NCBI GenBank assembly: GCA_963768835.1
Contig: CAVYJB010000002.1
Span: forward strand, 362,466 to 426,465
Length of the DNA stretch: 64,000 bases
Source of the DNA: an uncultured bacterium
Lineage (GTDB): Bacteria; Patescibacteriota; Minisyncoccia; UBA6257; GWB1-50-10
Direction: 5' to 3'
Made by a program: the position numbers and the translations under genes. The notes below the pieces were generated by a model. That model searched no databases and was not told where the DNA came from. It saw only the letters and a list, made by a program, of their open reading frames with translations. Positions within the stretch are counted from its first letter, which is position 1. Every line of letters starts with the position of its first letter. Positions 1 through 64,000 of the stretch are shown piece after piece.

Positions 1-267
1 GAGCGCTGCCATCGTGCCCGTGGTGAGCATTAGGTAGAATGAGTTACGGAACAAATTGTCACCAAACAGATCTCTTAATTTTCCAAACATATTTGTTGAT
101 TTCCTTGGTCTGGTTTGTGCGTACGAGATATGAATTCTAACAGTATATATAGAACGATATGATAATTACAACATCTATTAGAACCATGGGGATTGACTAA
201 GGGTATTTATCGGTTAATTATATATACTATGTTCAGGATGGTACGGTACACTGTGGCTCAGGCATAG

Positions 268-1599
268 ATGGAGAAGCATGCGGCGCATAAACAGGGTCAG
301 AAGACGCACGCAAAGCGTGCGCTGTTTTTGTTATGCCCGCTACTTGTTTTAGCAGGATTGGTATTTCTAGTATTCTCAAGGTCATCTATGCCTACATTCC
401 TGCATCCTCCGATTAATGTAAATAAACCCACTGCACCAGTTGTATCAAGTAGCGTTTTTGAAGGTAGCACATCGCCAGCCGACGAATCAACAATTACAAC
501 CCCGTCAGCCGATGACGAGTTGGCTCCTCCTCCTGCCTCTCCCGCCATGGTCTCCGCGCAAAGTAAGCTCGCGTATAAATTCGGTGTGTCGTTTGGGGAC
601 GCGTTAGTTGATCTTACTGCCACCGAGATTGGCAAGCGCCTCGACGACCTCGTTCTTCTCGGGCTCGGCTGGATACGGTTCGATATGGCATGGAACGACG
701 TCCAGCCGGATAATAGCACGAGTTATAACTGGTCAAACCTCGACCGTATCGTGGCCGCGGCGGATACCCGCCACATCAAGATGCTTCCGGTCCTTACCTA
801 CACTCCGCGATGGGCGCGTATCTCCGGGTGTTCTTCTAGTAATAATGGTAAATGCGCTCCTGCTGACCCGGCTCTTTTTGCTACCTTCGTTCAGGTTGCA
901 GTCAAGCGTTACGCCACACGGGGTATCTCCACGTGGGAGATATGGAATGAACCGAACCTAGAAGCGTTTTGGAAGCCTGCCCCAAACCCAGTGGAGTATG
1001 CGACGCTTCTCAAGGCTACGTACGGTGCCATTAAATCCCAAGAACCGAATGCCATCGTCGTCACTGGCGGTATGGGGCCGGCCGCCACAAAAAATGGTGA
1101 CATCGCGCCGCTTGAGTTTCTTGCGGAACTCTACCATGACGGAGCGGGGGGCTACTTCGATGCGGTTGGATTTCATCCCTACTCATATCCCGCCATGCCC
1201 TCATATGTACAGTCATGGAATGCATGGTCCCAGATGTCCGACACGAATCCTAGCTTGCGAAGTATTATGACGATGAACGGCGATGCGGGTAAACAAATCT
1301 GGCTTACGGAGTACGGCGCTCCTACTGGCGGCCCGGGATCCATTGAGACCTCAAGCAACGACAGGTCCTTTACCGGGGATCCGCGGTATGTGACCGAAGG
1401 ATTGCAAGCGGAGATGCTTACTGATGCAGTTAAGCTTACTGAGAGATATTCATGGGCCGGGCCGCTCTTTTGGTACAGCTATCAGGATTTGGGGACTTCA
1501 AATAATACCGCTGAGAACTTTTTTGGGCTCATCCGTTTCGATGGCAGTTTAAAACCGGCGTATAATACTCTAAAGCAATTACTCTCTGGTACGCAATGA
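268..1599 (+). CDS. membrane-anchored/secreted glycoside hydrolase, GH5-like (clan GH-A TIM barrel)
   Basis: N-terminal hydrophobic helix. WEIWNEPN (acid/base Glu) and TEYGAPTGGPG (nucleophile Glu) motifs. C-terminal LFWYSYQDLGTSN...ENFFGLIRFDGSLKPAY. Clear paralog of the catalytic domain in 3313..5976. Confidence 0.7.
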   Translation: MEKHAAHKQGQKTHAKRALFLLCPLLVLAGLVFLVFSRSSMPTFLHPPINVNKPTAPVVSSSVFEGSTSPADESTITTPSADDELAPPPASPAMVSAQSKLAYKFGVSFGDALVDLTATEIGKRLDDLVLLGLGWIRFDMAWNDVQPDNSTSYNWSNLDRIVAAADTRHIKMLPVLTYTPRWARISGCSSSNNGKCAPADPALFATFVQVAVKRYATRGISTWEIWNEPNLEAFWKPAPNPVEYATLLKATYGAIKSQEPNAIVVTGGMGPAATKNGDIAPLEFLAELYHDGAGGYFDAVGFHPYSYPAMPSYVQSWNAWSQMSDTNPSLRSIMTMNGDAGKQIWLTEYGAPTGGPGSIETSSNDRSFTGDPRYVTEGLQAEMLTDAVKLTERYSWAGPLFWYSYQDLGTSNNTAENFFGLIRFDGSLKPAYNTLKQLLSGTQ

Positions 1600-1618
1600 T
1601 ACGCCAACTTATATTTGT

Positions 1619-2242
1619 ATGAAAATATTGGGGCGAGGATGGCAATATACAGCCTATGAAATCGGGAATGGGAGGGTATTGAAGAAATTTAATACCCGAT
1701 TGGTTGCATACTGCATGATGTTGCATGATTGTTTCCCGTATGTAAAAAATCCTATGTGGAGATTTCCTGAGTATTATGCGCAAAGCAAGCGGGAAATAGT
1801 CAACTCGATGAAAATCATCCCCCATGCTACCCTTGAAGGCTGGATGTTAGGGAACCCGCGCATACTTACTGATTGTGATTATGAGCAGGATGCGCTTATG
1901 TCGCTACGCAAACATTTTAAGCATGCGACGGAAGAGGAGGGAAAGACAATCATTAACGCTTTTGTTCATTTTAATAAGACGCTTATCGCACATTCACTCG
2001 TTGACAGAAATTTCAATATCACCGACAACTTCGCCATGAATACAGAAGGAAAGATTGTGCTGATGGATTTGGGTGAGCTCTACTCCGACCCTGAGCAGAT
2101 TCGATTGTATCTTGTGTTGCGCCCATGGGCTGTATGGGACATCACGCATACCTTGCCCGAGGACCTCCGTGAATACTTTGTTCGGGCGATGGATGCGGCT
2201 TTTGCACCCACGTCCACGGATATAGGGCACGCTCAAAGCTAG
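1619..2242 (+). CDS. hypothetical protein in a low-GC island, possibly an atypical kinase-like fold
   Basis: Complete ORF. GC visibly lower than its neighbours. Gly-rich YEIGNGRV segment and a DLG motif are weakly reminiscent of small-molecule kinase folds. Sits between the GH gene and a GH remnant. Confidence 0.35.
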   Translation: MKILGRGWQYTAYEIGNGRVLKKFNTRLVAYCMMLHDCFPYVKNPMWRFPEYYAQSKREIVNSMKIIPHATLEGWMLGNPRILTDCDYEQDALMSLRKHFKHATEEEGKTIINAFVHFNKTLIAHSLVDRNFNITDNFAMNTEGKIVLMDLGELYSDPEQIRLYLVLRPWAVWDITHTLPEDLREYFVRAMDAAFAPTSTDIGHAQS

Positions 2243-2262
2243 AATCATATCAGGGTGCCATC

Positions 2263-2428
2263 ACGAATATTTGCAGGGCGTCCTGGGCCGGGCTGCTCCT
2301 TTTCTAGAACCACCGTGATATCGGTACTGTGACGATCACCAATGAGAACCTCTTCGGCGTTGTCCGCTATGATGGCATGGATAAGCCCGCCTATGCGATC
2401 CTCCAAACCTTGCTTTCCTCAAACTAAG
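2263..2428 (+). pseudogene. decayed C-terminal remnant of a third GH5-like paralog
   Basis: Frame 1 reads ..SWAGLLLF*NHRDIGTVTITNENLFGVVRYDGMDKPAYAILQTLLSSN*. This aligns to YSWAGPLFWYSYQDLGTSN..ENFFGLIRFDGSLKPAYNTLKQLL of the intact copies. There is an in-frame TAG where Trp (TGG) is expected. Confidence 0.55.
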
Positions 2429-2459
2429 ATTCAATACTTAACTTAATTTACCAACAACA

Positions 2460-2894
2460 ATGAAAACACTACGCGCGCTTTCGCTCACATTTTTTATCTT
2501 CGGTCTCCTTGGGTGGGTCTACATCGCCGGGAGCGCTGTGCTTCGTCCGGATAATCTCGACGAGCCGCTCACACACTTTCTTCCGTGGTTGCGCGCAGAT
2601 ACCTCCGGCGCCGCCTGCTTTGTCCTCTTCCTCCTCGCATTCTTTGTCTGGAACATTCTGCGTGATGAAAATCGGCGTATGAGGTCTCTGCGCTCATTAT
2701 CTCTGACGTTAGCTGTCCTTGGTTTTTCTGGCTGGGTCTATATCGCCGGGAACGCCATCTCGCACCCCGAAACACTTTCCCTTCCGCTTACGCACTTCTT
2801 GGACTTTCCCCGTGAGGATACCTTTGGTGCCGCCTGCTTTGCAATCTCATTTATCTCATTCTTTGTCTGGAATCTCCTTCGGGAAGAAAAATAA
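2460..2894 (+). CDS. small membrane protein built from an internal tandem duplication
   Basis: Residues 5-72 and 78-144 are two ~67-aa repeats (LSLTFFIFGLLGWVYIAGSAV..THFLPW..GAACF..FFVWNILRDE vs LSLTLAVLGFSGWVYIAGNAI..THFLDF..GAACF..FFVWNLLREE). Each repeat has two TM helices. Confidence 0.5.
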   Translation: MKTLRALSLTFFIFGLLGWVYIAGSAVLRPDNLDEPLTHFLPWLRADTSGAACFVLFLLAFFVWNILRDENRRMRSLRSLSLTLAVLGFSGWVYIAGNAISHPETLSLPLTHFLDFPREDTFGAACFAISFISFFVWNLLREEK

Positions 2895-3312
2895 TACCTT
2901 TTAGCTCCCACCGTCGGCTCATTCGAGTGGAATCCTCGCGTAGCTTGCTCCGTAAGGCGCTGCAATAAAAGGTTTGTGGTGTATGGGACGTAGAGGCCCG
3001 CGATGCGCAGGCCTCGCCATACTGTTGCGTAAGGCCGATCAGTTCGTGGTAACATTACGGTTTGTCCATGAACATATCCAATGTTGGTTCTTTTGGTCGG
3101 TTCGCTCTAGAGAGTCCCGGGGGATCCCGAATGATTTTCTTAATTAATATGCCTAGCGGTTCCAGGCGCATGCGGCGCTACACAGTGCATACGACACCGT
3201 GGAATTCTTTCGGTATAGTTATATAAAATGAAGCACGAAGCGTGTAGCAGGCAGCACTTGAAGCAAGAATGATGGGCTATATGTTACGTGGTGCACGATA
3301 TGGGTAGGTGCA

Positions 3313-5976
3313 ATGAAAAAGAAACACATTATCATCGTTAGCGTCGTCGCTGTGCTTCTCTTCGGCATGGTGGGGTTTCTGCGGACCGACTCCTCGGCGC
3401 GGAACACCCTTCGCGGCCTCGGGATGCTCCGGAGCAGGGGACTCGCGCAGCTCCTGGACCTTATCTCAGGCACCTCTACGTCTCCGGTTGAAACTACTTC
3501 GAATCCGCCCGAGAGCACCAGCACCTCCCCGACGCCGCCGCCACTGCCTACTGTCACGCTCCAGGCCGTCTCGACCACTATCACCGCCTCGAGCTCCACC
3601 CTGCTCCAGTGGTCCTCCACGGACGCGGATGCCTGTACGGCCTCGGGCGGGTGGAGCGGACCTGAAGCCACCTCGGGTACCGCGACGAGCTGGGCTCTCG
3701 CGACTGACACCCTTTTCTCCCTCGCCTGCACGAACGTGACGGGGAGCGCAACCTCCTCCGTCACGGTGGCCGTGGTTCCGCCGCCTGACACCACTCCGCC
3801 TACCGTCTTCTTCACAAGTCCCGTGGACGGGGCCAGCGTCTCCGGGACCGTCACGGTTGCCGCGAACGCCTCCGATAACGTGGGAGTGGCAGGAGTGCGG
3901 TTTACCCTGGACGCCGTGCCGCTCGGACCCGAGATTATCGCGACGACCTATGCGATGCAATGGGACACGGCGTCCACGACGAATGGTTCTCACACACTCG
4001 AAGCGATTGCGCGCGACGCGGCGGCGAACACGGCCTCTGCCACACTCACGGTGGCGGTCCTGAACGCTATCCCAAATACTTCAGTAGTTGTTCCGCCAAC
4101 CCTCGCAACACCCCCCTTCGGCATATCCTTTGCCGATTCTCTGCCTGGCCTTTCGGCGAACGCGCTTGGAGACCAACTCAATGCCGAGGTCGCGCTAGGG
4201 GCAAGGTGGGCGCGCATCGACATGGCCTGGAGCGACGTCCAGCCGATCTCGAGTACGACTTTCAACTGGGTAGATCTTGACCGGGTTGTGGCCGTAGCAC
4301 GGGCACGCAACATCCAGCTACTTCCCATGCTCGGCTACACACCCGCATGGGCGCGCCCCGCAGGGTGCACGGTTGAGACCTGCGCTCCCGCCAGCCCGAA
4401 TGCCTTCGCGGTTTTCGTGAAAGCGGCTGTTGCCCGCTACGCGCCCCAGGGCATCTTCGCGTGGGAGATCTGGAACGAGCCGAACATCACGGGTTTCTGG
4501 CAGCCCGCGCCGAGCCCGACGAACTACGTCGCGCTTCTCAAGGCGGCCTATGCCGCCATCAAGGCGCAGGAGCCCGCCTCCATCGTGATTTCGGGCGGTA
4601 TGGCGCCCGCGGCGACCGCAGGCTCGGATTTTTCGCCTATCGATTTCCTTACGCAGATATATCAGCAGGGCGCGGAACCGTACTTCGACGCCGTAGGGTT
4701 CCATCCGTACTCCTATCCCGCGATGCCGTCCTATGCAGTTTCATGGAACGCTTGGACGCAGATGTCGGCTACCACGCCGACGAGCCTCCGCAGCATCATG
4801 ATGGCGAACGGGGATTCTGGGAAAAACATTTGGATGACCGAGTACGGCGCGCCGACGGGAGGGCCCGGGGCGCTTGAATCCTCCGCCACAGACACACAGT
4901 TCACCGGGGCTCCCGATCACGTCACGGAAGCGCTCCAGGCGCAGATACTCTCAAGCGCCGTTGCGCTCGCGAGCGGATATTCTTGGGCGGGTCCGCTATT
5001 CTGGTACAGCTATCAGGATTTAGGGACTTCAAACACCACCAACGAGAACTTCTTTGGTATTCTCCGCTTTGATGGAAGTCAGAAGCCTGCATACGCCGCG
5101 ATGAAGCAGGCCTTCACGGGCACCGGCGGGGGAACAAGCGGAGGAACGACGACGAGTACTAGCACGAGCACTCCCTCGGGTGGAGGTGGAACTTCCACGA
5201 GCACGGCAACTTCGACACCTCCCAAGCTCGGTGGGAGTCAAACCTCAACATCCACGAGCACCTCCACGCTTCCTAAGGTGGGCGGGGGACAAACCTCAAC
5301 ATCTACAACGACCTCGACACTCTCACAGACGGCTACCAGCACCACAACCTCAACTCCGTTAACAGTTTCGGCCGTGCCGACCATCCTCGCATCCGGGGGC
5401 GGAGGAGGTGGAGGCGGAGGTGGAGGCGGCGGAGGAGGAGGCGGTATTCCTCTTATCCCGGCATCCACACCTCCAAATTCGGCTCTCAGCCCCAGTACGG
5501 CTGTTACGCTCCCTGCCACAGCGAACACGGGAACTTCAAACGCACCCGGAGGCGGTGGAGAAGGTGGTATTCCCGCACTCGCGGCCGGCGCTGTACTCGC
5601 CCCCGGCATACGCAGCACCAGCGTAGCAACCCTCCAGACCATGCTCACAGAGGATCCTACCTTGCTCCCCAAACGTTTCATCACAGGGTACTACGGAGCG
5701 GCGACGACTTGGGCTGTGGCACAGTTCCAGACGCGCTATGCGGTCCCGCTTTCTGCCGCGACCGGCGATTCCTCAGGCGTCGTGGGCAGCGTCACGCTTA
5801 TGAAACTAGATGAAGTCTTCGCACCGGAGACCTCAACCACGCCGACGTCCCCGTCCGCACCCCCAGCGGCCACCCTCCCCCCCGAGGTTCGAAGCGCGAT
5901 TACCACTAAGATTAATCTCCTTCTTCAGCTCGTGAACCTGCTCTACGCGCAGTTGCGACTCCTTACGGGCCACTGA
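3313..5976 (+). CDS. secreted multidomain hydrolase: signal peptide, Ig-like domain, GH5-like catalytic domain, Thr/Ser/poly-Gly linker, peptidoglycan-binding domain
   Basis: N-terminal signal/TM helix. Big/Ig-like segment (VTVAANASDNVGVAGVRFTLD). Catalytic core WEIWNEPN / TEYGAPTGGPG paralogous to 268..1599. TSTSTS and G17 low-complexity linker. C-terminal PG_binding_1-like motif (YYGAATTWAVAQFQTRY). Confidence 0.7.
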   Translation: MKKKHIIIVSVVAVLLFGMVGFLRTDSSARNTLRGLGMLRSRGLAQLLDLISGTSTSPVETTSNPPESTSTSPTPPPLPTVTLQAVSTTITASSSTLLQWSSTDADACTASGGWSGPEATSGTATSWALATDTLFSLACTNVTGSATSSVTVAVVPPPDTTPPTVFFTSPVDGASVSGTVTVAANASDNVGVAGVRFTLDAVPLGPEIIATTYAMQWDTASTTNGSHTLEAIARDAAANTASATLTVAVLNAIPNTSVVVPPTLATPPFGISFADSLPGLSANALGDQLNAEVALGARWARIDMAWSDVQPISSTTFNWVDLDRVVAVARARNIQLLPMLGYTPAWARPAGCTVETCAPASPNAFAVFVKAAVARYAPQGIFAWEIWNEPNITGFWQPAPSPTNYVALLKAAYAAIKAQEPASIVISGGMAPAATAGSDFSPIDFLTQIYQQGAEPYFDAVGFHPYSYPAMPSYAVSWNAWTQMSATTPTSLRSIMMANGDSGKNIWMTEYGAPTGGPGALESSATDTQFTGAPDHVTEALQAQILSSAVALASGYSWAGPLFWYSYQDLGTSNTTNENFFGILRFDGSQKPAYAAMKQAFTGTGGGTSGGTTTSTSTSTPSGGGGTSTSTATSTPPKLGGSQTSTSTSTSTLPKVGGGQTSTSTTTSTLSQTATSTTTSTPLTVSAVPTILASGGGGGGGGGGGGGGGGGIPLIPASTPPNSALSPSTAVTLPATANTGTSNAPGGGGEGGIPALAAGAVLAPGIRSTSVATLQTMLTEDPTLLPKRFITGYYGAATTWAVAQFQTRYAVPLSAATGDSSGVVGSVTLMKLDEVFAPETSTTPTSPSAPPAATLPPEVRSAITTKINLLLQLVNLLYAQLRLLTGH
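5395..5448 (+). repeat. (GGN)n simple-sequence tract encoding G17
   Basis: ggcggaggaggtggaggcggaggtggaggcggcggaggaggaggcggt inside 3313..5976. Confidence 0.85.
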
Positions 5977-6076
5977 CGCTGCTGGGATAGGGGACAGGGC
6001 CAATTGAGAAGTGGGTCAAGAGCCACTCGTTCATCGGTGTGGCCCTTTCATTTGCACTCGGCGCGCCTCGAAGATA

Positions 6077-6105
6077 TTGACGAATTATAGATAATATACT
6101 ATACT
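6077..6105 (+). promoter_or_regulatory. sigma70-type promoter TTGACG-N17-TATACT for 6167..7999
   Basis: Direct sequence match in an AT-rich stretch upstream. Confidence 0.5.
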
Positions 6106-6166
6106 ATGCCCAGCTTTTTCACAGTAGGTAATCCACATCCACAACAACCTGAAGGGAGCACCCATC

Positions 6167-7999
6167 ATGTTTTTCCTCATCGCTCTTGCTATGGCAGTCG
6201 CGGGCAGCGTTCCGCTGCTTGTTGCCCGCCAGTTTTCGAACGCGGTCATCGCGACGATCCCGTATTTCCTCCTCTCGCTGGTGGTCGTCTATTGCGGCGT
6301 TCCGTCCCTTGTCTGGCCGCTGCTTGGCGTCGTCGGAGTCCTCACGCTCGTGTATCTCGCGATCAGCGCGGCCGTCGCGATCAATACGGGGGATCTTGAA
6401 ACCCCTGGTAAGATTGCCGTTCTGGCTTTTCCTGCGATTGGGTTCCTCGCGCTCACCGTGGAATCATGCGGAGGGTGCGAAGCAATCAATGCGGAAGAGT
6501 ATTCGAATCTGATTGGCACGGTTGAGCACCGGGAATGGACGCAGGACGTGCAGCCGAAGGATCCGAAGCATATTCGGATCGTCTCCACCGAGAACGCATT
6601 CTCCCTGGCGGATAAGCAGTTCGGTTCCGTGCCCGGCGCGATCGGGAGCCAGTTCGAGATCGACAAGGAATACATGACGCTTCAGATCGTTCGGGGCGAG
6701 CTCTGGTATGTCGCTCCGCTCGATTTCCGGGGCTATAGTGTCTGGACGTCGACGGATGGCGCGCCGGGGTACGTCATGATCAGCGCGGAAGATCCGTTCT
6801 ATCCCGTGAAGGTTGTGACGAATCACAAGTTCGTGTATACGCCGGGGGCGTTCTTCGGCAACGAACTCGACCGGTATCTCTGGTTGCATGGCTATATGAT
6901 GAAGGGCCTCACCGACGTAAGCTTCGAGATCGACGAGGATCTGAAGCCGTGGTGGGTGGTGACGGTGTTCGAGCCGACCATCGCGTTCTGGGGGGAGAAG
7001 ACCCGCGGGGTGGTGCTCGTGGATCCGGAGAGTGGCGCGCTGCAGTACTATCCAATCGGGGAAATACCGAGCTGGGTCGACCGCGCCGTTCCGAAATCGT
7101 TCACAAAGAGTTACATCGAGTACGTCGGAAAACTGAAGGATGGGTGGTTGAATAGTTGGTGGGAGAAGAAGAACCTCACCCAACCCGAGGAACCGAGGCT
7201 CATCTATGGCTCCGATAAGCAGCCGTACTGGGCGACCGTGATCACCTCGACGAACAACAAGGACAACTCGATGGTCGGGCTCTACTACACGAATTCCCGC
7301 ACCGGGAAAACGGTGTTCTACCACGCGAAGGGCAGCACGGAGGAGGCCATCCTCACCGCCGTGAACAACAAGGTGTCGTACATGAAGCGCCACGGCGACA
7401 GCCCCGTGCTCTATAACATTTACGGGACCATGGCCTACATCGTGCCGGTTCTTGGCGAGAACCATATTTTCCAGGGCGTGGCCATCTGCGACGTCGAGAA
7501 CCTCCTCGTCGCGCTGGGCAGCAACGAGGTCGAGGCGTATCGGCAGTACCAGAAACTCCTCTCGTCCGTCGGGCAGCAGGTTGCCCCGGAACTCGAGCAT
7601 GGGATGTCCGAGGTGGTTGGCGTTGTCGATCGCTTCGCCGCGGAGCCAAGGGAAGGCGGTATGCTTTATATTCTCCATACGCCCGCCGCACCGGATGTCC
7701 TGTTCTCGGGAGGATACGAACTTTCACCCAAGCTTCCCGTGACGAAAGAAGGGGACAAGGTGAAGCTCGGATTCGTGAGTTCGGGCGAGGATGTCGTTCC
7801 GCTGACGCATTTCGACAATCTGTCGCTATCCTTGCGGATGACGACGGACGAGGCCGCCGTGCGTGCGCGGGGGGAGGAACGGCGCGATAGCGTCCGTGTC
7901 GAGAAGGAGGATCGATCGGCACGGGCGACGGTGCAGAACCTCTCCGATGAAGATCTGAAACAGCTTCTCAAACTCAAAGACGAGAAAGGGAAGAAATAA
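6167..7999 (+). CDS. membrane-anchored hypothetical protein (3-4 N-terminal TM helices, large extracytoplasmic domain, charged C-terminus)
   Basis: 610-aa ORF. Promoter TTGACG-N17-TATACT upstream. Hairpin terminator downstream. No recognisable catalytic motif. Confidence 0.5.
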   Translation: MFFLIALAMAVAGSVPLLVARQFSNAVIATIPYFLLSLVVVYCGVPSLVWPLLGVVGVLTLVYLAISAAVAINTGDLETPGKIAVLAFPAIGFLALTVESCGGCEAINAEEYSNLIGTVEHREWTQDVQPKDPKHIRIVSTENAFSLADKQFGSVPGAIGSQFEIDKEYMTLQIVRGELWYVAPLDFRGYSVWTSTDGAPGYVMISAEDPFYPVKVVTNHKFVYTPGAFFGNELDRYLWLHGYMMKGLTDVSFEIDEDLKPWWVVTVFEPTIAFWGEKTRGVVLVDPESGALQYYPIGEIPSWVDRAVPKSFTKSYIEYVGKLKDGWLNSWWEKKNLTQPEEPRLIYGSDKQPYWATVITSTNNKDNSMVGLYYTNSRTGKTVFYHAKGSTEEAILTAVNNKVSYMKRHGDSPVLYNIYGTMAYIVPVLGENHIFQGVAICDVENLLVALGSNEVEAYRQYQKLLSSVGQQVAPELEHGMSEVVGVVDRFAAEPREGGMLYILHTPAAPDVLFSGGYELSPKLPVTKEGDKVKLGFVSSGEDVVPLTHFDNLSLSLRMTTDEAAVRARGEERRDSVRVEKEDRSARATVQNLSDEDLKQLLKLKDEKGKK

Positions 8000-8047
8000 G
8001 ATAGGGGACCGTAGTGTACGTGTCCCATGAAACAAAGGGCGTGAGTC

Positions 8048-8080
8048 TATGACTTACGCCCTTTTTATTTACATCGGATA
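8048..8080 (+). terminator. intrinsic terminator (GC hairpin + TTTTTATTT)
   Basis: gggcgtgagtctatgacttacgccc tttttattt. Confidence 0.65.
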
Positions 8081-8114
8081 AAGCCTGCGCTCTCCGAACG
8101 AGGACCCTGAAACA

Positions 8115-8144
8115 TTGACAATATTGCATTATATATGCTATAAT
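8115..8144 (+). promoter_or_regulatory. consensus promoter TTGACA-N18-TATAAT (module copy 1)
   Basis: ttgacaatattgcattatatatgctataat, followed by a conserved leader to ATG 8196. Confidence 0.7.
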
Positions 8145-8195
8145 AGAGTTAGCAAGAAACTCACGTTTTCCCTCACAACTTCAAAAGGCACATCC

Positions 8196-9050
8196 ATGAA
8201 GATTATTGCATCTCCATCGACCGTTGCTGCGATTGAGCGGTATTTCAAATACCTCGTTCCTCCTGAATCCTTCGACGATCTCGTGATTGTCATCGCGGAG
8301 TTCGTGGAAGGCAATGGGTACTATTCCGATCTTCACGGGATCGACCAGGTGAAGCGCTACGCCGACGACCCGAAACTTTTCGTGGTTCTCATGAGCTTCT
8401 TGAATGCGGAGGCAATCGCGGAGCGGGGGCCGGAATTTGCGGGCCTTCTGAGTTATGCAAACGTCGCGTTTGCGCGTCTCCCGGACGTGGGAGAAGCAGT
8501 GCGCGTGTATCGTGAACTGAAGTCAGGAAGCAAGAAGGAGGATGCGTTGGGGAAGAGGCTGTTCGAGATCGAAAACATCGACCGGACGGTATCTATTCTC
8601 CGGCACGACCTCCATTACGCCGAGGAGAATGCCAAGAAGATGCAGAGCTGGCTTACGCAGGCTCGCGAAGCGGGTTTCAGCGGCTCTCCCCAGGAGATCG
8701 TCGCCGCCGTGCGCAACTGGAAGCGCGCCACCGCAGGAAAGTGCGAAGGGCAGTATTTCGGAGGGCTCTTCGTGGATTTCCAGGGAACCCTCGTGAAGGA
8801 TGGCGTGGTGCAGAAGGCGGTTCTGGAGAAGGTCCGTCGGCTTGCCGCGGGGCGCTCCATCACGGTCATCACAGACAGCGATCTCCAGGAGGTTCGGAAA
8901 ACCCTGGCGGGGCTGGGCTTGCCCGTGGCGTCAAAGTTTGACCTCAAGGGCGCCGAGCTCGAAACTGTCGTTGATGATCTTTCGCAGAAGGAGTTCCGCG
9001 CGACCTACGGGATCGTTCCTCGGCAGTTCATCCGCGTCGATGCGCTATAA
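8196..9050 (+). CDS. hypothetical protein (C-terminal DFQGTL HAD-motif-I-like segment, second Asp replaced)
   Basis: ORF downstream of a consensus promoter and a conserved leader. Terminator at 8048..8080 closes the upstream gene and another follows this one. Confidence 0.45.
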   Translation: MKIIASPSTVAAIERYFKYLVPPESFDDLVIVIAEFVEGNGYYSDLHGIDQVKRYADDPKLFVVLMSFLNAEAIAERGPEFAGLLSYANVAFARLPDVGEAVRVYRELKSGSKKEDALGKRLFEIENIDRTVSILRHDLHYAEENAKKMQSWLTQAREAGFSGSPQEIVAAVRNWKRATAGKCEGQYFGGLFVDFQGTLVKDGVVQKAVLEKVRRLAAGRSITVITDSDLQEVRKTLAGLGLPVASKFDLKGAELETVVDDLSQKEFRATYGIVPRQFIRVDAL

Positions 9051-9171
9051 TCTTCCACCGATCGAAATCCAGGAGGACTGGAGTGAAAAAACCGAAGGAT
9101 TTTTACTGACGTAATTGTCCCCACACGCGGAGCTCGCCGCGTGGAACTGAAGGCCCATGGCCACGAGTTAA

Positions 9172-9203
9172 GGCTCAGCATTATGCTGGGCCTTTCTATT
9201 TTT
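9172..9203 (+). terminator. intrinsic terminator
   Basis: ggctcagca tta tgctgggcc tttctattttt. Confidence 0.5.
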
Positions 9204-9217
9204 AAGCGCCTGGAATA

Positions 9218-9247
9218 TTGACAATCCGTACATATTTGTGCTATAAT
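9218..9247 (+). promoter_or_regulatory. consensus promoter TTGACA-N18-TATAAT (module copy 2)
   Basis: ttgacaatccgtacatatttgtgctataat. The leader is near-identical to copy 1. Confidence 0.7.
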
Positions 9248-9297
9248 GCTTCTAGCAAGAAACCTCACGTTTCCCCTCACAACCCTAGAGAGAAGAC

Positions 9298-10161
9298 ATG
9301 AAAACCTCAGCGCAGGAAGCAAAAGGACAGCAGAAGCCCCTCGAAGGACAGGACATCGAGATCGCCGGTCGCATGGACTGCGGGGAGATCGGCGAAGAGT
9401 TGCAGCGGCAGATCCTGCCCTACGCCAAAGACAAGACGCTGGTCGTCGCAACTCCGACGGTCGCGGCTGTCACCGATTCGCGGAGCGAATGGGGTTCGAC
9501 CGGCGGCATCGGCTACTACAGCCAGGTCCGCGTTTTCTGCGGAAGCCAGAACGAGATGCAGGAATGGCAGTGGCGCGATCGCTACAATGTGAGCAAGGAC
9601 AAGCCGTGGCTCGCCGTCGATCACCTCGGAGAGGTGAAGGTGTCGGAGAAGGACGGGAAGGTGATCGTGGAGGTCGAGCTCCTGAACAATCACTACCCCA
9701 GCCGCACCGCTACCTTCACGTTCAACCCCTCGAAGGCGGAGACCGTTCAGATGCTTTCGATGGAAGCGCAAACGGCCTTCGTCACGACGGCGGAGAACGA
9801 GATCGCCCGCATCATGGACGGGCTCAACCGGCTGTGGAAGGCCAAACCCTCCCAGTTGCCAGACTACCCGGACGCCGGCTACGTCCCGTACCGCCAGCCT
9901 TCCGTTAAACAGCGGGAGTTTCGCCCCGAGATCGGTGTCGCCGCCTTTGTGACCGAGGAGCAAATCGATCACCTGGGAAGCGATCGCCAGATGCGGTACG
10001 AGCTCTACGTGCTGACGGCGGGGAGCGGGAAGGCCGAACGCAAGGCCGATGATCACGGCTATGGTCGCGAAGGCGGTGCGTTCCTCGCGATTCTCGAGGT
10101 CAAACCGGACCGCATCGTCATCAACACCAAGCGTGGGAAGTCAACGATTTCTCTCCGTTGA
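9298..10161 (+). CDS. hypothetical cytoplasmic protein
   Basis: ORF driven by a promoter/leader module nearly identical to that of 8196..9050. Terminator at 10204..10242. Confidence 0.45.
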   Translation: MKTSAQEAKGQQKPLEGQDIEIAGRMDCGEIGEELQRQILPYAKDKTLVVATPTVAAVTDSRSEWGSTGGIGYYSQVRVFCGSQNEMQEWQWRDRYNVSKDKPWLAVDHLGEVKVSEKDGKVIVEVELLNNHYPSRTATFTFNPSKAETVQMLSMEAQTAFVTTAENEIARIMDGLNRLWKAKPSQLPDYPDAGYVPYRQPSVKQREFRPEIGVAAFVTEEQIDHLGSDRQMRYELYVLTAGSGKAERKADDHGYGREGGAFLAILEVKPDRIVINTKRGKSTISLR

Positions 10162-10203
10162 CCCCCGGGTCAGGAACTTCGGAAGCGAAAGGAGGTGATT
10201 CAC

Positions 10204-10242
10204 AGCCACCCCGCGAGTATTCAACGGGTGGCTTTTATTTAT
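10204..10242 (+). terminator. intrinsic terminator
   Basis: agccaccc cgcgagtattcaac gggtggct tttatttat. Confidence 0.65.
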
Positions 10243-10311
10243 CCCGGACGGATTCGTCGTTCGTCTTTTGCCGCGGAATCTCAGTTGAGGTCCCGCCCCC
10301 TTTGGTTTAGT

Positions 10312-12087
10312 ATGAACCCAATGCCCCCGGGAACCCTCGCTTGCAAGAACTGCAAGCAATCCTTCGCGATTGAACAGGACGACCTCAGTTTCTACGAGAA
10401 GATGCAGGTCCCTGCTCCGACGTTTTGCCCCTCTTGCAGACGGCAGCGGAGGTTTTTATGGAGGAATGAACGGTCGCTCTATAAGCGGCAGAGCGATTTC
10501 TCAGGGAAGGAAATCATTTGCCTGTACTCTAAGGAGAAACCGTTCAAGGTTTACGACCAGAAGGAATGGTGGGGCGACGAGTGGAGCGCTATCACGTATG
10601 GCAGGGCGTACAATTTTTCTAAACCATTTTTCACACAATTTTACGAACTCCAGCGAGAGGTTCCCCGGCTTTCCATTTTCAATCAGCAGTGCACGAATGC
10701 CGACTACACCAACCAGTCGTACGAGAACAAAGACTGCTATCTTTGTTTCAGTGTTGCGAAGTCAGAGGAGAGCGCTTACTGCGCCAATATCAACGAGGTA
10801 AAGCAGACGCTCGATTCCCTTTACCTCACAAAATCCGAGCTCGTATACGAGGGAATCGATTCAGAGCAGTGCTACAACTCCACGTTCCTCATCAATTCAG
10901 ACAACTGCATCAATTGTGCATTCCTGTTTGACTGTAAGAATTGTACGGATTGTATAGGAGGGGTTGGTCTACGGAATAAGCAACACGTCTTTTGGGGGGA
11001 GCAGCTCACGAAGGAGGCTTACGAACGAGAGAAGAACACTTTCGATCTGGGGAGCCGCCTGAAGCAGCAGGAAGCGAAAAAGAGGTTTGCGGACCTTATT
11101 CTCGGCTTCCCGCGTGTCTCGGAGCGATTCAAGAAATGCAGTTCCTGTACGGGGGATCTGCTTACGAACTGCAAGAATGTGAAGGAAGGATTCGGCGCAT
11201 TCGACCTCGAGGACTGCCGCTACAGCGCTCGAATCTACAGCTGCAAGGACACGCATGACAGCTATGGGTTGGGTGAAAGCCAATTGGCATATGAGACCAT
11301 CGGGAATCAAACCATCTACAACGTCGCTTTCTCGAACATTACGAGCGACTCCCGGAACTGCCGCTACTCAGACCTTTGCTTCAACTGCGAGGACTGCTTT
11401 GGCTGCGTGGGCTTGCGAAAGAAACAGTACTGCATTTTAAACAAACAGTACTCCCAGGAGGATTATGAAGCGCTCATCCCTAAAATCGTTGAGCATATGG
11501 CTACGATGCCGTTCGTTGATACGCAGGGACATGCGTATGTCTACGGTGAGTTTTTCCCTCCGGAATTTTCCCCCTTCGCATATAACGAGACCATTGCACA
11601 GGAGTATTTCCCACTAGGAAAAGAGAAAGCCGCCCAGCAAAAGTACGTGTGGAAAGACTCCGAGGTGAGGGATTACAAGATTACCAAGAGGCCCGGGGAA
11701 CTTCCAGATCACATCAAAGATGTCGGCGACGAAATACTCAACGATGTCATCGGATGCGAACATGATGGTAACTGCAAGGAGCAGTGCGCTACAGCGTTCC
11801 GGCTGACCAAGGAAGAATTGGCGTTCTATCGGCGGATGAACATTCCGCTCCCTCGGTTGTGCTCAAATTGCCGACACTATGAACGCTTAGGGAAGAGGAA
11901 TCCTTTGATGGTGTGGGGTCGCGCTTGCCAGTGCGTTGGGATGAAGTCCGAGAATGGCGTCTACCAGAATACCGTCACCCACCAGCACGGGGCAGGGAAG
12001 TGTCCCAACAAGTTCGAGACTTCTTATGCGCCGGACCGCAAGGAGATCGTCTACTGCGAGCAGTGCTACAACGCGGAGGTCGTATAG
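10312..12087 (+). CDS. Cys-rich repeat protein, paralog A (zinc-ribbon-like N- and C-terminal motifs)
   Basis: N-terminus CKNCKQSFAIEQDDLSFYEKMQVPAPTFCPSCRRQRRFLWRNERSLYKR. The C-terminus repeats the motif (AFRLTKEELAFYRRMNIPLPRLCSNCRHYERL). Internal C.[DN]C.GCVGLR repeats. Homologous along its length to 44453..46114. Confidence 0.6.
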   Translation: MNPMPPGTLACKNCKQSFAIEQDDLSFYEKMQVPAPTFCPSCRRQRRFLWRNERSLYKRQSDFSGKEIICLYSKEKPFKVYDQKEWWGDEWSAITYGRAYNFSKPFFTQFYELQREVPRLSIFNQQCTNADYTNQSYENKDCYLCFSVAKSEESAYCANINEVKQTLDSLYLTKSELVYEGIDSEQCYNSTFLINSDNCINCAFLFDCKNCTDCIGGVGLRNKQHVFWGEQLTKEAYEREKNTFDLGSRLKQQEAKKRFADLILGFPRVSERFKKCSSCTGDLLTNCKNVKEGFGAFDLEDCRYSARIYSCKDTHDSYGLGESQLAYETIGNQTIYNVAFSNITSDSRNCRYSDLCFNCEDCFGCVGLRKKQYCILNKQYSQEDYEALIPKIVEHMATMPFVDTQGHAYVYGEFFPPEFSPFAYNETIAQEYFPLGKEKAAQQKYVWKDSEVRDYKITKRPGELPDHIKDVGDEILNDVIGCEHDGNCKEQCATAFRLTKEELAFYRRMNIPLPRLCSNCRHYERLGKRNPLMVWGRACQCVGMKSENGVYQNTVTHQHGAGKCPNKFETSYAPDRKEIVYCEQCYNAEVV

Positions 12088-12127
12088 CAGTCGGTTTCGG
12101 CCGTCCTAAGGAAATCCAAGGGGTATA

Positions 12128-12157
12128 TTGACAAATAGCATTTATATATGCTATAAT
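12128..12157 (+). promoter_or_regulatory. consensus promoter TTGACA-N18-TATAAT (module copy 3, different leader)
   Basis: ttgacaaatagcatttatatatgctataat. The spacer core CATT(T)ATATATGC is shared with copy 1. Confidence 0.65.
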
Positions 12158-12162
12158 GTTAA

Positions 12163-12184
12163 CACAGAATCGAATGATTCTGTG
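12163..12184 (+). promoter_or_regulatory. perfect 9-bp inverted repeat cacagaatc-gaat-gattctgtg, starting 6 nt after the -10 box of promoter 3
   Basis: Seen directly. Overlaps the predicted TSS. Confidence 0.4.
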
Positions 12185-12257
12185 CCCTTCTCCCCGCCCA
12201 GTCTGGGGCATCGGAAGGGAGCTCTTTCAAAAACAACAGACAGACCGGAGAAATCCT

Positions 12258-12638
12258 ATGAAGACCGAACGAACACTGACCGGTGGCGAACTGGCACGGT
12301 ACGGCTTTGTGCATGTGACGGGGTTGCCCACGCGGCGCGGCATCGAAGATGAACAGATAATCTGGGCGCGTCCCGATCAGTACGGTCGCTACGAAGGCAA
12401 CAATGGAATGGAAGTCGCGATTACGGTCGACGGCGAGGTGTGGCTTCGCTCCGTTCCGAATCGAAAGACGGAAGACCCTTCTGTGTTGGAAACGCTCAAG
12501 AAGCTCTGCCCGAACGGTACAGGAGCGTTTGTTCCTTGCAGCAACGGGGAAGCGATACCTTCCCACATGGTTCTGGAGAGAATCTCAGACCCTCTCTCGG
12601 ATCACTACGGCCTCTATTCTCCTGAGATCCGACAATAA
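12258..12638 (+). CDS. hypothetical small protein
   Basis: ATG with GGAG RBS. Promoter at 12128..12157 and terminator at 12662..12694. Confidence 0.4.
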   Translation: MKTERTLTGGELARYGFVHVTGLPTRRGIEDEQIIWARPDQYGRYEGNNGMEVAITVDGEVWLRSVPNRKTEDPSVLETLKKLCPNGTGAFVPCSNGEAIPSHMVLERISDPLSDHYGLYSPEIRQ

Positions 12639-12661
12639 GACGTAGAAGTCGGAATGCTAAC

Positions 12662-12694
12662 GAGCGGGACTCCCAAGCCCCGCTCTTTTTATTT
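12662..12694 (+). terminator. intrinsic terminator
   Basis: gagcggg actcccaag ccccgctc tttttattt. Confidence 0.65.
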
Positions 12695-12726
12695 CATGAG
12701 ATAATTTCTTTCTCCGTCCCGAATGC

Positions 12727-12755
12727 TTGACAGAATGGCCGTATTTGTTTATCAT
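12727..12755 (+). promoter_or_regulatory. promoter TTGACA-N17-TATCAT for 12848..13300
   Basis: Direct match. Confidence 0.5.
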
Positions 12756-12847
12756 ACTGCTCGGCTGTGGGCTCGACGGAATTGCAGGGAGCATATGCCC
12801 ATATTGACATATCACACATACACCCACTCACCCGAAAGGAGTACCCC

Positions 12848-13300
12848 ATGAAATGGTTGCCTGCGCTGCTCGCGAAGGTAGAATCGTTCCCGGACGAAAG
12901 CATCAAAGCCCAGGAACCTACCACGAAAGTGGCCGATGGCGAAAAGGTCCTCGGCGTGGTTCCCGAAGGCGTGCGGAAATACATCGCCTATTACGGCGCC
13001 CAGGTCGATCGCATCCGCGAGATGAGAAAGGCTCACCTAATGGAGCACATGGGCCCGAACCACACACTGGAGATGTGCAAGAAGTTCAGGGCTGCGATTT
13101 CCCTCATCAAAGAGGAGAACGAGGTTGTCGCAAAGGCGTTCTGGCGAGATATCCGGAACGAGTTCAAGGCGGAAAACTGCAACCTCGGTGTTCGGAAGGG
13201 ATGGAAGGTCGTCGAAAAGCCGGAGAAGGAGGAATCTGGCATCGAGATCATCAGTGTCGAGGTGGGCTCGCTCGCGGACCTGCTGAATCTCGGCGGGTAG
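12848..13300 (+). CDS. hypothetical protein
   Basis: ATG preceded by an AAAGGAG RBS. Promoter TTGACA-N17-TATCAT at 12727..12755. Terminator at 13384..13421. Confidence 0.45.
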   Translation: MKWLPALLAKVESFPDESIKAQEPTTKVADGEKVLGVVPEGVRKYIAYYGAQVDRIREMRKAHLMEHMGPNHTLEMCKKFRAAISLIKEENEVVAKAFWRDIRNEFKAENCNLGVRKGWKVVEKPEKEESGIEIISVEVGSLADLLNLGG

Positions 13301-13383
13301 CCGAGATCGGTATCCGCAGGACAGCGTAAGGGACCTGCCGAGACACGAAGGGGACAAAACCACAACAAGAGGAGGTGAGTTAG

Positions 13384-13421
13384 ACCGCCCGATTCTTCGG
13401 AATCGTGCGGTCTTTTTATTT
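13384..13421 (+). terminator. intrinsic terminator
   Basis: gaccgcccgatt cttcgg aatcgtgcggtc tttttattt. Confidence 0.65.
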
Positions 13422-13499
13422 GTCTCCGTGCCGCCTGCTGCGATCGGCCCGTAGGGTATAATAAGAGAGGTCGCAACGACCGTTTCTAGCAACGAATCC

Positions 13500-13940
13500 A
13501 TGGACACAGTTTCAGACCCGAATTCGGCTCCTCAGGCTCCCGTACCGCCCGCAATCCTCGTCAAAAAGAAAATCTGTCCCCAGTGCCATCAGCCGGTGCT
13601 CCCGGAGTACTATTTCTGCCCCAACTGCGGCAAGAACCTCGAGGAGAAGCCTTTATCCACGACGGTGGGGGCCCAGATATGGCTTTATACCTTCAGCCTC
13701 ATCCTGATGCCCATGACCTGTTATCTCATCTACAGCAAATGGCAGGGATGGAAATATTTTAAGTCGGACGATCCCAAGGCCAAAGACATAGGGCTGATAT
13801 CCATCATTCTTCTTGGCGTCTCGTTTCTCCTGCTCATCTGGATCACATGGGCGGGGATCGCAGCGCTCCAGAAGTATTGGCTGACGGAGGAATCCAGCAT
13901 CAATACCATGGGCCTCGGTGGATTGGGAAGCGGGTTGTAA
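13500..13940 (+). CDS. zinc-ribbon membrane protein
   Basis: N-terminal CPQCHQ..(16)..CPNCGKNL zinc ribbon followed by 2-3 TM helices. Confidence 0.5.
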   Translation: MDTVSDPNSAPQAPVPPAILVKKKICPQCHQPVLPEYYFCPNCGKNLEEKPLSTTVGAQIWLYTFSLILMPMTCYLIYSKWQGWKYFKSDDPKAKDIGLISIILLGVSFLLLIWITWAGIAALQKYWLTEESSINTMGLGGLGSGL

Positions 13941-14091
13941 TCGGGTTCGCGCGATAAAAGAATTCAGGGGAAACCACGGGCGTGAGTCCGTGGAATTTCT
14001 TTGACTTTCGGGGTTCGTGTGGCGTATCGTGGGCCCAGCAGCCAGTGGGGCTGTATCTGCACATTCCCAACTAAAGAAGGGAGCATAAGCC

Positions 14092-14976
14092 ATGGATCGG
14101 AACTTCCGAAAGATGCTGGAGGAACAATGGGCGCGCGGCAAGTTCGTCTGTGTAGGGCTCGACAGCGAGTACGGGAAAATCCCTGCGCACCTTCGCAAAG
14201 ACGACATCTACCGAGGTCTCCTGGACTTCAACGAGGCCATCGTGGATGCCACGAAGGATATCGCGTGCGCGTACAAACCGAACGCCGCCTTCTATGAGAT
14301 GCACGGGACGCAGGGGGTAACGGCGCTTGCGGAATCGATACTCTATGTCCGGACCGTCGCGCCCGAGGTCCCCGTCATTCTGGATTTCAAACGGGGCGAT
14401 ATCGGGAACACCAACGACGGGTATGTGGCGGAGGCGTTCACCTATTACCAGGCGGATGCGGTGACCGTGAACCCCTATCTCGGCCGGGAAGCCCTGAAGC
14501 CGTTCCTTGACCGCGAGGACAAGGGCATCATCGTCGTCTGCTGCACCTCCAACCCTGGAGGGGGCGAGTTCCAGCGCATACCGGTCATCCCCGAGTGGAT
14601 GATCAATGGGTCGATACCACTGTACCAGTACGTCGCGCGGAGGGTCTTCAACGAATGGAACCGCAACGGCAACTGCGCACTTGTGGTGGGCGCGCCCTAC
14701 CCCGACGATCTCCGGAAGGTCCGCGAAATTGTCGGTGACATGCCCATCCTCATCCCGGGCGTCGGATTCCAGCAGAAAAACGTGCCCATCGAAACACAGG
14801 TGGAACAGGTCGTTTCCGCGGGCGGGGACAGCCGCTGGCAGGGGATGATCATCAACTCCTCGCGCGGCATCATCTTCGCCTCGAGCGGCACGGACTTTGC
14901 CGAGGCGGCACGCCGCGAAACCCTGAAGCTTCATGACCTCATCAACCAATATCGCAGAAAGGAGAAGAAGCCTTGA
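14092..14976 (+). CDS. pyrF: orotidine 5'-phosphate decarboxylase (type 2, long form)
   Basis: DFKRGDIGNT active-site motif, typical of type-2 OMP decarboxylases. 4-nt overlap with pyrE. Confidence 0.85.
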   Translation: MDRNFRKMLEEQWARGKFVCVGLDSEYGKIPAHLRKDDIYRGLLDFNEAIVDATKDIACAYKPNAAFYEMHGTQGVTALAESILYVRTVAPEVPVILDFKRGDIGNTNDGYVAEAFTYYQADAVTVNPYLGREALKPFLDREDKGIIVVCCTSNPGGGEFQRIPVIPEWMINGSIPLYQYVARRVFNEWNRNGNCALVVGAPYPDDLRKVREIVGDMPILIPGVGFQQKNVPIETQVEQVVSAGGDSRWQGMIINSSRGIIFASSGTDFAEAARRETLKLHDLINQYRRKEKKP

Positions 14977-15659
14977 ACGAACAGGAAGTTCTGCAGATTT
15001 TCGGTGACACCGGGGCGGTCATCACCGACAGCCACATCGTGTACACCTCCGGAAAGCACGGCAAGGCCTACGTCAATAAGGACGCGGTCTATCCGCACAC
15101 CCGGGAGACATCCCGTCTCTGCCGCGCCATCGCCGAATGGTTCTCGAAGGATCGTGTCGATGCGGTCATCGCACCTGCGGTGGGCGGCGTGATCCTCTCC
15201 CAGTGGACCGCGCACCACCTCACCGAGTTGACCGGGCAGCAGGTATTCGGGGTCTACGCCGAAAAGGATCCGGTGACGGTGGCCGAGCCGGGCGAAATTG
15301 TCGGGGTGCCGATCGGATGGCGGTTCGTCATCAAACACGGCTACGATAAGTTCATTGCCGGCAAACGCGTGCTGGTGGTGGAGGACGTCATGACCACCGG
15401 CGGTTCTGTCAAAAAGGTGATCGCGGCCACGCGGGCGATCGGAGGTACTGTCGTCGGTCTCGGCGTCCTCTGCAACCGCGGTGGGATCACCGCGCACGAC
15501 GTGGGGGATATCCCGAGGCTTTTCTCACTCCTGGACGTGAAGCTCGAGGCCTGGGATCCTGCCGACTGTCCGCTCTGCAAGAACGGAGTCCCTATCAACA
15601 CCGAGGTCGGCAAGGGGCGGGAGTTCCTGGCGCAGAAGGCGACAGTGATAGCGTCCTGA
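14973..15659 (+). CDS. pyrE: orotate phosphoribosyltransferase
   Basis: PRPP-binding motif VLVVEDVMTTGGS. Translationally coupled to pyrF. Terminator at 15701..15739. Confidence 0.85.
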   Translation: MNEQEVLQIFGDTGAVITDSHIVYTSGKHGKAYVNKDAVYPHTRETSRLCRAIAEWFSKDRVDAVIAPAVGGVILSQWTAHHLTELTGQQVFGVYAEKDPVTVAEPGEIVGVPIGWRFVIKHGYDKFIAGKRVLVVEDVMTTGGSVKKVIAATRAIGGTVVGLGVLCNRGGITAHDVGDIPRLFSLLDVKLEAWDPADCPLCKNGVPINTEVGKGREFLAQKATVIAS

Positions 15660-15700
15660 GCATGGCTTTACGGTAGTATTTTCTTCACATTCCACAGGAA

Positions 15701-15739
15701 GGGTGTGCGCGGAGCAATCTGCGCACGCCCTCTTTTTTT
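15701..15739 (+). terminator. intrinsic terminator after pyrE
   Basis: gggtgtgcgc ggagcaatct gcgcacgccc tcttttttt. Confidence 0.65.
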
Positions 15740-15892
15740 AGCATCAGAAATGGAACACGTGAGACACGGGTGGAACACATGGCACAGCGCACTGTCCCAC
15801 GGGATTCCCCTTTGTTTCCCGAGCGAAAACGGTCGTCCGAGGCCAAAATGGGACACGCCCTACATGCCTGTTTCGTGTCCCATATTGTTCCA

Positions 15893-16477
15893 CTATTTGG
15901 CCCGTCGGGCGCGGATCCGGGCGGCGCGGCGGGCGGCCACCTTCTCCGGGAACTGCTCGGCGAAGCGCTTCCGGTATGCCACACGGCTGTCCCGCTTCGT
16001 CTTCTTCACATGGCAGGGGACGCAGAGGAGCTGGGCGTTCGCAAGCTCGTTCTTGCCGCCCAACGCGATAGGGCGGATGTGGTCGAGGGTGAGCGGGACG
16101 TCCTTCGCCCCGCACGCGGCGCACCGCGCCCCGTCGCGCTCGATGAGCTTTTCCTTGATGCGCTGCCGGGCGGTCGAGGAGCCCCCGTCCCGGTCGTACC
16201 GCGTCTCGGCGTTGTCGTGCTCGTGGATAGGGCAGTGGCCGTGCTTCAGCTTGTACTCGAGGTACCCCACGAGCTTCTCGAGCTCCTCCAAGGACGCGGT
16301 TTTCAGGCTCTCGCCGATGTGCCCCTCCACCCAGCGGCTGGCCTCGAATCGCTCGCGGCGGTTGTCCATGTTCCAGATCTCCGAACGGAGGCGGTGACAG
16401 TGGTATCGGAGGACGCTCATACGGCGCGCTCGTTCATCCATCTCTCCATACTGTGGGGAACCCGTGAGCCTGGTCAA
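15893..16477 (-). CDS. stand-alone HNH endonuclease
   Basis: C-terminal CAACGAKDVPLTLDHIRPIALGGKNELANAQLLCVPCHVKKT, an HNH motif with Cys pairs. Lone minus-strand gene between pyrE and a secreted-protein gene. Confidence 0.7.
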   Translation of the reverse strand: MTRLTGSPQYGEMDERARRMSVLRYHCHRLRSEIWNMDNRRERFEASRWVEGHIGESLKTASLEELEKLVGYLEYKLKHGHCPIHEHDNAETRYDRDGGSSTARQRIKEKLIERDGARCAACGAKDVPLTLDHIRPIALGGKNELANAQLLCVPCHVKKTKRDSRVAYRKRFAEQFPEKVAARRAARIRARRAK

Positions 16478-16570
16478 GCGCCGAAGCCCTTGACATCACT
16501 TGCGAAAAAGATTTACTCTCCAGCTAGCACTGCATTCATCCGAATCGTTCACAATCGCATAGGTGAAGTT

Positions 16571-17281
16571 ATGAAACGACTGTTGCCGTTCTTCATTGTC
16601 CTTTTCGCGCTGATTCCAACACGTGCGGGGGCGCAGGGCTTCTATGGAACCATGGACCCCTACGTCTGGAATGCGCTGGAGAACATGGGCATCGATCCCG
16701 ACAGCGTGCTCAAAGTCGAGACTTTCGCCTACATCAAGTACGAGCTCTCGGCGTCCGGCAAGGAATACCTTCCCCGGTCCGCATGGGAAAAAGCCGTCCG
16801 CGATATTCTCGCGACGCGCTCCGACCAGCTTCTTCTCTTTCAGGGATGGAGCGACACCAAGCCCTTCCAATCGAAGAAGCAGAACGCTCCGAAGAATCGT
16901 CTCCTCGGGTATGACCGTTCCCGACCCGCCTTTGACACCGCGGTCGCCAGGGGAAAGCGGGCTCTCTTGCTCGACCCCCTCAACGATCAGAAAGTCCGGG
17001 GTTTCGGTATGTGGCGCGTGACTCCAAGGCCCGCGCCCGTGTATGCAACGAAGAAACGCGTGGATCACGTGGAAGAGCGCGTCGACCACGCGGAAGAACG
17101 CGTCGACCATATCGAGGGGCACCTGGGTCTCGTGGACTCTGCGGTGGGTAGCCTGGGCGAACGCGTCGCACGGCTCGAAGGAGGAGGGGTAACTCGCAAC
17201 CGTGGGATCTCGCGCACATCTGGGCAGGGTACGGGTTCACTCCCTTGGGCACCGGAAGAGCCGAGCATCCGAGCGGCGTGA
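16571..17281 (+). CDS. secreted protein with coiled-coil heptad repeats (RVDHVEERVDHAEERVDHIEGHLGLVD)
   Basis: Signal peptide MKRLLPFFIVLFALIPTRAGAQG. May continue in another frame into 17245..17661. Confidence 0.45.
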   Translation: MKRLLPFFIVLFALIPTRAGAQGFYGTMDPYVWNALENMGIDPDSVLKVETFAYIKYELSASGKEYLPRSAWEKAVRDILATRSDQLLLFQGWSDTKPFQSKKQNAPKNRLLGYDRSRPAFDTAVARGKRALLLDPLNDQKVRGFGMWRVTPRPAPVYATKKRVDHVEERVDHAEERVDHIEGHLGLVDSAVGSLGERVARLEGGGVTRNRGISRTSGQGTGSLPWAPEEPSIRAA

Positions 17282-17661
17282 ATATCGCCCTGTCCTTCCC
17301 GATGATCGACCTGCTCGAGTTCGGAGCTTTCGTCAACGGCTCCTATCAGGGTCAGGGAGGCATCACGGCGTACGGGGAGTGGACCATGTCTCTTCTGGGG
17401 GACGGTCCGCGGCTCTGTCTCACGGCGGGCGGCGCAGTCTCATTCTTCCGGAACCGGGACCTGGCGGCAGTTGCGCCCTCGAGGACCTTCAAGTGGGGAG
17501 GACTCTATGTGGGGCCGAAGCTCTATATACCGCTCGGCGACCGCCTCCTCGAGCTCTTCGCGGGAGCCTATCCGAACGCGGAGGTCATCTACAATCTCCA
17601 TAGCATTCGTCTCCACGATTGGTCTGGGTGGGTACTCCGAGCCTCGGTTCTCGTGTTCTGA
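17245..17661 (+). CDS. hypothetical beta-rich domain ending in ...VLVF; possibly the frameshifted C-terminal part of 16571..17281
   Basis: Overlaps the upstream ORF by 37 nt in a different frame. Aromatic/Gly-rich, ends in Phe. Terminator at 17684..17713 follows. Confidence 0.3.
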   Translation: MGTGRAEHPSGVNIALSFPMIDLLEFGAFVNGSYQGQGGITAYGEWTMSLLGDGPRLCLTAGGAVSFFRNRDLAAVAPSRTFKWGGLYVGPKLYIPLGDRLLELFAGAYPNAEVIYNLHSIRLHDWSGWVLRASVLVF

Positions 17662-17683
17662 CAGTGGGACGATTTGTCCTGGG

Positions 17684-17713
17684 GGCTGGCGTTTATCTCG
17701 CCAGCCTTTTTTT
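17684..17713 (+). terminator. intrinsic terminator
   Basis: ggctggcg tttatct cgccagcc ttttttt. Confidence 0.65.
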
Positions 17714-17799
17714 AATCCTACCGGCCTGAAATAAAACGCCTCCGCAGGGCGTAATTAATAGCACATCGAAAGGTCGATTGTTCCCTTTAAAGCATAACC

Positions 17800-18247
17800 A
17801 TGAACAAAAAACTAATCGCACTTTCCGCCTTGGCTCTCAGCCTCGCGGTCGCGGTTCCGGTGTTCGCGCAGAGCACGACATCAACCCTGCCCTCCACCAC
17901 TACCACCGCCGCCCGCATCGCCTGTCTCGCCACCGCGGATCAGTGCCCGAGAGGCAACGTTGGACAGCGCCATTGCGACCTACACCCAGGCAGTCTCTTC
18001 CGCGTACACGACGCGCGCAGCGGCTCTGAACGCGGCCTACACGAGCGGCGGGACGACCGCCCAGATCCGGGCCGCCATCAAGGCAGCCTGGTCCGTATTC
18101 ACCGCATCGATGAAGGCCGCTTCGAAGGCGTGGCGGACCGCACGGACGGGCGCATGGACCACCTTCCGCGCGGCCGCGAAGGTGTGCAAGGCTCCCTCGA
18201 GCGTGAGCGACAGCGCGAACGCCGCTTCCGAGGCCGTCGGCCAGTAG
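17800..18247 (+). CDS. small secreted Ala-rich protein, apparent +1 frameshift near 17955
   Basis: Frame 1 carries a signal peptide (MNKKLIALSALALSLAVAVPVFAQS) and TTTAARIACLATADQ. Frame 2 continues as LDSAIATYTQAVSSAYTTRAAALNAAY...ASEAVGQ*. Terminator at 18272..18300. Confidence 0.4.
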
Positions 18248-18271
18248 CCGAAGGATTCGGATGCGTGGCAG

Positions 18272-18300
18272 AACCCTCCCCGACGGGGAGGGTTTTTGTT
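18272..18300 (+). terminator. intrinsic terminator
   Basis: aaccctcccc gacg gggagggtt tttgtt. Confidence 0.6.
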
Positions 18301-18377
18301 GGATTGACCCGGCCCTCCCGCGATGGTAAACGGAAGGAGCGCTTGTTACCAATGCCAAACAACAGGAGGGGTGCGCC

Positions 18378-18851
18378 ATGTTCGTACACATGGTCGTGGT
18401 GGATGAGATACCGTTGATAGGTAGCCGCGTGAAAACGAGTTGCGGCGAGTGGATCGCGTTCTCTCGGGTGACGATTGACCGCGCGAATACGGATCCGTGC
18501 CCAGAGTGTATGAAGGCCAGTGGCGACAAAAAGCAGAAGAAGCTCCAGAGGATGCAGGGCCTGGGCCCTGTCTGGGCCATCGACTATGGCTACGTCTGTC
18601 GGATATGCGACGGCGAGATGGTCGAGGTTGGCAGGCAATCCGACGGACGGAGGGTTTTCAACTGCAGGGTCTGCAGGGCCAACGAATGTGTTGAGTGCGC
18701 GGTATGTGGCCGGCCCCGTGCCTTCTGGGCCGACAGCGGTACGGTATGTATCGTGTGCACGCTCGAGACGATAGCGGGCCAGCGGGAATTGACCGCGGAG
18801 CAGCATCGCCGTATTGCGGAGTGGAAGATTACCATCCGCTCAAGCGACTGA
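18378..18851 (+). CDS. Cys-rich zinc-finger protein (multiple CxxC pairs)
   Basis: AGGAGG RBS. CPEC, CRIC, CRVCRANECVECAVC and CIVC motifs. Terminator follows. Confidence 0.45.
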   Translation: MFVHMVVVDEIPLIGSRVKTSCGEWIAFSRVTIDRANTDPCPECMKASGDKKQKKLQRMQGLGPVWAIDYGYVCRICDGEMVEVGRQSDGRRVFNCRVCRANECVECAVCGRPRAFWADSGTVCIVCTLETIAGQRELTAEQHRRIAEWKITIRSSD

Positions 18852-18915
18852 TATATTTTGTGTTTCTCTAAATCCCTCGGGCCTTCCAGCCCCCGGGATT
18901 TTTATTTACGTATCC

Positions 18916-18944
18916 TTGACGCCGTATCCGTTCTGCCCTATAAC
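18916..18944 (+). promoter_or_regulatory. promoter TTGACG-N17-TATAAC for 18978..19289
   Basis: Direct match. Confidence 0.5.
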
Positions 18945-18977
18945 ACGACGAGCGACTACCACAACCAGGGGGAACCA

Positions 18978-19289
18978 ATGGCCGATTCAGTAGGTCGAGA
19001 GCGGGCGGCGTATCTCGTGCGGAGATACCAGGAATGCTTTCGTGAGCGTTCGATACGGCCCCGGAGAAAGACGGTGGGGGTCCTGAATCCGTCGAGGGAT
19101 GTGATTCTCGGTCACGCTGCGGCGCTTATCGATGAGGTCGCGCGCGTGGGCGAAGTAGCCACCTACCAACGGCTTCTTCTCACCGCAGGGTTTGCTCAAG
19201 GGTGCCTCCTCTCGACGGGCGATTTCACGCCCCAGGAGCTCGAAGGGCACGTCAAAGAAGCGATCCTCGAGAATCCTAGCGTCGGATAA
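18978..19289 (+). CDS. hypothetical protein
   Basis: Promoter TTGACG-N17-TATAAC at 18916..18944. GGGGGA RBS. Terminator at 19319..19351. Confidence 0.4.
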   Translation: MADSVGRERAAYLVRRYQECFRERSIRPRRKTVGVLNPSRDVILGHAAALIDEVARVGEVATYQRLLLTAGFAQGCLLSTGDFTPQELEGHVKEAILENPSVG

Positions 19290-19318
19290 GCGCCCGAAGA
19301 CGGCCCGTACCGTTTCGT

Positions 19319-19351
19319 CCCGCACCTGCTATGCCGGTGCGGGATTTTTTT
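19319..19351 (+). terminator. intrinsic terminator
   Basis: cccgcacc tgctatgcc ggtgcggg attttttt. Confidence 0.65.
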
Positions 19352-19388
19352 GTGAAAAATCGTCTGGTATTGTAAGGTAGTCCTATCC

Positions 19389-21401
19389 ATGGAATTCAAG
19401 ATCGAATCAAGCTTCAAGCCGGCCGGCGACCAGCCGAAAGCGATCGAAGAGCTTGTTGCAGGACTAAAAAAAGGTTACCGCGACCAGGTGCTTTTGGGCG
19501 TCACGGGTTCCGGGAAAACGTTCACGATGGCGAACGTTATCGCGGAGATCGCAAAAGCCGACGCTCGTGATCGCGCACAACAAAACGCTCGCGGCCCAGC
19601 TCTGCAACGAGTTCCGCGAACTTTTCCCGCACAACTCCGTCAATTATTTCGTCTCGTACTACGATTACTACCAGCCGGAGGCGTACATCCCGTCGAGCGA
19701 TACCTACATCGACAAGGAGGCGCTCATCAACGACGAGATCGACAAGCTCCGCCACGCGGCGACGACCGCGCTCCTCACGCGGCGCGACGTGATCGTCGTG
19801 GCGTCGGTGTCGTGCATCTACGGTTTGGGCGCTCCCTGCGGTCTACGCGGGGAACATCATCCATTTCAAAGTCGGCGATAAGATCGAACGCGAAAGATTT
19901 TTCGCGGAAGTTCGTGGAGCTGCAATTCAGCCGCACGACCGCCGACCTGAAGCGCGGCACGTACCGCCTGCGCGGCGAAAGCTGGGAGATCATGCCGGCC
20001 GACCGCGAGGTCATCTATAACTTTGAGGTCGACGGGACGGCGTGATTCGCGCGATCTACGAGATCGATCCGGTGCAAAGGATTCCAGCCGGGCAAAACGC
20101 CGCAGGTCGCGGACGTTATTTTCGCGCCGGCGAAGCATTTCATCACGGAGGCGCCGGAACGGCGAGCGCGCGATCAAGGAGATTCAGGTGGAACTTGCGC
20201 GACCAGCTGAAAAAGTTCGAGAGCGAAGGAGAAGTTGCTCGAGGCGGAGCGCTGGAGCGCCGGACGAAGTTCGATCTCGCGATGATGCGCGAGGTGGGTT
20301 ACTGCCACGGCATCGAAAACTATTCCCGCCATCTTTCGGGCCGTCCGCGGGCGAGCCGCCGGACACGCTCCTCGATTATTTTCCGCACACCGAGAGCGGC
20401 AAGCCGGACTTCCTTACGATCATCGACGAATCGCACATGACCGTGCCGCAGATCCAGGGCATGTATCAACGGCGACGCCGCGCGCAAGAAAACGCTCATT
20501 GAATTCGGTTTCCGATTGCCGTCCGCGGCCGACAACCGGCCCCTGCGTTTCGCCGAGTTCGAGAAGCGCATCGGGCAGGTGATCTACACGTCGGCGACGC
20601 CGGGCGCGTACGAAATAGAGAGCAAGCGAGCAGACCGTGGAACAGATCATCCGGCCGACAGGCCTCGTTGATCCGAAGATCACGATCCGGCCCGCGCGCG
20701 GGCAGGTGGACGATCTTATTCCGCGCATAGAAGACGCGGGTAAAAAAGCATGAGCGCGTGCTCGTGACGACGCTCACGAAACGGATGGCCGAGGACCTTT
20801 CGGCGTATCTCGAAGAGAAAAAAGTGAAAGTGAATTATCTGCACAGCGACGTAAAGACGCTCGACCGCATCAAGATCCTGACCGACCTTCGGAAGGGGAA
20901 GATCGAAGTGCTCGTTGGCGTGAATCTGCTTCGCGAAGGACTCGACCTGCCGGAGGTTTCGCTCGTCGCGATCCTGGACGCCGACAAAGAAGGATTTCTG
21001 CGAAGCGAGGTTTCGCTCATCCAGACGATCGGCCGCGCGGCGCGTAACGTCGAAGGCGAAGTTCTGATGTATGCCGACAACATCACCGGCTCCATTGACC
21101 GCGCCGTGAAAGAAACCGACCGCCGCCGGAAGATCCAGGTCGCGTACAACAAAGAGCACCACATCACGCCGACCACGATCGTGAAAGCGATCACGAACAT
21201 CCTGCCGACAGCGGACATCGCTGAGATCCTGAAGCTCGAGAGAAAGCGCCGCGGACGAAAACGGCGCTCAGAAGCGCTTATCGCCGAAAGGAACGCGAGA
21301 TGAGAGACAGCACCGAGGCGCTCGACTTCGAGCTCGCCGCCATCCTCCGCGACGAAATAAAAGAGCTGAGAGAAGGAGGTACAGAAGAAAGAAAAAAGTA
21401 A
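19389..21401 (+). pseudogene. uvrB: uvrB (excinuclease ABC subunit B) disrupted by multiple frameshifts
   Basis: Segments in three frames spell almost the whole of UvrB: [18 protein letters not shown] / [30 protein letters not shown] / [10 protein letters not shown] / [30 protein letters not shown] / [11 protein letters not shown] / [21 protein letters not shown] / [20 protein letters not shown] / ..[42 protein letters not shown] / C-terminal UVR domain LDFELAAILRDEI. At least 6-8 single-base shifts, two of them in A/T runs. Confidence 0.8.
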
Positions 21402-21554
21402 GAATAAGAAATAGGCGCGGCGGTGGTTGACTTATCCGCCACTCCTCCTATCCTGGGGTGGCGGTTTATACTAAACCGAATCGACGGTCCGGCGATGGTA
21501 CGCCATGCCGGACGCGCTCGATGTTCATTCACATTCACCGAAAGGAGTCACGTT

Positions 21555-22505
21555 ATGGGTACGCCCAAAAGAGTGGCTGCACCGGCGGAACCGAAGCACC
21601 CCACGGTGTCCGAGAAGGAACAATTATTCAAATTGGCTGGCGAGCGTCGAAAAGAGCTGAATCTGAAACCATTACCCCTGATACTTGAGGCGATGAGGGG
21701 TATTCTCTCTCCGCTCGTTCCCTGGCTGGATGTAGAGCTTCCTCCCCAGTTGTGTGAGCCGCGGAGAGGGCGAGCGATGCTGGTGCTGGACGGTTCGGGC
21801 CATAGGGGGTTTCCCACCCTCATGCTGGAGCGTTCCGGGAAATGGGTCGTGAAAAAAGGGTTTTGGGAGGACCTTTCGATTCACCGCATGGACTCGGATG
21901 AACTCGCCACCCTCATCGTCAAGGAAAACGACTCATTGCTTGGGTTCTCCGCGAACGGGGGCGGGAGGCGGGTGGCGGAAGAAGTTGGTTTCCTGCGCGA
22001 CATCGTGCTCTACGACTCCATTCTGGAGATGATGTCCGAATGCGGGAAGACGGTGGCACGAGCGCTCCGCGAGCGTGAGGAACGGATTCAGATCATGCAA
22101 GAACAGTTGGGGCTCCTACGCGACTTCCGGCAATCTCTCGATCCCTTGCTCGCTGCCGGAAGCGGAGTGGAGCTGAAGGAATATTCAATTTTCTCGCACG
22201 ACTCCCACGGCTCCACACGGTACACCGGGGGTTATCTCTCGGTGGACGACCTAAAACCGTTCTGGGACCACCTAGGCTCGCGGGCCACAGCGGGTTCTTA
22301 CGAGCAGTTCCTCTCGTGTCTCCATCTCAGCTCTCTTTCGAGATTCATTGAAATCATGGCGTTCTCTGCGCGGGAGATAGCCGAGACCCGGTCCAAGGGG
22401 GAAAAACAGCCTCTGAGGTTGCGGGGTACACTTCAGGACGGCTGCCATTCTCTGACAAGGAACGCGCGGTGCTCAAGGGCATTGTCGATGCCATCCGCAG
22501 TATGA
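21555..22505 (+). CDS. hypothetical protein
   Basis: AAAGGAG RBS. 317-aa ORF. Terminator at 22543..22578. Confidence 0.45.
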   Translation: MGTPKRVAAPAEPKHPTVSEKEQLFKLAGERRKELNLKPLPLILEAMRGILSPLVPWLDVELPPQLCEPRRGRAMLVLDGSGHRGFPTLMLERSGKWVVKKGFWEDLSIHRMDSDELATLIVKENDSLLGFSANGGGRRVAEEVGFLRDIVLYDSILEMMSECGKTVARALREREERIQIMQEQLGLLRDFRQSLDPLLAAGSGVELKEYSIFSHDSHGSTRYTGGYLSVDDLKPFWDHLGSRATAGSYEQFLSCLHLSSLSRFIEIMAFSAREIAETRSKGEKQPLRLRGTLQDGCHSLTRNARCSRALSMPSAV

Positions 22506-22597
22506 CGCGCTGAGGCAAGCGCATTTCTCTACCTGCCGTTCGGGCAACCCCCGGACGGCTTTTAATTTGTCCCGGAAGCTGGGTAGAATGGGGAGAC

Positions 22598-22717
22598 ATG
22601 ACAAGCAACGTCCGCATCAGAATTGAGCTCGCTACCGTCTTACAAGACGAGATCAAGGAATTAGGGAAGAAGGCCGATATCAGGAAGGTGGAAACGAAAA
22701 AGGCGCCGCGGGCGTAG
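22598..22717 (+). CDS. 39-aa mini-ORF resembling a UvrB C-terminal UVR domain
   Basis: MTSNVRIRIELATVLQDEIKELGKKADIRKVETKKAPRA, compared with the uvrB C-terminus LDFELAAILRDEIKELREGGTEERKK. Confidence 0.3.
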   Translation: MTSNVRIRIELATVLQDEIKELGKKADIRKVETKKAPRA

Positions 22718-22742
22718 TAAGAAGTAGCGGCCGACACATTCC

Positions 22743-23333
22743 ATGCCAGAGGCACCGCACGATCCACGGGAGCGAAGCGACGCAGAGCTTGTGGTGCTCG
22801 CGCTGCGCGAGCCCCAGGGCTACCGGCACCTCATGGAACGCTACGAGCCGAAGCTCCTGCGCTACATTCGTCGTATCTCCGGCGTCGTGGAAGAGGACGC
22901 GGAGGACATCCTGCAGGAGGTTTTCATCAAGGTGTACCAGAATCTGAACGACTTCGACCGCGCGCTCAGTTTTTCATCCTGGATTTACCGCATTGCCCAC
23001 AACGAGACCGTGAGCCACTGGCGGGGGCGGCAGGCGCGGCCGCCGGAGGTGTACGTGACCGATGACGACCGGGAGCTTGTGGAGCTTCTCCGTGCCGACG
23101 TGGACCTCCCGGCGACGCTCGACCGCAGCTATACCGCGGAGGCGGTCCGGGGGGTGCTGGAGCATCTGGACTCCAAGTATCGCGAGGCCCTCGTCCTACG
23201 CTTTCTTGAAGAGAAGAGCTACCAGGAGATGTCCGACATTCTCCGGAAACCGCTGGGGACGATCGCGACGCTTCTGAATCGCGCGAAGCAGCGCTTCAAC
23301 GACGAGGTTGTCCGGAGGAACCTGAAATTTTAA
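22743..23333 (+). CDS. ECF-type RNA polymerase sigma factor (sigma-70 family regions 2 and 4)
   Basis: Region 2 (DAEDILQEVFIKVYQNLNDF..WIYRIAHNE) and region 4 HTH (REALVLRFLEEKSYQEMSDILRKPLGTIATLLNRAKQRF). Confidence 0.8.
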   Translation: MPEAPHDPRERSDAELVVLALREPQGYRHLMERYEPKLLRYIRRISGVVEEDAEDILQEVFIKVYQNLNDFDRALSFSSWIYRIAHNETVSHWRGRQARPPEVYVTDDDRELVELLRADVDLPATLDRSYTAEAVRGVLEHLDSKYREALVLRFLEEKSYQEMSDILRKPLGTIATLLNRAKQRFNDEVVRRNLKF

Positions 23334-23338
23334 TCCCC

Positions 23339-24043
23339 ATGTCCGAGATACCCGACAAAATTCTGCACACCATTGAGGAACGACGCCTGGCCCCGAAGCC
23401 ACGGTGGCGCTTTGTGGTGGAGAACGCCGGGCGGTGGCTCCTGCTTTTTCTTGCGCTCCTCGTGGGCGGGCTCGCGATCGGTTTCGTGCTCGCGATTCTC
23501 CGGAACGCGGATGCCGACCTCTACACCTACCTCGGACAGAGTTCGCTCACCTACACCCTTTCCGCCATTCCCTTTCTCTGGGTGGCGATTGGTGCGCTCT
23601 GCATCGTGGCGGCCTATTATGCCTTTCATCAGACCCCGCACGGATACCGCTATCGGTTCTACGTCGTGGCGCTCGGCGTAGCGCTCATCGCGCTCCTCGC
23701 GGGGGAGAGTCTCTTCGAAGCGCGTCTCGCCGCGCGGGTGCACGAGGCGCTGACAACGCAGTTCCCGACCTATCGCGCCATGACGCCTTCCGCGGAAGCC
23801 CTCTGGACCCAGCCGGCGAACGGGCTTCTGACCGGGGTGGTCACAAGCAAGGAGAACGACGAGGAGTTCGTGGTGCAGGACGTGAAGGGAGTGCTCTGGC
23901 GCGTGGAGTCATATGCGCCGGAAATGAAGGAAGTCGTGGAACCGGAGATAGGAATGCGCCTGAAGATCATCGGCGTCGCGTACGGTTCCAACGAGTTCTA
24001 CGCCGTGGAGTTCCGTCTCTGGAACCCCCGGGGCGCGCGGTAG
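23339..24043 (+). CDS. membrane protein immediately downstream of the ECF sigma, putative anti-sigma factor
   Basis: Inferred from position. Short cytoplasmic N-terminus then several TM helices. No canonical ZAS motif. Confidence 0.4.
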   Translation: MSEIPDKILHTIEERRLAPKPRWRFVVENAGRWLLLFLALLVGGLAIGFVLAILRNADADLYTYLGQSSLTYTLSAIPFLWVAIGALCIVAAYYAFHQTPHGYRYRFYVVALGVALIALLAGESLFEARLAARVHEALTTQFPTYRAMTPSAEALWTQPANGLLTGVVTSKENDEEFVVQDVKGVLWRVESYAPEMKEVVEPEIGMRLKIIGVAYGSNEFYAVEFRLWNPRGAR

Positions 24044-24164
24044 CGGGCCCTCTATTTCGCGCGGGTACTTGACAAGGAAAGGTATAAGCTGTACTCTTCC
24101 GGGCAGATTCTTTGTCATTGTAATCCACTCACATCCATCCATATCTCACTGAAAGGAGGTAGGC

Positions 24165-25283
24165 ATGAAAAGCCTATCCTACACGCTGCTGTTTCTGGTG
24201 ATCGTTGCCCTCCTTCTGCCCGCCACCTCGAACGCTGCCGCTCCGTGGAACCTCGTGAACAGCCTGAGTCTTTCGAGCTGGTCCTCCGGATATTCCAACA
24301 CGGCGGTTTCGGGCCAGTCGTACGACTTTGTCATCACGACCGCGGCGAGCACCGGGACGCGCTTCGGGATTTTCTCTCGGGCGTATACCGCAACGAATCT
24401 GCCGCAGACCAACATGGTGGTCGCAATCGAGCTCAATGCGCCCAGCACCCAAAACGTCCGGGTCTCGATTAGCCTGTACTACCAGGGCAATCCGCAGGTG
24501 AACTCCGCCCTGGTGTATGTCGTAGGGGGCACGAGTTTCGCCGATTACACCTTCCTGTTCCCGGTCTACGCGGGTCAATTCGACGAGATGCGCTTCAACT
24601 TTTCGTATCTCGACGGAGAAACCGGCACCCGGGAAATCCTGGTGGACAACATCCGGATCGACGGGACGCTGCTGGACAACTGCGACAATCCGCTGCCCAT
24701 CCAGCTTGCGACCTTCCAGGTCGCCTCGGTGGTGGGAAGCGACGTAACGCTGTACTGGAAGACGCTGTCGGAGACCAACAACTACGGGTTCGACGTGGAA
24801 CGGAGTTCCGACGGAAAGAACTTCCAGAAGCTCAGCTTCATCGCCGGGCACGGGACCACGCTCGCGACGCATGAGTACTCCTATGAGGACAAGAGCGTTG
24901 CGGTCGGAACCTGGTACTATCGCCTGAAGCAAACGGATCTCGACGGTTCGGCGACGTACTCGGAAGTGCAGGTCGCGAAGGTCGAGGGTGTCGCGACGGT
25001 CGCGGCGCCTGAAGTGCCGACGGTGTACTCCTTGCGGCAGAACTATCCGAATCCCTTCAACCCGGCGACAAAGATCGAGTACGCGCTACCGGCAGCCGGT
25101 CGCGTGACGCTCAAGGTCTACGACGCGCTGGGGCGGGAAGTCGTGACACTCGTGGAGGGGATGCAGACCGCAGGATCGCATACGGCGACATTCGACGCCA
25201 CAAGCCTTCCGAGCGGAACTTACTTCTATCGCATCGGCGCGGGTACGTTCACGGCGACCCACAAGATGCTGCTTCTGAAGTAG
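24165..25283 (+). CDS. secreted protein with a T9SS-type C-terminal sorting domain
   Basis: Signal peptide. C-terminus YSLRQNYPNPFNPATKIEYALPAAGRVTLKVYDALGREVVTLVEG..GTYFYRIGAGTFTATHKMLLLK matches the Por-secretion-tail consensus. Confidence 0.65.
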   Translation: MKSLSYTLLFLVIVALLLPATSNAAAPWNLVNSLSLSSWSSGYSNTAVSGQSYDFVITTAASTGTRFGIFSRAYTATNLPQTNMVVAIELNAPSTQNVRVSISLYYQGNPQVNSALVYVVGGTSFADYTFLFPVYAGQFDEMRFNFSYLDGETGTREILVDNIRIDGTLLDNCDNPLPIQLATFQVASVVGSDVTLYWKTLSETNNYGFDVERSSDGKNFQKLSFIAGHGTTLATHEYSYEDKSVAVGTWYYRLKQTDLDGSATYSEVQVAKVEGVATVAAPEVPTVYSLRQNYPNPFNPATKIEYALPAAGRVTLKVYDALGREVVTLVEGMQTAGSHTATFDATSLPSGTYFYRIGAGTFTATHKMLLLK

Positions 25284-25312
25284 GGGATGGGAATCCTTCC
25301 CCTTGTTCCATG

Positions 25313-25345
25313 GGCCCGCAAGCACTATTTGCGGGCCTCTTTTTA
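25313..25345 (+). terminator. intrinsic terminator
   Basis: ggcccgca agcactattt gcgggcc tctttttat. Confidence 0.6.
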
Positions 25346-25392
25346 TCCCCCAAGGCCTGGGTCTCATTGACAGTTCAAGAGATTTATTGGTA

Positions 25393-25421
25393 TTGACAAG
25401 ATAAGGTCTGTAATTTATAAT
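25393..25421 (+). promoter_or_regulatory. promoter TTGACA-N17-TATAAT, -10 box ends only 9 nt before ATG 25431 (leaderless or near-leaderless)
   Basis: ttgacaagataaggtctgtaatttataat gccggcatt ATG. Confidence 0.55.
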
Positions 25422-25430
25422 GCCGGCATT

Positions 25431-28400
25431 ATGAATACGTTCGGAAAGTTCGCAACGGTGGCGGTTGTAGGGTCGCTCCTCGTGCTTGAGGCCGTCGTGC
25501 CCGCCGGCACCGCGCTCGCGTGGCAGGGTCCGACCCTCACCGCGACGCCCAGCGTCACCTCGGTCACCGTTTCGTGGACGACCGCGGCGGACACGTCGGA
25601 GCACTCCGTCCATTACTCGACATTGCAGATCGACGGAACGAATTTCAATTCCGCGACGAACGCGCCCGGCGTTCCGGCGCCGCTTCCGAACCAGGCGCAG
25701 AGCGTCACGGTCAACGGACTCATCTCGAACACCACCTACTACTTTGCATACTGGTCCACCTCCACGGTAGGCGAGGCGAAGTTCTCGACGGCGTCTGCGA
25801 AAACCCTCACGCCGCCGCCTCCGGCGGCTCCGAACCCGGTTTCGAACCTCACCGCGACCGCGAGCGGCACGACCTGCATCGCACTCGCCTGGGACACGCC
25901 CTCCGGAGGCTCCCTTTCCCAGTTTTATCTTAGCTATTCCACGTCCGCGATCACGGGTTCCAACTTTGCATCCGCGACGCCCGCGACGGGTCTTCCGCTC
26001 CCGATCTCCGGGACGCACCAGACCTTCACGCAGTGCGGGCTTTCCGCCGGTACGACCTATTACTTCGGTCTCACGGTGGCGAACACGGTAGGTACCCAGT
26101 CGTCTCTCGTGACTTCTTCGGCGGCCACCCAGTCGGGCGGCGGAGGCGGCGGTGGTGGAGGCGGCGGCGGAGGCCTCCTGCCTCCGGTTGCGGTTACGAG
26201 CCTTACGGCCTCGAGCTCCATCAATTCCGTGGATCTTTCCTGGAAGACTCCTTCGAGCGACAACCTTTCACAGACGAGCGTGTGGTACTCCCTTTCTCCG
26301 ATCACGTCCGGGAACGTCGCGGGCGCGACCGCCGTCACGGGCGTCCCGCTCCCGCGGAAGGGAGAGATCCAGACGGTGCATGTCCCGGGCCTCACCGCGG
26401 GCACGCTGTATTACTTCGCGGTGCAGGAGGTGGATATCGTGGGGCAGACTTCTCCTCTCGCGACCGTTTCCGCGACGACGCTCACGGGCGCGAACCTTTC
26501 GAGCGTCCCTCCGGTCACAAATCTTCTCGCCTCGAGCTCGGTGAACTTTATCAATCTCTCCTGGCTCACCCCGCAGGATGACAATCTCTCGCAGTTCAAT
26601 GTTCGGTACTCGACCTCGAGCATCACCGACGCGAACTTCGCGCAGGCGGCGGTCGCCGCAAACCCTCCGCTCCCGCGGAAGGGCCAGGGGCAGGGAATGC
26701 AGGTCTCGGGCCTGCAGGCGTCCACGCTCTACTTCTTTGCGGTCCAGGTACAGAACATCGTCGGCGCGACCTCGCCGTTGGCGACCGTCTCGACCACAAC
26801 CCTCGCGTCGGGGGGCGGTGGCGGCGGTGGGGGAGGTGGGGGTGGCGGGCTTCTTCCGCCCGGTCCCGCGACGAACCTTGCCATCACAAGCTATGTGGAC
26901 GGCGTGGATCTTTCCTGGCTCACTCCGCAGAACGACAACCTCTCGCAGTTTTCCATCCGTTACTCGACTTCAAGCATCACGGCGGGGAACTTCGCGCAGG
27001 CCGCGGTAGCTCCGAACCCTCCGCTCCCGCGGAAGGGTGAAACCCAGATGCTCCACATTGGGGGGCTCCAGAGTGGCACGACGTATTACTTCGCGATCCA
27101 GATCCAGGACATCGTGGGACAGACCTCGCCGTTGGCGACGATCTCCGGCACGACGCTTTTGAATCTCATCGGCACGCCGCCCGTGACGAATTTCACCGCG
27201 ACGCCCGATGGTACAAACGGCACGACCTGCATCGATCTCGCCTGGGACACCCCGCAGGGGCTGCTCCTCTCGGAGTTCCATCTGCGCTATTCCACGGACG
27301 CCATTACAGATGACGTGAGCTTTACCTCGGGGACTCTGGCGACCGGCGTACCGCTCCCGCGGCACGGCGAGCACCAGACTTTCACGCAGTGCGGGCTTTC
27401 GGCAGGCACCAATTATTCCTTCGGTATTAAGATCGCGAACGTTGTGGGCGTTGAATCGCCCCTCGTGACCGCATCCGCGGCCACCACGTCGGGTGGTGGA
27501 GGCGGTGGCGGCGGGGGAGGTGGAGGCGGCGGTGGAGGCGGAAGTGTCGGTGGGGGCGTCGTGACGGTCGGTGGCGGCGGTGGAGGTGGGGGCGGCGTCT
27601 CCGTGGGCCCCTCCGTGCCGACGAACGGCTCTATCCGCATCAACGGCGGTGCCGCGATCACGTACACGCGCGCTGTGACCCTCACGCTCACCGCGACGGG
27701 GGCGACACAGATGGCTATCTCGAACTCGCCGGTTTTCACGAACACCGTGTGGCTGCCGTTCGCGACGACCATGCCATGGACGCTCACGGACGGTTACGGC
27801 TCGAAGTCGGTCTACGCCCAATTCCGCAATGCGTCAGGGATCGCCTCTCCGGTTGTCGCGGGCATCCTCTATGCGCCGTATCCGGCGACGATCGGAACGG
27901 GAGGCGGCGTCGGGCGCGCCTATGACATCCAAGACGTCAACACGGCAATGGTGAACTGGGGCAAGAGCGGGACGGTCTCTGACCTGAACGGCGATGGCAC
28001 GGTGAACGTGCGGGATATCGCAGTGATGTACGCTGACTGGGCACAGAACCCTCGGCCCATCACGTCGGCGCCGACTCTCGCAACCTTCGTTTCTCCGACC
28101 CCTGGGAACGCGAACGTTCTGCCCGGTGACGAGCTCTCGGTGAACGTAGTGGCGGATCCGAAGGGAAGCCGCGATTACACCGCCGAGGTGGCGCTTCAGT
28201 ATCCGACGGATCTCCTTGAGTTTGAAACCTTCGATTTCCACGGCGGGTGGGTGCCGGTGGTGCGCCCCGAGTTCGACCAGGATAATCGGACGGACGGGAT
28301 CATTCTGAAAACCGGGGCCTACCCGGGTGGGTTCACGCGACCCGTAGCCGTCGGTACCGCCATCTTCCGTGTGAAGCAGCAGGGTGCCGGGACCGTCCGC

Positions 28401-28676
28401 GTGGCGAACGACTACTTCGTTCTGAACGCTTCGAACCAGAATGTTCTTGCACAGGGGTCCAATATGGCACCGCTCGTGGTCTTCGGGACCGTCTCACCCG
28501 CAGGGACCTTCACCGCAAACCTGCTTTCCATCTTCGGTTCGAGTAACTGGGGCGCAGGGCTTGAGGCACTTATTCTCTTCCTCATCCTCTACATCGTTTC
28601 CCGCATTCTTCAGGACCATTACCGGAAGCGCGAGGAACGGCGCACCGCCGCGCTCCAGCCGAAGCTGAGCATCTAA
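25431..28676 (+). CDS. giant surface protein: 5-6 Fn3-like repeats separated by poly-Gly linkers, dockerin-like module, cohesin-like module, C-terminal TM anchor
   Basis: Repeats of ~100 aa (LT..S..VDLSW.TP..DNLSQ..VRYSTS.IT..NFA.A..V...PLPRKG..Q...GL...TYYFA.Q..IVG..SPLATVS.TTL). Dockerin-like DLNGDGTVNVRDIAVMYADW. Cohesin-like block ..NVVADPKGSRDYTAEVALQYPTDLLEF... C-terminal hydrophobic helix plus a basic tail. Confidence 0.65.
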   Translation: MNTFGKFATVAVVGSLLVLEAVVPAGTALAWQGPTLTATPSVTSVTVSWTTAADTSEHSVHYSTLQIDGTNFNSATNAPGVPAPLPNQAQSVTVNGLISNTTYYFAYWSTSTVGEAKFSTASAKTLTPPPPAAPNPVSNLTATASGTTCIALAWDTPSGGSLSQFYLSYSTSAITGSNFASATPATGLPLPISGTHQTFTQCGLSAGTTYYFGLTVANTVGTQSSLVTSSAATQSGGGGGGGGGGGGGLLPPVAVTSLTASSSINSVDLSWKTPSSDNLSQTSVWYSLSPITSGNVAGATAVTGVPLPRKGEIQTVHVPGLTAGTLYYFAVQEVDIVGQTSPLATVSATTLTGANLSSVPPVTNLLASSSVNFINLSWLTPQDDNLSQFNVRYSTSSITDANFAQAAVAANPPLPRKGQGQGMQVSGLQASTLYFFAVQVQNIVGATSPLATVSTTTLASGGGGGGGGGGGGGLLPPGPATNLAITSYVDGVDLSWLTPQNDNLSQFSIRYSTSSITAGNFAQAAVAPNPPLPRKGETQMLHIGGLQSGTTYYFAIQIQDIVGQTSPLATISGTTLLNLIGTPPVTNFTATPDGTNGTTCIDLAWDTPQGLLLSEFHLRYSTDAITDDVSFTSGTLATGVPLPRHGEHQTFTQCGLSAGTNYSFGIKIANVVGVESPLVTASAATTSGGGGGGGGGGGGGGGGGSVGGGVVTVGGGGGGGGGVSVGPSVPTNGSIRINGGAAITYTRAVTLTLTATGATQMAISNSPVFTNTVWLPFATTMPWTLTDGYGSKSVYAQFRNASGIASPVVAGILYAPYPATIGTGGGVGRAYDIQDVNTAMVNWGKSGTVSDLNGDGTVNVRDIAVMYADWAQNPRPITSAPTLATFVSPTPGNANVLPGDELSVNVVADPKGSRDYTAEVALQYPTDLLEFETFDFHGGWVPVVRPEFDQDNRTDGIILKTGAYPGGFTRPVAVGTAIFRVKQQGAGTVRVANDYFVLNASNQNVLAQGSNMAPLVVFGTVSPAGTFTANLLSIFGSSNWGAGLEALILFLILYIVSRILQDHYRKREERRTAALQPKLSI
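26135..26172 (+). repeat. (GGN)n tract encoding poly-Gly linker 1 of the 1081-aa protein
   Basis: Seen directly. Confidence 0.85.
26810..26852 (+). repeat. (GGN)n tract encoding poly-Gly linker 2
   Basis: Seen directly. Confidence 0.85.
27494..27600 (+). repeat. long (GGN)n tract encoding poly-Gly linker 3 (G18, SVGGGVVTVG, G9)
   Basis: Seen directly. Confidence 0.85.
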
Positions 28677-28816
28677 CATCGTTATCCGAACCCGCTCCTC
28701 AGAAAGGAGCGGGTTGTGGTTTAGGGCAATGAGGTAGCGCTTGTAGGCCCGTTCGTGCTGGTATACACTCGGGCTAGCTCACGCTTCACAATAATTCACA
28801 ATTTACGGAGGATGAC

Positions 28817-29146
28817 GTGTCTATTTCTCGACTCACGCTCTACACCATCGCGGGCAACGACGATATTCTCATTGCCCATGCCGGTCCGGACGAGAAGACA
28901 GGGAAGTATTCAGGATGGATCACGCACGGCGCGGAACGATATTGTCGTCCAATCGTAAACACCGATGCCCGGTACGACACCCCCGCAGAGGCGGAAGCTG
29001 CCATGAGAGAACTCGTGAAGATCGCAAAGGCGTTCACAGATGGGGATCTGAAGGACCCCGAGAACCCGATTGTGCAACTCTTCGCGCGCCCCGAAGGGAA
29101 GATCGTCCAGAAAATTGTGGAACTATCAAAGCTCAAAGCGCCGTAA
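28817..29146 (+). CDS. hypothetical protein
   Basis: GGAGGA RBS. Terminator at 29135..29160. Confidence 0.4.
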   Translation: MSISRLTLYTIAGNDDILIAHAGPDEKTGKYSGWITHGAERYCRPIVNTDARYDTPAEAEAAMRELVKIAKAFTDGDLKDPENPIVQLFARPEGKIVQKIVELSKLKAP

Positions 29147-29160
29147 GGCGCTTTTTTATT
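29135..29160 (+). terminator. intrinsic terminator
   Basis: aaagcgcc gtaa ggcgcttt tttattt. Confidence 0.65.
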
Positions 29161-29234
29161 TGACGTTGTCTATGAATCCGCTATACTTGCCTTCGTACCC
29201 CTAGGGATTCGAGCCCCGGGGCAAATTCTGTTAT

Positions 29235-31752
29235 ATGCAGGACAAAATCATCATCAAGGGGGCCCGGGAGCACAACCTGAAGAACATCAACCTCACGATT
29301 CCGCGGGGGAAGATGGTCGTGTTTACGGGGCTCTCGGGGTCCGGGAAGTCCTCGCTCGCCTTCGATACCATCTTCGCGGAGGGCCAGCGTCGGTACATCG
29401 AATCCCTCTCCGCGTACGCGCGGCAGTTTTTGGGCCGCTTCGACAAGCCGGACGTGGACGAGATCGAGGGACTCAGCCCCGCCATCTCCATCGACCAGAA
29501 GAGCCACTCCGCGAACCCGCGCTCGACCGTGGCCACCATCACGGAGATCTACGACTACCTCCGCGTGCTTTTCGCGCGCGTGGGGCAGCCATTCTGCCCG
29601 CGGTGCGGCCGCGCCATCCAGAAGACTCACGAACGAGGAGATAGTGGACATCGTGGCCGACGCGCCAAGAATCGCAACGACGGACAAGAAAATCGTGCTC
29701 CTCGCGCCCGCCGTGCGCGGCCGGAAAGGGGAGTACTACCAGATGCTCTACGACTTCCTGAACGCGGGTTTCAGCGAGGTGCGCATTGACGGGAGTTCCA
29801 ATCGCTCCGGGAGCGCGTCGAACTCTCGCGCTACAAGCAGCACACCATCGAGCTCGTCGTGGACCGCATCCCCTCGATGCTCGACTTTACGAACAAGGAC
29901 CACCGGCTGCGGCTCTCGGAGGCCGTGGAGTCCGGTCGAAGTACGGAAACGGGGTCGTGGCGTTCTGGACGAGGAGGAAGTCTCCCTCTCCGCGCAGTTC
30001 ACCTGCCCCGTGACGGTTTCTCGTTCCCCGAGATTGAGCCGCGTCTCTTCTCCTTCAACAGCCCGTACGGCGCCTGCCCGGCGTGCAACGGCTCGGCGAC
30101 GAAAGCATCTGGTCCGAGAAGATCTGCCCCGTCTGCCTCGGCAAGCGCCTGGAAGAAAGGCCCTGAACGTTCTCGTGGGCGGGAAGAGCATCGCGGCGGT
30201 CGCGGCGATGCCCATCGACGACGCCGACGCGTACTTCGCGAAGCTGACGCTCCCAGATCGAAGGCGAAGGCGGAGTCGCCGAAGCCCCGCTCCGGGAGAT
30301 TACGGACCCGGCTCAAGTTCATGGTGGACGTGGGGCTGGAGTACCTGACGCTGGAACGGAAGGCGGGCACCCTCTCGGGCGGGGAGGCCCAGCGCATCCG
30401 GCTAGCATCCCAGATCGGCTCGCGCCTCACCGGCACGCTCTACGTGCTCGACGAGCCCACCATCGGTCTCCATCAAAGGGACAACGCGAAGCTTCTCGAG
30501 ACCCTCCACGAGCTTCGCGATCTCGGGAATACAGTCCTGGTCGTGGAGCACGACGAAGAGACCATCCGCTCCGCGGATTACCTCGTGGATATCGGTCCCG
30601 GCGCGGGCGTGCACGGCGGCCGCATCGTCGCGGAAGGCCCCATCCCGGAGGTGCTGAAAGACAGAAGGATACGGAGTCCCTGACCATCGAGTACCTGAAC
30701 GGAAGAAAGTTTATCGAGGTGCCGCGCGAGCGCCGCGCGGTGAAACGGGACCACGAAAGTCTGAAGATCCGCGGCGCGACGGCGAACAATCTCCAGAATC
30801 TCGATCTGGATATACCCCTGCGGCGCTTCACGGCCGTGACGGGCGTCTCGGGTTCCGGGAAATCCACCCTTGGTCTACGACATCCTTTTTAAAACCCTCT
30901 CGAACAAGTTCAACGGGTCGGCGTACAAGGTGGGGGCGCACAGGGCGCTCCTGGGGGCGGAGTATATCAACCGCATCGTGAACATCGACCAGTCTGCCAT
31001 CGGCCGCACGCCGCGGTCGAACCCCGCGACCTACGTCGGCGCCTGGACCTTCATTCGGGACCTCTTCGCGGCGTCGGAGGATGCGCGCGTCCGCGGCTAC
31101 AAGCCTGGCCGGTTTAGCTTCAACGTGCGCGGGGGGCCGTTGCGAGAACTGCGAGGGGCACGGCCAGATCGCCATTGAGATGCACTTCCTGCCCACGGTC
31201 TACGTGACCTGCGACGTCTGCAAGGGGAAGCGCTTCGACCGCGAAACGCTCGAGGTCGAGTACAAGGGCAAGAACATCCATGAGGTGCTCCAGATGACGG
31301 TGGAGGAGGCAGTCACGTTCTTTGAAGACATCCCCTGGCTTTTCGACCGGCTGAAGATCCTGGATGAGGTGGGGCTGGGCTACATCGAGCTTGGCCAGTC
31401 CGCGACGACGCTCTCGGGCGGGGAGGCCCAGCGCATCAAGCTGGGGGCGGAGCTCGGCAAGCGCGACACTCGGCGCACCCTTTATCTCTTGGACGAACCG
31501 ACGACGGGGCTCCATTTCGCCGATGTCCAGCACCTCTTGAATGTCCTGAACCGCCTTGTGGATCGCGGCAACACTGTGGTGGTCATCGAGCACAATTTGG
31601 ATGTCATCAAGACCGCCGACTGGGTTATCGATCTGGGGCCCGACGGTGGCGAGAAAGGCGGGAAGCTGATCGCGGTGGGCACCCCGGAGGCGGTTTCTAA
31701 AAAAGTGGGCAGCGCGACGGCGCCGTATCTGCGGAAAGTTCTGAAAGCATAG
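29235..31752 (+). pseudogene. uvrA: uvrA (excinuclease ABC subunit A) disrupted by many frameshifts
   Basis: UvrA sequence is spread over at least 5 overlapping ORFs in different frames: [61 protein letters not shown] / [36 protein letters not shown] / [23 protein letters not shown] / [25 protein letters not shown] / [59 protein letters not shown] / [27 protein letters not shown] / [60 protein letters not shown]. Both ABC modules are recognisable. Confidence 0.8.
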
Positions 31753-31761
31753 AAAAATTAA

Positions 31762-31790
31762 GGCACCCGAGGAAAGGGTGCCTTTTGTTC
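31762..31790 (+). terminator. intrinsic terminator after the uvrA pseudogene
   Basis: aaggcaccc gaggaaa gggtgcctt ttg. Confidence 0.55.
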
Positions 31791-31806
31791 TGTTATCGAT
31801 AGTCTC

Positions 31807-32319
31807 TCATGTCCTTTTGGAGGCGCTTGGTATTTCGCGTCTGGGGCTACTCGAGTTTCGGTACATCCGTTCGATTCTTCGCGCGATTTTCGGCGCGAAC
31901 TCCGTGCAGCGGAGTGTCGGCAACGTGACCAGGTACAGGACCGCTCCGAGAACCAGGCCGCCGCAAACTCCTCCCACGAGCCCGATGAGAAACACAAAAA
32001 AGAAGGTTCCACAAATGGCCGAGAACGAGTCTGTGAAGATGCCTCGGATCACGGCGAACATGAGCGCGTTCCACACACTCCCGACGCCCACGAAAAGGAG
32101 GCCGCTGAAGAATCCTGGGGGTGTTGCCCGGAGAAGCGCTAGCCCCAGGAGTACGGCGACGGTCGCACCGGAGATGATACCAAGTACGACGTCGCTTTTG
32201 CCGACGGGTTCGATGCTGAACGGTTTGAATATGTCTGCAAGAACGAACGCCATCGCGGGGAGCAGGAACGTACCGAGAAATCCCAGCCGCCCATGCTTGA
32301 AAGTAATCCATCGCTTCAT
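31807..32319 (-). CDS. hypothetical integral membrane protein (4 TM)
   Basis: 170-aa hydrophobic ORF on the minus strand. Confidence 0.45.
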   Translation of the reverse strand: MKRWITFKHGRLGFLGTFLLPAMAFVLADIFKPFSIEPVGKSDVVLGIISGATVAVLLGLALLRATPPGFFSGLLFVGVGSVWNALMFAVIRGIFTDSFSAICGTFFFVFLIGLVGGVCGGLVLGAVLYLVTLPTLRCTEFAPKIARRIERMYRNSSSPRREIPSASKRT

Positions 32320-32427
32320 TGGAGCACCTCTTGATATGTGAGTGGGATGGAAATATAGAGTGATATGAGCTGAGAACGTTGTACCACTAGTAAGACCATC
32401 GCGTCAACTCGTTGGTGGCACAGGGCC

Positions 32428-32463
32428 CAAAAAGAAGCAGGCCGTTCTGACGAAAGGCCTGCT
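32428..32463 (-). terminator. intrinsic terminator for minus-strand gene 32501..32935
   Basis: Minus strand reads agcaggcc tttcgtcagaac ggcctgct tctttttgg. Confidence 0.55.
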
Positions 32464-32500
32464 GTGGAGAGGGGGACCATCGGAGGGAGGCGGCGAGGCC

Positions 32501-32935
32501 TCATACGGGCCGCGCGGCGGGCTGGGGCAACCTCGCGGGGTTCTTGAAGGGGCCGCAGACCCACTCGACACACCAGGCGATGCAGAAGAGTATCGCGCCG
32601 GCAACGAGTCCGTAGGAAAGGCCTGCCACCACATACACGACCGATACGACGAACGTCGCGAGAGTCCCGATTGCTCCATCCCCGATAACCATCGCGGTGA
32701 TGAAGCTGAACAAGACACCACCGAGGCCCAACAGAAGGAACAGGAGCCTGAGGGACGGAGGGTCGGGTGTCCGCATCCGGACCATCCCGGCCGCGATGAC
32801 CGTTCCGAGTATGTACACGGTGATATCCTCGAGCTCCTTGTCTCTTGTATAGGAGTTCTTCCAGAAGGTGCCGAAAATGAGCGCGGTGGCGAGGAGGAGG
32901 ACTGCGATGGCGAGAACAGACAAGATCCGTTTCAT
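32501..32935 (-). CDS. hypothetical integral membrane protein (4 TM)
   Basis: 144-aa hydrophobic ORF. Minus-strand hairpin terminator at 32428..32463. Confidence 0.45.
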   Translation of the reverse strand: MKRILSVLAIAVLLLATALIFGTFWKNSYTRDKELEDITVYILGTVIAAGMVRMRTPDPPSLRLLFLLLGLGGVLFSFITAMVIGDGAIGTLATFVVSVVYVVAGLSYGLVAGAILFCIAWCVEWVCGPFKNPARLPQPAARPV

Positions 32936-33047
32936 AAAACCTCCGTGGGTTGTGGTTGGATGAGATGATCTGTGCTCGTTTTACTCCCGAACTGCGAGGG
33001 CGTCAACTCATTTGAGCGCGGGGCGGTTTTGCGCAATGATGGTGGGT

Positions 33048-34256
33048 ATGAAAGAGGAGAAGCTCTATAGCCATCTTCCTGACACCCCCGGCGTCTACCT
33101 CATGAAGGACGCCGTAGGGAGGATTCTCTATATCGGCAAAGCGGGCAATCTAAAGCGCCGCGTCTCAAGCTATTTCCAGAAAGCCCACGAGTACCGTATC
33201 GAGAAGCTCGTCTCCGAGATCCGGAAGATCGAGTACCGTCCGACCGACTCGGCGCTCGAGGCTCTGATTCTCGAATCCGCGCTCATTAAGAAGCACCAGC
33301 CCTTCTATAACATTCGCGAGAAGGACGACAAGAGTTTCCTCTATGTGGAAATCACGAAGGAGAAGTACCCGCGGGTGCTTCTGGTGCGCGGCAAGGAGCT
33401 CGCAGCGCAGAGCCGCGGAACCATCTTCGGTCCCTTCACGTTCGCCTCGAACCTGAAGGAGGCGCTCCGTATCCTCCGGCACATCTTTCCGTGGAACACG
33501 CATGACCCGGAAGCGCTCGCGAAATTCAAACGGCCCTGCTTCGATTACGAGATAGGGAACTGCCCGGGGGCTTGCACGGGTAGGCTCACGACGGGCGAGT
33601 ACGCGAAGACCGTGCGGTACATCCGCGACTTCTTCCGGGGCAAGAAGCAGGCGATTCTCCGATCGCTTGAGCGGGAGATGAAAGCGGCGGCGAAGAAGCT
33701 CGAGTTCGAGAAAGCTGCGCGGCTCCGCGGGCAGGTGTTCGCACTCCGGCATATCCGGGACACCGCGCTCATCAACAAGGATGAGTTTGGTGATTTTGAC
33801 GGCAGGCAGAGTTCACCGCGGCGGATCGAGGGCTACGATATCTCGAACATCTCCGGAACCTCTGCCGTCGGCTCGATGGTGGTTTTCACGGGCGGGGAGC
33901 CCGATAGGAACGAGTACCGCAAGTTCCGCATCCGCTGGATCACACAGTCGGACGACACAGGGATGCTGCGCGAGGTCATCGGACGCCGGTTGGGGAACGA
34001 CTGGCCCCTGCCGGATCTCATGCTCATCGATGGCGGTAAGGGCCAGGTGCACGCGGCGGAGACCGTGCTTTCCGAACATGGGGTGCGGATACCGGTCGTG
34101 GGTATCGCGAAAGGCCCGGAGCGCAAGAAGAATGAATTCATTGGAATGGTACCGAAGTGGGCAGACGAGAAAGTGCTCATCCGTATCCGGGACGAAGCCC
34201 ATCGGTTTGCGATTTCATATCATCGGACGCTGCGGGGCCACAGATCGCTGCAGTAG
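33048..34256 (+). CDS. uvrC: excinuclease ABC subunit C, short form lacking the C-terminal (HhH)2 domain
   Basis: GIY-YIG N-terminus (PGVYLMKDAVGRILYIGKAGNLKRRVSSYF). UvrBC-interaction motif (FEKAARLRGQVFALRH). RNase-H-like endonuclease domain (IEGYDISNISGTSAVGSMVVF..YRKFRI). The ORF stops after DEAHRFAISYHRTLRG, about 403 aa. Confidence 0.75.
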   Translation: MKEEKLYSHLPDTPGVYLMKDAVGRILYIGKAGNLKRRVSSYFQKAHEYRIEKLVSEIRKIEYRPTDSALEALILESALIKKHQPFYNIREKDDKSFLYVEITKEKYPRVLLVRGKELAAQSRGTIFGPFTFASNLKEALRILRHIFPWNTHDPEALAKFKRPCFDYEIGNCPGACTGRLTTGEYAKTVRYIRDFFRGKKQAILRSLEREMKAAAKKLEFEKAARLRGQVFALRHIRDTALINKDEFGDFDGRQSSPRRIEGYDISNISGTSAVGSMVVFTGGEPDRNEYRKFRIRWITQSDDTGMLREVIGRRLGNDWPLPDLMLIDGGKGQVHAAETVLSEHGVRIPVVGIAKGPERKKNEFIGMVPKWADEKVLIRIRDEAHRFAISYHRTLRGHRSLQ

Positions 34257-34338
34257 AAAAAGGTAAATGGTACAAGGACCGCAGGGGGATCACGGGAGGG
34301 GCTTGCTTTTCAAATACCCCAATGATACTTTTTAGTTC

Positions 34339-34357
34339 CGTGGCAGTTGCCACGTGG
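34339..34357 (+). promoter_or_regulatory. palindrome ccgtggcagttgccacgtgg (contains CACGTG)
   Basis: Seen directly in the intergenic region upstream of 34392 and the FAD oxidase gene. Confidence 0.3.
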
Positions 34358-34391
34358 TGTTCATCACATACATTCACTAGAGGAGTGAGTC

Positions 34392-34619
34392 ATGGAGAAG
34401 CAGAGCTTCTTCTACTCCAACACTCATCATTCCGAGTCACACGGACTGCATGGAAACCAGCCGCTCGCAACCGAGCATTTTCTGGGAGTACCTTCCAGCC
34501 GCCCGAGTGGGTTCGAGTCGGTCACCAGGTTCCCTGGTCACACTGATTTCAGTGGCCAGAGCACGCTGGATATGTTCCGGCCCGGCGGGAGCATGAGCCT
34601 TCCCACGCGGTTCCCGTGA
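34392..34619 (+). CDS. small His-rich hypothetical ORF
   Basis: GGAGTGAG RBS. Palindrome at 34339..34357 upstream. May not be a real gene. Confidence 0.25.
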   Translation: MEKQSFFYSNTHHSESHGLHGNQPLATEHFLGVPSSRPSGFESVTRFPGHTDFSGQSTLDMFRPGGSMSLPTRFP

Positions 34620-34622
34620 GGG

Positions 34623-36383
34623 ATGGAGATGGAGCGAAAAACGGGCGGCGCCTACTCGGGCCGCTCCTTTTATTTATACACAGTGAAAGGAAGGACGCTT
34701 GGAAAGGGTATAATAGATGGAATGACATTAGCTGAAGAACTAAAGGCGTTCCTCCACGGCGATGTGGCGGATGATGATGTGACGCTCGCGAAATACAGCC
34801 GCGACGCGAGCTTGTTTGAGGTCCGCCCGAAGGTGGTGGTGTATCCGAAGGATCGCGAAGATGTAGAGAGTCTCGTGAAATTCGTGGCGGAGCGTAAGAA
34901 GACCGATCCCAGCATCTCGCTCACGGCGCGCTCCGCGGGCACTGACATGTCGGGCGGGCCTCTTTCGGAATCCATCGTGGTGGACTTCATGCGTTACTTC
35001 ACTCAAATCCTTCAGATAGGGGACCGCGTCTCCGTTGAAGGAGGAGTCCAGATGGGTTTCGGTACGGTCGAGCCTGGCGTCTTCTACCGCAACTTTGAGA
35101 AAGAAACCCTGAAGCAAGGGTATCTGTTCCCGTCCTATCCCGCCTCCCGCGAGCTCTGCGCCATGGGCGGCATCGTGAACAACAACTCGGGCGGCGAGAA
35201 ATCTCTCGTGTACGGAAAGACGCAGGACTATGTGATGGAGATGAGGGTGGTTCTCGCAGACGGGAAAGAGCACCTGCTCAAGCATCTTACGGTGTCCGAC
35301 CTTGAGAGTAAGATCGCGGCCGGCGGTTTTGAGGGGGAACTCTATGGAAAGCTTCGGGACCTTTTCGAGAAGAACTACGACCTCGCGAAGCGCGCGAAGC
35401 CGCAGGTCACAAAGAACTCCGCCGGGTACAACGTCTGGGACGTCTGGGACCGGCGCACCTTCGATATCACGAAGCTCCTCGTGGGCGCGCAGGGGACGCT
35501 CGGTCTCATGACCGAGGCGACGCTCGCGCTCGTGCGGACGAAGCCCTGCTCGGGGATGCTCGTCATCTTCATGGACGACCTGAAAGTGGGCGGCATCGTG
35601 AACGAGGTCTTGCCCTTCGAGCCCTCGAGCTTCGAGTCCTTCGACGACCACACGCTCCGCTTGGCCTTGAAGTACCTCGGGGGGTTCGTGAAGCTGCTTG
35701 CGAAGAATCCCTTCTCGCTCGCGCTCGCATTCCTCCCGGAGTTCTGGATGGTGCTCACGCATGGGATGCCGAAGCTCGTTCTCATGGTCGAGTTCGAGGA
35801 GGTGGACCAGGCGACGGTGGACCAGAAGCTCCGCGACCTTCAGACAAAGCTCCGCGCCTTCCCGGTTCGGATGCGCCTCGCAAAGACCAAGGACGACGCG
35901 CGGAAGTACTGGGCTATCCGCCGCGAGAGCTTCAATCTGCTCCGCCAGAAGGTGAAGGGGATGCAGACGGCGCCGTTCGTGGACGACCTTATTGTGGCTC
36001 CGGAGCACCTGCCCGAGTATCTGCCGAAGCTCTACGCCATTCTCGACCGCTACGGATTCCTCTACACCATCGCGGGCCATATGGGGAATGGCAACTTCCA
36101 CGTGATACCCTTGATGCACCTCCAGGACGAGGCGGAGCGTGCAAAAATACGCCCGGCCATGGAGGAGATCTATGCGCTCACCTTCCAATACGGCGGTTCC
36201 ATGACCGCGGAGCACAACGACGGTCTTATCCGCTCGCCTTTTCTCCCGCAGATGTTCGGCAAGGAGGTCGTGGAACTCTTCGCGGAGGTGAAACATATTT
36301 TCGATCCGGAGAACATCTTCAACCCTGGGAAGAAAGTGGACGCCTCGCTCCCGTACGCGCTGGAGCACATGAAACGCTCCTGA
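34623..36383 (+). CDS. FAD-linked oxidase (GlcD / D-lactate dehydrogenase family)
   Basis: PCMH-type FAD-binding domain (VVVYPKDREDVESLVKFVAERK..SLTARSAGTDMSGGPL..ELCAMGGIVNNNSGGEKS) and a C-terminal oxidase domain (HMGNGNFHV). The true start may be the internal Met at ~34722. Confidence 0.75.
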   Translation: MEMERKTGGAYSGRSFYLYTVKGRTLGKGIIDGMTLAEELKAFLHGDVADDDVTLAKYSRDASLFEVRPKVVVYPKDREDVESLVKFVAERKKTDPSISLTARSAGTDMSGGPLSESIVVDFMRYFTQILQIGDRVSVEGGVQMGFGTVEPGVFYRNFEKETLKQGYLFPSYPASRELCAMGGIVNNNSGGEKSLVYGKTQDYVMEMRVVLADGKEHLLKHLTVSDLESKIAAGGFEGELYGKLRDLFEKNYDLAKRAKPQVTKNSAGYNVWDVWDRRTFDITKLLVGAQGTLGLMTEATLALVRTKPCSGMLVIFMDDLKVGGIVNEVLPFEPSSFESFDDHTLRLALKYLGGFVKLLAKNPFSLALAFLPEFWMVLTHGMPKLVLMVEFEEVDQATVDQKLRDLQTKLRAFPVRMRLAKTKDDARKYWAIRRESFNLLRQKVKGMQTAPFVDDLIVAPEHLPEYLPKLYAILDRYGFLYTIAGHMGNGNFHVIPLMHLQDEAERAKIRPAMEEIYALTFQYGGSMTAEHNDGLIRSPFLPQMFGKEVVELFAEVKHIFDPENIFNPGKKVDASLPYALEHMKRS

Positions 36384-36403
36384 GGGCCGGAACGGGGGCG
36401 TAT

Positions 36404-36433
36404 TGACATGGCACCCCTTTGGGTGCTATGCTC
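36404..36433 (+). promoter_or_regulatory. promoter TTGACA-N18-TATGCT for 36492..36884
   Basis: Direct match. Confidence 0.5.
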
Positions 36434-36491
36434 ATTCTCGGCTCTTCAAAAACGCTTCATTTCACTCATAAAACCAATATACGGGGGAAGG

Positions 36492-36884
36492 ATGGAAGGG
36501 AGTACTACCGCAAAAGCACGTTCCGCAGTTTTGCACAGGAACGGGCATGACCGCCTCACGAATGAGGCTCTCTTGGATCGTCTGACTCTCGCGTCAACAA
36601 AACGCGAGGAGGAAGATCTCGCAACCAAGCTTGCGCTCGAAGTTCTGCGTCGCGTGGCCTACCGACGATGGCCCCGCGCGCTTTCCAGGCTTCAGAGGTT
36701 AATTACTGTGGCGCGACGCGTGGAGATCAAAGGGAAGGACCACCGGATCGATTCCATCGGGGGAGAACCTGTCTCCGTCAGGAAGTTGGAGGCTCTTCGG
36801 CGGAAACTATCCGATATGCTTCCGAAAGAACTTGCAGCACCCCGGGGGAAAGCCGCCCCCGACCCACAGCCCCAACACCCATAA
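36492..36884 (+). CDS. hypothetical protein
   Basis: Promoter TTGACA-N18-TATGCT at 36404..36433. GGGGGAAGG RBS. Confidence 0.4.
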   Translation: MEGSTTAKARSAVLHRNGHDRLTNEALLDRLTLASTKREEEDLATKLALEVLRRVAYRRWPRALSRLQRLITVARRVEIKGKDHRIDSIGGEPVSVRKLEALRRKLSDMLPKELAAPRGKAAPDPQPQHP

Positions 36885-36902
36885 ACCATAAGGAGAGGTT
36901 GC

Positions 36903-37148
36903 ATGCTGACGACCATTCCCTTCAAGGAGCTGCCCACCGAGGAGCTCAGAAACGCCGTTTCCCACTTCCAGAGCCAAATGCGGATATTCCCCATCGGAAG
37001 CCCCGTACGAATGAAGTTCGAAGGTCAGATCCGAGAGCTGAAGAAAGAAGTGAACGCGCGGGTGCGTCGTGCAAGAGAAAACCGGGAGCAGCAGATACCG
37101 CCGTTCCTGGCTCTCAACCAGATGAGCCTGCATCCGTCGCAACGTTAA
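36903..37148 (+). CDS. hypothetical small protein
   Basis: 81-aa ORF with a GGAGAGG RBS. Terminator at 37174..37215. Confidence 0.35.
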   Translation: MLTTIPFKELPTEELRNAVSHFQSQMRIFPIGSPVRMKFEGQIRELKKEVNARVRRARENREQQIPPFLALNQMSLHPSQR

Positions 37149-37173
37149 CGATATTTCGATCAGATGAGAACCG

Positions 37174-37215
37174 AGGACCTCGTGCCATGCGCACCTGGTC
37201 CTTTTTATTTTTCCA
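37174..37215 (+). terminator. intrinsic terminator
   Basis: aggacc..gtgccatgcgcac..ggtcct ttttatttttcc. Confidence 0.55.
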
Positions 37216-37256
37216 CAGCTACCCCGCGCTTGCCGGATTCAGATACGCGGGGTACA

Positions 37257-38543
37257 ATGCGGACAATGTCGAAACGCGCAAAACTCGTCGCGCTCTTCTT
37301 TCTCCTCGTTGCCGTCTCCATCGTTGCGGCGGCGTTCGATTACCCGCCGGTCTGGCAGAAGTTCGGCGGTTCTCGGCCTTGGACCCTCGGCCTCGATCTC
37401 GCGGGCGGGAGCGTTCTCACGTATGATATCGATCTTTCGAGCGTGGCCGCGGCGGACCGCGATTCCGTGGTGAGCGGTCTCCGGGACGTCATCGAGCGGC
37501 GCGTGAATCTTTTCGGGGTCAGCGAACCTCGCGTGTATACCGAGAATGTCGGCGGCACGAGCCGCCTTGTGGTGGAACTCGCGGGCGTCAAGGACATCTC
37601 CACGGCGGTCGCCCAGATCGGCGCGACGCCGCTCCTCGATTTCCGGGAGCTCCAAGAAGTGGGCACCTCGAGCGTGCAGTTCATCCCCACCGCGCTCACC
37701 GGCCGCTACCTCACGAGCGCGCAGGTGGGGCAAGACACCGTGAGCGGGCGCCCCATGGTGCTTCTGCAGTTCAACGACCAGGGTTCGCAGATTTTCTCAG
37801 ATTTGACGGGCAAGGACATTGGGAAGCGCCTCTGCATTTTCCTTGACAACCAGATTCGCAGCATCGACATCGACTGTCCCGTCATCCAGTCGCAGATCAG
37901 CGGCGGCCGGGCGCAGATCACCGGCGATTTCACCTACGCGGACGTGCAGGCCCTGGTGCAGCGCTTCAATGCCGGCGCGCTCCCGGCCCCCATCAAGCTC
38001 GTGGACCAGCAGACCGTCTCGCCGGACTTCGGAAAGAACTCGCTCGACCGCGCCATCATCGCGGGTCTCATCGGCACCGCCGCCGTGATGCTCTTCATGC
38101 TCATCTACTACCGTTTCCTCGGTATCTTCGCCGTGAGCGCGCTTCTCATGTACATCGCGCTCACCCTCGCGGTTTTCAAGATCGTGCCCGTCACGATGAC
38201 GCTCGCGGGCATCGCGGGATTCGTGCTTTCCATCGGCATGGCCGTCGATGCGAACATCCTTGTCTTCGAGCGCACGAAGGAGGAGCTCCGCCGCGGGCTC
38301 ACCCGCGCGGCCGCCATCGAGGAGGGATTTCGGCGCGCGTGGCCTTCCATCCGGGACTCCAACATCTCGACCATCATCACCTCGGCCGTGCTCTACTACC
38401 TCACCTCGAGCTTCGTGAAGGGCTTCGCGCTCTCGCTGCTCCTAGGCGTTCTCCTCAGCATGTTCTCGGCCATCACGATCACGCGGACGATGCTGCGCCT
38501 GTTCCTCCGCGACCATCCCTCGTCCGCCGCGCCCGCGAAATAA
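37257..38543 (+). CDS. secD: protein translocase subunit SecD
   Basis: N-terminal TM helix, periplasmic domain, then the C-terminal 5-TM block (IIAGLIGTAAVMLFMLIYYRF..GIAGFVLSIGMAVDANILVFER). Adjacent to secF. Confidence 0.8.
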   Translation: MRTMSKRAKLVALFFLLVAVSIVAAAFDYPPVWQKFGGSRPWTLGLDLAGGSVLTYDIDLSSVAAADRDSVVSGLRDVIERRVNLFGVSEPRVYTENVGGTSRLVVELAGVKDISTAVAQIGATPLLDFRELQEVGTSSVQFIPTALTGRYLTSAQVGQDTVSGRPMVLLQFNDQGSQIFSDLTGKDIGKRLCIFLDNQIRSIDIDCPVIQSQISGGRAQITGDFTYADVQALVQRFNAGALPAPIKLVDQQTVSPDFGKNSLDRAIIAGLIGTAAVMLFMLIYYRFLGIFAVSALLMYIALTLAVFKIVPVTMTLAGIAGFVLSIGMAVDANILVFERTKEELRRGLTRAAAIEEGFRRAWPSIRDSNISTIITSAVLYYLTSSFVKGFALSLLLGVLLSMFSAITITRTMLRLFLRDHPSSAAPAK

Positions 38544-38550
38544 CTTTCCC

Positions 38551-39450
38551 ATGAAACACTTCTTCAACGTCATCGGGTATCGGAATTACTTCCTCGGTTT
38601 TTCGGGGACCCTCGTCCTCGCGAGCATCGTGCTCATCATCGTGCTGGGGCTCCGGCCGGGCATCGATCTTACGGGTGGCACCGAGATCCAGGTGCGCATC
38701 GATTCCACAACCGTGGATGAGACCGCAATCGCCGCGGCGCTCCGCCCCGTGCAGGGGCTCGCGGTCGGCGTGACGAAGCAGGGGGACGGCACATTCCTGA
38801 TCCAGCTTCCGCACGTGACCGAGGATGAGCACCAGGCGTATCTCACGGCTCTCAAGCCCCTCGGGACCGTGGACGAGGTGAACTATTCCTCGATCGGCCC
38901 CACGGTGGGGACCGAGCTCCGCACGAAGGCGTTCTGGGCCATCGGCACTGTGCTCGTCGCCATCTCTCTTTACATCGCGTTCGCGTTCCGGAAAGTTTCC
39001 GTGCCGGTGAAGTCCTGGAAGTACGGTGTGGTGACACTCCTCACGCTTTTCCACGACGTTTCCATTCCGGCGGGGCTCATCGCCATCCTCGGGGCATGGA
39101 AGGGGATTCAGGTGGACACCAACTTCATCGTGGCGCTGCTCGTGGTGATGGGGTTCTCGGTCCACGACACTATCGTGGTGTTCGACCGCATCCGGGAGCA
39201 CCTTCTTCGGGGAAACCGTCGGCTGCCCTTGGACCAGGTGGTCAATGACAGCGTGAACGAGACCTTTGCCCGCTCCATCAATACCTCCCTCACCCTTTTC
39301 CTGGTGCTTCTCGCGCTGCTGTTGGTAGGCCCGGGGAGCCTGTTCTACTTCATCCTGACCATGCTCGTGGGGACCATCTTCGGGACCTATTCCTCCATCT
39401 TCGTGGCAAGCCCTCTCCTGTACCTGTGGGGGCGGGAAAAGCCCCGCTAG
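38551..39450 (+). CDS. secF: protein translocase subunit SecF
   Basis: GIDLTGGTEIQ motif. 6-TM C-terminal block (SVHDTIVVFDRIRE). Confidence 0.8.
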   Translation: MKHFFNVIGYRNYFLGFSGTLVLASIVLIIVLGLRPGIDLTGGTEIQVRIDSTTVDETAIAAALRPVQGLAVGVTKQGDGTFLIQLPHVTEDEHQAYLTALKPLGTVDEVNYSSIGPTVGTELRTKAFWAIGTVLVAISLYIAFAFRKVSVPVKSWKYGVVTLLTLFHDVSIPAGLIAILGAWKGIQVDTNFIVALLVVMGFSVHDTIVVFDRIREHLLRGNRRLPLDQVVNDSVNETFARSINTSLTLFLVLLALLLVGPGSLFYFILTMLVGTIFGTYSSIFVASPLLYLWGREKPR

Positions 39451-39492
39451 GGGCTTGGCGGGGGAAGGGGTAGGGGGTCTGTGGACAAGGGC

Positions 39493-39528
39493 TTGACTTG
39501 AATCTGCTATATATGCTAAAGTATAAAC
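39493..39528 (+). promoter_or_regulatory. promoter-like TTGACT ... TATATATGCTAAAGT abutting ATG 39530 (possible leaderless transcript)
   Basis: Shares a TATATATGCTA core with promoter modules 1 and 3. Confidence 0.35.
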
Positions 39529-39529
39529 C

Positions 39530-40549
39530 ATGGTAAAGAATCTAGACGCCTTCATCGAACACCTTTTCGAGGGTTTCTCCCCGAAGCAGCGGAAAGTCGT
39601 TACGTCCCGGTTCGGCCTGCGGACGGGGCATCGGGCGCCTCTCCAGGAGATCGGGGATGAGCTCGGTATCACGCGGGAGCGGGTCCGCCAGATCGAGGAA
39701 CAGAGCTTGAAGAAGCTCCGGAGCCGCATCCGCGAGGAGGCCGGTGATTTCCTCGAGGTGGTGGCTAAATATCTCGACACGATGGGAGGGATCCGTCGCG
39801 ACGAGACCTTCCTCATGGAGGTCCGGAAGAAATTCCCCGGCTTCGAGAAAGTGAAGCACGCGGATCAGAAGCTCCGGTTCCTGTTCCTCGCGGCCGAGAC
39901 GCCGTTCCACCACAAGGACACGGATGACGTCTACAGTTTTTGGTACACGAGTGACATCTCGAAGAAGCGTCTATTCGATTTCCTGAAGCAGATGCTCCAA
40001 GTGTTCCGCACCGCCAACAAGCAGGAGTTCTTGGAGAAGCGCGCGTACCTCGCGTACGCGAAGGACTTCGCCTCCTCGAACTTCCTTTCGGTCTCAAAGC
40101 ACATCGGCGTGAATATGTTCGGGGACATGGGACTCCGAGTCTGGCCCGAGATCGAGCCGAAGACCATTCGTGACAAGGCGTACCTCGTGCTCCGGAAGCA
40201 CGGGAAGCCCCTCCACTTCGAGGATGTTGCGAAGTACATCGCGCGGTACGGCATTGATCGCGAGGCCGCACACGTGCAGACGGTGCACAACGAACTTATC
40301 AAAGACCCTCGCTTCGTGCTGGTGGGCCGCGGTCTCTACGCGCTCCGCGAGCACGGCTATGAGCCGGGGACGGTGCGCGAGGTGATTGCGCGGCTTCTGA
40401 AGAAGGAAGGCCCAATGGGTGCGGATGAAGTGGTAAAGGAGGTCAACAAGCAGCGCATCCTGAAGCAGAACACCATTCTTCTTAGCCTTCAGAATCGCAA
40501 GTACTTCAAGCGCCTAGATGACGGGCGCTACCACGTCCGGGAAGCGTAG
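39530..40549 (+). CDS. DNA-binding protein with an N-terminal sigma-70 region-4-like HTH
   Basis: LQEIGDELGITRERVRQIEEQSLKKLR is a region-4-type HTH. No region 2 is present. Confidence 0.5.
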   Translation: MVKNLDAFIEHLFEGFSPKQRKVVTSRFGLRTGHRAPLQEIGDELGITRERVRQIEEQSLKKLRSRIREEAGDFLEVVAKYLDTMGGIRRDETFLMEVRKKFPGFEKVKHADQKLRFLFLAAETPFHHKDTDDVYSFWYTSDISKKRLFDFLKQMLQVFRTANKQEFLEKRAYLAYAKDFASSNFLSVSKHIGVNMFGDMGLRVWPEIEPKTIRDKAYLVLRKHGKPLHFEDVAKYIARYGIDREAAHVQTVHNELIKDPRFVLVGRGLYALREHGYEPGTVREVIARLLKKEGPMGADEVVKEVNKQRILKQNTILLSLQNRKYFKRLDDGRYHVREA

Positions 40550-40550
40550 G

Positions 40551-41960
40551 ATGCTCCAGCACATCATAGAGGAGATCACGGATTTCTTCGCCGAACTCTT
40601 CAAGAAAGAAGAGATATGGGTGATTCTTGCGATCGCGGGGATTGCGGGGGTCGTAGCCCGTGTCGTGATTGTGAACCCGGAGGGCCTTGTGGCCCGCCTT
40701 TTGCATATTGTCCTCGCCCTCTGGTGGCTCTGGCTCTTCGCGGTGCTTCTCTATCTCACGGAGCAGCTCTGGCTCCACTGGCGGCAGGAGCTTTTCAAGC
40801 GCGCCATTAAGTTTAGCGTCGTCGAGTTGCGCATGCCGCGGGAGGTCACGAAAAACCCCATTGCGATGGAGCAAGTTCTTCGATCCATCCACGCGCTCCG
40901 GAACTCGGCCGGCGACATCCGGGAAAAATACTGGGAGGGAGAGGTGACGGTCTGGTTCGCGCTCGAGATGGTGAGCTTCGGCGGGCAGGTGCATTTCTAC
41001 GTACGCTGCCAGTCGAGCCGGAAAAGCTTGGTGGAGGCCGCTTTCTTCTCCTATTACCCCGACGTGGAGATCGTGGATGTGGAGGACTACGTGAGCAAGC
41101 TTCCCAAGGATCTTGCCGAGATGCATGAGAAGGGTCTCGACGTGTGGGGGACCGAGATGCTCCTCGCGAAGGATCCTATCTATCCCATCAAGACCTACCC
41201 CAACTTCGAAAGCATGGAGGAGGACAAGCAGTATGACCCGATCTCGGCGTTCCTTGAGATTCTGGGGAAGCTGAAGCCGGAGGAGACGGTCTGCATCCAG
41301 ATTCTCATCGCCCCCGCCGGCCCCGACTGGGCGAAGCCGTGGGAGAAGAAGATCGTGGAGCTCCAGACCCCGAAGACGATGGTGATGGGGACGGGGGACG
41401 AGGCTCGCGACGTCGCCATGGCGCGCTCGCCTGGTCAGACCGACGTGCTGAAGGCTGTGGAGCAGAATGTCTCGAAACCCGCGTTCCTTACGCTTGTCCG
41501 CTTCCTTTATCTTTCCCCGGCGGCCACCTATTCCGACACCTTTGCACGGCGCGGCCTCACGGGTGCATTCAACCAGTACGCGGCCCTCAACCTGAATTCT
41601 TTTAAGCCGAACCGCATGGTGGCCACGCGTGCACAGATCTGGAACTGGCCGCACGCGTATCCGAAAGTCCGTGTGGATTACCGCAAGCAGCGGCTCCTGT
41701 GGAACTATCCCCGTCGGGAGGTCCCGCCGGAGGTGTGGCTTGGACGCCTTTTCACTTCCTATCCGATGAACTTCAACTTCGCTTCGCAGCGGTTCTTTAT
41801 GAACGTGGAAGGTATCGCGACTCTTTTCCATCCGCCGACGGCCGTGGTTCTTACGGCGCCTCACATCCAGCGCGTCGAGAGCAAAAAGGCGGGTCCGCCT
41901 GCGGGCCTCGCCATCTACGGTGAGGAAAAAGAGCTGGGACGGTTCAGCGATACAGACTGA
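40551..41960 (+). CDS. membrane-anchored hypothetical protein (2-3 N-terminal TM helices, large soluble domain)
   Basis: First gene of a three-gene cluster that ends with the VirD4/TraG-like ATPase. Confidence 0.45.
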   Translation: MLQHIIEEITDFFAELFKKEEIWVILAIAGIAGVVARVVIVNPEGLVARLLHIVLALWWLWLFAVLLYLTEQLWLHWRQELFKRAIKFSVVELRMPREVTKNPIAMEQVLRSIHALRNSAGDIREKYWEGEVTVWFALEMVSFGGQVHFYVRCQSSRKSLVEAAFFSYYPDVEIVDVEDYVSKLPKDLAEMHEKGLDVWGTEMLLAKDPIYPIKTYPNFESMEEDKQYDPISAFLEILGKLKPEETVCIQILIAPAGPDWAKPWEKKIVELQTPKTMVMGTGDEARDVAMARSPGQTDVLKAVEQNVSKPAFLTLVRFLYLSPAATYSDTFARRGLTGAFNQYAALNLNSFKPNRMVATRAQIWNWPHAYPKVRVDYRKQRLLWNYPRREVPPEVWLGRLFTSYPMNFNFASQRFFMNVEGIATLFHPPTAVVLTAPHIQRVESKKAGPPAGLAIYGEEKELGRFSDTD

Positions 41961-41962
41961 CC

Positions 41963-42478
41963 ATGGATACCACGAGCACACTTGCGCTCAGCGACACCCT
42001 GCGGGGGCTCTTCGTAACCTTCCGCGCCATTTTCCTGGTCCTGGATATCGGGCTCTTGGCAACTTTCTGCGCGGTTTTTTACCGCGCGCTTGAGACGCGT
42101 CCTCGCTTCGTGTCTCCGAAAGCGAAGGTGCGTGCGAGGCCGAAGGTGGACAACAAAAAGATTCGGGATGAGTGGCACGCGCTTCTCGAGAAGGCGGACC
42201 TGAAGCCCCCAGAATCTTACGTTCTTGCGATTATCGAGGCGGACAAATTCGTAGATGGTCTTTTGAAGCAGCTGGGATTCCAGGGCGAGCACATGGCGGA
42301 CCGCCTCGAGCGCATCGGCGAGATCAATCCCAACCTCAGCACGCTCGATCGCGTGTGGCAGGCCCACCGCATCCGGAACGAGCTCGTGCACACACCCGAC
42401 TTCGAGGTCTCGCACACCGACGCGCACGAGGTCCTCAAGTCCTACGAGGCATTCCTTCGGGAGGCCGAGCTTCTGTAG
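41963..42478 (+). CDS. small membrane-anchored hypothetical protein
   Basis: N-terminal TM helix. Starts 3 nt after the upstream stop. Confidence 0.4.
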   Translation: MDTTSTLALSDTLRGLFVTFRAIFLVLDIGLLATFCAVFYRALETRPRFVSPKAKVRARPKVDNKKIRDEWHALLEKADLKPPESYVLAIIEADKFVDGLLKQLGFQGEHMADRLERIGEINPNLSTLDRVWQAHRIRNELVHTPDFEVSHTDAHEVLKSYEAFLREAELL

Positions 42479-42580
42479 CGCCGCAAGCGCCGCCTGTCCC
42501 CCCCGTACCCGCGCACCGCGCGGGCTTTTTCTACCCCTTCTCCTACAACGATTTTCGTTGTTTAATGGAGGAAAGCTTCT

Positions 42581-44041
42581 ATGCCAGAATCCGGGAAGAT
42601 TCAGATTATTAAGTACGCGCCGCCGCCGCCGGAGCTCCCGGTCCTGGGGCGCGTGGACCCGGCGGAGGTCTCCTTCTTCGGGCGGACGAACTATGTCGCG
42701 GCGCTTGAGGAGAAGCGTTTCATCTTCGGCATGAAGCGCGTCGACCGCCGCCGCCACCTCTATATCATCGGGAAAAGCGGGGTGGGGAAGTCCAAGCTTC
42801 TCGAGCTCCTGATGCGCCAGGATATCGCCTATGGCCACGGCCTCTGTCTCATGGACCCGCACGGCGACGACATCGACGCCATCCTCGATTTCATCCCGGA
42901 GAACCGCATTGACGACGTGTGTCTCATCGACCCCTCCGACGCGGGGTATCCCATCTCTTTCAACCCGCTCGCGAACGTGGACCCCACGTTCAAGCACCAG
43001 CTGACCCAGGGGCTCATCGAGGTGATGGAGAAGCAGTTCGGCGCGAACTGGACGCCGCGGCTCGAGCACGTCTTCCGCTTCACCTGCCTCGCGCTCCTCG
43101 ACTACCCGCACGCCACCATGCGCGGGATGATTTCCATGCTCACGGACCGCAACTACCGGCAGAAGGTGGTCGAGTACATCGAGGACGACATGGTGAAGCG
43201 CTTCTGGGCGATTGAGTTCGCGGACTGGTCCGAGAAGTTCGACACGGACGCCATCATTCCTCTTGTGAACAAACTGGGGCAGTTCCTCTCGAACCCCATG
43301 CTCCGGAACATCTTCGGCCAGAAGGAGAACAAGGTGGACCTCAGGGACCTGATGGCCAAAAAGAAGATTCTTCTCATCAACCTGTCGAAAGGGAAGCTGG
43401 GGGAGGAAAACTCGAGCTTCTTCGGCTCGATGTTCATCACGAAGATCAAGCAAGCGGGGATGGAGCGTGCCTCGCTCCCGGAGGCGCAGCGGAACGATTT
43501 CTATCTCTACGTCGACGAGTTCCATAACCTCGTGACCGAAACGTTCGAGAACCTCCTCTCCGAGGCCCGGAAGTACGGTCTCTGCCTCACAATGGGGCAT
43601 CAGTACATGGGCCAGCTTATCCCTTCGGTCCAGGCGGCGGTCCTAGGGAACGTAGGATCCATCGTCATTTTCCGCGTGGGAGGGGAGGATGCGCGGTTCC
43701 TCGAGGCCGAGATGACCCCGATTTTCAAAGCGAAGGACATGATTAACCTGGGGATGCAGGAGTTTTATATCAAGATGACCATCAACGGCGAGACCCAGGA
43801 TCCCTTCTCGGCAGCTACCCTCAAGGTTTTGCCGCCGGGGTATCCATCGAACCGCGACCGCATCATCGAAGCTTCGCGTCAGAAGTACTCCATCTCGGCG
43901 GATGCGGCGAAGAAACTTATCGCAGAGGAAGAGGCGGGCATCTTCCGGAGCGCGCAGGAGAAGGCCGCCATCACGGGCGGGCGGTCGTCAGAGGGGGGTG
44001 CGGCAAAACCGGAGGACAAGAACCCCGAACCGCTCATCTGA
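42581..44041 (+). CDS. P-loop NTPase, VirD4/TraG (type IV coupling protein)-like or HerA/FtsK-like
   Basis: Walker A YIIGKSGVGKSKL followed by LMDPHGD. Walker B LYVDEFHNL. Arg-finger-like GHQYMGQ region. Confidence 0.55.
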   Translation: MPESGKIQIIKYAPPPPELPVLGRVDPAEVSFFGRTNYVAALEEKRFIFGMKRVDRRRHLYIIGKSGVGKSKLLELLMRQDIAYGHGLCLMDPHGDDIDAILDFIPENRIDDVCLIDPSDAGYPISFNPLANVDPTFKHQLTQGLIEVMEKQFGANWTPRLEHVFRFTCLALLDYPHATMRGMISMLTDRNYRQKVVEYIEDDMVKRFWAIEFADWSEKFDTDAIIPLVNKLGQFLSNPMLRNIFGQKENKVDLRDLMAKKKILLINLSKGKLGEENSSFFGSMFITKIKQAGMERASLPEAQRNDFYLYVDEFHNLVTETFENLLSEARKYGLCLTMGHQYMGQLIPSVQAAVLGNVGSIVIFRVGGEDARFLEAEMTPIFKAKDMINLGMQEFYIKMTINGETQDPFSAATLKVLPPGYPSNRDRIIEASRQKYSISADAAKKLIAEEEAGIFRSAQEKAAITGGRSSEGGAAKPEDKNPEPLI

Positions 44042-44084
44042 GAAATTATGCAACTACAAAGGCCGATACAAGATTATTCATCAC

Positions 44085-44390
44085 ATGGTCTTTGTTTATA
44101 CGACGTGCGGGAAGGAGGAGGAGGGGCGAAACCTGAGCAAGCTTGTCATCGGGAAGAAACTAGCTGCGTGCGTGCACATGTGGCCTATTGAATCGTGCTA
44201 CACCTGGGAAGGTACGATGAAGTGCGAGAAGGAATTCGTGGTCCAGCTCACGACTCTGGAGTCGAAACTGCAGCCGATTGAAGATCTCATTCTTTCGAAC
44301 CACACCTACTCGACACCCTTTGTGGGGGCCGTCGACATTCGTCGCATCAACCGCGAGTACAAGGAGTGGATGGCGCAGGTGATCGAGTAA
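44085..44390 (+). CDS. cutA: divalent-cation tolerance protein CutA
   Basis: VFVYTTCGKEEEG..LVIGKKLAACVHMWPIESCYTWEGTMKCEKEFVVQLTT...HTYSTPF matches the CutA1 family. Start coordinate is +-1-2 nt. Confidence 0.65.
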   Translation: MVFVYTTCGKEEEGRNLSKLVIGKKLAACVHMWPIESCYTWEGTMKCEKEFVVQLTTLESKLQPIEDLILSNHTYSTPFVGAVDIRRINREYKEWMAQVIE

Positions 44391-44452
44391 GGGGACACTA
44401 GACGTAGACCCCTAAGCCCTCTATCTTACAAAGGGTTTACCCAATATTTTAT

Positions 44453-46114
44453 ATGGCTGATTCTAAAACAACGATTTGTCAGAACTGTAAGCGGAACTTC
44501 GCCATCGAACCGGACGATTTTTCATTCTACGAGAAAATACAGGTGCCGCCGCCGACGTTCTGCTGGCTCTGCCGCGCCCAGCGGCGTTTGGCGTGGCGTA
44601 ATGAGCGCGCGCTTTATAAACGGAAGAGTAACGCAACCGGGAGAGAGATCTTTTCAGCATTTCCTCCGGAGGCGCCCCACACGGTCTACGAGAACGATAT
44701 CTGGTACTCGGATCAATGGGATGGTATCACCTATGGTCGTGATTATGATTTTTCGAGGCCGTTCTTTGAGCAATTCAATGATTTGCACATTCAAGTCCCA
44801 CAGTTTGCACTCTCAGTCGTTTCCCCGGTGAATAGTGACTACGGGAACAACCTGACTGACGCCAAAAACTGCTACCTTATTTTTAATTGCACTCATATGG
44901 AAGATTGCCTGTATGGGAATGGCACCGTTATGTCGAAAGAGTGCATTGATTTTTCCCATCTTTCCAAGTGTGAACTCTGTTACGAAAGTTTCTGGCTTAC
45001 GCGTTGCCAGCGGACATTCTTCTCGGATTGTTGCGAGGACTGTACAGACGTCTGGTTCTCGCGGGACCTTCGCAACTGCTCGAACTGTTTTGGGTGTGTG
45101 GGACTTCGGAATGCTTCCTATCAATGGTTCAACGAGGGTTTGCAAAAAGATGAGTACGGGCGGCGGTTTCGCGCGTTCCACTCCGGATCATACGCAGAGG
45201 TTGAAAGGCACCGCGCTCAAGCGCTTGATCGGTGGAGTCGCTTCCCGGTGAAGTACATCGAGGGGGCGAAAAATACGGATGTGAGCGGAAACTACATATT
45301 CAATTCGAAGAATGTTAAAAATTCTTTCCTGGTGCGGGAGGGGGAGAATATTAAATTCTCTCAATATCTGCAAGTTCCGCCCAACAAGGATTGCTATGAC
45401 CACAGCACATGGGGCGATGGTAATGAGCTGACGTATGAGGTGTGTCAGGCTGGGTTGGGGACCTACAACATTCGGTTCTGCGTTCTGACGTATCCGAACG
45501 TGAAGAATCTTGAATACTGCATTATGTGCCAATCCTCCTCCGATCTTTTTGGCTGTGTAGGATTACGGAAAAAGCAGTATTGCGTCCTGAACAAACAGTA
45601 TCCCAAAGAGGAGTACGAAGCGCTGGTGTCGAAAATTCGACAACATATGATGGAGGTGCCGTATACCGATCGGAAGGGTAGGGTGTATCGCTACGGCGAG
45701 TTTTTTCCCGTTGAGCAGTCGCCCTATCCCTATAACGAAACTCCAGCCCAGGATTATTTCACGCTCACGAAGGAGCAGGCGCTTGAGGTGGGGTTTGCGT
45801 GGCGCGACCAGCCAACCCGGGAGCGTATCCCGACAGAGACCGAGGCTACGCTTCCTGACGATATTGGCGAGGTTTCAGACGATATTCTGAGTGAAATTGT
45901 TGAATGTGCGCACCGTGGCAAATGCAATGACAACTGTACCGGTGCATTTCGTATTGTACCTGCCGAGCTCGCATTTCATCGGCGAATGAGGGTACCGCTC
46001 CCGCGGCTTTGCCCGAATTGTAGAACGCGCAGCCGACTCGGTGGGGGGACGCGGAAGGAAAAACTTAAGAATAAGGCCCCGCGAAAGCGGGGCCCGTGCT
46101 ATACTCAGAAGTGA
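44453..46114 (+). CDS. Cys-rich repeat protein, paralog B
   Basis: N-terminus CQNCKRNFAIEPDDFSFYEKIQVPPPTFCWLCRAQRRLAWRNERALYKR. C-terminal FRIVPAELAFHRRMRVPLPRLCPNCRTRSRL. Internal CSNCFGCVGLRNAS and CIMCQSSSDLFGCVGLRKKQYCVLNKQY repeats. Homolog of 10312..12087. Confidence 0.6.
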   Translation: MADSKTTICQNCKRNFAIEPDDFSFYEKIQVPPPTFCWLCRAQRRLAWRNERALYKRKSNATGREIFSAFPPEAPHTVYENDIWYSDQWDGITYGRDYDFSRPFFEQFNDLHIQVPQFALSVVSPVNSDYGNNLTDAKNCYLIFNCTHMEDCLYGNGTVMSKECIDFSHLSKCELCYESFWLTRCQRTFFSDCCEDCTDVWFSRDLRNCSNCFGCVGLRNASYQWFNEGLQKDEYGRRFRAFHSGSYAEVERHRAQALDRWSRFPVKYIEGAKNTDVSGNYIFNSKNVKNSFLVREGENIKFSQYLQVPPNKDCYDHSTWGDGNELTYEVCQAGLGTYNIRFCVLTYPNVKNLEYCIMCQSSSDLFGCVGLRKKQYCVLNKQYPKEEYEALVSKIRQHMMEVPYTDRKGRVYRYGEFFPVEQSPYPYNETPAQDYFTLTKEQALEVGFAWRDQPTRERIPTETEATLPDDIGEVSDDILSEIVECAHRGKCNDNCTGAFRIVPAELAFHRRMRVPLPRLCPNCRTRSRLGGGTRKEKLKNKAPRKRGPCYTQK

Positions 46115-47313
46115 TGAAGCGACCGTCCGACATACTAAGCCGATGGCGGAAGGGGAGCGACGAGCGCGTGGTAGTGATCGAGGAACTGGACCGCGGCGTG
46201 GAGGTAACCGAGGCGCGCCTCAAGCCATCCGCAAAGACGCTCGACATCGTCTCCGTGCGTACATGCCCGACCCTGGCGGGGCTCGCGCGGGGGCGGACCC
46301 TCTCATTCTCCGACCGACTGATGGTCGCGGGCGGACCCCGCTCCGCGACGACCGTCGAGGGTGAAGCGGTGCTGCGCCGCGCGCATCCTCAGGAGCCGGT
46401 GGGGGAAGGCGAACTCGACAGTCTCCTCTTTCGCGCGCTCTGGGAACTCCTGAATCGCTATCGGGGCTGGGCCGCGAAAAAGATGGGTGTCACGGACCTT
46501 GATCTCGCGCTCGCGAATGTGGACATCGCGCAGGTGCGCCTCGGCACCCACCAAGCCTTCAACCCTCTGGGGCTCTCCGGAGCTTCCTTTGCAGTGAGGC
46601 TCCGCGTGACGCTCGTCCCGCGCGTCTTACTGCCAGTCTTCGAAAAACTGCAAAGCCGCACGCGCGAACTCGTGGTCCTTGAGGCCGGAGCGACCCTCGC
46701 GCGGATTCTCGGGGATAAACCCCATTTCACCGCGATTGTGGGCGAGGACCAGACCGTCGTTTTCGCGTCCTCAGAGAGCGACTCCACCTTTCAGGGTATC
46801 TATGCGTGGGGGAGTTCCGGGGCGGCACGGTCGCTCGGGGAGGAGCTCGCGATTAGTGAAAAGACCGCAGAAGATCTGGTCCGCCGAGCCCTTCGGGGGG
46901 AAGCTTCCGAACGATTCGAACGGCTGGTGGAGAAACACGCCCGCCAGGAATTCGATCGGTTTGAAGCCCTTCTAGAGCCTCTCTACGGTCGCTCCCGGCA
47001 TCCGAAACTCACAACCTTCTTCCACTTTCGACGGTCCCTGCCGCTTCTTATGGAACGCTTCAGTGAAGGGCATGCGCGCTTTTCAAATTACGGCGAGCGC
47101 CTGACGCTTTCGGGGGTGCGGCTCCACGTACCGCCGATGCTCCGGGAATCCTTCCCGGCCTATCGGCATACCACCCTTGCGCTCCTTCTCCAGCCTGCGG
47201 CCGTTCCCCAGTACGCGTTCCTCAATCAGCTTTTGAAACGGCGCGCGCGATGGCTTATCCCCGCGGCGCCGGCTACGACGCCCGGCGTCCCGCATCGGAC
47301 GGGGATGAACTGA
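46114..47313 (+). CDS. hypothetical protein (start overlaps the upstream stop, ATGA)
   Basis: 399-aa ORF translationally coupled to the Cys-rich gene. An actin-like/PilM-like fold is possible but not demonstrable here. Confidence 0.4.
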   Translation: MKRPSDILSRWRKGSDERVVVIEELDRGVEVTEARLKPSAKTLDIVSVRTCPTLAGLARGRTLSFSDRLMVAGGPRSATTVEGEAVLRRAHPQEPVGEGELDSLLFRALWELLNRYRGWAAKKMGVTDLDLALANVDIAQVRLGTHQAFNPLGLSGASFAVRLRVTLVPRVLLPVFEKLQSRTRELVVLEAGATLARILGDKPHFTAIVGEDQTVVFASSESDSTFQGIYAWGSSGAARSLGEELAISEKTAEDLVRRALRGEASERFERLVEKHARQEFDRFEALLEPLYGRSRHPKLTTFFHFRRSLPLLMERFSEGHARFSNYGERLTLSGVRLHVPPMLRESFPAYRHTTLALLLQPAAVPQYAFLNQLLKRRARWLIPAAPATTPGVPHRTGMN

Positions 47314-47355
47314 GGGAGTATGCTACTATAGGAGAGAAGGGAATACCTGATTCGA

Positions 47356-49092
47356 ATGGCGACTTCTGCGACTAAAAAAATACTCTTGGGCCGTGGCGAC
47401 GATGTAGCGGCGGTCGTAGACCTCGTCATACGCTCCACCGCGGACCAGGTGGTGCTCGTAGTGCCAAAGGGCTCGGTTCTCGGAACCTCGATGCAGAACT
47501 TCAAGGTTCTCGCTCGGGAGGCGATTACCGCACGCAAGACCGTTTCCATTGAATCGTCCGACGAACATATCCGCGAGCTCGCAGGTCTCGCGGATCTTCC
47601 GACGACAAACCCTGTCCGTGTGACTGCGGAGCATGCGTTCTCGGATATTCTTCCCCGTGGAAAATCGACGCGGCTTGCTGTTCCTGCACCGGCCCTCGAA
47701 CCCAAGCCCGAGCCCGCAAGGCCCGTTTCGCCGCCCACACCTGTGGTAGTCTCACCGAAAGCCATTGACTTCTTCGCCGCATCCGCGCCGAAGCCCGAAC
47801 CGAAACCTCGCGTGTCGTTTTTCCGCCGGATCTTCCCGCGGAAAGAGCGGCGGAGCGTTTCTTCATCTGTGCCGCCGGAGCGCATCGCGCCCGCGGCGTC
47901 CAAGCAAGTGCCTTCTCCCGTGGTTTCCTCGCCGAGGAAGCGTCGGAGTCTCCTTCGGCGGGTGGGGACTTTTGGGATTGTTATCGTTGTCCTCGCGGTT
48001 CTGTGGTACGTCGGATTTGTCGTGCTCCCGCAAGCTGTTATCACGATTCAACTTAAGACCACCACCGTGGCCCTCGACCCCACTGTGATTATTTCAAGCG
48101 TGGCGACGGTTGCAGACACGAGTTCGACGCCTCCCGTCGTGCCCGGGGAACTTCTGGTCGCGAAGCGGAACCTCGATATGTCGTTCACGGCCAGCAGTTC
48201 GCAGAATGCGTCGGTCAAGGCCACGGGCCAGCTCATCGTTACGAATTCTTTCAGCGCAGCTCCGCAGATACTCGTTCAGGGCACGCGGTTCGTCTCTCCC
48301 GATGGGCATCTGTTCCGTTTGGATCAGCGGACGGTGATCGCGGGAGAAACCGTCATAAACGGCATCGCCACTTCTTCCCAAACCGTCGTTCAGGTGACGG
48401 CGGACCAGCCCGGAGATGCATGGGATATTGGCCCCTCCACGGGTTGGACGATACCGGGATTTCAGGGCACGCCCCGGTACGCCGCATTCACGGCAGAGTC
48501 TCCGGAGGCCATGATGGGAGGCTTTATCGGGCTCCAAGCGACACCCAGCGCCGCTGATCTCGCGGCGGCGAAGGCGACGGTTGAGGGCGCACTCCGCGAC
48601 TCGCTCCGCCTGCAGATGGGCGTGCTTCTGACCGATCGCTTCAAACTTCTGGATGGCGCTTCGGACTTCAGCGTCACGAACGAAGCCGTACAGCCCGACC
48701 CGAAGGATCCCTCGAAGTTCAGCGTTTTCGCGGATGGCCAGGCGCGCAGTTTCGTGTTCGATGAAAGTGTGCTGAAGGATGTTCTTGCCGCGCGGGCGGG
48801 GAGTTCGCTCGACCCCACGCTTCGTGTGCGATCCGTTGACATCACGTACGGCACGTCGACGCCGGACTTTGACGCGGGAACGTTCACGATCAGCATCACC
48901 GGGACGGCGGTCTTCCAGCCGCCCGTGGACCCGCAGGCCCTCACGCAGGAACTTCTCGGAAAAGACACCAACGCTTTCCGGGCCGCGATGCTCAATGTCC
49001 CGGGTCTCACCACCGCGCATATCGACCTCTCGCCCTTCTGGGTCCTTAATATTCCCCGGGATCCCGCCCGGGTCCACCTGACCATCCAATAG
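47356..49092 (+). CDS. bitopic membrane protein: cytoplasmic N-domain, Pro/Ser-rich linker, TM helix, large extracytoplasmic domain
   Basis: 578-aa ORF. Single TM (VGTFGIVIVVLAVLWYVGFVVL) after a Pro-rich region. Confidence 0.45.
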   Translation: MATSATKKILLGRGDDVAAVVDLVIRSTADQVVLVVPKGSVLGTSMQNFKVLAREAITARKTVSIESSDEHIRELAGLADLPTTNPVRVTAEHAFSDILPRGKSTRLAVPAPALEPKPEPARPVSPPTPVVVSPKAIDFFAASAPKPEPKPRVSFFRRIFPRKERRSVSSSVPPERIAPAASKQVPSPVVSSPRKRRSLLRRVGTFGIVIVVLAVLWYVGFVVLPQAVITIQLKTTTVALDPTVIISSVATVADTSSTPPVVPGELLVAKRNLDMSFTASSSQNASVKATGQLIVTNSFSAAPQILVQGTRFVSPDGHLFRLDQRTVIAGETVINGIATSSQTVVQVTADQPGDAWDIGPSTGWTIPGFQGTPRYAAFTAESPEAMMGGFIGLQATPSAADLAAAKATVEGALRDSLRLQMGVLLTDRFKLLDGASDFSVTNEAVQPDPKDPSKFSVFADGQARSFVFDESVLKDVLAARAGSSLDPTLRVRSVDITYGTSTPDFDAGTFTISITGTAVFQPPVDPQALTQELLGKDTNAFRAAMLNVPGLTTAHIDLSPFWVLNIPRDPARVHLTIQ

Positions 49093-49113
49093 GCCCGCCC
49101 TCCGTCGGCAGGC

Positions 49114-49142
49114 TTGACTTTAAAGCGCACTTTCCCTATGAT
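49114..49142 (+). promoter_or_regulatory. promoter TTGACT-N17-TATGAT upstream of infA and the ribosomal-protein block
   Basis: Direct match. Confidence 0.55.
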
Positions 49143-49182
49143 GCAGTGGCATTGGTGAGGTGGTGCGCAGCCCTGAACGTTA

Positions 49183-49398
49183 ATGTCTGACCAAGAAAAG
49201 CTGGTGCGGGTCGAGGGGGTGGTCGAAGAATCACTACCCGGACTCCTCTTCCGCGTGAAGGTGAACGGGACCACGGTCCTGGGGCACCTCGGGGGGAAAT
49301 TGAAACTGCACCGCATTCGCGTGATTCCCGGTGACCGGGTGGTACTGGAGATGACTCCGTACGACCAGGAGCGCGGGCGGATCGTGCGACGGCTCTAG
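49183..49398 (+). CDS. infA: translation initiation factor IF-1
   Basis: [70 protein letters not shown] is full-length IF-1. Promoter at 49114..49142. Confidence 0.9.
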
Positions 49399-49419
49399 GC
49401 GAGCCGCAAGGGGAGGGAA

Positions 49420-49455
49420 GCGCCCGGAGCGCACCCATGAGCTGCGCTTTTTTAT
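49420..49455 (+). terminator. intrinsic terminator between infA and rpmJ (possible attenuation point)
   Basis: gagcgca cccatgagc tgcgctt ttttat. Confidence 0.5.
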
Positions 49456-49480
49456 ACCGTTCACCAACCGCAACCATTTT

Positions 49481-49594
49481 ATGAAGGTACGTGCGTCCGT
49501 GAAAAAGATTTGTATGAAGTGTAAGACCGTCCGCCGAAAGGGACGGGTGTATGTCATTTGTGTGAACCCCAAGCACAAGCAGCGACAGGGCTAA
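49481..49594 (+). CDS. rpmJ: 50S ribosomal protein L36
   Basis: [37 protein letters not shown]. 37 aa, below the ORF-track cutoff. Confidence 0.8.
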
Positions 49595-49603
49595 CCTACT
49601 CTC

Positions 49604-49987
49604 ATGCGTATCGCCGGCGTCAACATTCCCGATAATAAGCGCATTGATGTGTCTCTTGCGTACCTCTACGGCGTGGGCCGCCCCCTGGCGGTCCGCATTG
49701 TGGAAGCCGCGAAGGTGGATGGAGCGAGACGAGTGAAAGACCTCACGCCGGACGAGGTAAACCGCATCCAGTCCGCGATTGAGCGGAGCTACAAAGTGGA
49801 AGGTGAGCTGCGGCAGCTCGTGAAGCAGAACATCGCGCGCCTCAAGGACATTAAAGCGTATCGCGGCGTACGGCACCTGCGGCGGCTCCCCGTGCGAGGT
49901 CAGCGCACCAAAACGAACTCTCGCACCGTACGCGGGAACGTCCGGAAAACGGCCGGCAGCGGTAAGCGGAAGGTGGAGCTCAAGTAA
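49604..49987 (+). CDS. rpsM: 30S ribosomal protein S13
   Basis: MRIAGVNIPDNKRIDVSLAYLYGVGRPLA..AYRGVRH S13 signature. Confidence 0.92.
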   Translation: MRIAGVNIPDNKRIDVSLAYLYGVGRPLAVRIVEAAKVDGARRVKDLTPDEVNRIQSAIERSYKVEGELRQLVKQNIARLKDIKAYRGVRHLRRLPVRGQRTKTNSRTVRGNVRKTAGSGKRKVELK

Positions 49988-49995
49988 CCATCACC

Positions 49996-50448
49996 ATGGG
50001 CAAGAAGAAGGTCATCAAACCGAGTTCGGAAAAGCTCCTCAAGGAGTCGGAGCACGTAGAGGAGGCGGCCGGGAAGGTCCGGGAATCCGTTACCAAGCAC
50101 CGCGTAGAGCGCGGGCGCATCTACATCGCGGCTTCGTTCAACAACACGCTGGTGACCGTGACGGACGAGAAGGGGAACGTCATTACGTGGATGTCGGCGG
50201 GCTCCCTCGGATTCTCCGGCCCCAAGAAAGCTACCCCGTTTGCGGCGTCGAAGGTCGCGGAGGCCATCGCCGAGAAGGTGAAGAAGACGGGCCCCGTGAG
50301 CATCGATGTCTACTTGCGCGGCATCGGGAAGGGGCGGGACGCGGCGGTTCGATCCCTCGCCGCCAAGGGCTTCGACATTCTCTCGGTTCGCGACGTAACG
50401 CCGATTCCGCACAACGGGCCGCGACCCCGGAAGACCCGTCGCGTATAA
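49996..50448 (+). CDS. rpsK: 30S ribosomal protein S11
   Basis: GRIYIAASFNNTLVTVTDEKGNVITWMSAGSLGFSGPKKATPFAA S11 signature. Confidence 0.92.
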   Translation: MGKKKVIKPSSEKLLKESEHVEEAAGKVRESVTKHRVERGRIYIAASFNNTLVTVTDEKGNVITWMSAGSLGFSGPKKATPFAASKVAEAIAEKVKKTGPVSIDVYLRGIGKGRDAAVRSLAAKGFDILSVRDVTPIPHNGPRPRKTRRV

Positions 50449-50457
50449 TCCATTACC

Positions 50458-51057
50458 ATGCAACCTGTTAAGGAAAAAAAAGAACGGTCGCTCGGAGTGA
50501 AACTCCTCCTCAAGGCGGATCGCTGCAACTCGCCGAAATGCGTGATGGTCCGCCATCCGTACCGGCCCGGCCAGCACGGCCAGCGTCGCCGCACCGTGAC
50601 CGACTACGGGCGGCAGCTTCAGGAGAAGCAGAAAATCCAGTTTTTCTACGGGCTCACGAACCGTCAGATGCGCGAGCTCTTCCGGGGGACGAGTCCCGAG
50701 GTGATTGCGCGGACGCTGCAGCACCGATTGGATCAGGTGGTGTTCGCGATGGGTTTCGCCGGTTCTCCCCGCATCGCGCACCAGTTGGTTTCGCATGGCC
50801 ATATTCATGTCAACGGTCGAAAAGTGACAGTCAGCTCCTATCGTGTTAGGATAGGGGATACCGTCGCGGTGCGTCCGGAGTCTCGAGACCTCAAGGTGTT
50901 CGAGGGAGTCCGGGAGCGCTTGAAAGAGTATACGCCGCCTGCCTGGCTTACGGTGGACACGGCGACCCTTGAGGGTCGCTGCACCGGCGGGGCGGAGGAT
51001 CTCGTAACCCCTTTCCAAGCGAATCTGAACTTGGTCGTTCAGTTCTACGCCCGCTAA
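50458..51057 (+). CDS. rpsD: 30S ribosomal protein S4
   Basis: S4 N-terminal domain (..QHGQRRR..DYGRQLQEKQK) with CNSPKC. S4 RNA-binding domain (GFAGSPRIAHQLVSHGHIHVNGRKV). Confidence 0.9.
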   Translation: MQPVKEKKERSLGVKLLLKADRCNSPKCVMVRHPYRPGQHGQRRRTVTDYGRQLQEKQKIQFFYGLTNRQMRELFRGTSPEVIARTLQHRLDQVVFAMGFAGSPRIAHQLVSHGHIHVNGRKVTVSSYRVRIGDTVAVRPESRDLKVFEGVRERLKEYTPPAWLTVDTATLEGRCTGGAEDLVTPFQANLNLVVQFYAR

Positions 51058-51075
51058 TTATTTTTTCTACGTACC

Positions 51076-51825
51076 ATGTACCGCTATTTAAGTGACGCAC
51101 TAGACGTGAAGAAGGTGTCGGAGACCGGCACCCTCGGCGTCTTCCACATCGAAGGTCTCTACGCAGGGTACGGCACAACGATCGGGAACGCCCTTCGGCG
51201 CGCTCTCTTTTCGTCCCTGCCCGGTGCCGCCATCACGCAGATCAAGGTCAAGGGGGTGGACCACGAATTCTCGACGCTTGCCGGCATGACCGAGGACATC
51301 GTGGAGTTCACATTGAACCTGAAGAAGGTTCGCTTCCATTTCTTCGCCGAGGAGCCGCAGGTCCTCACCCTTCATGTAAAAGGGGAAAAGGAGGTAACCG
51401 CCGGCGATATAGATTCCACGGCGATGGTCCAGGTCATGAATTCCGATCTCCATCTCGCGACCCTCACCAAGAAAGGCGCGGACCTCGACATGGAAATCAC
51501 GGTGGAAAAAGGTCTGGGGTATGTCCCGACGGAGGGGCGGCGCCTCGAGCGCCTGCCCGTGGGGAGCATTGTCCTAGATGCGATTTTCTCGCCGGTCCAG
51601 CGGGTCTCGTTCACGGTTGAGAACATGCGTGTCGGCGATCGGACGGATTTCAACCGCGTTATCCTGGAAATTGAGACGGACGGCTCCATGAGCCCCTCTG
51701 AGGCGCTTCATAAATCCGCGAACATCCTGAAGGACCACTTCGAGAAAGTATCGTCCGTCGAAGTCGCCAAGGTTGAAATTAAGTCCGCGAAGCCGGCGGT
51801 GAAGAAGAAGGGTAAGAAGGAGTAA
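51076..51825 (+). CDS. rpoA: DNA-directed RNA polymerase alpha subunit, N-terminal (dimerisation/assembly) domain only
   Basis: Alpha-NTD sequence (GYGTTIGNALRRALFSSLPGAAIT..EFSTLAGMTEDIVEFTLNLKKV). The ORF ends at 249 aa, 8 nt before rplQ. No alpha-CTD is encoded. Confidence 0.85.
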   Translation: MYRYLSDALDVKKVSETGTLGVFHIEGLYAGYGTTIGNALRRALFSSLPGAAITQIKVKGVDHEFSTLAGMTEDIVEFTLNLKKVRFHFFAEEPQVLTLHVKGEKEVTAGDIDSTAMVQVMNSDLHLATLTKKGADLDMEITVEKGLGYVPTEGRRLERLPVGSIVLDAIFSPVQRVSFTVENMRVGDRTDFNRVILEIETDGSMSPSEALHKSANILKDHFEKVSSVEVAKVEIKSAKPAVKKKGKKE

Positions 51826-51833
51826 CCGTTCAT

Positions 51834-52184
51834 ATGCGCCACGGTGTGAAAGGAAAAAAGTTCGGGCGGGAGCGCGGTCCGCGGAGGGCGTTCATGAAGA
51901 CGCTTGCGGGGAACCTCATCCAGCGGGAGCACATTCTCACCACCGAGGCGCGCGCCAAAGCGCTCCGTCCCTTCGTGGAGCGGCTTATCACGCACGGCAA
52001 GCGCCAGAACGTGGCGTCCCTCCGTCTCCTGTTGCAGCGCCTGCCGAAGCAGGCGGCGAACAAGCTTTACTACGATATCGCACCGCGTTACCAGGATCGG
52101 AAGGGAGGCTACACTCGCATCCGGAAGCAGACAAAGCCCCGTGCGCACGATGCGTCGCATATGGCCACTATAGAATTTGTTTAG
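51834..52184 (+). CDS. rplQ: 50S ribosomal protein L17
   Basis: MRHGVKGKKFGRERGPRRA..TTEARAKALRPFVERLIT L17 signature. Confidence 0.9.
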   Translation: MRHGVKGKKFGRERGPRRAFMKTLAGNLIQREHILTTEARAKALRPFVERLITHGKRQNVASLRLLLQRLPKQAANKLYYDIAPRYQDRKGGYTRIRKQTKPRAHDASHMATIEFV

Positions 52185-52188
52185 GAAC

Positions 52189-52530
52189 ATGGACTACACC
52201 ATCGACGCTACCAAGAAACCGCTCGGCCGCCTTGCCTCAGAGATATCCGTTATTCTCCAGGGGAAGAAACATCCGCAGTACGATCCCAAGGATGTGGGGA
52301 CGGACCGCGTGATTGTGAAGAATATCGCGGGGGTGGCCCTTACCGGCAAGAAACGCACGCAGAAAATTTACTACCGGCACGCGGGCGCCTTGGGGCATCT
52401 CAAGGAACGGAAGTATCGAGATGTCGCCGCGAAGGACCCGACATGGGCCCTTCGGAATGCCGTGCGGCTCATGCTCCCGAAGAACAAACTGAACGCGAAG
52501 CGCCTCCGCCGAATTATTTTTGAACACTAG
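52189..52530 (+). CDS. rplM: 50S ribosomal protein L13
   Basis: DATKKPLGRLASEISVILQGKKHPQYDP..DRVIVKNIAGVALTGKK..YYRHAG. An alternative TTG start at 52177 overlaps rplQ. Confidence 0.88.
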   Translation: MDYTIDATKKPLGRLASEISVILQGKKHPQYDPKDVGTDRVIVKNIAGVALTGKKRTQKIYYRHAGALGHLKERKYRDVAAKDPTWALRNAVRLMLPKNKLNAKRLRRIIFEH

Positions 52531-52531
52531 C

Positions 52532-52999
52532 ATGGCTCCCACACCTGTCCACAAACCAGTGAAGCCGGTCCACGCGGTGAAGCATGAGAAACCGGAACCT
52601 GTGAAGAAAGAGCGGTACACCGAAGCTATCGGCCGCCGGAAAACCGCCATCGCACGCGTCCGGCTCTATCCCGCGGGCAACGAGAACTCTATCGTAGTGA
52701 ACGACCGTCCGCTGGGAGTATATTTTCCGCTGAAGAAGCATCAGGATGTGGTTCGGGCGCCGTTCCACGCGCTTTCCGTAGAGCACTACAAGGTAACAGT
52801 TCTGGCGACGGGGGGCGGAACATCCGCGCAGGCGGAGGCGGTGCGCCTCGGCATCGCGCGTGTGCTTGTCGCGGGAACGCCCGCCGTGCGGCCGCAACTC
52901 AAGGCTCTTGGATATATGAAGCGCGATCCGCGTATGGTGGAGCGGAAAAAGCCTGGACTCCGCAAAGCACGAAGACCGCAGCAGTGGAGGAAACGGTAA
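52532..52999 (+). CDS. rpsI: 30S ribosomal protein S9
   Basis: GRRKTAIARVRLYPAGN..VTVLATGGGTSAQAEAVRLGIARVL..KRDPRMVERKKPGLRKARRPQQWRKR S9 signature. Confidence 0.88.
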   Translation: MAPTPVHKPVKPVHAVKHEKPEPVKKERYTEAIGRRKTAIARVRLYPAGNENSIVVNDRPLGVYFPLKKHQDVVRAPFHALSVEHYKVTVLATGGGTSAQAEAVRLGIARVLVAGTPAVRPQLKALGYMKRDPRMVERKKPGLRKARRPQQWRKR

Positions 53000-53002
53000 A
53001 TC

Positions 53003-53032
53003 AAAAAGCGCCTTTCGGCGCTACTTGATTTA
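53003..53032. terminator. bidirectional hairpin terminator between rpsI (+) and 53051..54487 (-)
   Basis: aaaaagcgcc tttc ggcgct. T-run on the minus-strand side, weaker U-tract on the plus side. Confidence 0.5.
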
Positions 53033-53050
53033 TCTGCCATGCCTCACCTC

Positions 53051-54487
53051 TTATTCTGTGAGATCCACGCGCGTGAGAGCGCCTGAAGAATTCAAAAGGT
53101 AGAGGTCGCTTCCTGCGAGAGCATGAGAAGTGACGTCGGGGAAAAGAACGTATGCGTTCTCAGGCGCTCGAGGATCTACTTCTGTGACCGTGACTCGGTT
53201 ATTCCCTGCGAGCAAAAGATAGTTTGGGAAAGCGGAAGGCCACTCAAGGCTTTCCATTGCCCCGAGACCGGATACAGAGAAACGATACAGCGTGCCTTGG
53301 GGTAGCCGCGTATCTCCTTCGTAATCCGCGAGGACGTAGACGCCGATGTAATCATCATTCGTCAGGTACGCCAGCCGTTTTCCTTCGGGAGAAAAGGCGA
53401 CAGCCTGTATGCCGGACGCCAGTGGCGTAAGGGTTAGAGAGGAGGTGTCGTAGATCTGGAGCATACCGTGGCTGTCCTGAAAAACCAGGTAATTGCTGTC
53501 TGGAGATGCCCAGAGTTCGGTAACCGAGGTTGTGGAGGCGAGAGGGAAAGAAGAGGTCGCAGCCGTTCCTAAAACCAGGTTCAGCGTCAGGAGCTCATTA
53601 CGGTCTGTGACGAGGAAGGCCTTCGTGTTGCTCTCCGCCATGGCTACAAAGCGAGGGGTGACCACGGTCCCGCCCCGCCCCGTCGTCGTGGCGAGCGTCG
53701 CGAGTTCCTGAAGAGCCACGCGGCGGTAGTCCAGGGCGTAGAGAGAGCTTGTGGCTTGGAGAAGCACCTTCTGGAGGCTAAAGGGGTGGAAGGCGAGGTT
53801 TTCCGGCCCTGCGGTTGCCCGAAGGCCAAAGGTACGGCTCCGAAGGGAGTTAAAAAGCCCTTGCAGGTTTACGGCGACTGTTGGGTTCGTGAGATCAATA
53901 AGGAACTCCGTGGTACCTTCCGCCACAACGATGGCATCCGCGTCGGTTCGGGAGAGCACCACGCGGTCACCCCGGAGCGCCTGGGATCCAAGCTGCAAGT
54001 GACCATCCGCATCTTTCAAGACCACCCCCTGGTTTGTGACCCAGAACGCATCCGTGCTAGTTGCAAGAGTGTCCACGGTGAACATCGCAGGCCATAATTT
54101 AATTTCCTGTGCAGCGCTTACGGCGCCTGGGTGCACATCAAGATCCTTCACCCATCCGCGGTAGCCGTCGTGCGTGACGGTCACGTGGTAGCGCCGGGGC
54201 AGGAGATTCTGAAGGAAGACGTCACCCGAGGGAAAGAGCCCGCTGGCATTGTCGACGATATGGCCGTCCAGCGAAACCGTGCTTCCCGCGGGTTCGAAAC
54301 GAAGCGCAATGCCGCCGGTTTGGACAACCCGGAAGTTTGTGAGATCAAAATCCCAGCCGATCGTACGGAGCACGAGGTAGCCGCCGATGAGGAGGAAGGC
54401 TCCCACAGCGACTGCAAAGATGCGGCGATGTCGGCGTTTTTCGTTCATATTAGCCCTGGTCCCATTCTCTCCGAACGGCGGTTTCAC
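53051..54487 (-). CDS. membrane-anchored hypothetical protein, beta-propeller (TolB/PD40-like) character
   Basis: N-terminal TM helix. Repeated beta-strand-rich segments (LAYLTNDD, LVFQDSHGMLQIYD). Only long minus-strand gene in the core block. Confidence 0.45.
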   Translation of the reverse strand: MKPPFGENGTRANMNEKRRHRRIFAVAVGAFLLIGGYLVLRTIGWDFDLTNFRVVQTGGIALRFEPAGSTVSLDGHIVDNASGLFPSGDVFLQNLLPRRYHVTVTHDGYRGWVKDLDVHPGAVSAAQEIKLWPAMFTVDTLATSTDAFWVTNQGVVLKDADGHLQLGSQALRGDRVVLSRTDADAIVVAEGTTEFLIDLTNPTVAVNLQGLFNSLRSRTFGLRATAGPENLAFHPFSLQKVLLQATSSLYALDYRRVALQELATLATTTGRGGTVVTPRFVAMAESNTKAFLVTDRNELLTLNLVLGTAATSSFPLASTTSVTELWASPDSNYLVFQDSHGMLQIYDTSSLTLTPLASGIQAVAFSPEGKRLAYLTNDDYIGVYVLADYEGDTRLPQGTLYRFSVSGLGAMESLEWPSAFPNYLLLAGNNRVTVTEVDPRAPENAYVLFPDVTSHALAGSDLYLLNSSGALTRVDLTE

Positions 54488-54563
54488 CGCAAGCTTCCCC
54501 GCAAACGAGTACTTTCTTGAACTTCCAAGCTAAAGATAGTAGAGTGAACGGGATTCCAAAACC

Positions 54564-55574
54564 ATGTTCACGCGCAAGATCGGTATCGACCTTGGGACTA
54601 CTAATACTCTCGTCTTTCTTCCAGACCGCGGTATCGTCATCAACGAGCCAACCGTGGTGGCACTCCGGCGCCCCGACAACACCGTGCTTGCCGTGGGAGC
54701 GGAGGCGAAGGAGATGGTCGGCCGCACACCAGACGATATCGTGACCTACCGTCCTCTTAAGGACGGCGTTATCGCGGAGTACTACGTGACGCAGGCGATG
54801 CTCAAATATTTTATTAGCAAGAGCATTGGCGCGTTTAACATCTTTCGTCCGGAGGTGGTCATCTCGGTGCCCGCGGGCATCACTTCCACAGAACACCGCG
54901 CCGTGATGAACGCTTCTAAGGAAGCGGGCGCGCGGGAGGTCTATCTTGTGAAGGAGCCGCTTCTCGCGTCCCTCGGGGCTGGCATTCCCATCCACTCGGC
55001 AGAGGGCAATATGATTGTAAATATAGGAGGCGGTACCACCGAGGTGGCTGTGATATCCCTTGGCGGCATCGTCACGTGGGCGAGCCTGCGCGTGGCCGGA
55101 AACCGTTTCGACCAGGCTATCAGCGACTATATCCGTAAGAAATACGGCCTCGCAATCGGTGAAAACACCGCGGAAAACGTGAAGATTTCGATCGGAACCG
55201 CCATTTCGAACCGCGCGAAAATGGAGATGAAGATACGGGGGAGGGACCTGCCCTCGGGGCTTCCGAAAGACCTCGTCGTGAACTCGAACGAGATTGCCGA
55301 GGCTATTAACCCGCACCTCGTGGAGATCATGAATGCGATCCAGTCCGTTTTTAATGTCACGCCGCCGGAACTCGCCGCCGATATCATGGAAAAGGGCATC
55401 ATCCTTTCGGGAGGGTCGGCGCAGCTTCGCGACATTGAGGAGTTTATCAAGCGCGCGCTCGGCGTCACTGCTTATACCGCGGAGGAACCCATTCTTTGTG
55501 TGGCGAAGGGTACGGCAACCATCCTGAACCATCTCGACGTGTATAAGCGGACGTTATTGAACAAACGTTCTTAG
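54564..55574 (+). CDS. MreB/Mbl-family actin-like protein (paralog of the operon-linked mreB)
   Basis: KIGIDLGTTNTLVF..INEPTVVA phosphate-1 motif. Second copy lies at 59294. Confidence 0.85.
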   Translation: MFTRKIGIDLGTTNTLVFLPDRGIVINEPTVVALRRPDNTVLAVGAEAKEMVGRTPDDIVTYRPLKDGVIAEYYVTQAMLKYFISKSIGAFNIFRPEVVISVPAGITSTEHRAVMNASKEAGAREVYLVKEPLLASLGAGIPIHSAEGNMIVNIGGGTTEVAVISLGGIVTWASLRVAGNRFDQAISDYIRKKYGLAIGENTAENVKISIGTAISNRAKMEMKIRGRDLPSGLPKDLVVNSNEIAEAINPHLVEIMNAIQSVFNVTPPELAADIMEKGIILSGGSAQLRDIEEFIKRALGVTAYTAEEPILCVAKGTATILNHLDVYKRTLLNKRS

Positions 55575-55585
55575 GTATCAACGGC

Positions 55586-56380
55586 ATGCTTTTCGGCCAC
55601 GATGACAGGATACGGGCGCTCCGGAGTCTCGCTGACCGCGGGGCGCTCTCCCACGCGTACCTTTTCTATGGGGACCGCGGCATCGGGAAAGCCACCGTTG
55701 CCTCCGAGCTCGCGGCCTACATCGAGCGGGGGGACGGAATCACTCCAGACCCACTTCTGGATCTTGAGATCGTGCGACCCGATGCAAAAGGAACAATTGG
55801 CGTCGAGCGGGCGCGCGCCGTACGTCGATTTCTCATGCAGACCCCGTTTCGTTCCCCGCGACGCGTGGTAATTGTAGATGACGCAGAGGCTCTGACGGGG
55901 GAAGCCCAGAGCGCGCTTCTTAAGGTGGTTGAGGAGCCGCCGTCCCACGCGCTTCTTTTCTTTATCGCGCACGAGCCCTCCGCACTTTTTCCGCCGCTTC
56001 TTTCCCGACTTCAGAAAATCTATTTCCGCCGTTTCTCCCGCGCGACCGTCGCGGAGATTCTCCGCGATCATTTCCATGTTCCACCCGCTAAGGCAACAGC
56101 TGCCGCGGAAACATCCTTTGGTTCCCTCGGGCGTGCGCTCGCACTTCTCGGTCTTGCACCGAAGGCGCCCGTGGACCCGGACGCCCCTGAGGATAAATCT
56201 GCAGCGCTCCAGGCCGATATCGAGAACCAAATCCTGTTGCTGCGCCGCCACGGGCTCAGCCGGAACCGGAAACTCATCGCATGGCTGCTGGAGCGGAGCG
56301 CCATGCTCGCTCGGTATCAGCTGAACGTCGGTCTCCAGGCCAAGGCCGTAGCGTACCACATAGAACAGCTCGGAAATTAA
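55586..56380 (+). CDS. holB: DNA polymerase III delta-prime subunit-like clamp-loader protein
   Basis: AAA+ fold with a degenerate P-loop (YLFYGDRGIGKATVA) and sensor motifs (VVIVDDAEALTGEAQSALLKVVEEPP). Confidence 0.55.
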   Translation: MLFGHDDRIRALRSLADRGALSHAYLFYGDRGIGKATVASELAAYIERGDGITPDPLLDLEIVRPDAKGTIGVERARAVRRFLMQTPFRSPRRVVIVDDAEALTGEAQSALLKVVEEPPSHALLFFIAHEPSALFPPLLSRLQKIYFRRFSRATVAEILRDHFHVPPAKATAAAETSFGSLGRALALLGLAPKAPVDPDAPEDKSAALQADIENQILLLRRHGLSRNRKLIAWLLERSAMLARYQLNVGLQAKAVAYHIEQLGN

Positions 56381-56395
56381 CCCTAAATCCCTCGT

Positions 56396-56947
56396 ATGGA
56401 ACCCATTCTTCAGGAATTTCAAATGAAGACGCAGGCACTTACGGAAAAGCTTCGGGAAGACGCTTCGGGTGTGCGGACAAGCCGCCCCTCCGCGGCCCTT
56501 GTGGAGAACCTCCGTGCGTCTTATTACGACCAGTCAACACCCTTGAAACAGTTGGGGTCTATCAGCGTCATCCCGCCGCGCGAAATCGTTATCCAGGTTT
56601 GGGATAAAGGCGCCGTTCCGGCAGTCGTGAAAGCCGTCGAGGGCGCCGGCATCGGGCTCACCGCGAACACGGAAGGGACCACAATCCGTCTCTTTCTTCC
56701 TGAGCTTTCTCATGAGCGGCGGGAAGAGCTCGTAAAATATGTGCGAAAAATGACTGAGGAGCATCGCATCCAGCTCCGCCACCTTCGAGACGAAGTGAAC
56801 AAGCAGATTCAGCGACAATTGGACGCGGGCGAAGTGAACGAGGATCAGCGGTTTCGGCTGAAGGAGGAGGTGCAGAAGCGGACCGATGCGACGAACGCCG
56901 ACATCGACCGTATCCTTGAGGCAAAAGTGAAGGAAGTCCTCGAATGA
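56396..56947 (+). CDS. frr: ribosome recycling factor
   Basis: RRF signature LTEEHRIQLRHLRDEVNKQIQ and LSHERREELVKYVRKM. Confidence 0.88.
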   Translation: MEPILQEFQMKTQALTEKLREDASGVRTSRPSAALVENLRASYYDQSTPLKQLGSISVIPPREIVIQVWDKGAVPAVVKAVEGAGIGLTANTEGTTIRLFLPELSHERREELVKYVRKMTEEHRIQLRHLRDEVNKQIQRQLDAGEVNEDQRFRLKEEVQKRTDATNADIDRILEAKVKEVLE

Positions 56948-58023
56948 CCATCCTTCTTGTCGTCATCTTCCTTTCCCTTATCGTACTTCTCCACGAGTTT
57001 GGACACTTCCTCGTGGCGAAACTCTGCGGCATCCGTGTGGACGAATTCGGCTTTGGGTTCCCGCCGCGCATTTGGGGCCGGACGGTGGGGGAGACAACCT
57101 ATAGCTTGAACGCGTTGCCCTTTGGAGGCTTTGTGCGTATTCATGGTCTGGAACCGGGGGAAGAAGGCGACACCGCCAACGCTGCGCCCGACGAGGCCGC
57201 ACGGAGCTTCGAGCACCGACCGACGTGGCAACGGGGAGCGAGTCTCCTTGCGGGCGTTGCGATGAACATCATTCTCGGGTGGCTCGTGCTTGTCGTTGTT
57301 TACACGGTCGGGAGCCCTTCCCACCTCATGCTCTCCGATATCTCTGCGGGGTCCCCCGCGGAGCGCGCGGGGCTCCGCGCCGGAGACGTGGTGCTTCAAG
57401 CGCGGTTCGGGCGGACGGAGCTCTCGGATCCTATCTCGAGCCATTCCTTCTCAGATTTTGTGAAAACGTCGGCGGGCGAGACCCTGGTCCTCACGGTGGA
57501 GCGGGGGAGCCATACTTCTGATATCGCGATCGTAGGCCGTACGAATCCGCCGGAAGGGCAAGGTCCATTGGGAGTCGCCCTTGCCGATGCCGGTTATCCC
57601 GCGGAATCGCTGTGGCAAAGTCTTGGCACCGCGACGGTCATTACAGGGCAGACACTCTGGTTCGTCATACAGGGTTTCTGGCAGCTCATCGCGGGCCTCT
57701 TTGTTGCCCCCGTCACGACTCTTCAGCAGGTCGCAGGGCCTGTCGGTATTTTCTCTCTTGCAGCGCAAGTCGGCGCGTTCGGCATCGTTCCGCTTCTTCA
57801 GCTCATGGCGTTCTTGAGCTTGAACGTTGCAATCCTGAATCTGGTACCGTTCCCGGCTCTGGATGGCGGACGCTTCCTTCTGCTTCTCATTGAACGGTTC
57901 TGGCGACCCGTGCCCGAACGATGGCAGGCCTACCTGAACCGCGCGGGCTTCGCGCTCCTCATCGCCCTTATGATACTTGTCACACTGCAAGATGTTGGTA
58001 AGATTGTTAGTGGTTCGGTCTAA
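56944..58023 (+). CDS. rseP: RIP zinc metalloprotease RseP (site-2 protease) with a PDZ domain
   Basis: HEFGHFLVAK (HExxH) in TM1. PDZ segment (GSPAERAGLRAGDVVL). C-terminal LNLVPFPALDGG motif. Confidence 0.8.
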   Translation: MTILLVVIFLSLIVLLHEFGHFLVAKLCGIRVDEFGFGFPPRIWGRTVGETTYSLNALPFGGFVRIHGLEPGEEGDTANAAPDEAARSFEHRPTWQRGASLLAGVAMNIILGWLVLVVVYTVGSPSHLMLSDISAGSPAERAGLRAGDVVLQARFGRTELSDPISSHSFSDFVKTSAGETLVLTVERGSHTSDIAIVGRTNPPEGQGPLGVALADAGYPAESLWQSLGTATVITGQTLWFVIQGFWQLIAGLFVAPVTTLQQVAGPVGIFSLAAQVGAFGIVPLLQLMAFLSLNVAILNLVPFPALDGGRFLLLLIERFWRPVPERWQAYLNRAGFALLIALMILVTLQDVGKIVSGSV

Positions 58024-58032
58024 TCCTCTCAC

Positions 58033-59283
58033 ATGCGACAATCAGAACTTTTCACGAAGACGGAACGGAACGTTCCCAAAGATGAGACGACGTTGAACGC
58101 GCAGCTTCTCGTGCGCGCGGGGTTTGTGGACAAACTTATGGCGGGCGTCTACAGCTATTTACCACTTGGTCTCCGGGTTCTCCGGAACATCGAAAGTGTC
58201 GTGCGAGAAGAGATGGATGCGATCGGGGGCCAGGAAATTCTTATGCCTGTGCTCCATCCGAAGGGTATATGGCAGACGACGGGCGGATGGAACGCGATCG
58301 ACGTGCTCTTCAAGATCAAGAGCCGGACTGGGAAAGAATATGCCCTCGGACAAAGCGAAGAGGAGGTGGTGACACCCCTCGTTTTACGGCGCATCCAGAC
58401 ATATCGCGACCTGCCGCTCGCAGTCTATCAAATCCACTGGAAGTACCGCGACGAACTTCGTTCTAAGTCCGGCCTTCTCCGGGGCGTCGAGTTTTTTATG
58501 AAGGATATGTATAGTTTCCACGAGACTCAGGAGGATTTCGAGCGATTTTACACTATTGCCAAGAAGGCTTATTTTCGGGTCTTTGAGCGGTTGGGCCTCG
58601 TCGCCAAAGCCACCGAGGCTTCCGGGGGAACCTTCAGCCAAAAAATCTCTTATGAATTTATGGTGCTTACCGACGCGGGGGAGGATGATATTCTCTATTG
58701 CGACAAGTGCGAATTCTGTGTGAATGTAGTCATTGCGAAACAAAAGACGGGAGAGCGGTGCCCTGCGTGCGGGAAGGGTACGCTCACGAAAGCAACCGCC
58801 TCCGAGGTCGGGAATGTGTTCGATCTCGGACGGAAGTATGGGGAAGATTTTAAGTTATCCTTCCAGGGTCGGGATGGGAAGCCGGAGCACCCCGTGATGG
58901 GTTGCTATGGCATCGGCATCTCGCGCCTGATGGGGGTCATTGTCGAGAAGTTCCACGACAAGAAGGGGATCGTGTGGCCCGAAAGCGTGGCTCCGGCGAA
59001 GGTCCACCTCCTGCGGTTGGGGGACGGTCCCGAATTGAAAGCGGCAGCAGAGGGGGTGTATACTGCCCTCACGAAGGAAGGCGCTGCAGTGCTCTACGAT
59101 GACCGCGAAGGGGTTTCGCCCGGCGAAAAGTTCGCAGATGCGGATCTCATCGGAATCCCATGGCGGGTCGTGGTGAGCGAAAAGACCCTTCAGGAGAAGC
59201 GGATCGAGGTGAAGCGGCGGGATTCGGAAAAGCCCGAGCTTATGGATCTTAAAGAGTTTTTGAAGAAGCTTGATGTGAAGTGA
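58033..59283 (+). CDS. proS: prolyl-tRNA synthetase (short form without an editing domain)
   Basis: N-terminus ELFTKTERNVPKDETTLNAQLLVRAGFVDKLMAGVYSYLPLGLRVL. Class II motif 2 (WKYRDELRSKSGLLRGVEFFMKDMYSF) and motif 3 (GCYGIGISRLMGVIVE). Only 416 aa. Confidence 0.8.
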   Translation: MRQSELFTKTERNVPKDETTLNAQLLVRAGFVDKLMAGVYSYLPLGLRVLRNIESVVREEMDAIGGQEILMPVLHPKGIWQTTGGWNAIDVLFKIKSRTGKEYALGQSEEEVVTPLVLRRIQTYRDLPLAVYQIHWKYRDELRSKSGLLRGVEFFMKDMYSFHETQEDFERFYTIAKKAYFRVFERLGLVAKATEASGGTFSQKISYEFMVLTDAGEDDILYCDKCEFCVNVVIAKQKTGERCPACGKGTLTKATASEVGNVFDLGRKYGEDFKLSFQGRDGKPEHPVMGCYGIGISRLMGVIVEKFHDKKGIVWPESVAPAKVHLLRLGDGPELKAAAEGVYTALTKEGAAVLYDDREGVSPGEKFADADLIGIPWRVVVSEKTLQEKRIEVKRRDSEKPELMDLKEFLKKLDVK

Positions 59284-59293
59284 CCATCAACCC

Positions 59294-60325
59294 ATGATTG
59301 TAAGAAAGAACATCGGCATTGACCTCGGAACAGACACCACCCAGATTTACCTCAAAGGATCGGGGATCGTGGTGAATGAACCCTCGATCGTGGCGTTCAA
59401 CAACCGGACGAACCGCGTTGTCGCTGTCGGTTCGGAAGCAAAGAAGATGCTCTCGCGCACCCCTTCGCACGTGACCGCGCTTAGGCCCATGAGCCATGGA
59501 GTCATCGCCGATTTCGATATGGTAAAAGAGATGCTCGGTCGGTTTATGCGGGATGATCGTATGCCCTGGTCGTGGTCAACCCAAACCATCGTTAGCGTGC
59601 CTACAAATCTCACCGAGGTTGAGCGGAAGTCTGTAGAGGATTTGATGCGCGAGCTCGGCTCCACTCCCGTTTATCTTATCGAGCAGCCGCTTGCGGCCGC
59701 CGTGGGAAGCCGCCTCGACATCCAACTGCCGACCGCTTACCTTATTGTCGACATTGGAGCGGGGACTACTGATGCCGCTATCATATCTTTGAACGGTATC
59801 GTGGTGTCGAAGCGTCTGAAGATTGCGGGGGATTATTTGAACAATGAGATTATCCGAGGCGTCCGGGAGGAACTGAAGCTCCACATTGGAGAGCCCACCG
59901 CCGAGGAGATCAAGCTGGGCGTGGGTTCTGCGGTCCCGACCGGGGAGCGTCTTGAAATCGTTGTTCGGGGTCGTGATGTGGCGAACGGGCTCCCGCGTGA
60001 AGTTGTTATCAAAGACACCCAGGTGCGTTTCTGGCTCGTGAAGCCCCTGAAGCTCATGATCGATGCCATTAAAGATCTCATAGAAGGAGCTCCCGCAGAA
60101 CTTGTAGGCGACATCTACAAGAATGGGATGTACCTCTGCGGTGGCGGGAGCCTGCTTCGGGGTATCGACCTTCTGATGGAGAAAGAGATTGGCGTCTCGG
60201 TGCATGTTGTCGAAGAGCCTCTCGTGTGCGTCGCCCGCGGTACGGGGCTCGTTTGCGAGCGTGTAGACGCGTACCGGAATCTACTTAATAATTTCTCGAG
60301 CCTCAAGATGGGAGGTACGCCCTAG
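59294..60325 (+). CDS. mreB: rod shape-determining protein MreB
   Basis: IGIDLGTDTTQIY..NEPSIVA. Immediately upstream of mreC-mreD-mrdA. Confidence 0.85.
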   Translation: MIVRKNIGIDLGTDTTQIYLKGSGIVVNEPSIVAFNNRTNRVVAVGSEAKKMLSRTPSHVTALRPMSHGVIADFDMVKEMLGRFMRDDRMPWSWSTQTIVSVPTNLTEVERKSVEDLMRELGSTPVYLIEQPLAAAVGSRLDIQLPTAYLIVDIGAGTTDAAIISLNGIVVSKRLKIAGDYLNNEIIRGVREELKLHIGEPTAEEIKLGVGSAVPTGERLEIVVRGRDVANGLPREVVIKDTQVRFWLVKPLKLMIDAIKDLIEGAPAELVGDIYKNGMYLCGGGSLLRGIDLLMEKEIGVSVHVVEEPLVCVARGTGLVCERVDAYRNLLNNFSSLKMGGTP

Positions 60326-60354
60326 CATCTCCCGTCGAAATCTTCTCAATCGTC

Positions 60355-61050
60355 ATGAAATCACTGCGCCTCATTCTCGGGAGTGCTTTTTTCCTTGTAG
60401 CTGCCGCGGCAGTGTTCTTCTTTCGAGGCGATCTTGGGGTCGGCATCCACAATGTACGAGTTGCTGCGGAAGGGATCTTCAGTGCCCCCGTTTCCGATCA
60501 GTCGCTCCATGATCTCGAACTCCAGAACCGGGGGTTGGAAGCCGAGCTGGAACGCGTGCGGAGCGAGTATGCTTCTACATCTTTACCTGGGACACTTACC
60601 GTGCGCGTTTTCTCACGCTACCCCTTGAGCGATCGAGGACTCCTGACAATCGACCAGGGGAGCGCGAACGGTCTTAGGGTTGGTATGCCGGTCCTCGCCA
60701 CGGAGGGCATCCTCCTCGGTAAGATCCAGAGCGTGACACGTCTCCAGAGTGAAGTTGTGACCATCTTTGACCCGTCCTGGCGGAGCGGAGTCGTGGTGGG
60801 CGCAGCAAGAACTAAGGCGGTACTTACCGGCGGCGCGACGCCGCAACTTAATCTCCTTCCCAAAGATGCCCCGGTGGCGGTGGGAGACATGGTGCAGAGC
60901 ATTGCTCCAGATTTTCCCTTGGACCTCCTCGTGGGTTCCGTTTCGGATGTAGAATCCGCGGTCCAGGATCCTTGGCGTACCGGGTCAGTCGAGGTTTCCT
61001 ACGATCCTGAGAATCTCAATAGTGTTGTTGTTCTTACTACCTACCCATGA
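60355..61050 (+). CDS. mreC: rod shape-determining protein MreC
   Basis: N-terminal TM, coiled coil, beta domain (GMPVLATEGILLGKIQSV). Operon position. Confidence 0.75.
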   Translation: MKSLRLILGSAFFLVAAAAVFFFRGDLGVGIHNVRVAAEGIFSAPVSDQSLHDLELQNRGLEAELERVRSEYASTSLPGTLTVRVFSRYPLSDRGLLTIDQGSANGLRVGMPVLATEGILLGKIQSVTRLQSEVVTIFDPSWRSGVVVGAARTKAVLTGGATPQLNLLPKDAPVAVGDMVQSIAPDFPLDLLVGSVSDVESAVQDPWRTGSVEVSYDPENLNSVVVLTTYP

Positions 61051-61529
61051 GTACGCCTAACTTTTTCCCTCGGATTTTTGCCTTTCTCTTTCTCGTCACA
61101 GTCGCCCTGCTTCTCTCCACAAGCCATCTCTTCACGGTGGTTCGGATAGCGCCGGACTACGTACTTATCGTCCTTATCCTCGCGGCGTTTGCGGGTTTCC
61201 CACTGCTTGCCTTTGCGGGGCTTGCAGCCGTTGTAGTTGCTCTTGCCTATACATGGATGCCTTTCTGGCTTTGGGGTTGGATTCCAGCGGTGGCTCTCAT
61301 GGTTGTTGTCCGTCTTATCCGATATCGATTCACCGGCAATCGCATGGTGGACTATCTGGGGGCGGTGGCCCTAGGGACGGTCCTCGTATATACACTAAGT
61401 TCCTTACGATTTTTATCCTTTCATCTTCTTGTGACTATCGGGGTGGGGGTACTCTTGAACGTCGCACTCGCCGCTGCGGTCTGGGTAGCTCTCGAACGCC
61501 TACATCCCTATGAAGCGATCCGATCTTGA
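61047..61529 (+). CDS. mreD: rod shape-determining protein MreD
   Basis: Polytopic membrane protein between mreC and mrdA. Confidence 0.6.
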   Translation: MSTPNFFPRIFAFLFLVTVALLLSTSHLFTVVRIAPDYVLIVLILAAFAGFPLLAFAGLAAVVVALAYTWMPFWLWGWIPAVALMVVVRLIRYRFTGNRMVDYLGAVALGTVLVYTLSSLRFLSFHLLVTIGVGVLLNVALAAAVWVALERLHPYEAIRS

Positions 61530-63393
61530 TCTTGAAGATATCCTGACCGATAGCGTGCGGGAGGACGACCTCTTAGAGGTTCCGCTCGCAGGCCGAGCTT
61601 TTCGTGTCTTCTTGTGGCTGTCCTTCGCAGTTCTTGCGATTGTCGGAGCTCAGCTTGTGAACCTCGGTGTTTTGAATCACGCATGGTATGCGCAGCGCGC
61701 GGCGGCGAATATCACGGAAACCCAGATCCAGGTCGCACCCCGAGGCGCCATCGAGGATCGGTTCGGAGCGTCCCTCGTTCGGAATGTTCCATCGGTAAAT
61801 GTGTTCCTGGTTCCCAAAGACCTTCCGCGTACTGCGCCGGAACGTCTCGCGGTTCTCTCGAGCGCCGTCCAGGCTCTCAAGCTCGACCTCTCGGTCCTCT
61901 CTGCGGAGATTCAAGCCACGGACTGGAGGGTGCAGGACCGCTTGCTCCTTGCGACGGACGTCCCGCAGGACGAGCTCGTGGATCTTTCTTCTCTCAATCT
62001 GCCTGGTATTCAGATCGAGTCGGCATTCAAGCGGGCGCATGAGGTGCCACTCGCCTTTGCTCAAGTCCTCGGATATGCAGGGCTTGTGAACGCGAACGAT
62101 CTCAAGGTGGATCCAAGTCTTGTCCCGGATGACGAGGTCGGGCGCGCGGGTCTCGAGGCCTACTACGATCAGTATCTTCGTGGAACGAATGGACAGGCAG
62201 TTGCCGTGCACAATGCGATGGGTCAGGTGGAGGAGCAACGTGCGGCGTCTCCTTCGGTGCCCGGCGCTACGGTCAAAACATTCATCGACAAAGATTTCCA
62301 GACCTACCTTTACAACCGTCTTCAGCAGGCCCTGACCGAGCTCGGTCGCACCGTGGGCGCCGCGGTTGCAATCGATCCGCGCAACGGCGAGGTCTTAGCG
62401 CTTGTCGGCATCCCAAGCTTTCAAACTGACCAGATCGCAGAATCGCTTACAAACCCCGCCCAACCATTCTTCAACCGCATAGTTTCAGGTCTCTATAATC
62501 CTGGGTCCACCATTAAACCGCTCGTAGCCGTGGGAGCTCTCACGGATGGGGTTATCACGCCCACGAAGCAGATTTTTTCACCGGGTTACATTGATGTGCC
62601 GAATCCTTACGACCCCGCGAACCCCACCCGTTTCGTGGAGGTGCATCCAGCCGGATGGGTCGATGTCTACTCCGCCCTCGCGAAGTCGTCGAATGTGTAT
62701 TTCTATGAGGTTGGTGGCGGCTTCGGAGACCAGCAGGGCCTCGGTATCACCAGGCTCAAGCAGTGGTGGCAGACATTTGGCCTTGACCAAAAGACCGGTA
62801 TTGATCTTCTGGGGGAACAGTCGGGTTTTCTCCCAGACCCCGCATGGAAACTAGCGCACACGGGCCAGCCATGGCACATTGGAGATACCTATAACGTTTC
62901 AATCGGCCAGGGCGACCTTTCGATTACACCCCTTGAACTCATCAGCTATGTGAGTACGATCGCGACAGGCGGGAAGGCTTACGTACCGCGCATTATGGAA
63001 TCCATCGTCAGCGCCGGCGGAACAACGCTTACCGAGAGCCACCCCACGATTCTTCGGGATATCACGCCAGAAATAGGCTCAGAGGTTGCAAACGCGCAAC
63101 AGGGTATGCGGGATGTGGTCGCGCAGCCGTATGGACTGGCGCATTCCCTGAGTGATCTACCGTTCGCGGTTGCGGCGAAGACCGGAACGGCACAGGTGAA
63201 CTTGAACGAGAACACAAACGCTTTCTTTGTGGGATACGCTCCTTACGACAATCCGCAGATCGCGCTCCTTATTCTTATCGAGAACTCCAAGGAGGGGAGT
63301 CTGAACACTATCCCGGTGGCGAAGGATGCACTCCTGTGGTACTATGAACACCGTATCCAGCAGTCACCGAACACCACTTCTACGCAATCATGA
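61510..63393 (+). CDS. mrdA: penicillin-binding protein 2 (peptidoglycan D,D-transpeptidase)
   Basis: STIKP (SxxK), SSNVYF (SxN) and KTGTAQV (KTG) motifs. N-terminal TM anchor. Confidence 0.85.
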   Translation: MKRSDLDLEDILTDSVREDDLLEVPLAGRAFRVFLWLSFAVLAIVGAQLVNLGVLNHAWYAQRAAANITETQIQVAPRGAIEDRFGASLVRNVPSVNVFLVPKDLPRTAPERLAVLSSAVQALKLDLSVLSAEIQATDWRVQDRLLLATDVPQDELVDLSSLNLPGIQIESAFKRAHEVPLAFAQVLGYAGLVNANDLKVDPSLVPDDEVGRAGLEAYYDQYLRGTNGQAVAVHNAMGQVEEQRAASPSVPGATVKTFIDKDFQTYLYNRLQQALTELGRTVGAAVAIDPRNGEVLALVGIPSFQTDQIAESLTNPAQPFFNRIVSGLYNPGSTIKPLVAVGALTDGVITPTKQIFSPGYIDVPNPYDPANPTRFVEVHPAGWVDVYSALAKSSNVYFYEVGGGFGDQQGLGITRLKQWWQTFGLDQKTGIDLLGEQSGFLPDPAWKLAHTGQPWHIGDTYNVSIGQGDLSITPLELISYVSTIATGGKAYVPRIMESIVSAGGTTLTESHPTILRDITPEIGSEVANAQQGMRDVVAQPYGLAHSLSDLPFAVAAKTGTAQVNLNENTNAFFVGYAPYDNPQIALLILIENSKEGSLNTIPVAKDALLWYYEHRIQQSPNTTSTQS

Positions 63394-63848
63394 GCACGAC
63401 CTACCTATCCCCTGAACGCCACGAGGAGCTTACTAAAGAGCTTGAGGAGCTTCGGACCAAGGGTCGCCGCGAGGTCGCCGACCGCCTGAAGCATGCCAAG
63501 GACCTCGGGGATCTTTCCGAGAATTTCGAGTACCAAGAAGCACGTGAGGAACAATCGCGGCTTGAACAGCGCATTAGCCAGATTGAGGAGGTGCTCCGGG
63601 GTTCTGTACTTATTCACAAGACTGCGGGGTCGGCCAGCGTCCGTATTGGGTCCAAGGTGAAAGTTCGGCGCGGGAAGGAGATTCTTTCCTTCAGCATCGT
63701 GGGGTCCCATGAAGCAAAGCCCGGCGAGGGCCTTATTTCGAACGAGTCGCCTCTCGGCCGCGGGCTCCTAGGGAAAAAAATCGGAGATGCTGCTGACGTG
63801 AGAACGCCTAAAGGGAGCGTGGTGTACGAAGTACTCGAGATCGAGTAG
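63390..63848 (+). CDS. greA: transcription elongation factor GreA
   Basis: DLGDLSENFEYQEAREEQSRLEQRISQIEEVL coiled-coil tip with acidic residues. C-terminal FKBP-like domain. Confidence 0.88.
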   Translation: MSTTYLSPERHEELTKELEELRTKGRREVADRLKHAKDLGDLSENFEYQEAREEQSRLEQRISQIEEVLRGSVLIHKTAGSASVRIGSKVKVRRGKEILSFSIVGSHEAKPGEGLISNESPLGRGLLGKKIGDAADVRTPKGSVVYEVLEIE

Positions 63849-63854
63849 GCACCG

Positions 63855-64000
63855 TGTTGGACGATATCCAAAGGGAACGGAGGAAGAAGCTAGAGCGCTA
63901 CCGCGAGGTAGCGAATCCTTATCCTGCGGAGACGAAACGGAGCGCGACCCTTGGAAAGGTTGCGGAGGCCTTTGCATCACACGAGAAGGCGGGCAAGCTG
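63855..64000 (+). CDS. lysS: lysyl-tRNA synthetase, 5' partial (runs off the window)
   Basis: GTG start. LDDIQRERRKKLERYREVANPYPAE resembles LysRS N-termini. Confidence 0.45.

Follow-up and report, generated by a model that had tools for sequence, protein, structure and literature searches.

PslG-like glycoside hydrolases beside a probable surface-polysaccharide island in a Patescibacteria genome

Two genes near the start of the window (the whole 64,000-nucleotide stretch of contig that was analysed) encode the glycoside hydrolases GH1 and GH2, raising the question of which glycan these enzymes cut and whose surface carries it. We consider it reasonably probable that, taken jointly, this part of a Paceibacteria-type CPR/Patescibacteria genome forms the right-hand end of a conserved, low-GC island for surface-polysaccharide synthesis, the PslG-type hydrolases are tied to the cell's own polysaccharide, GH2 is an old paralog and a third copy is dead (Table 1).

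Table 1. Features at the left end of the window
Feature	Positions	Strand	Basis
Wzx-type flippase (Polysacc_synt), 5′ end, first 30 codons	1..90	-	translation starts MFGKLRDLF
Divergent AT-rich intergenic/promoter region, flippase/GH1	91..267	.	GC 0.356
GH1, PslG-like GH39 (clan GH-A) glycoside hydrolase, 443 aa	268..1599	+	Pfam, PslG matches, Foldseek
K207, conserved ~200-aa protein with predicted kinase fold	1619..2242	+	46 homologs, alignment, AF2/Foldseek
Third GH copy remnant (pseudogene), last ~55 codons	2260..2427	+	tblastn, frame translation
M144, 144 aa, fused in-frame tandem of ~70-aa 2-TM mini-protein	2460..2894	+	direct repeat D1
Intergenic region and compositional boundary	2895..3312	.	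GC3 tables
GH2, GH1 paralog with PG_binding_1, 887 aa	3313..5976	+	ORF, Pfam, homolog searches
C7 homopolymer in GH2	5876..5882	+	C6 in independent assembly of same organism (L001)

Family and architecture of the hydrolases

The two catalytic cores share 63% identity over 334 aa (E = 3e-157), confirming the paralogy proposed in the initial annotation. PslG was the top match to GH1 by sequence (E = 5e-26) and by profile (E = 4e-35), as well as the top Foldseek match to its predicted model (E = 1.3e-22, TM-score 0.66; core pLDDT >90), and all matches ranking after it were GH39 enzymes. Because PslG is best by sequence, profile and predicted fold, both proteins belong to a PslG-like GH39 family and not to GH5, to which they had been likened; the fold implied by that earlier label nevertheless stands, since both families lie in clan GH-A and share the (beta/alpha)8 fold and catalytic geometry. 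For solved GH5 enzymes, the profile search gave only E ~6e-3 and the fold search ~1e-11, 11-30 orders of magnitude weaker than PslG. In Pfam, GH1 matches both GH39 (31 bits; GA 26) and Cellulase (PF00150; 29.9 bits, above threshold), and PF00150 often outscores PF01229 in relatives.

The acid/base glutamate E228 (WNEPN) and the nucleophile E348 (TEYG) of GH1 are both invariant in the family alignment and align with E165 and E276 of PslG, which are experimentally required (PMC6813494, PMC4928890). In GH1, a TM helix (aa 14-43) is followed by a disordered S/T/P linker, which reaches ~aa 100, and by the (beta/alpha)8 domain (aa 101-443), a layout that predicts a membrane-anchored protein with its catalytic domain outside the cell. 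The family is large (>1,400 matches), with two to three copies per locus in several relatives.

The composite architecture described earlier for GH2 was borne out. A hydrophobic signal/anchor (aa 2-27), an S/T/P linker and a Cys-containing beta-rich region (~aa 78-160) precede a Big_7 Ig-like domain (aa 163-231, 3799..4005; E = 4e-14) and the PslG-like catalytic domain (aa ~265-600, 4105..5112) with glutamates E389 and E510. A G/T/S-rich linker holding a G17 run in mixed GGN codons (5395..5445) then leads to PG_binding_1 (aa 769-812, 5617..5748) and a C-terminal amphipathic helix. PG_binding_1 stayed below the GA of 23 when the whole protein was scanned (20.1 bits) but passed it when the C-terminal segment was scanned alone (24.5 bits), and the ten best homologs of that segment were all (10/10) strong PF01471 proteins; the domain differs from PF01471 as a CPR-type variant whose loop preceding the last helix carries an insertion. 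The same domains occur in two proteins of relatives (P0024, P0094), where PG_binding_1 is N-terminal; these are independent fusions of PG_binding_1 and Big_7 to PslG-like hydrolases, in other domain orders. Across 11.6 kb, the sole difference between the window and L001 is the C7/C6 homopolymer; with C6 the reading frame changes, other residues take the place of the last ~30 aa of GH2, and the protein is 873 aa long instead of 887 aa.

GH1 and GH2 (62% identical) are as diverged from one another as from orthologs in other genera (64%), and their duplication is therefore old. Of the recent rearrangement once proposed for this locus, a shuffled module order and one truncated copy hold, whereas the GH1/GH2 duplication (62% versus 64%) does not fit.

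The low-GC island and its accessory genes

The flippase, located through the gene tables of L001 and L002 (L001 8546-9823, minus strand; window position 1 corresponds to L001 9734), is the final gene of an upstream polysaccharide-synthesis cluster whose remainder lies outside the window. In L001 this cluster carries several GT4, Polysacc_deac_1, DUF2206, Glycos_transf_1 and Polysacc_synt matches; the island comprises GT4 glycosyltransferases, a CE4-type deacetylase, a large DUF2206 membrane protein and the Wzx flippase. Neither a Wzy-like polymerase nor a priming transferase was identified, and for DUF2206 no solved homolog and no literature were found.

Synteny with the hydrolase is widespread. 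In 12 of 13 close relatives, the flippase and hydrolase genes are divergently oriented and separated by no more than one gene: directly adjoining in nine (L003, L004, L005, L006, L007, L010, L011, L018, L085) and one gene apart in three (L083, L090, L092). Hydrolase, Wzx, DUF2206 and GT4 genes also lie within 10 kb of one another in Ktedonobacteraceae, Streptomyces, Microlunatus and Saccharimonadales loci, and the genes conserved around the hydrolase serve biosynthesis (Wzx, GT4, DUF2206, deacetylase, pyruvyl transferase).

GC3 is 0.44-0.58 in the island and 0.69-0.80, the genome-typical range, from GH2 onward; GH2 itself (GC 0.624) is genome-typical in composition and lies outside the island. 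The low-GC3 unit is the whole island, at least 12 kb with its right end near 2900–3300, and extends beyond the 207-aa ORF (K207), whose lower GC the initial annotation had noted; L083 shows the same island pattern. Three AT-rich segments noted earlier are indeed AT-rich (GC 0.39, 0.47 and 0.39) but are merely intergenic or promoter sequence, with 1..90 being the 5′ end of the flippase. Promoter-like sites, all consensus matches only, occur between flippase and GH1 (137-166 and 193-221 on the plus strand, 171-142 on the minus strand) and upstream of GH2 (3191-3219, plus strand).

K207 begins 19 nt past the end of GH1. Its overall GC is lower, as first noticed (0.455 versus 0.521 in GH1 and 0.624 in GH2), yet its GC3 (0.52) matches that of GH1 (0.54), the deficit sitting in codon positions 1 and 2. 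Because its homologs adjoin the hydrolase in six relatives (L083, L085, L091, L092, L147, L152) with the GC3 of their neighbours, K207 is no foreign insertion, although it had been read as an inserted ORF. It belongs to no family in Pfam, NCBIfam, PHROG or PADLOC. The protein is probably cytoplasmic, and structural modelling (AF2 pLDDT 93.8) predicts a miniature protein-kinase-like fold: all top Foldseek matches are kinases (PhK, LIMK1, AceK, UbiB/COQ8, RIO2, Bud32), with TM-scores of only 0.45-0.52, and the profile search gave a weak AceK match. Residues K22, E89-Q90-D91, D129, N137 and D150-x-G152-E153 are invariant in the homolog alignment. The predicted fold is similar to kinases only. In common with minimal kinases (Bud32/KEOPS, RIO2, the AceK kinase domain, UbiB/COQ8), K207 conserves a beta3 Lys, an Asn and a DxGE motif, and the 13 residues from N137 to D150 give that motif a DFG-like spacing; unlike them, K207 has only ~200 aa and an odd D-x7-N spacing in the catalytic loop.

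Between K207 and the mini-protein gene, a third hydrolase copy is truncated and dead. Its match (2275..2418) spans 48 codons at 52% identity to GH1 residues 393-440 and, at a tblastn E-value of 1.7e-10 against the whole 64-kb window, is better than chance, upholding the decayed copy proposed earlier; ~88% of the gene has been lost from its 5′ side and an in-frame TAG interrupts the rest (2305-2307). The stop had been read as a changed TGG. Since TAG aligns, without gaps, to the Tyr of 'FWYSY' and not to Trp, a change from TAT or TAC is more likely. A full second hydrolase occupies this position in L085 (order GH, K207, GH), and the position is empty in L147 and L152 (GH, K207, mini-protein unit).

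The two halves of M144, with four predicted TM segments in total, correspond to a direct repeat (D1; 219 nt, 76% identity); in alignment, the second half retains the family motifs HPETLSLPLTH and PREDTFG and the first is degenerate. Single-unit ORFs of 69-74 aa start 8-25 nt past the hydrolase match in five relatives (L003, L006, L007, L011, L083), another follows a long hydrolase in L091, and L149 also carries a fused double unit. K207 and the 2-TM mini-protein are recurring accessory genes of the hydrolase module, whose gene order is shuffled among relatives, and each may play some role there.

Known counterparts and the probable substrate

PslG of Pseudomonas aeruginosa (GH39; PDB 4ZN2, 5BX9) resembles GH1 in its (beta/alpha)8 fold, its NEP acid/base and TE-x-G nucleophile glutamates, its anchoring by an N-terminal TM helix that leaves the catalytic domain extracytoplasmic (PslG: PMC4928890; predicted for GH1) and the location of its gene within a polysaccharide-synthesis cluster or at one end of it (PMC4928890, PMC6813494). 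GH1 differs from it in sharing only 24-25% identity, in lacking the C-terminal beta-sandwich domain (GH1 ends 3 aa past the aligned core), in residing in a CPR host, presumably monoderm and hence without a periplasm or PslD/E-type export, and in being partnered with a Wzx/DUF2206/GT4 cluster instead of psl. The PG_binding_1/Big_7-fused paralogs and the co-occurring 2-TM mini-protein and mini-kinase further distinguish this locus from the PslG system. BcsZ, the PelA hydrolase domain, the PgaB C-terminal domain and Sph3/Ega3 are likewise cluster-encoded hydrolases that process nascent EPS polymer; they share this logic with GH1, but their folds and CAZy families differ.

Given the conserved pairing with the Wzx/DUF2206/GT4 cluster, we infer from synteny that what GH1 and GH2 trim is most likely polysaccharide on the cell's own surface, not plant fibre or peptidoglycan. 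The initial annotation had favoured a cell-wall glycan, and its doubt about plant polysaccharide holds. Many autolysins carry PG_binding_1, and its presence in GH2 could mark a hydrolase of the peptidoglycan backbone. We regard this as highly improbable: PG_binding_1 is a mobile module found in >1,200 proteins of many architectures, and so gives no signal of a peptidoglycan substrate; GH1 and most family members have no PG-binding module, and among the sequence and fold matches, all clan GH-A enzymes of neutral polysaccharides or glycosides, no muramidase or glucosaminidase family appeared. The module is best read as a wall anchor. Breakdown of environmental hemicellulose or other plant or algal glycans for carbon by GH39/GH5-type enzymes, the usual literature reading of Parcubacteria GH39 genes (PMC5581439, PMC9868632), would accord with the Pfam Cellulase and GH39 matches and with significant, though weaker than PslG, profile matches to GH39 enzymes of the same family and clan, the beta-xylosidases (XynB1 2BS9, 1PX8, 4EKJ) and Bacteroides 5JVK (E = 1e-16 to 2e-24). 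Such a nutritional role is unlikely, however, as the EPS-processing PslG is nearest by every measure, no transporter or catabolic genes are adjacent, the conserved neighbours serve biosynthesis, and membrane or wall tethering is atypical of scavenging enzymes; the xylosidases, soluble, larger, multi-domain exo-enzymes in catabolic gene contexts, match well only in the N-terminal half of the GH1 core.

CPR bacteria are often episymbionts, and a host- or neighbour-directed role is possible, if clearly less probable than self-processing. The hydrolases, especially GH2, would then cut host exopolysaccharide, capsule or biofilm matrix for access or detachment, with PG_binding_1 holding GH2 on the wall of the symbiont or even of the host. 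The abundance and frequent multiplicity of the family in small CPR genomes, the genome-typical composition of GH2 outside the biosynthetic island, its long linkers and Ig-like spacers suited to outward reach, and the dispersal of biofilms by exogenous PslG (PMC4928890) are consistent with this role; GH2 could, in any case, have a different substrate. Against it, GH1-type copies are repeatedly and tightly paired with the organism's own flippase/GT cluster, and these organisms use PG_binding_1 generally for anchoring.

With the cell's own polysaccharide as target, the conserved flippase/hydrolase pairing points to GH1 as, most likely, the processing hydrolase of the cluster itself, and to GH2 as a paralog tethered to the wall. 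GH1 would be the island's dedicated PslG-type retaining endo-glycanase, acting through E228 and E348, held in the cytoplasmic membrane by a single N-terminal helix with its (beta/alpha)8 domain extracellular, and would cut the polymer that the cluster itself makes, to control its chain length, release it or clear mis-made chains. In GH2, long flexible G/S/T linkers with Ig-like spacers would carry the same catalytic machinery, and its C-terminal PG_binding_1 may pin the enzyme non-covalently to peptidoglycan, where it could act on surface glycan inside the wall or above it.

Family and domain architecture of the two hydrolases

The four ORFs at the start of the window were confirmed, comprising two hydrolases (GH1, 443 aa; GH2, 887 aa), a 207-aa protein (K207) and a 144-aa protein (M144). 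As proposed in the initial annotation, GH1 and GH2 are paralogs, with a 334-residue common core sharing 63% identity (E = 3e-157). Their earlier description as GH5-like holds for fold and clan (GH-A) but not for the family, which is GH39/PslG-like by sequence, profile and fold matches. Pfam scans of GH1 were ambiguous, with PF01229 (GH39) at 31.0 bits, just over GA 26, and PF00150 (GH5/Cellulase) at 29.9 bits, just over GA 23.5; GH2 fell under both thresholds (19.7 and 18.8 bits, respectively), yet it shows the above identity to GH1. Comparisons with solved structures settled this ambiguity in favour of GH39/PslG. A single-sequence comparison against the PDB matched PslG at E = 5e-26 and the remaining GH39 entries more weakly but significantly, while a 27-sequence profile reached PslG at E = 4e-35 and other GH39 at E = 2e-24 to 2.5e-10, with GH5 mannanases at ~6e-3 only. 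The AlphaFold2 model of GH1 has a (beta/alpha)8 TIM-barrel core (pLDDT > 90), and Foldseek matched it in the PDB to PslG at E = 1.3e-22 (TM 0.66), with GH39 throughout ranks 1-11 and the other clan GH-A families GH5_18, GH10, GH1 (the CAZy family) and GH53 at ~1e-11. Many homologs have already been named 'PslG' by JGI's pipeline.

The predicted catalytic pair of GH1 comprises the acid/base E228 (WNEPN, NEP motif, strand 4) and the nucleophile E348 (TEYG, strand 7), with E389 and E510 as the counterpart glutamates in GH2. Both positions are invariant across the 27-sequence family alignment and align with PslG E165 and E276, which are needed for activity (PMC6813494, PMC4928890). Like PslG, GH1 is predicted to have one TM helix near its N-terminus (aa 14-43); a disordered S/T/P linker comes after it. 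PslG and the GH39 xylosidases differ from GH1 in possessing a C-terminal beta-sandwich domain: the GH1-PslG alignment stops at PslG chain residue 330 of 416 and GH1 terminates 3 residues later, indicating that GH1 lacks this domain, which is accessory and lies outside the GH39 catalytic definition. The public (NCBI/ENA) call of GH1 begins at Met94 and yields 350 aa, dropping the TM anchor and linker. The long 443-aa form is favoured, as homologs span 95-100% of the ORF and the Logan assembly call agrees.

For GH2, the Ig-like domain, the linker with its G17 run and the C-terminal PG_binding_1-like domain recognised initially were borne out by Pfam scans and sequence. Big_7 (PF17957) matched aa 163-231 at 53.6-56.1 bits (GA 24.1, E = 4e-14). 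PG_binding_1 (PF01471) scored 20.1 bits on full-length GH2, under GA 23, and 24.5 bits, over it, when the C-terminal 137 aa were scanned alone. An exhaustive HMMER search with the C-terminal segment recovered 1,256 homologs, mostly at the C-terminal end of 160-2,300-aa proteins, whereas a word-indexed homolog search gave no matches; all of the best 10 homologs carry strong PF01471 matches (65-114 bits). The G/T/S-rich linker occupies aa ~600-765, with G17 encoded by mixed GGN codons. In two relative proteins (P0024 and P0094), PG_binding_1, a poly-G run and Big_7 precede this catalytic domain on its N-terminal side, P0094 adding fn3. The recurrence of the PG_binding_1/Big_7/GH combination in differing orders suggests functional coupling, most simply wall anchoring. 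The presence of PG_binding_1 does not make peptidoglycan the substrate of GH2.

Ahead of Big_7, GH2 has a Cys-containing, S/T-rich beta-type region (aa ~78-160; '...LLQWSSTDADACTASGGWSGPEATSG...LACTNVTG...') for which Pfam gave no match; this may be another small module, of Ig-like or carbohydrate-binding type. Across 11.6 kb, the window and an independent assembly of this organism (L001) differ in a single homopolymer, a C7 tract that reads C6 in L001 and thereby shifts the frame of GH2. The C6 version is 14 aa shorter, with an altered tail and the C-terminal amphipathic helix gone. This difference could stem from an error in assembly or be real variation, at the population level or by phase.

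Coordinates of features in the window and in other loci (unit, ~70-aa mini-protein with two TM helices)
Feature	Locus	Position (strand)	Size	Gene order or remark
Opening of minus-strand gene	window	1..90 (-)	30 codons	
GH1	window	268..1599 (+)	443 aa	GH1, K207, remnant, unit·unit
GH1 part absent from public call	window	268..546		TM anchor and linker
K207	window	1619..2242 (+)	207 aa	
Remnant of third GH copy	window	2260..2427 (+)		
In-frame TAG of remnant	window	2305-2307		
M144	window	2460..2894 (+)	144 aa	
GH2	window	3313..5976 (+)	887 aa	
Region before Big_7	window	3540..3800		GH2 aa ~78-160
G17 run	window	5395..5445		
C7 homopolymer	window	5876..5882		C6 in L001
Six consecutive genes	window	6167..~13500 (+)		
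DUF2206 protein	L001	5031-7433	~800 aa	
K207 homolog	L083	7776-8369		Wzx(-), K207, GH
K207 homolog	L085	2071-2670		GH, K207, GH
K207 homolog	L091	3160-3759		GH(long), unit, GH, K207
K207 homolog	L092	5603-6214		Wzx(-), K207, GH
K207 homolog	L147	3378-3983		GH, K207, unit
K207 homolog	L152	1677-2273		GH, K207, unit
K207 homolog	L086	8001-8603		between ArgRS and IleRS
Single unit	L003	11060-11272		
Single unit	L006	11057-11272		
Single unit	L007	11250-11474		
Single unit	L011	11011-11226		
Single unit	L083	9872-10081		
Single unit	L091	1778-2002		
Fused double unit	L149	~3760-4200		degenerate first half

K207, the mini-protein and the decayed third copy

At least 46 members of ~200 aa make up the K207 family, and the few with an organism name are labelled Paceibacterota. 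K207 matched no Pfam, NCBIfam, PHROG or PADLOC family, and all six ORFs scanned against NCBIfam were without a match. Its AlphaFold2 model has a pLDDT of 93.8, and the top Foldseek matches are all protein-kinase-like (PhK, LIMK1, AceK, UbiB/COQ8A, RIO2, Bud32; E~1e-4, TM 0.45-0.52), with AceK as the sole sequence-level hint (E 0.14). Invariant residues of the family include K22, E89-Q90-D91, D129, N137 and D150-x-G-E; K22, D129, N137 and D150, the candidates for the beta3 Lys, catalytic-loop Asp/Asn and metal-binding Asp of a kinase, are all invariant, with atypical loop spacing. We consider K207 an unannotated family for which a miniature protein-kinase-like fold is confidently predicted. The public annotation of K207 is 175 aa long and loses the Gly-rich loop and the conserved Lys.

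The initial annotation had interpreted K207 as an inserted ORF of low GC. For the window this is refuted, under the condition which that annotation itself had set, by relatives that carry the gene beside a GH with matching GC3: K207 homologs flank GH in six relatives, and their GC3 equals that of their neighbours in the four measured (L083, L085, L091, L092). The GC3 of K207 itself (0.524) is similar to that of GH1 (0.538) and M144 (0.579). Its extra-low total GC stems from codon positions 1+2 (0.42 vs 0.51 in GH1) and reflects amino-acid composition. No IS elements and no direct or inverted repeats were found bracketing K207 or the remnant. A phage or defence origin of K207 gained no support, PHROGs and PADLOC giving no match for K207, M144 or four ORFs after GH2. 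Distant K207 homologs (45-52% identity) are located elsewhere in L086, L088 and L093. The one in L086 (Paceibacterota) has GC3 0.40 vs 0.68-0.80 in its neighbours and, unlike that of the window, has the look of a recent insertion, which suggests a mobile K207 family.

M144 consists of two ~70-aa units in-frame in tandem, a structure backed by a 219-nt direct repeat of 76% identity. Single units, 69-74 aa in length, are mini-proteins with two TM helices; their motifs are W-x-YIA, HPETLSLPLTH and PREDTFG, the latter two in the inter-helix loop, and no Pfam family matched above threshold. Both M144 and the L149 fusion have lost the motifs from the first half. Single units start 8-25 nt past the end of the GH match in L003, L006, L007, L011 and L083, and past the long GH in L091. 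GH and/or polysaccharide-cluster homologs lie near the mini-protein in 29 of the 39 metagenome loci of at least 4 kb. Only 10 of the 69 metagenome loci that could be tested had a GH C-terminus 6-50 nt upstream, and a model in which the mini-protein always follows a GH was rejected.

Between K207 and M144, one frame encodes '...RASWAGLLLF', a stop codon, NHRDIGTVTITNENLFGVVRYDGMDKPAYAILQTLLSSN and another stop codon. This remnant is 52% identical to residues 393-440 of GH1 (E 1.7e-10, with the whole 64-kb window as search space), which establishes the decayed third GH copy noted initially as real. The accompanying proposal of a TGG-to-TAG change is the less likely one, the TAG standing opposite the Tyr of FWYSY, not a Trp. 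Compared with 28 family members, the 50 residues of the remnant show 19-26 identities to nearly all of them (25 to GH1, 22 to GH2); being about equally distant from all of them, the remnant is excluded as a recent copy of GH1 or GH2.

GH1 and GH2 are 62% identical, comparable to the 64% identity with orthologs in other genera, indicating old paralogy. The locus had been described as recently rearranged, and of this only the truncation of the remnant may be recent. K207 and the unit are separated by only 18-47 nt in L147 and L152. The simplest history begins with an ancestral order of GH, K207, GH and unit; the second GH was then truncated in the window, where its 5′ ~88% is gone, and disappeared wholly from L147 and L152. 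The remnant has a GC3 of 0.70, nearer to the genome norm and GH2 than to GH1 and K207 (0.52-0.54). Because this value, over 55 codons (~2.4 SE), is the sole hint, we do not claim cassette replacement, that is, recombination of an incoming low-GC island within a resident GH whose 3′ end was left behind.

The low-GC island and its polysaccharide cluster

GC3 averages 0.68 (sd 0.10) among window genes, with most clear genes at 0.65-0.85. It is 0.44-0.52 in six upstream cluster genes, 0.54 in GH1, 0.52 in K207 and 0.58 in M144, then 0.69 in GH2 and 0.71-0.80 in the three genes after GH2. By these values, the island spans at least 12 kb, with its end between M144 and GH2 (~2900-3300); the low-GC unit is this whole island, not the 207-aa ORF alone. 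L083 likewise shows an island GC of 0.30-0.37 vs 0.47-0.48 in flanking IF-2 and RbfA. Low GC is a familiar pattern of surface-polysaccharide loci. The segments initially singled out as AT-rich islands do have low GC (0.39, 0.47 and 0.39) but are merely intergenic regions.

Upstream of the window, L001 carries several GT4 genes, a Polysacc_deac_1 deacetylase, an 800-aa DUF2206 membrane protein, a further glycosyltransferase and a Polysacc_synt flippase. The flippase and GH1 are divergent, separated by a 177-bp AT-rich gap. The Polysacc_synt gene is of Wzx type; no Wzy polymerase or priming transferase was recognisable in the 10 kb covered. We examined synteny by searching all collected loci with six proteins by tblastn. 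In 12 of 13 close relatives, Wzx is divergent and 0-1 gene from the GH, either directly adjacent (L003, L004, L005, L006, L007, L010, L011, L018, L085) or with one gene between (L083, L090, L092); in L009 the distance is 7 kb. DUF2206 and GT4 genes lie past the flippase wherever the contig is long enough. GH, Wzx, DUF2206 and GT4 also occur within 10 kb of one another in Ktedonobacteraceae, Streptomyces, Microlunatus and Saccharimonadales loci. The psl operon, with pslG among polymer-synthesis genes, follows the same logic as GH1 beside the Wzx/DUF2206/GT4 cluster.

The DUF2206 protein is a multi-pass membrane protein with homologs in L003-L011, L015, L019, L025, L031, L083, L090 and L092. It travels with the Wzx flippase, GT4 and the PslG-like hydrolase in CPR as well as in Streptomyces, Microlunatus and Ktedonobacteraceae. 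We found no solved homolog, and no paper on DUF2206 in the literature library searched; the protein is a candidate polymerase of a widely distributed, uncharacterised polysaccharide pathway.

On the other side, GH2 is followed by six consecutive plus-strand genes (610, 284, 287, 591, 126 and 150 aa) with no recorded Pfam match, four of which were scanned without PHROG or PADLOC match. At least 3 TM segments lie at the N-terminus of the 610-aa protein. The next gene has a weak Zn-ribbon match only, and ordinary pyrF/pyrE-like genes follow. No tRNA genes or Rfam families were found anywhere in the 64-kb window.

Role of the hydrolases and significance

The reading with the most support has GH1 processing the polymer of the adjacent Wzx/DUF2206/GT4 cluster. 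GH1 would be a retaining endo-glycanase, anchored in the membrane and extracytoplasmic, by which this polymer is trimmed or released. GH2 would be the same catalyst, equipped with flexible linkers and Ig-like spacers and non-covalently pinned to peptidoglycan, acting on surface glycan of the wall zone. We regard this joint mechanism, a membrane-anchored polymer trimmer with a wall-pinned counterpart, as reasonably probable. The analysis demonstrates the homology, fold, catalytic residues, domains, synteny and composition on which it builds, and from these we infer the substrate, the endo mode of cleavage, the topology and the anchoring.

Other substrates were also weighed. A glycanase directed at host or biofilm, GH2 especially, is conceivable but rather unlikely. 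dbCAN GH39 assignments are typical of Parcubacteria (PMC5581439), and these genes have been interpreted as serving hemicellulose degradation (PMC5581439, PMC9868632). A nutritional hemicellulase, the literature's default reading of Parcubacteria GH39, nevertheless appears improbable to us here: the conserved head-to-head pairing with a flippase/GT cluster, together with PslG as the nearest characterised relative, suggests that many CPR GH39 maintain the cell's own surface polysaccharide. A peptidoglycan hydrolase is the most doubtful candidate, and very improbable; a cell-wall glycan substrate had initially been proposed from the PG_binding_1-like domain, and the fold and family matches (GH39, clan GH-A) reject peptidoglycan as the substrate.

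A more speculative proposal, which we consider tentative and on balance unlikely, is that GH, the 2-TM mini-protein and K207 constitute an undescribed CPR-specific control module for the Wzx/DUF2206/GT4 surface polysaccharide. The mini-protein would then either partner the hydrolase in the membrane or regulate it, and K207 would represent a new family of minimal kinases, with the polymer, a lipid-linked intermediate or a protein of the pathway as the target of phosphorylation. If this were true, hydrolase copy-number change, shuffling and pseudogenisation, as in the window, would vary the surface coat of the episymbiont.

PslG-like hydrolases within EPS clusters are already known, and nothing here is categorically new; apart from the re-interpretation of the locus, which we judge useful, the finding is an ordinary paralog family plus one pseudogene. 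In a full-text literature search, PslG and Patescibacteria were mentioned together in one paper only, a glacier cryoconite microbiome survey. The locus also flags three conserved uncharacterised partners, namely DUF2206, the 2-TM mini-protein and the mini kinase-fold protein, all of them tractable for further study. The surface structure it implies is probably important for contact between episymbiont and host. As GH39 is among the few glycoside hydrolases in Parcubacteria-type CPR genomes, an own-polysaccharide role of CPR GH39, if true, would change the carbon-cycling inferences drawn from these genomes.

Follow-up and report, generated by a model that had tools for sequence, protein, structure and literature searches.

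Two neighbouring genes in the genome of an uncultured member of the Patescibacteria encode unrelated proteins and are preceded by nearly the same promoter and nearly the same predicted start of the message. The locus raises the question of how unrelated genes came to carry a common leader, and of whether that leader serves a function of its own, in the RNA or in the DNA. The analysis was made on a stretch of 64 kb, here called the window, and all positions are counted from its first nucleotide.

Two transcription units with consensus promoters

The following features define the locus:

8034..8064, plus strand: intrinsic terminator, a 14-bp stem followed by a T run, of the gene 5′ of gene 1 (6167-7999, 610 aa)
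8115-8144, plus strand: promoter P1, TTGACAATATTGCATTATATATGCTATAAT, with TTGACA, an 18-nt spacer and TGcTATAAT (extended −10)
8196..9050, plus strand: gene 1, 284 aa, of an uncharacterised family of proteins of about 285 aa
9170..9194, plus strand: intrinsic terminator of gene 1, found by the terminator scan
9218-9247, plus strand: promoter P2, TTGACAATCCGTACATATTTGTGCTATAAT, with TTGACA, an 18-nt spacer and TGcTATAAT
9298..10161, plus strand: gene 2, 287 aa, short form of a conserved Patescibacteria family
10205..10242, plus strand: terminator-like hairpin 3′ of gene 2, GCCACCC...GGGTGGC and then TTTTATTTAT, read by eye

The genes at 8196-9050 and 9298-10161 form two separate, self-contained transcription units, each made up of the terminator of the previous gene, a consensus extended −10 sigma-70 promoter, a 5′UTR of about 45 nt, an ORF and a terminator of its own. 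Gene 1 is isolated as its own unit by the terminator at 8034..8064. The hairpin 3′ of gene 2 was missed by the terminator scan because its loop is longer than 8 nt. From 6 to 14 kb the genes follow one another on the plus strand, none with a Pfam domain and each with its own promoter-like site and terminator.

P1 and P2 each match the consensus in 12 of 12 positions and have an 18-nt spacer and the TG extension. Together with a third promoter, P3, described below, they show the full sigma-70 extended −10 arrangement (TTGACA, a spacer of 17 ± 1 nt and TGnTATAAT; 12/12). Four sites of the form TTGACA-N15-19-TATAAT were observed in the 64 kb against an expectation of 0.03.

A minus-strand promoter-like site (TTGCTA-16-TATAAT) was found at 8128-8155, antisense to the P1 region, built from the complement of TAGCAA in the first leader copy and from the near-palindromic AT-rich spacer. 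As there is no equivalent at the second copy, this site is probably fortuitous. Between the stop of gene 1 and its terminator, at 9071-9109, an AGGAGG Shine-Dalgarno sequence is located 6 nt 5′ of a GTG that opens a mini-ORF of 8 codons (VKKPKDFY).

The shared leader block

Downstream of the two promoters, the following block was present in two copies:

8150-8179, plus strand: leader block copy 1 (30 nt), TAGCAAGAAACTCACGTTTTCCCTCACAAC
9253-9283, plus strand: leader block copy 2 (31 nt), TAGCAAGAAACCTCACGTTTCCCCTCACAAC

The sequence-only reading had claimed that the shared sequence exceeds the promoter consensus and includes a leader of about 30 nt, and the comparison of the two modules segment by segment bore this out. 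The 9 nt 5′ of the −35 hexamer were identical in 7/9 positions, TTGACAAT in 8/8, the remaining spacer in 7/16, TATAAT in 6/6, the 5 nt directly after the −10 hexamer in 0/5, the block in 29/30 plus one indel, and the 14 nt 5′ of the ATG, which hold the RBS region, in 5/14. The block thus stands at 29/30 against 7/16 for the spacer, and it differed from the unconstrained segments taken together (spacer, post −10 and pre-ATG) with p=6e-8 in Fisher's test. If a uniform identity of 0.75 is assumed, a run of at least 29/30 has P=0.002, and no such block pair arose in 100 shuffles. The spacer, post −10 and pre-ATG segments have diverged to random level, while the hexamers and the block stayed alike.

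This patchy identity makes the pair of modules unlike a recent neutral duplicate. Judged from the alignment, the pair would be either an old duplicate in which the hexamers and the block have been preserved, or the result of copying the block alone. The possibility that the motif is simply the start of a longer duplicated segment, raised earlier as an outcome that would undo the proposal, did not materialise: the coding regions are unrelated, and the block is therefore not the edge of such a segment.

In both copies the block is separated from the −10 hexamer by 5 nt. The predicted +1 positions are 8151 and 9254, taken from the typical start 7 nt after the −10 hexamer, so that the block begins at −1/+1. 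Its 3′ end, which reads CUCACAAC, lies 14-16 nt before the ATG, and the block corresponds to essentially the whole predicted 5′UTR minus the ribosome-binding region. It is poor in G (3 in 30 nt) and contains a direct repeat, CTCAC-N7-CTCAC, with the same 12-bp spacing in both copies; only two such sites occur in the 64 kb.

The two copies differ by one 1-nt indel (an extra C in copy 2) and one T/C transition, and 29 of 30 positions are identical. This is the simplest alignment, and it replaces one with two indels that had been drawn previously. Both differences are located at homopolymer borders, and homopolymer lengths in the genome assembly are uncertain, as seen from a stretch at about 5877-5884, inside an 887-aa glycosidase-like ORF, where an independent Logan assembly of run ERR11594402 has C6 (L044, about 15610) and the window has C7. 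Over 7900-10300 the Logan assembly is identical to the window, and the two leader differences are therefore probably real.

The two genes and their products

Gene 1 belongs to a family of about 250 representatives. Its C-terminus carries a weak HAD-like motif I, and the structure model is poor (pLDDT 51). The family of gene 2 comprises at least 78 sequences, many of which are longer at the N-terminus by a Cys-containing domain of about 160 aa; no remnant of this long-form domain was found in the window. The AlphaFold model of gene 2 is confident (pLDDT 89) and rich in beta structure, and no PDB fold match was obtained for it (best TM about 0.2), which is why the product may represent an undescribed fold.

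The two proteins are unrelated to each other (BLASTP E=21), in agreement with the earlier statement that they are not paralogs. By their annotation, the homologues of the proteins encoded here belong to Patescibacteria MAGs. In none of the other loci fetched did the families of gene 1 and gene 2 lie side by side, so the genomic context lends no support to a functional link between them.

Distribution of the block

The search within the source genome covered the window together with 9.7 kb upstream and 3.6 kb downstream from Logan contigs, about 78 kb in all, and no third copy of the block was found there. In larger collections, from which the source genome is absent, the exact core AAGAAA(N)CTCACGTTTYCCC (18.5 bases) was required. 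This core matched 8 times in the GTDB species genomes, 22 times in JGI metagenomes and twice in IMG/VR. The matches lie in unrelated contexts, mostly coding, and all 32 of 32 are without a promoter upstream and without CTCACAAC downstream; all are chance matches. On reading the sequence, no terminal repeats, terminal inverted repeats or target duplications were seen around the block. The mobile cassette put forward by the sequence-only reading finds no footing in these results, as there are two adjacent copies only, with none more in the 78 kb, and the GTDB, JGI and IMG/VR scans were negative for the core pattern beyond chance.

The leader of the only close homologue of gene 1 (L003, 46% identity) is different and lacks the block, and the block is likewise absent upstream of three gene 2 homologue loci (L014, L015 and L017/L018; 55-64% identity). 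The same reading had named absence upstream of orthologous genes as a point that would count against it, and the block was indeed missing 5′ of every homologue examined, all of them distant (46-64% identity). Judging from the sequences, the relatives that bear these homologues have a much lower G+C content, and no close relative was found. Absence in distant relatives points to a block that is specific to the lineage, and is no proof that it lacks function.

Folding and RNA-level searches

Each copy of the block can form one small hairpin:

8156..8169, plus strand: weak 5-bp hairpin GAAAC-UCAC-GUUUU in copy 1 (−1.3 kcal/mol)
9259..9273, plus strand: weak 5-bp hairpin GAAAC-CUCAC-GUUUC in copy 2 (−2.8 kcal/mol)

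Shuffled sequences folded as well as these hairpins in 50/200 cases for copy 1 and 9/200 for copy 2, and the folds of the leaders did not stand out from their shuffles (z = +0.78 and −0.35). Both differences between the copies spare the small hairpin, the extra C being located in the loop and the T/C change turning a G-U pair into G-C. With the first 75 nt of coding sequence included, folding was again no better than in shuffles (z +0.23 and +1.37, gene 2 being the worse), and this lack of excess structure leaves the start region open. A search of the window with Rfam 15 at the gathering threshold gave no match, and a permissive search of 8000-9400 gave two matches at chance level (E=1.9 and 8.5), both outside the block. 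A cis-acting RNA element of the structured kind was thus not supported, given folding no better than in shuffles and the negative Rfam searches.

In composition and place the block is a G-poor, unfolded, C/A-rich tract just 5′ of the RBS. Several other leaders in the window are also C/A-rich. A general ACA/CA enhancer signal in the leaders of the genome was considered and rejected, since it was gone after composition-matched shuffling (ACA P=0.38), and the enrichment of CTCAC in leaders is due mainly to the two block copies themselves. A complement of the block of at least 13 nt, as expected of an sRNA partner, was not found in the 78 kb, which is about one eighth of the genome. An upstream ORF or leader peptide was dismissed because the predicted leader is without a start codon, and an ECF-sigma promoter in the block (GAAAC-N16-CGT) because a CGT is missing at the required distance.

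Related promoters and hairpins elsewhere

Two further promoters were compared with the modules:

12128-12157, plus strand: promoter P3, a related module that shares GCATT(T)ATATATGCTATAAT with P1
12164-12183, plus strand: strong 8-bp hairpin (−9.3 kcal/mol, z −4.4), ACAGAAUC-GAAU-GAUUCUGU, where the P3 transcript is predicted to start
39493-39522, plus strand: fourth promoter, TTGACT, an 18-nt spacer and TGcTAAAGT, sharing TATATATGCTA

The spacer core that had been proposed as common to the promoters holds in part: the string ATATATGCTATAAT is exact in P1 and P3 only, and P2 reads ATATTTGTGCTATAAT at the same place. The descriptions of the third promoter, with its inverted repeat at the predicted +1, and of TATATATGCTA at the fourth site proved accurate. 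The arms of the P3 hairpin (AGAAUC/GAUUCU) resemble those of the block (AGAAAC/GUUUC) with a two-sided change; among three sequences, this likeness is suggestive at most. The 5-bp stem of P1 and P2 begins at about +6, some 5 nt from the predicted 5′ end, and the 8-bp stem of P3 at +1.

In the promoters at 25393-25433 and 39493-39532 an ATG follows the −10 hexamer by 9 and 7 nt (TATAATgccggcattATG and TAAAGTataaaccATG, respectively), and the mRNAs look leaderless. The genes at these two sites encode a 1081-aa FN3-repeat protein and a protein with Sigma70_r4 and HARE-HTH domains.

At other Patescibacteria loci (L014 and L039), strong promoters with the TG extension likewise have 5′ hairpins after them. 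At 1395-1600 of L014, the closest homologue of gene 2 has a TTGACA/TGCTATACT promoter, and its leader, some 170 nt long, contains two strong hairpins; a tRNA-like sequence is located just 5′ of this promoter and leader.

Other features of the window

Two genes, uvrB and uvrA, appear to be in pieces:

19389-21303: uvrB region
29235-32341: uvrA region

The pieces of uvrB lie in different frames, the N-terminal part at 19389-20045 and the C-terminal part at 20758-21303, with no recognisable domain between them. Those of uvrA, also in different frames, are the ABC N-terminal part at 29235-29789, UvrA_inter in 29644-30348 and the ABC C-terminal part at 31081-31752. These are either pseudogenes or homopolymer errors of the assembly.

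Two large Cys-rich proteins (10312-12087 and 44453-46114) are paralogues that share an N-terminal treble-clef-like zinc-finger segment, the DNA of which is 74% identical between 10341-10428 and 44476-44563. An ECF-type sigma factor gene lies at 22743-23333; next come, in this order, a possible anti-sigma gene and the gene of a Por_Secre_tail protein (24165-25283). Por_Secre_tail is the C-terminal sorting domain of type IX secretion and is unexpected in a Patescibacterium.

Comparison with known systems

Stem-loops at the 5′ terminus stabilise certain mRNAs, as in ompA of E. coli. That type places a hairpin near the 5′ end of a monocistronic mRNA with high expression, and P3, with its hairpin at 12164-12183, and the other Patescibacteria loci fit it well. 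The hairpins of P1 and P2 depart from it, as they have only 5 bp, are barely stable and begin some 5 nt into the predicted transcript. LexA boxes of Gram-positive bacteria, GAAC-N4-GTTC, are repressor operators that overlap the transcription start. The block resembles them in its location at +1 to +30 and in the GAAAC-N4-GTTTT core of copy 1, and differs in a core that has AAAC and not GAAC and in the N5 spacing of copy 2. An SOS operator for LexA was rejected on the unequal spacing of 4 and 5 nt and because no related motif was found upstream of lexA (L045 13040-13123).

The nearest analogue in kind is the upstream homology box of the ospE/ospF-related (erp) genes of Borrelia burgdorferi (Marconi et al. 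1996, J Bacteriol 178:5615, cited in PMC10016077). As far as the citing account describes it, the likeness consists in a conserved upstream segment that several genes came to share by recombination or duplication. The P1 and P2 modules have the corresponding arrangement, the same promoter and 5′ leader being placed 5′ of non-homologous ORFs. In that account the Borrelia box occurs in numerous copies on many cp32 prophage plasmids, whereas the block has two adjacent chromosomal copies and no multicopy family.

For a possible mode of working, the nearest analogue is found in the C/A-rich (ACA) translation-enhancing stretches 5′ of the Shine-Dalgarno sequence that are targets of the sRNA GcvB (Yang, Figueroa-Bossi and Bossi 2014, PMC3879156), and the agreement is confined to composition and position. 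Like those targets, the block is G-poor, C/A-rich, unstructured, located 5′ of the RBS region and common to non-homologous genes. GcvB targets are short, degenerate and spread over a regulon, in contrast to 30 nearly identical nucleotides in front of two genes. Unlike in the GcvB case, no G/U-rich partner RNA was found in the 78 kb, and ACA was not above base composition.

Possible origin and function of the block

The explanation favoured here, tentatively and with a little less than an even chance of being right, is that of a locally duplicated expression module with a shared 5′UTR function, which would act at the level of RNA. The promoter-plus-leader module would have arisen by local duplication or recruitment within the lineage, and selection would hold the block. 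Most likely the block would act in the mRNA, given its left edge at the predicted +1, its low G content and its lack of structure. With a 5′UTR in common, both messages would load ribosomes alike and be equally stable, and a trans-acting RNA or protein might bind both at an identical site. Expression of the two unrelated genes would then be strong and parallel. Conservation is far higher in the leader than in the promoter spacer, an argument for constraint, and the 1-nt indel that splits the block would be better tolerated by an RNA than by a dimeric DNA site. Several results speak against a shared 5′UTR function: the +1 is a prediction, the stability of the hairpin is marginal and the copies number only two; the block is absent 5′ of the homologues, no complement of at least 13 nt was detected in the 78 kb, and the ACA excess reflects base composition.

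A near-perfect block amid diverged flanks would fit a DNA operator as well as an RNA element. One transcription factor binding at +1 to +30 could block or modulate RNA polymerase at both promoters and so co-regulate the genes. The site just 3′ of the −10 hexamer is a typical position for a repressor, the CTCAC-N7-CTCAC repeat keeps an identical 12-bp spacing at the only two sites in the 64 kb, and the block holds an imperfect palindrome, GAAAC-N4/5-GTTTY. The spacing of this palindrome is nevertheless unequal (4 nt in copy 1 and 5 nt in copy 2), the 1-nt indel cuts TAGCAAGAAA off from the remaining block, and 30 nt at 97% identity exceed the need of most operators. A DNA site would not be expected to be so strongly asymmetric between the strands (3 G in 30) or to have its left edge at +1. 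Among the genes of the 6-14 kb neighbourhood none encodes a transcription factor in which a DNA-binding domain could be recognised, and there is no related motif upstream of lexA. An operator, the main rival of the shared 5′UTR, is considered somewhat unlikely on this balance, and the results as a whole fit either an RNA role or an operator role.

It is also unlikely, and more so, that the block has no function of its own and is what remains from a recent duplication, or from a short tract of gene conversion between nearby paralogous promoters. Such an origin would agree with the presence of only two copies, 1.1 kb apart, with their absence from the relatives and public collections scanned and with the lack of significant structure. 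A recent duplication should, however, have kept the flanks alike, yet these stand at 7/16, 0/5 and 5/14 against 29/30 for the block, a run that is improbable at a uniform identity of 0.75 (P=0.002, as above), and a conversion tract of 30 nt needs flanking identity, which is missing. The same sequence 5′ of unrelated genes and the small hairpin could have pointed to a structured cis-regulatory RNA (a riboswitch, a thermometer or a protein-binding leader) or to a small promoter-carrying mobile element. Rfam was negative at gathering and permissive thresholds, the folds equal those of shuffles in a whole leader of only about 45 nt, and neither dispersed copies nor terminal inverted repeats or target duplications were seen; these last readings are largely refuted and have very little probability left.

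Significance

The block pair is real and is probably kept by selection, as judged from the pattern of identity between the two modules. The element is a local curiosity, confined to a single locus of a single lineage, and no widespread new element; with one locus and no detectable relatives its wider significance is limited, and no general question is opened. A more specific proposal, to which we give a low probability, is that the block is the recognition site of a Patescibacteria-specific post-transcriptional regulator, a G/U-rich sRNA or an RNA-binding protein that reads CUCAC-N7-CUCAC, and that this regulator couples the expression of two conserved, uncharacterised protein families. If true, this would be a first leader-based mini-regulon in reduced genomes with few transcription factors. 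The modules also offer a compact natural pair of strong promoter and 5′UTR for a phylum in which genetic parts are scarce. Should the block prove functional, copying about 80 bp, the promoter and the start of the message, would have been enough for a reduced symbiont genome to wire two unrelated genes to one signal.

Follow-up and report, generated by a model that had tools for sequence, protein, structure and literature searches.

A probable zinc-capped beta-solenoid protein family of Parcubacteria linked by gene neighbourhood to VirD4-like ATPases

The window analysed here, 64,000 nucleotides from an uncultured bacterium of the Patescibacteriota, encodes two large Cys-rich proteins, p1 and p2 (Table 1). 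What are these proteins, and what might they do for such a cell? An initial annotation, made from the letters of the window alone, described the two as homologous end to end. They align over 525 aa at 42% identity (BLASTP, E 1e-147) and are true paralogues, but p2 lacks the last ~60 aa, which form the final zinc ribbon of p1. Their similarity is more than a shared spacing of Cys residues, since Cys accounts for only 18 of the 224 identical columns among 543 aligned in the family alignment, and non-Cys identity is 39%. As first counted, the window holds these two copies and no third. Both genes are called in public annotation: the exact 553-aa product for p2, and for p1 a 588-aa product from an alternative start at Met4 (position 10321), over which the public protein P0001 is 100% identical to p1.

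Table 1. Positions in the window of the two family members, the modules of p1 and the genes upstream of p2.
Feature	Position	Strand	Basis or remark
p1, family member, 591 aa	10312..12087	+	ORF; AF2 pLDDT 86.8, pTM 0.86
p1 N-terminal zf_Tbcl treble-clef zinc finger, aa 8-47	10333..10452	+	PF13451, fragment 24.1 bits
p1 degenerate CxxC-x17-CxxC ribbon copy, aa 56-86, most Cys ligands lost	10477..10569	+	HHalign
p1 beta-solenoid module A, aa 133-244	10708..11043	+	HHalign, periodicity, entropy profile
p1 beta-solenoid module B, aa 281-392	11152..11487	+	HHalign; AF2 pLDDT 93-98
p1 most conserved non-zinc block, aa 400-440, YGEFFPxExSPFAYNETxAQEYFPL	11509..11631	+	Lowest column entropy
p1 C-terminal zf_Tbcl copy, aa 482-530	11755..11901	+	Cys C482, C488, C492, C517, C520
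p1 C-terminal CxxC-x17-CxxC-type ribbon (zf_Tbcl_2), aa 539-588	11926..12075	+	PF23477, 14.2 bits
Sigma-70 region 4 + HARE-HTH protein, heads A-c5-B after SecD-SecF	39530..40549	+	
A, 480-aa membrane protein, two N-terminal hydrophobic helices, no P-loop	40518..41960	+	
c5, small 171-aa protein, hydrophobic N-terminal stretch	41963..42478	+	Membrane segment by eye
ATPase B, VirD4/TraD/TrwB-like (T4CP-like) soluble P-loop ATPase	42581..44041	+	Pfam, NCBIfam
CutA1-like gene between B and p2	44085..44390	+	PF03091, E 9e-26
p2, family member, 553 aa	44453..46114	+	ORF; AF2 pLDDT 84.1, pTM 0.87

p1 and p2 are members of an undescribed, ancient, multi-paralogue family of Parcubacteria. Clustering its members at 90% identity gave more than 7,783 clusters; at 50% identity there were 3,676 at E ≤ 1e-3, of which 1,513 at E ≤ 1e-30. 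Every member named in its source is called hypothetical, apart from one RpoP label from JGI, and literature searches on CPR zinc-ribbon and beta-helix proteins, PF13451, PF23477 and Parcubacteria paralogues found no description of the family. The confidently named hosts are all Parcubacteria (class Paceibacteria, Patescibacteria/CPR), comprising Giovannoni-, Lipton-, Jorgensen-, Nomura-, Staskawicz-, Sungii-, Kaiser-, Niyogi- and Wolfebacteria and RAAC4_OD1_1, in agreement with the earlier view that the family is lineage-specific.

Each protein consists of two internal duplications, one of a terminal zinc module and one of a central beta-solenoid module of ~112 aa. The zinc module is a zf_Tbcl domain (PF13451) followed by a CxxC-x17-CxxC ribbon (zf_Tbcl_2; PF23477, whose NCBI name is the CxxC-x17-CxxC domain). 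Its N- and C-terminal copies in p1 (aa 12-86 and aa 490-586) align with an HHalign probability of 98.5% (E 1.5e-15, 75 columns) and by BLASTP at E 2e-6, so the N-terminal motif does recur at the C-terminus, as had been noticed. Solenoid modules A and B align with a probability of 99.9% (E 2.3e-35, 112 columns). The 'several' GCVGLR(N/K) repeats reported earlier are in fact two per protein, each closing one copy of the duplicated solenoid module. The N-terminal linker (aa 80-135) is not homologous to the conserved middle block (aa 395-485) by HHalign (probability 0.1%), and the protein is therefore not a simple two-fold repeat.

The terminal modules were compared with curated zinc-finger models. 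For PF13451 (cut-off 24 bits) a fragment of p1 (aa 1-120) passed by a narrow margin at 24.1 bits, while whole p1 scored 19.4 and p2 15.0 bits; 38 of 82 relatives matched (best E 8.4e-6). PF23477 (cut-off 27 bits) scored 32.8 bits on the C-terminus of one relative and 24.4 on P0192, and the low score of p1 (Table 1) arises because an insertion of ~20 aa splits the ribbon. The putative ligands of the N-terminal zf_Tbcl in p1 (C11, C14, C39 and C42) are invariant in 82 relatives, and this finger, followed by an Arg-rich helix, has a net charge of +4 to +6. The ribbon is degenerate at the N-terminus and intact at the C-terminus, where that of p1 has a His-containing insertion and the conserved ending ...VYCEQCYxxEVV. 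This C-terminal ribbon is kept by 156 of 160 full-length relatives. p2 is the only one of the 160 to end before the ribbon region; of the other three, two are Cys-poor or altered here and one runs off its locus. Otherwise p2 has the architecture of p1, and its basic, Lys/Arg-rich tail (aa 532-553) is disordered in the AF2 model (pLDDT <50). ICP-MS shows zinc binding by small proteins of the archaeon M. mazei that carry the CxxC-x17-CxxC motif (PMC12704099), and by analogy the terminal modules of the family would be expected to bind zinc too.

Does metal binding explain the family as a whole? Its Cys content is 5-6% (30-36 per protein), with CxxCxxCxxC runs at the solenoid ends, and in 31 of 70 loci anchored on the ATPase B described below a CutA1-like gene occupies the same position as here, between B and the family array. 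These features would suit a family that buffers, stores or chaperones metal (Zn, Cu or Fe-S). However, only 2-3 Cys per solenoid module are nearly invariant, most relatives have Ser, Leu or Asn in solenoid B where p1 has Cys, and some paralogues have lost the zinc-finger ligands while keeping the rest of the motif. We consider metal handling a very unlikely role. The initial annotation had called this a metal-binding family; the term describes the caps, which match curated zinc-finger models, but given the poor conservation of the central Cys and the loss of zinc-finger Cys in some paralogues it does not describe the point of the family.

What the family does conserve is its zinc modules, the solenoid caps and a YGEFFP...YNET block, and what varies between paralogues is the solenoid coils. 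In p1, module A, which is variable across the family, closes with CxNCxDCxGGVGLRNK and a helix. Module B ends in CFGCVGLRKKQYCILNKQY..EDYE; its coils are variable and its cap is highly conserved, and the CILNKQY...EEYE block singled out by the initial annotation indeed ranks with the best-conserved parts of the family. Residues G412, F415, P416 and Y424 are invariant in the YGEFFP-containing block that follows, a candidate for an active surface or one that binds a partner. Family proteins have neither a signal peptide nor a membrane segment, and the zinc finger begins within the first ~10 residues; the protein is therefore soluble and presumably cytoplasmic.

AlphaFold gave confident models of both proteins with a single rigid architecture (Table 1). 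The solenoids have a periodicity of 3, 6 and 18 residues and can be arranged as 18-residue rows of three hexads, and the top Foldseek hits of both models were almost all left-handed beta-helix (LbH) proteins (LpxD, LpxA, GlmU, gamma-carbonic anhydrase and PglD). The family might on this basis be made up of enzymes resembling the LbH (hexapeptide-repeat) acyl- or acetyltransferases, with zinc fingers appended and one substrate per paralogue. Substrate-specific enzymes would fit ancient, individually conserved paralogues, and in one distant relative a fused domain looks, by eye, like a GNAT acetyltransferase. However, Foldseek of both models against the PDB and BFVD gave no significant match. 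The weak LbH hits all had E ≥ 0.01, TM-scores of 0.07-0.2 and rmsd >8 Å, the best result being E 0.01 with TM 0.10-0.13 and rmsd 18 Å. The Pfam hexapeptide model matched none of 82 members at E ≤ 0.1. In addition, the coils are the least conserved part of the protein and have no conserved catalytic His or Asp. An enzymatic role of this kind appears very unlikely.

The core also escaped sequence comparison. Single-sequence and profile searches of PDB sequences returned only noise (bL27m at E 0.12, RdRp at E 2), as did NCBIfam for p1 and p2. None of Pfam, NCBIfam, PADLOC or the named PHROG families covers the core, and curated libraries match nothing beyond the terminal zinc fingers, which bears out the earlier statement that the architecture fits no named family. 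The Cys-rich beta-helix of insect antifreeze proteins (PF02420) was rejected as a relative: hmmscan matched 0 of 82 members, and the register is 18 residues rather than 12. One precomputed 'weak' hit to PF02420 falls on a paralogue from another genome. As modelled, the core is probably a new solenoid variant.

The initial annotation had also called the family expanded. It is so in copy number, as 43 of 82 loci have tandem arrays of 2 to 7 copies and about 14 lie on a single contig, but the expansion is ancient, not recent. For 115 of 124 proteins the best match lies in another genome, which shows the paralogues to be ancient; the median identity of the best match is 45% within the genome and 57% in another genome. 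p1 itself is a solo copy with no conserved neighbours. Tandem arrays, variable middles and conserved ends are also features of fast-evolving conflict, defence or antigenic-variation families (anti-phage or variable surface proteins), and two phage families of unknown function, phrog_15341 and phrog_9336, match the solenoid weakly in 19 and 15 of 82 members, respectively. Against such an origin, the paralogues are old, with orthologues across genomes, and lack a signal peptide or membrane anchor. PADLOC matched neither p1 nor p2, and no phage or plasmid relative was found in IMG/VR (in a scan seeded by two peptide patterns), INPHARED or PLSDB (both by tblastn). This explanation is already disfavoured, and we give it hardly any credence.

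The genes around p2 offer a further line of evidence. ATPase B exceeds the cut-offs of three Pfam models, PF10412 (E 4e-9, 36.3 bits; cut-off 20.5), PF12696 (23.5 bits; cut-off 22) and PF02534 (20.8 bits; cut-off 20.1), and has NCBIfam matches to TraD and CD1115 with scores far under the equivalog cut-offs. It is 70-85% identical across loci, and a regular expression found the P-loop in B orthologues of related loci. By eye, B has no hydrophobic N-terminal anchor; the hydrophobic stretches sit in the separate proteins A and c5, and c5 lies immediately 5' of B in all loci with a long enough upstream flank. Clustering suggests that one relative has A and the ATPase fused, and A and B may thus be a split coupling protein; BLASTP of A against this relative gave no alignment at E ≤ 1e-5. 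The scanned ORFs of the window include no identified virB4. The CutA1-like gene likely starts at Met62 of the ORF at 43902.

Family genes recur beside B. Anchored on B, a family gene starts within 1.5 kb downstream on the same strand in 29 of 45 loci, and within 8 kb in 37 of 45; anchored on the family, a T4CP-like gene lies within two genes upstream in 17 of 59 evaluable loci and downstream in 9 of 56, all counts from phylogenetically related loci that are not independent. No T4CP-like gene neighbours 63 of the 84 family loci, including that of p1. The gene right after B is not one fixed orthologue, an idea we rejected because different subfamilies fill the slot in different lineages. The adjacency thus persists through turnover. 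In several loci the family array lies between B and a longer paralogue, B2, and 8 of 10 such long paralogues contain PF23477 (48-60 bits). B2 flanks arrays in contexts outside the SecDF block as well.

The conserved neighbour is therefore this upstream ATPase and not the 399-aa gene downstream of p2, which the initial annotation had described as translationally coupled through an ATGA junction. The junction reads TGATG, with the stop at 46112-46114, the ATG at 46114-46116 and an overlap of 1 nt. As a partner the gene was rejected, as no homologue stands beside family members in 82 other loci; it also has no Pfam or PDB match. Rfam found nothing in the whole window, the tRNA scan found none, and a promoter and terminator scan around p2 gave nothing above shuffled expectation.

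From the gene linkage and the shared domain, we tentatively propose, at somewhat less than an even chance, that this ancient zinc-capped solenoid family is the client or adaptor set of orphan coupling-protein ATPases. The conserved ends and cap would dock each paralogue on a common partner, most likely the orphan VirD4-like ATPases beside the arrays, with the CxxC-x17-CxxC ribbon common to B2 and the family ends. Variable solenoid faces would give each of up to ~14 paralogues its own specificity. The family would then be either a client (cargo/effector) set or a substrate-adaptor set of B/B2-type ATPases. A more specific form, in which a repertoire of cargo, effectors or adaptors, recognised by its zf_Tbcl and CxxC-x17-CxxC ends, would be passed to or exported by a membrane-anchored, split T4CP-like motor (A, c5 and B/B2), we regard as doubtful. 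Folded multi-zinc proteins are awkward cargo for type IV secretion, which counts against the client reading.

The linkage itself can be read in another way. The housekeeping block SecD-SecF-sigma/HARE-A-c5-B is syntenic in about 100% of loci, with the family downstream in only 64-82%, so the adjacency need not be a sign of function and could come from inherited gene order or from an insertion hot spot. The family might instead be nucleic-acid-binding or gene-expression factors whose basic zinc modules clamp DNA or RNA, with the linkage to B as inherited synteny. Both zinc modules are indeed basic (pI about 9.2) and Arg-rich, the remainder of the protein being acidic. The block holds SecDF and the sigma-region-4/HARE-HTH protein, and in this window S11, S4 and RpoA come after it; a second recurrent context of the family follows MreB-MreC-PBP2, and the CxxC-x17-CxxC motif has been discussed in the context of transcription (PMC12704099). 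However, B2 also has the ribbon domain and is found beside arrays away from SecDF, the adjacency to B outlasts turnover of the subfamily there, and a general expression factor would not usually be present as up to ~14 ancient paralogues in a genome of <1 Mb. We rate this explanation as unlikely.

CPR genomes are about 0.5-1 Mb in size, and some spend about 25 kb (roughly 3%) on a family that is absent from the curated libraries searched, from solved structures and from the searchable literature. Paralogues of such age, each conserved in its own right, point to many separate functions that have been maintained, and away from junk or the churn of an arms race. At a minimum this is a new domain architecture that deserves a family entry. 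Public databases already list the sequences as 'hypothetical proteins'. What is novel is the family and its gene neighbourhood; the linkage to orphan VirD4-like ATPases and the domain shared with them are, as far as we found, new. With this linkage, the role of such ATPases in Patescibacteria, a question posed in PMC12102498, becomes one of concrete binding and translocation experiments. The episymbiotic lifestyle is thought to depend on repurposed type IV machinery, and if our cargo or adaptor reading is true, the family would supply the first candidate substrates for it.

How do these proteins compare with known systems? Passages of PMC12102498 count 5,713 VirD4-like genes in 2,918 genomes of Patescibacteria; just 148 of these genes lie close to virB4. 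B and B2 plausibly belong to the same class as these orphan T4CP homologues, at about two per genome and apart from virB4, and those passages are silent on the family, on the CxxC-x17-CxxC tail of B2 and on the split into A, c5 and a soluble B. Like LpxA, LpxD, GlmU and gamma-carbonic anhydrase, the family is modelled as a beta-solenoid with a 6/18-residue register. Unlike in LbH proteins, its interior positions are Cys-rich and two separate modules of about six coils are joined by helices.

The first part of the zinc module shares its Cys spacing with zf_Tbcl (F.I...D..FY.K..VP.P..CP.CR), and the second part with zf_Tbcl_2 (C..C.K......P......VYC..C). To our knowledge, members of PF13451 and PF23477 are small stand-alone proteins or short tails with no assigned function. 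By contrast, our family pairs the two domains and duplicates them at both ends, where in p1 they make up only about 170 of 591 residues, and its N-terminal ribbon and some of its paralogues have lost ligands. A further parallel may be XVIPCD, a conserved VirD4-interacting C-terminal domain on type IV secretion effectors of Xanthomonas. Those effectors have toxin domains and a proven secretion system; the family is unrelated to them in sequence and has neither a toxin domain nor adjacent virB4 machinery. The likeness is one of arrangement, in that varied proteins share a module that a VirD4-type ATPase encoded nearby would recognise.

Both ORFs of the initial annotation, p1 and p2, were confirmed at their coordinates (see table); the public annotation gives products of 588 aa for p1 (from Met4) and 553 aa for p2. 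The two are paralogues, as had been proposed. They are 42% identical over 525 aa (BLASTP, E 1e-147), and in the family alignment 224 of their 543 common columns are identical. Just 18 of these are Cys, so the likeness is not confined to Cys spacing. The homology, described as running from end to end, is incomplete at the C-terminus, p2 being without the last ~60 residues of p1. Two GCVGLR(N/K) motifs were counted per protein in place of "several" repeats. No third family copy was found within the window. A 146-aa product is encoded three genes downstream of p1; at its N-terminus a zinc ribbon (PF13240, E 3e-6) precedes hydrophobic stretches resembling membrane helices, and no kinship to the p1/p2 family was detected.

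The family architecture comes from two duplications. Profile-profile comparison matched the N-terminal module (aa 12-86) to the C-terminal module (aa 490-586) with 98.5% probability (E 1.5e-15), bearing out the suggestion of a zinc-ribbon-like module at both ends, and central residues 133-244 to 281-392 with 99.9% probability (E 2.3e-35, 112 columns). The first part of the terminal module is a zf_Tbcl treble-clef finger (PF13451; 24.1 bits for a p1 fragment against a cut-off of 24), a model matched by 38/82 relatives. The second part is a CxxC-x17-CxxC ribbon (PF23477, zf_Tbcl_2), which scored 32.8 and 24.4 bits in relatives and 14.2 bits in p1, its score lowered by an insertion that carries two conserved His and interrupts the ribbon. 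The N-terminal ribbon copy has lost its Cys. Small archaeal CxxC-x17-CxxC proteins bind zinc, as shown by ICP-MS (PMC12704099), and by analogy the family proteins would hold structural zinc at about 3-4 sites. They are probably cytoplasmic, since they lack a hydrophobic segment and the finger begins near residue 8.

AlphaFold2 gave confident models for p1 (pLDDT 86.8, pTM 0.86) and p2 (pLDDT 84.1, pTM 0.87), with the same predicted order: zinc finger, small alpha/beta linker, solenoid A, helical hairpin, solenoid B, helix, conserved mixed region, zinc finger and then the ribbon, in place of which the p2 model has a disordered basic tail. This Lys/Arg-rich tail, GGGTRKEKLKNKAPRKRGPCYTQK, follows the second zinc finger and is unique to p2; the ribbon absent there is retained in 156/160 relatives. 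The best conserved parts are the zinc modules, both solenoid caps (CxNCxNCFGCVxLRNK and CILNKQYxKEEYE) and the block YGEFFPxExSPFAYNETxAQEYFPL; the solenoid coils are the least conserved. With a pI of about 9.2 the zinc modules are basic, in an otherwise acidic protein. Solenoid periodicity is 3/6/18 residues, writable as three-hexad rows. Foldseek found no structural match to either model at E <= 1e-3 in PDB or BFVD; the top weak matches were mostly left-handed beta-helix proteins, the ends also drawing small 'zinc-ribbon domain' proteins of phages. These non-significant fold matches and the 18-residue register would suit transferases of the hexapeptide type, but no Hexapep match was obtained and the coils have no conserved catalytic residues, and we consider such an activity very unlikely.

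A word-indexed search returned >7,783 clusters at 90% identity, and an exhaustive search of 50%-identity representatives returned 3,676 clusters at E <= 1e-3, including 1,513 at E <= 1e-30. Source-named matches were all 'hypothetical', bar one JGI entry labelled RPC12/RpoP, and a precomputed Pfam domain (PF13451) was present on 2 of 120 among the matches listed. Confidently named hosts are all Parcubacteria (Giovannoni-, Lipton-, Jorgensen-, Nomura-, Staskawicz-, Sungii-, Kaiser-, Niyogi- and Wolfebacteria, and RAAC4_OD1_1), in agreement with the proposed lineage-specific family. 'Uncultured Candidatus Saccharibacteria', the title of many records, is a label used generically within one assembly series, and lone 'Gammaproteobacteria' and 'Woesearchaeota' records on 2-4 kb contigs are probably mis-binned. 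Variants include a one-solenoid short form (P0160, 444 aa), a 731-aa protein (P0255) with, by eye, an N-terminal GNAT-like acetyltransferase domain and both zinc fingers short of Cys ligands, and an array member that retains the motif in its C-terminal finger and ribbon but a single Cys there.

The family is also expanded, as first suggested: 43/82 loci hold 2-7 copies in tandem and in one orientation within +/-6 kb, and two loci of JALLOO010000001.1 combined hold about 14 copies in 27 kb, at 36-57% pairwise identity. The best match lay in a different genome for 115/124 proteins (median best identity 57% in other genomes vs 45% within the own genome), and thus the family consists of old, separately maintained subfamilies. 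Given minimal genomes, its genomic cost is notable. A fast-evolving conflict or surface family is very unlikely, as the paralogues are old, an export signal is lacking, PADLOC gave zero matches, and no relatives turned up in a scan of IMG/VR seeded by two peptide patterns, among INPHARED phages or among PLSDB plasmids; the solenoid weakly matches two PHROGs of unknown function. Together these data define a family of many ancient paralogues, undescribed and spread across the Parcubacteria, a description that we hold with high confidence. Elsewhere, arrays recur in a second context, after MreB-MreC-(MreD)-PBP2 (L001 and 7 other loci); the window has MreB and PBP2, and no family gene follows PBP2 up to the window end at 64000.

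The family is linked to VirD4-like ATPases by gene neighbourhood and by a shared domain. The recurrent neighbour is B, upstream of p2, a soluble ATPase of TraD/CD1115-type similarity that contains TrwB/TraG/T4SS-DNA-transfer domains and whose orthologues in related loci have a P-loop. Anchored on the family, a T4CP-like gene occurs at most two genes upstream in 17/59 evaluable loci and downstream in 9/56, most family loci, p1 included, having no ATPase neighbour. Anchored on B in 80 metagenome loci (L083-L162), where B is 78-85% identical and so unusually conserved for these bacteria, a same-strand family gene starts within 1.5 kb downstream in 29 of the 45 loci with enough sequence and one lies within 8 kb in 37, usually as an array, the sampled loci being mutually related. 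The subfamily occupying the slot next to B varies by lineage. Several arrays are flanked by B on one side and, on the other, by its longer paralogue B2 (612-804 aa). In 8/10 long paralogues the PF23477 ribbon directly follows the ATPase domain (48-60 bits), as it ends the family proteins, and precedes a tail of 100-300 aa of low-complexity sequence rich in Pro, Lys and Glu. In 31/70 loci, and likewise in the window, B and the array are separated by CutA1. This neighbour and the Cys richness would fit metal buffering, but the Cys of the solenoids are unconserved, and that role seems highly improbable.

Gene order is fully conserved from SecD and SecF through a sigma-r4/HARE-HTH protein, the membrane protein A and c5 (hydrophobic N-terminus) to B, which is last. 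As B lies within this housekeeping synteny block, its linkage to the family may be partly inherited. Judging from the clustering, one relative may carry A and B as a fusion, although A gave no BLASTP alignment to it; A and B would then be a split coupling protein. The block as a whole is possibly a split, membrane-anchored machine resembling a coupling protein. The 399-aa gene overlaps p2 at TGATG and not, as first read, at ATGA. It matched nothing in Pfam or PDB, and no homologue accompanies family members at other loci, which rules it out as a conserved partner; with the p2 tail it looks like a lineage-specific 3' replacement.

Credible genes are essentially all on the + strand over the 64 kb, and the whole window has no tRNA genes or Rfam matches. 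For a Patescibacteria genome a Por_Secre_tail (type IX secretion sorting domain) is a surprise, type IX secretion being known mainly from Bacteroidota. The larger of two glycoside hydrolase candidates (887 aa) is possibly directed at the host cell wall, as it combines a bacterial Ig domain with a weak match to a peptidoglycan-binding domain.

Coordinates of features in the window and, where a locus is named, elsewhere
Feature	Position	Strand	Description
p1	10312-12087	+	591-aa ORF
p2	44453-46114	+	553-aa ORF
p2 tail	46046-46114	+	predicted disordered
399-aa gene	46114-47313		ATG overlaps p2 stop by 1 nt
Syntenic block	37164-44041		sigma-70 region 4 + HARE-HTH fusion, 339 aa; A, 480 aa; c5, 171 aa
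B	42581-44041	+	VirD4/TraD-like ATPase
146-aa protein	13500-13940		zinc ribbon
Por_Secre_tail protein	24165-25283		372 aa; domain C-terminal, E 4.6e-10
Adjoining gene	25431-28676		1081 aa; fibronectin type III and purple-acid-phosphatase N-terminal domains
Glycoside hydrolase candidates	268-1599; 3313-5976		GH39/GH5-like
MreB to PBP2	54564-63393		MreB 54564-55574; PBP2 61510-63393
Array member	L007 2563-4230		nearly Cys-free C-terminal finger and ribbon
B2 examples	L042 557-2743; L060 8169-10583; L081 7935-9773; others		long ATPase paralogues

What might the family do? We infer that it acts together with the ATPases. A survey of Patescibacteria counted 5,713 VirD4-like genes in 2,918 genomes, only 148 of them near virB4, and it leaves their role open (PMC12102498); this open role is why we favour a docking model. 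Each paralogue would bind B/B2 through its conserved zinc ends and cap and owe its particular specificity to the variable faces of its solenoids, the proteins being either cargo or adaptors. Docking itself is a tentative and rather doubtful proposal; description and model taken as a whole fall somewhat short of an even chance. Nucleic-acid-binding factors independent of the ATPases would suit zinc modules that are basic and neighbours with housekeeping roles, but are unlikely in view of the ribbon shared with B2 and the arrays flanked by it. With docking as the preferred reading, the family's size, age and link to the open question of the episymbionts' type IV machinery make it a concrete, testable lead.

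The initial annotation could assign the architecture to no named family, and this stands: only the terminal domains are already curated, in two zinc-finger families without functional characterisation (NCBI names PF23477-bearing proteins 'CxxC-x17-CxxC domain-containing'). No counterpart was found among curated families, solved structures or the papers searched for the other ~400 residues, for the architecture as a whole or for the neighbourhood. The sequences are already public as hypothetical proteins; we regard the family as new at the protein-family and system level.
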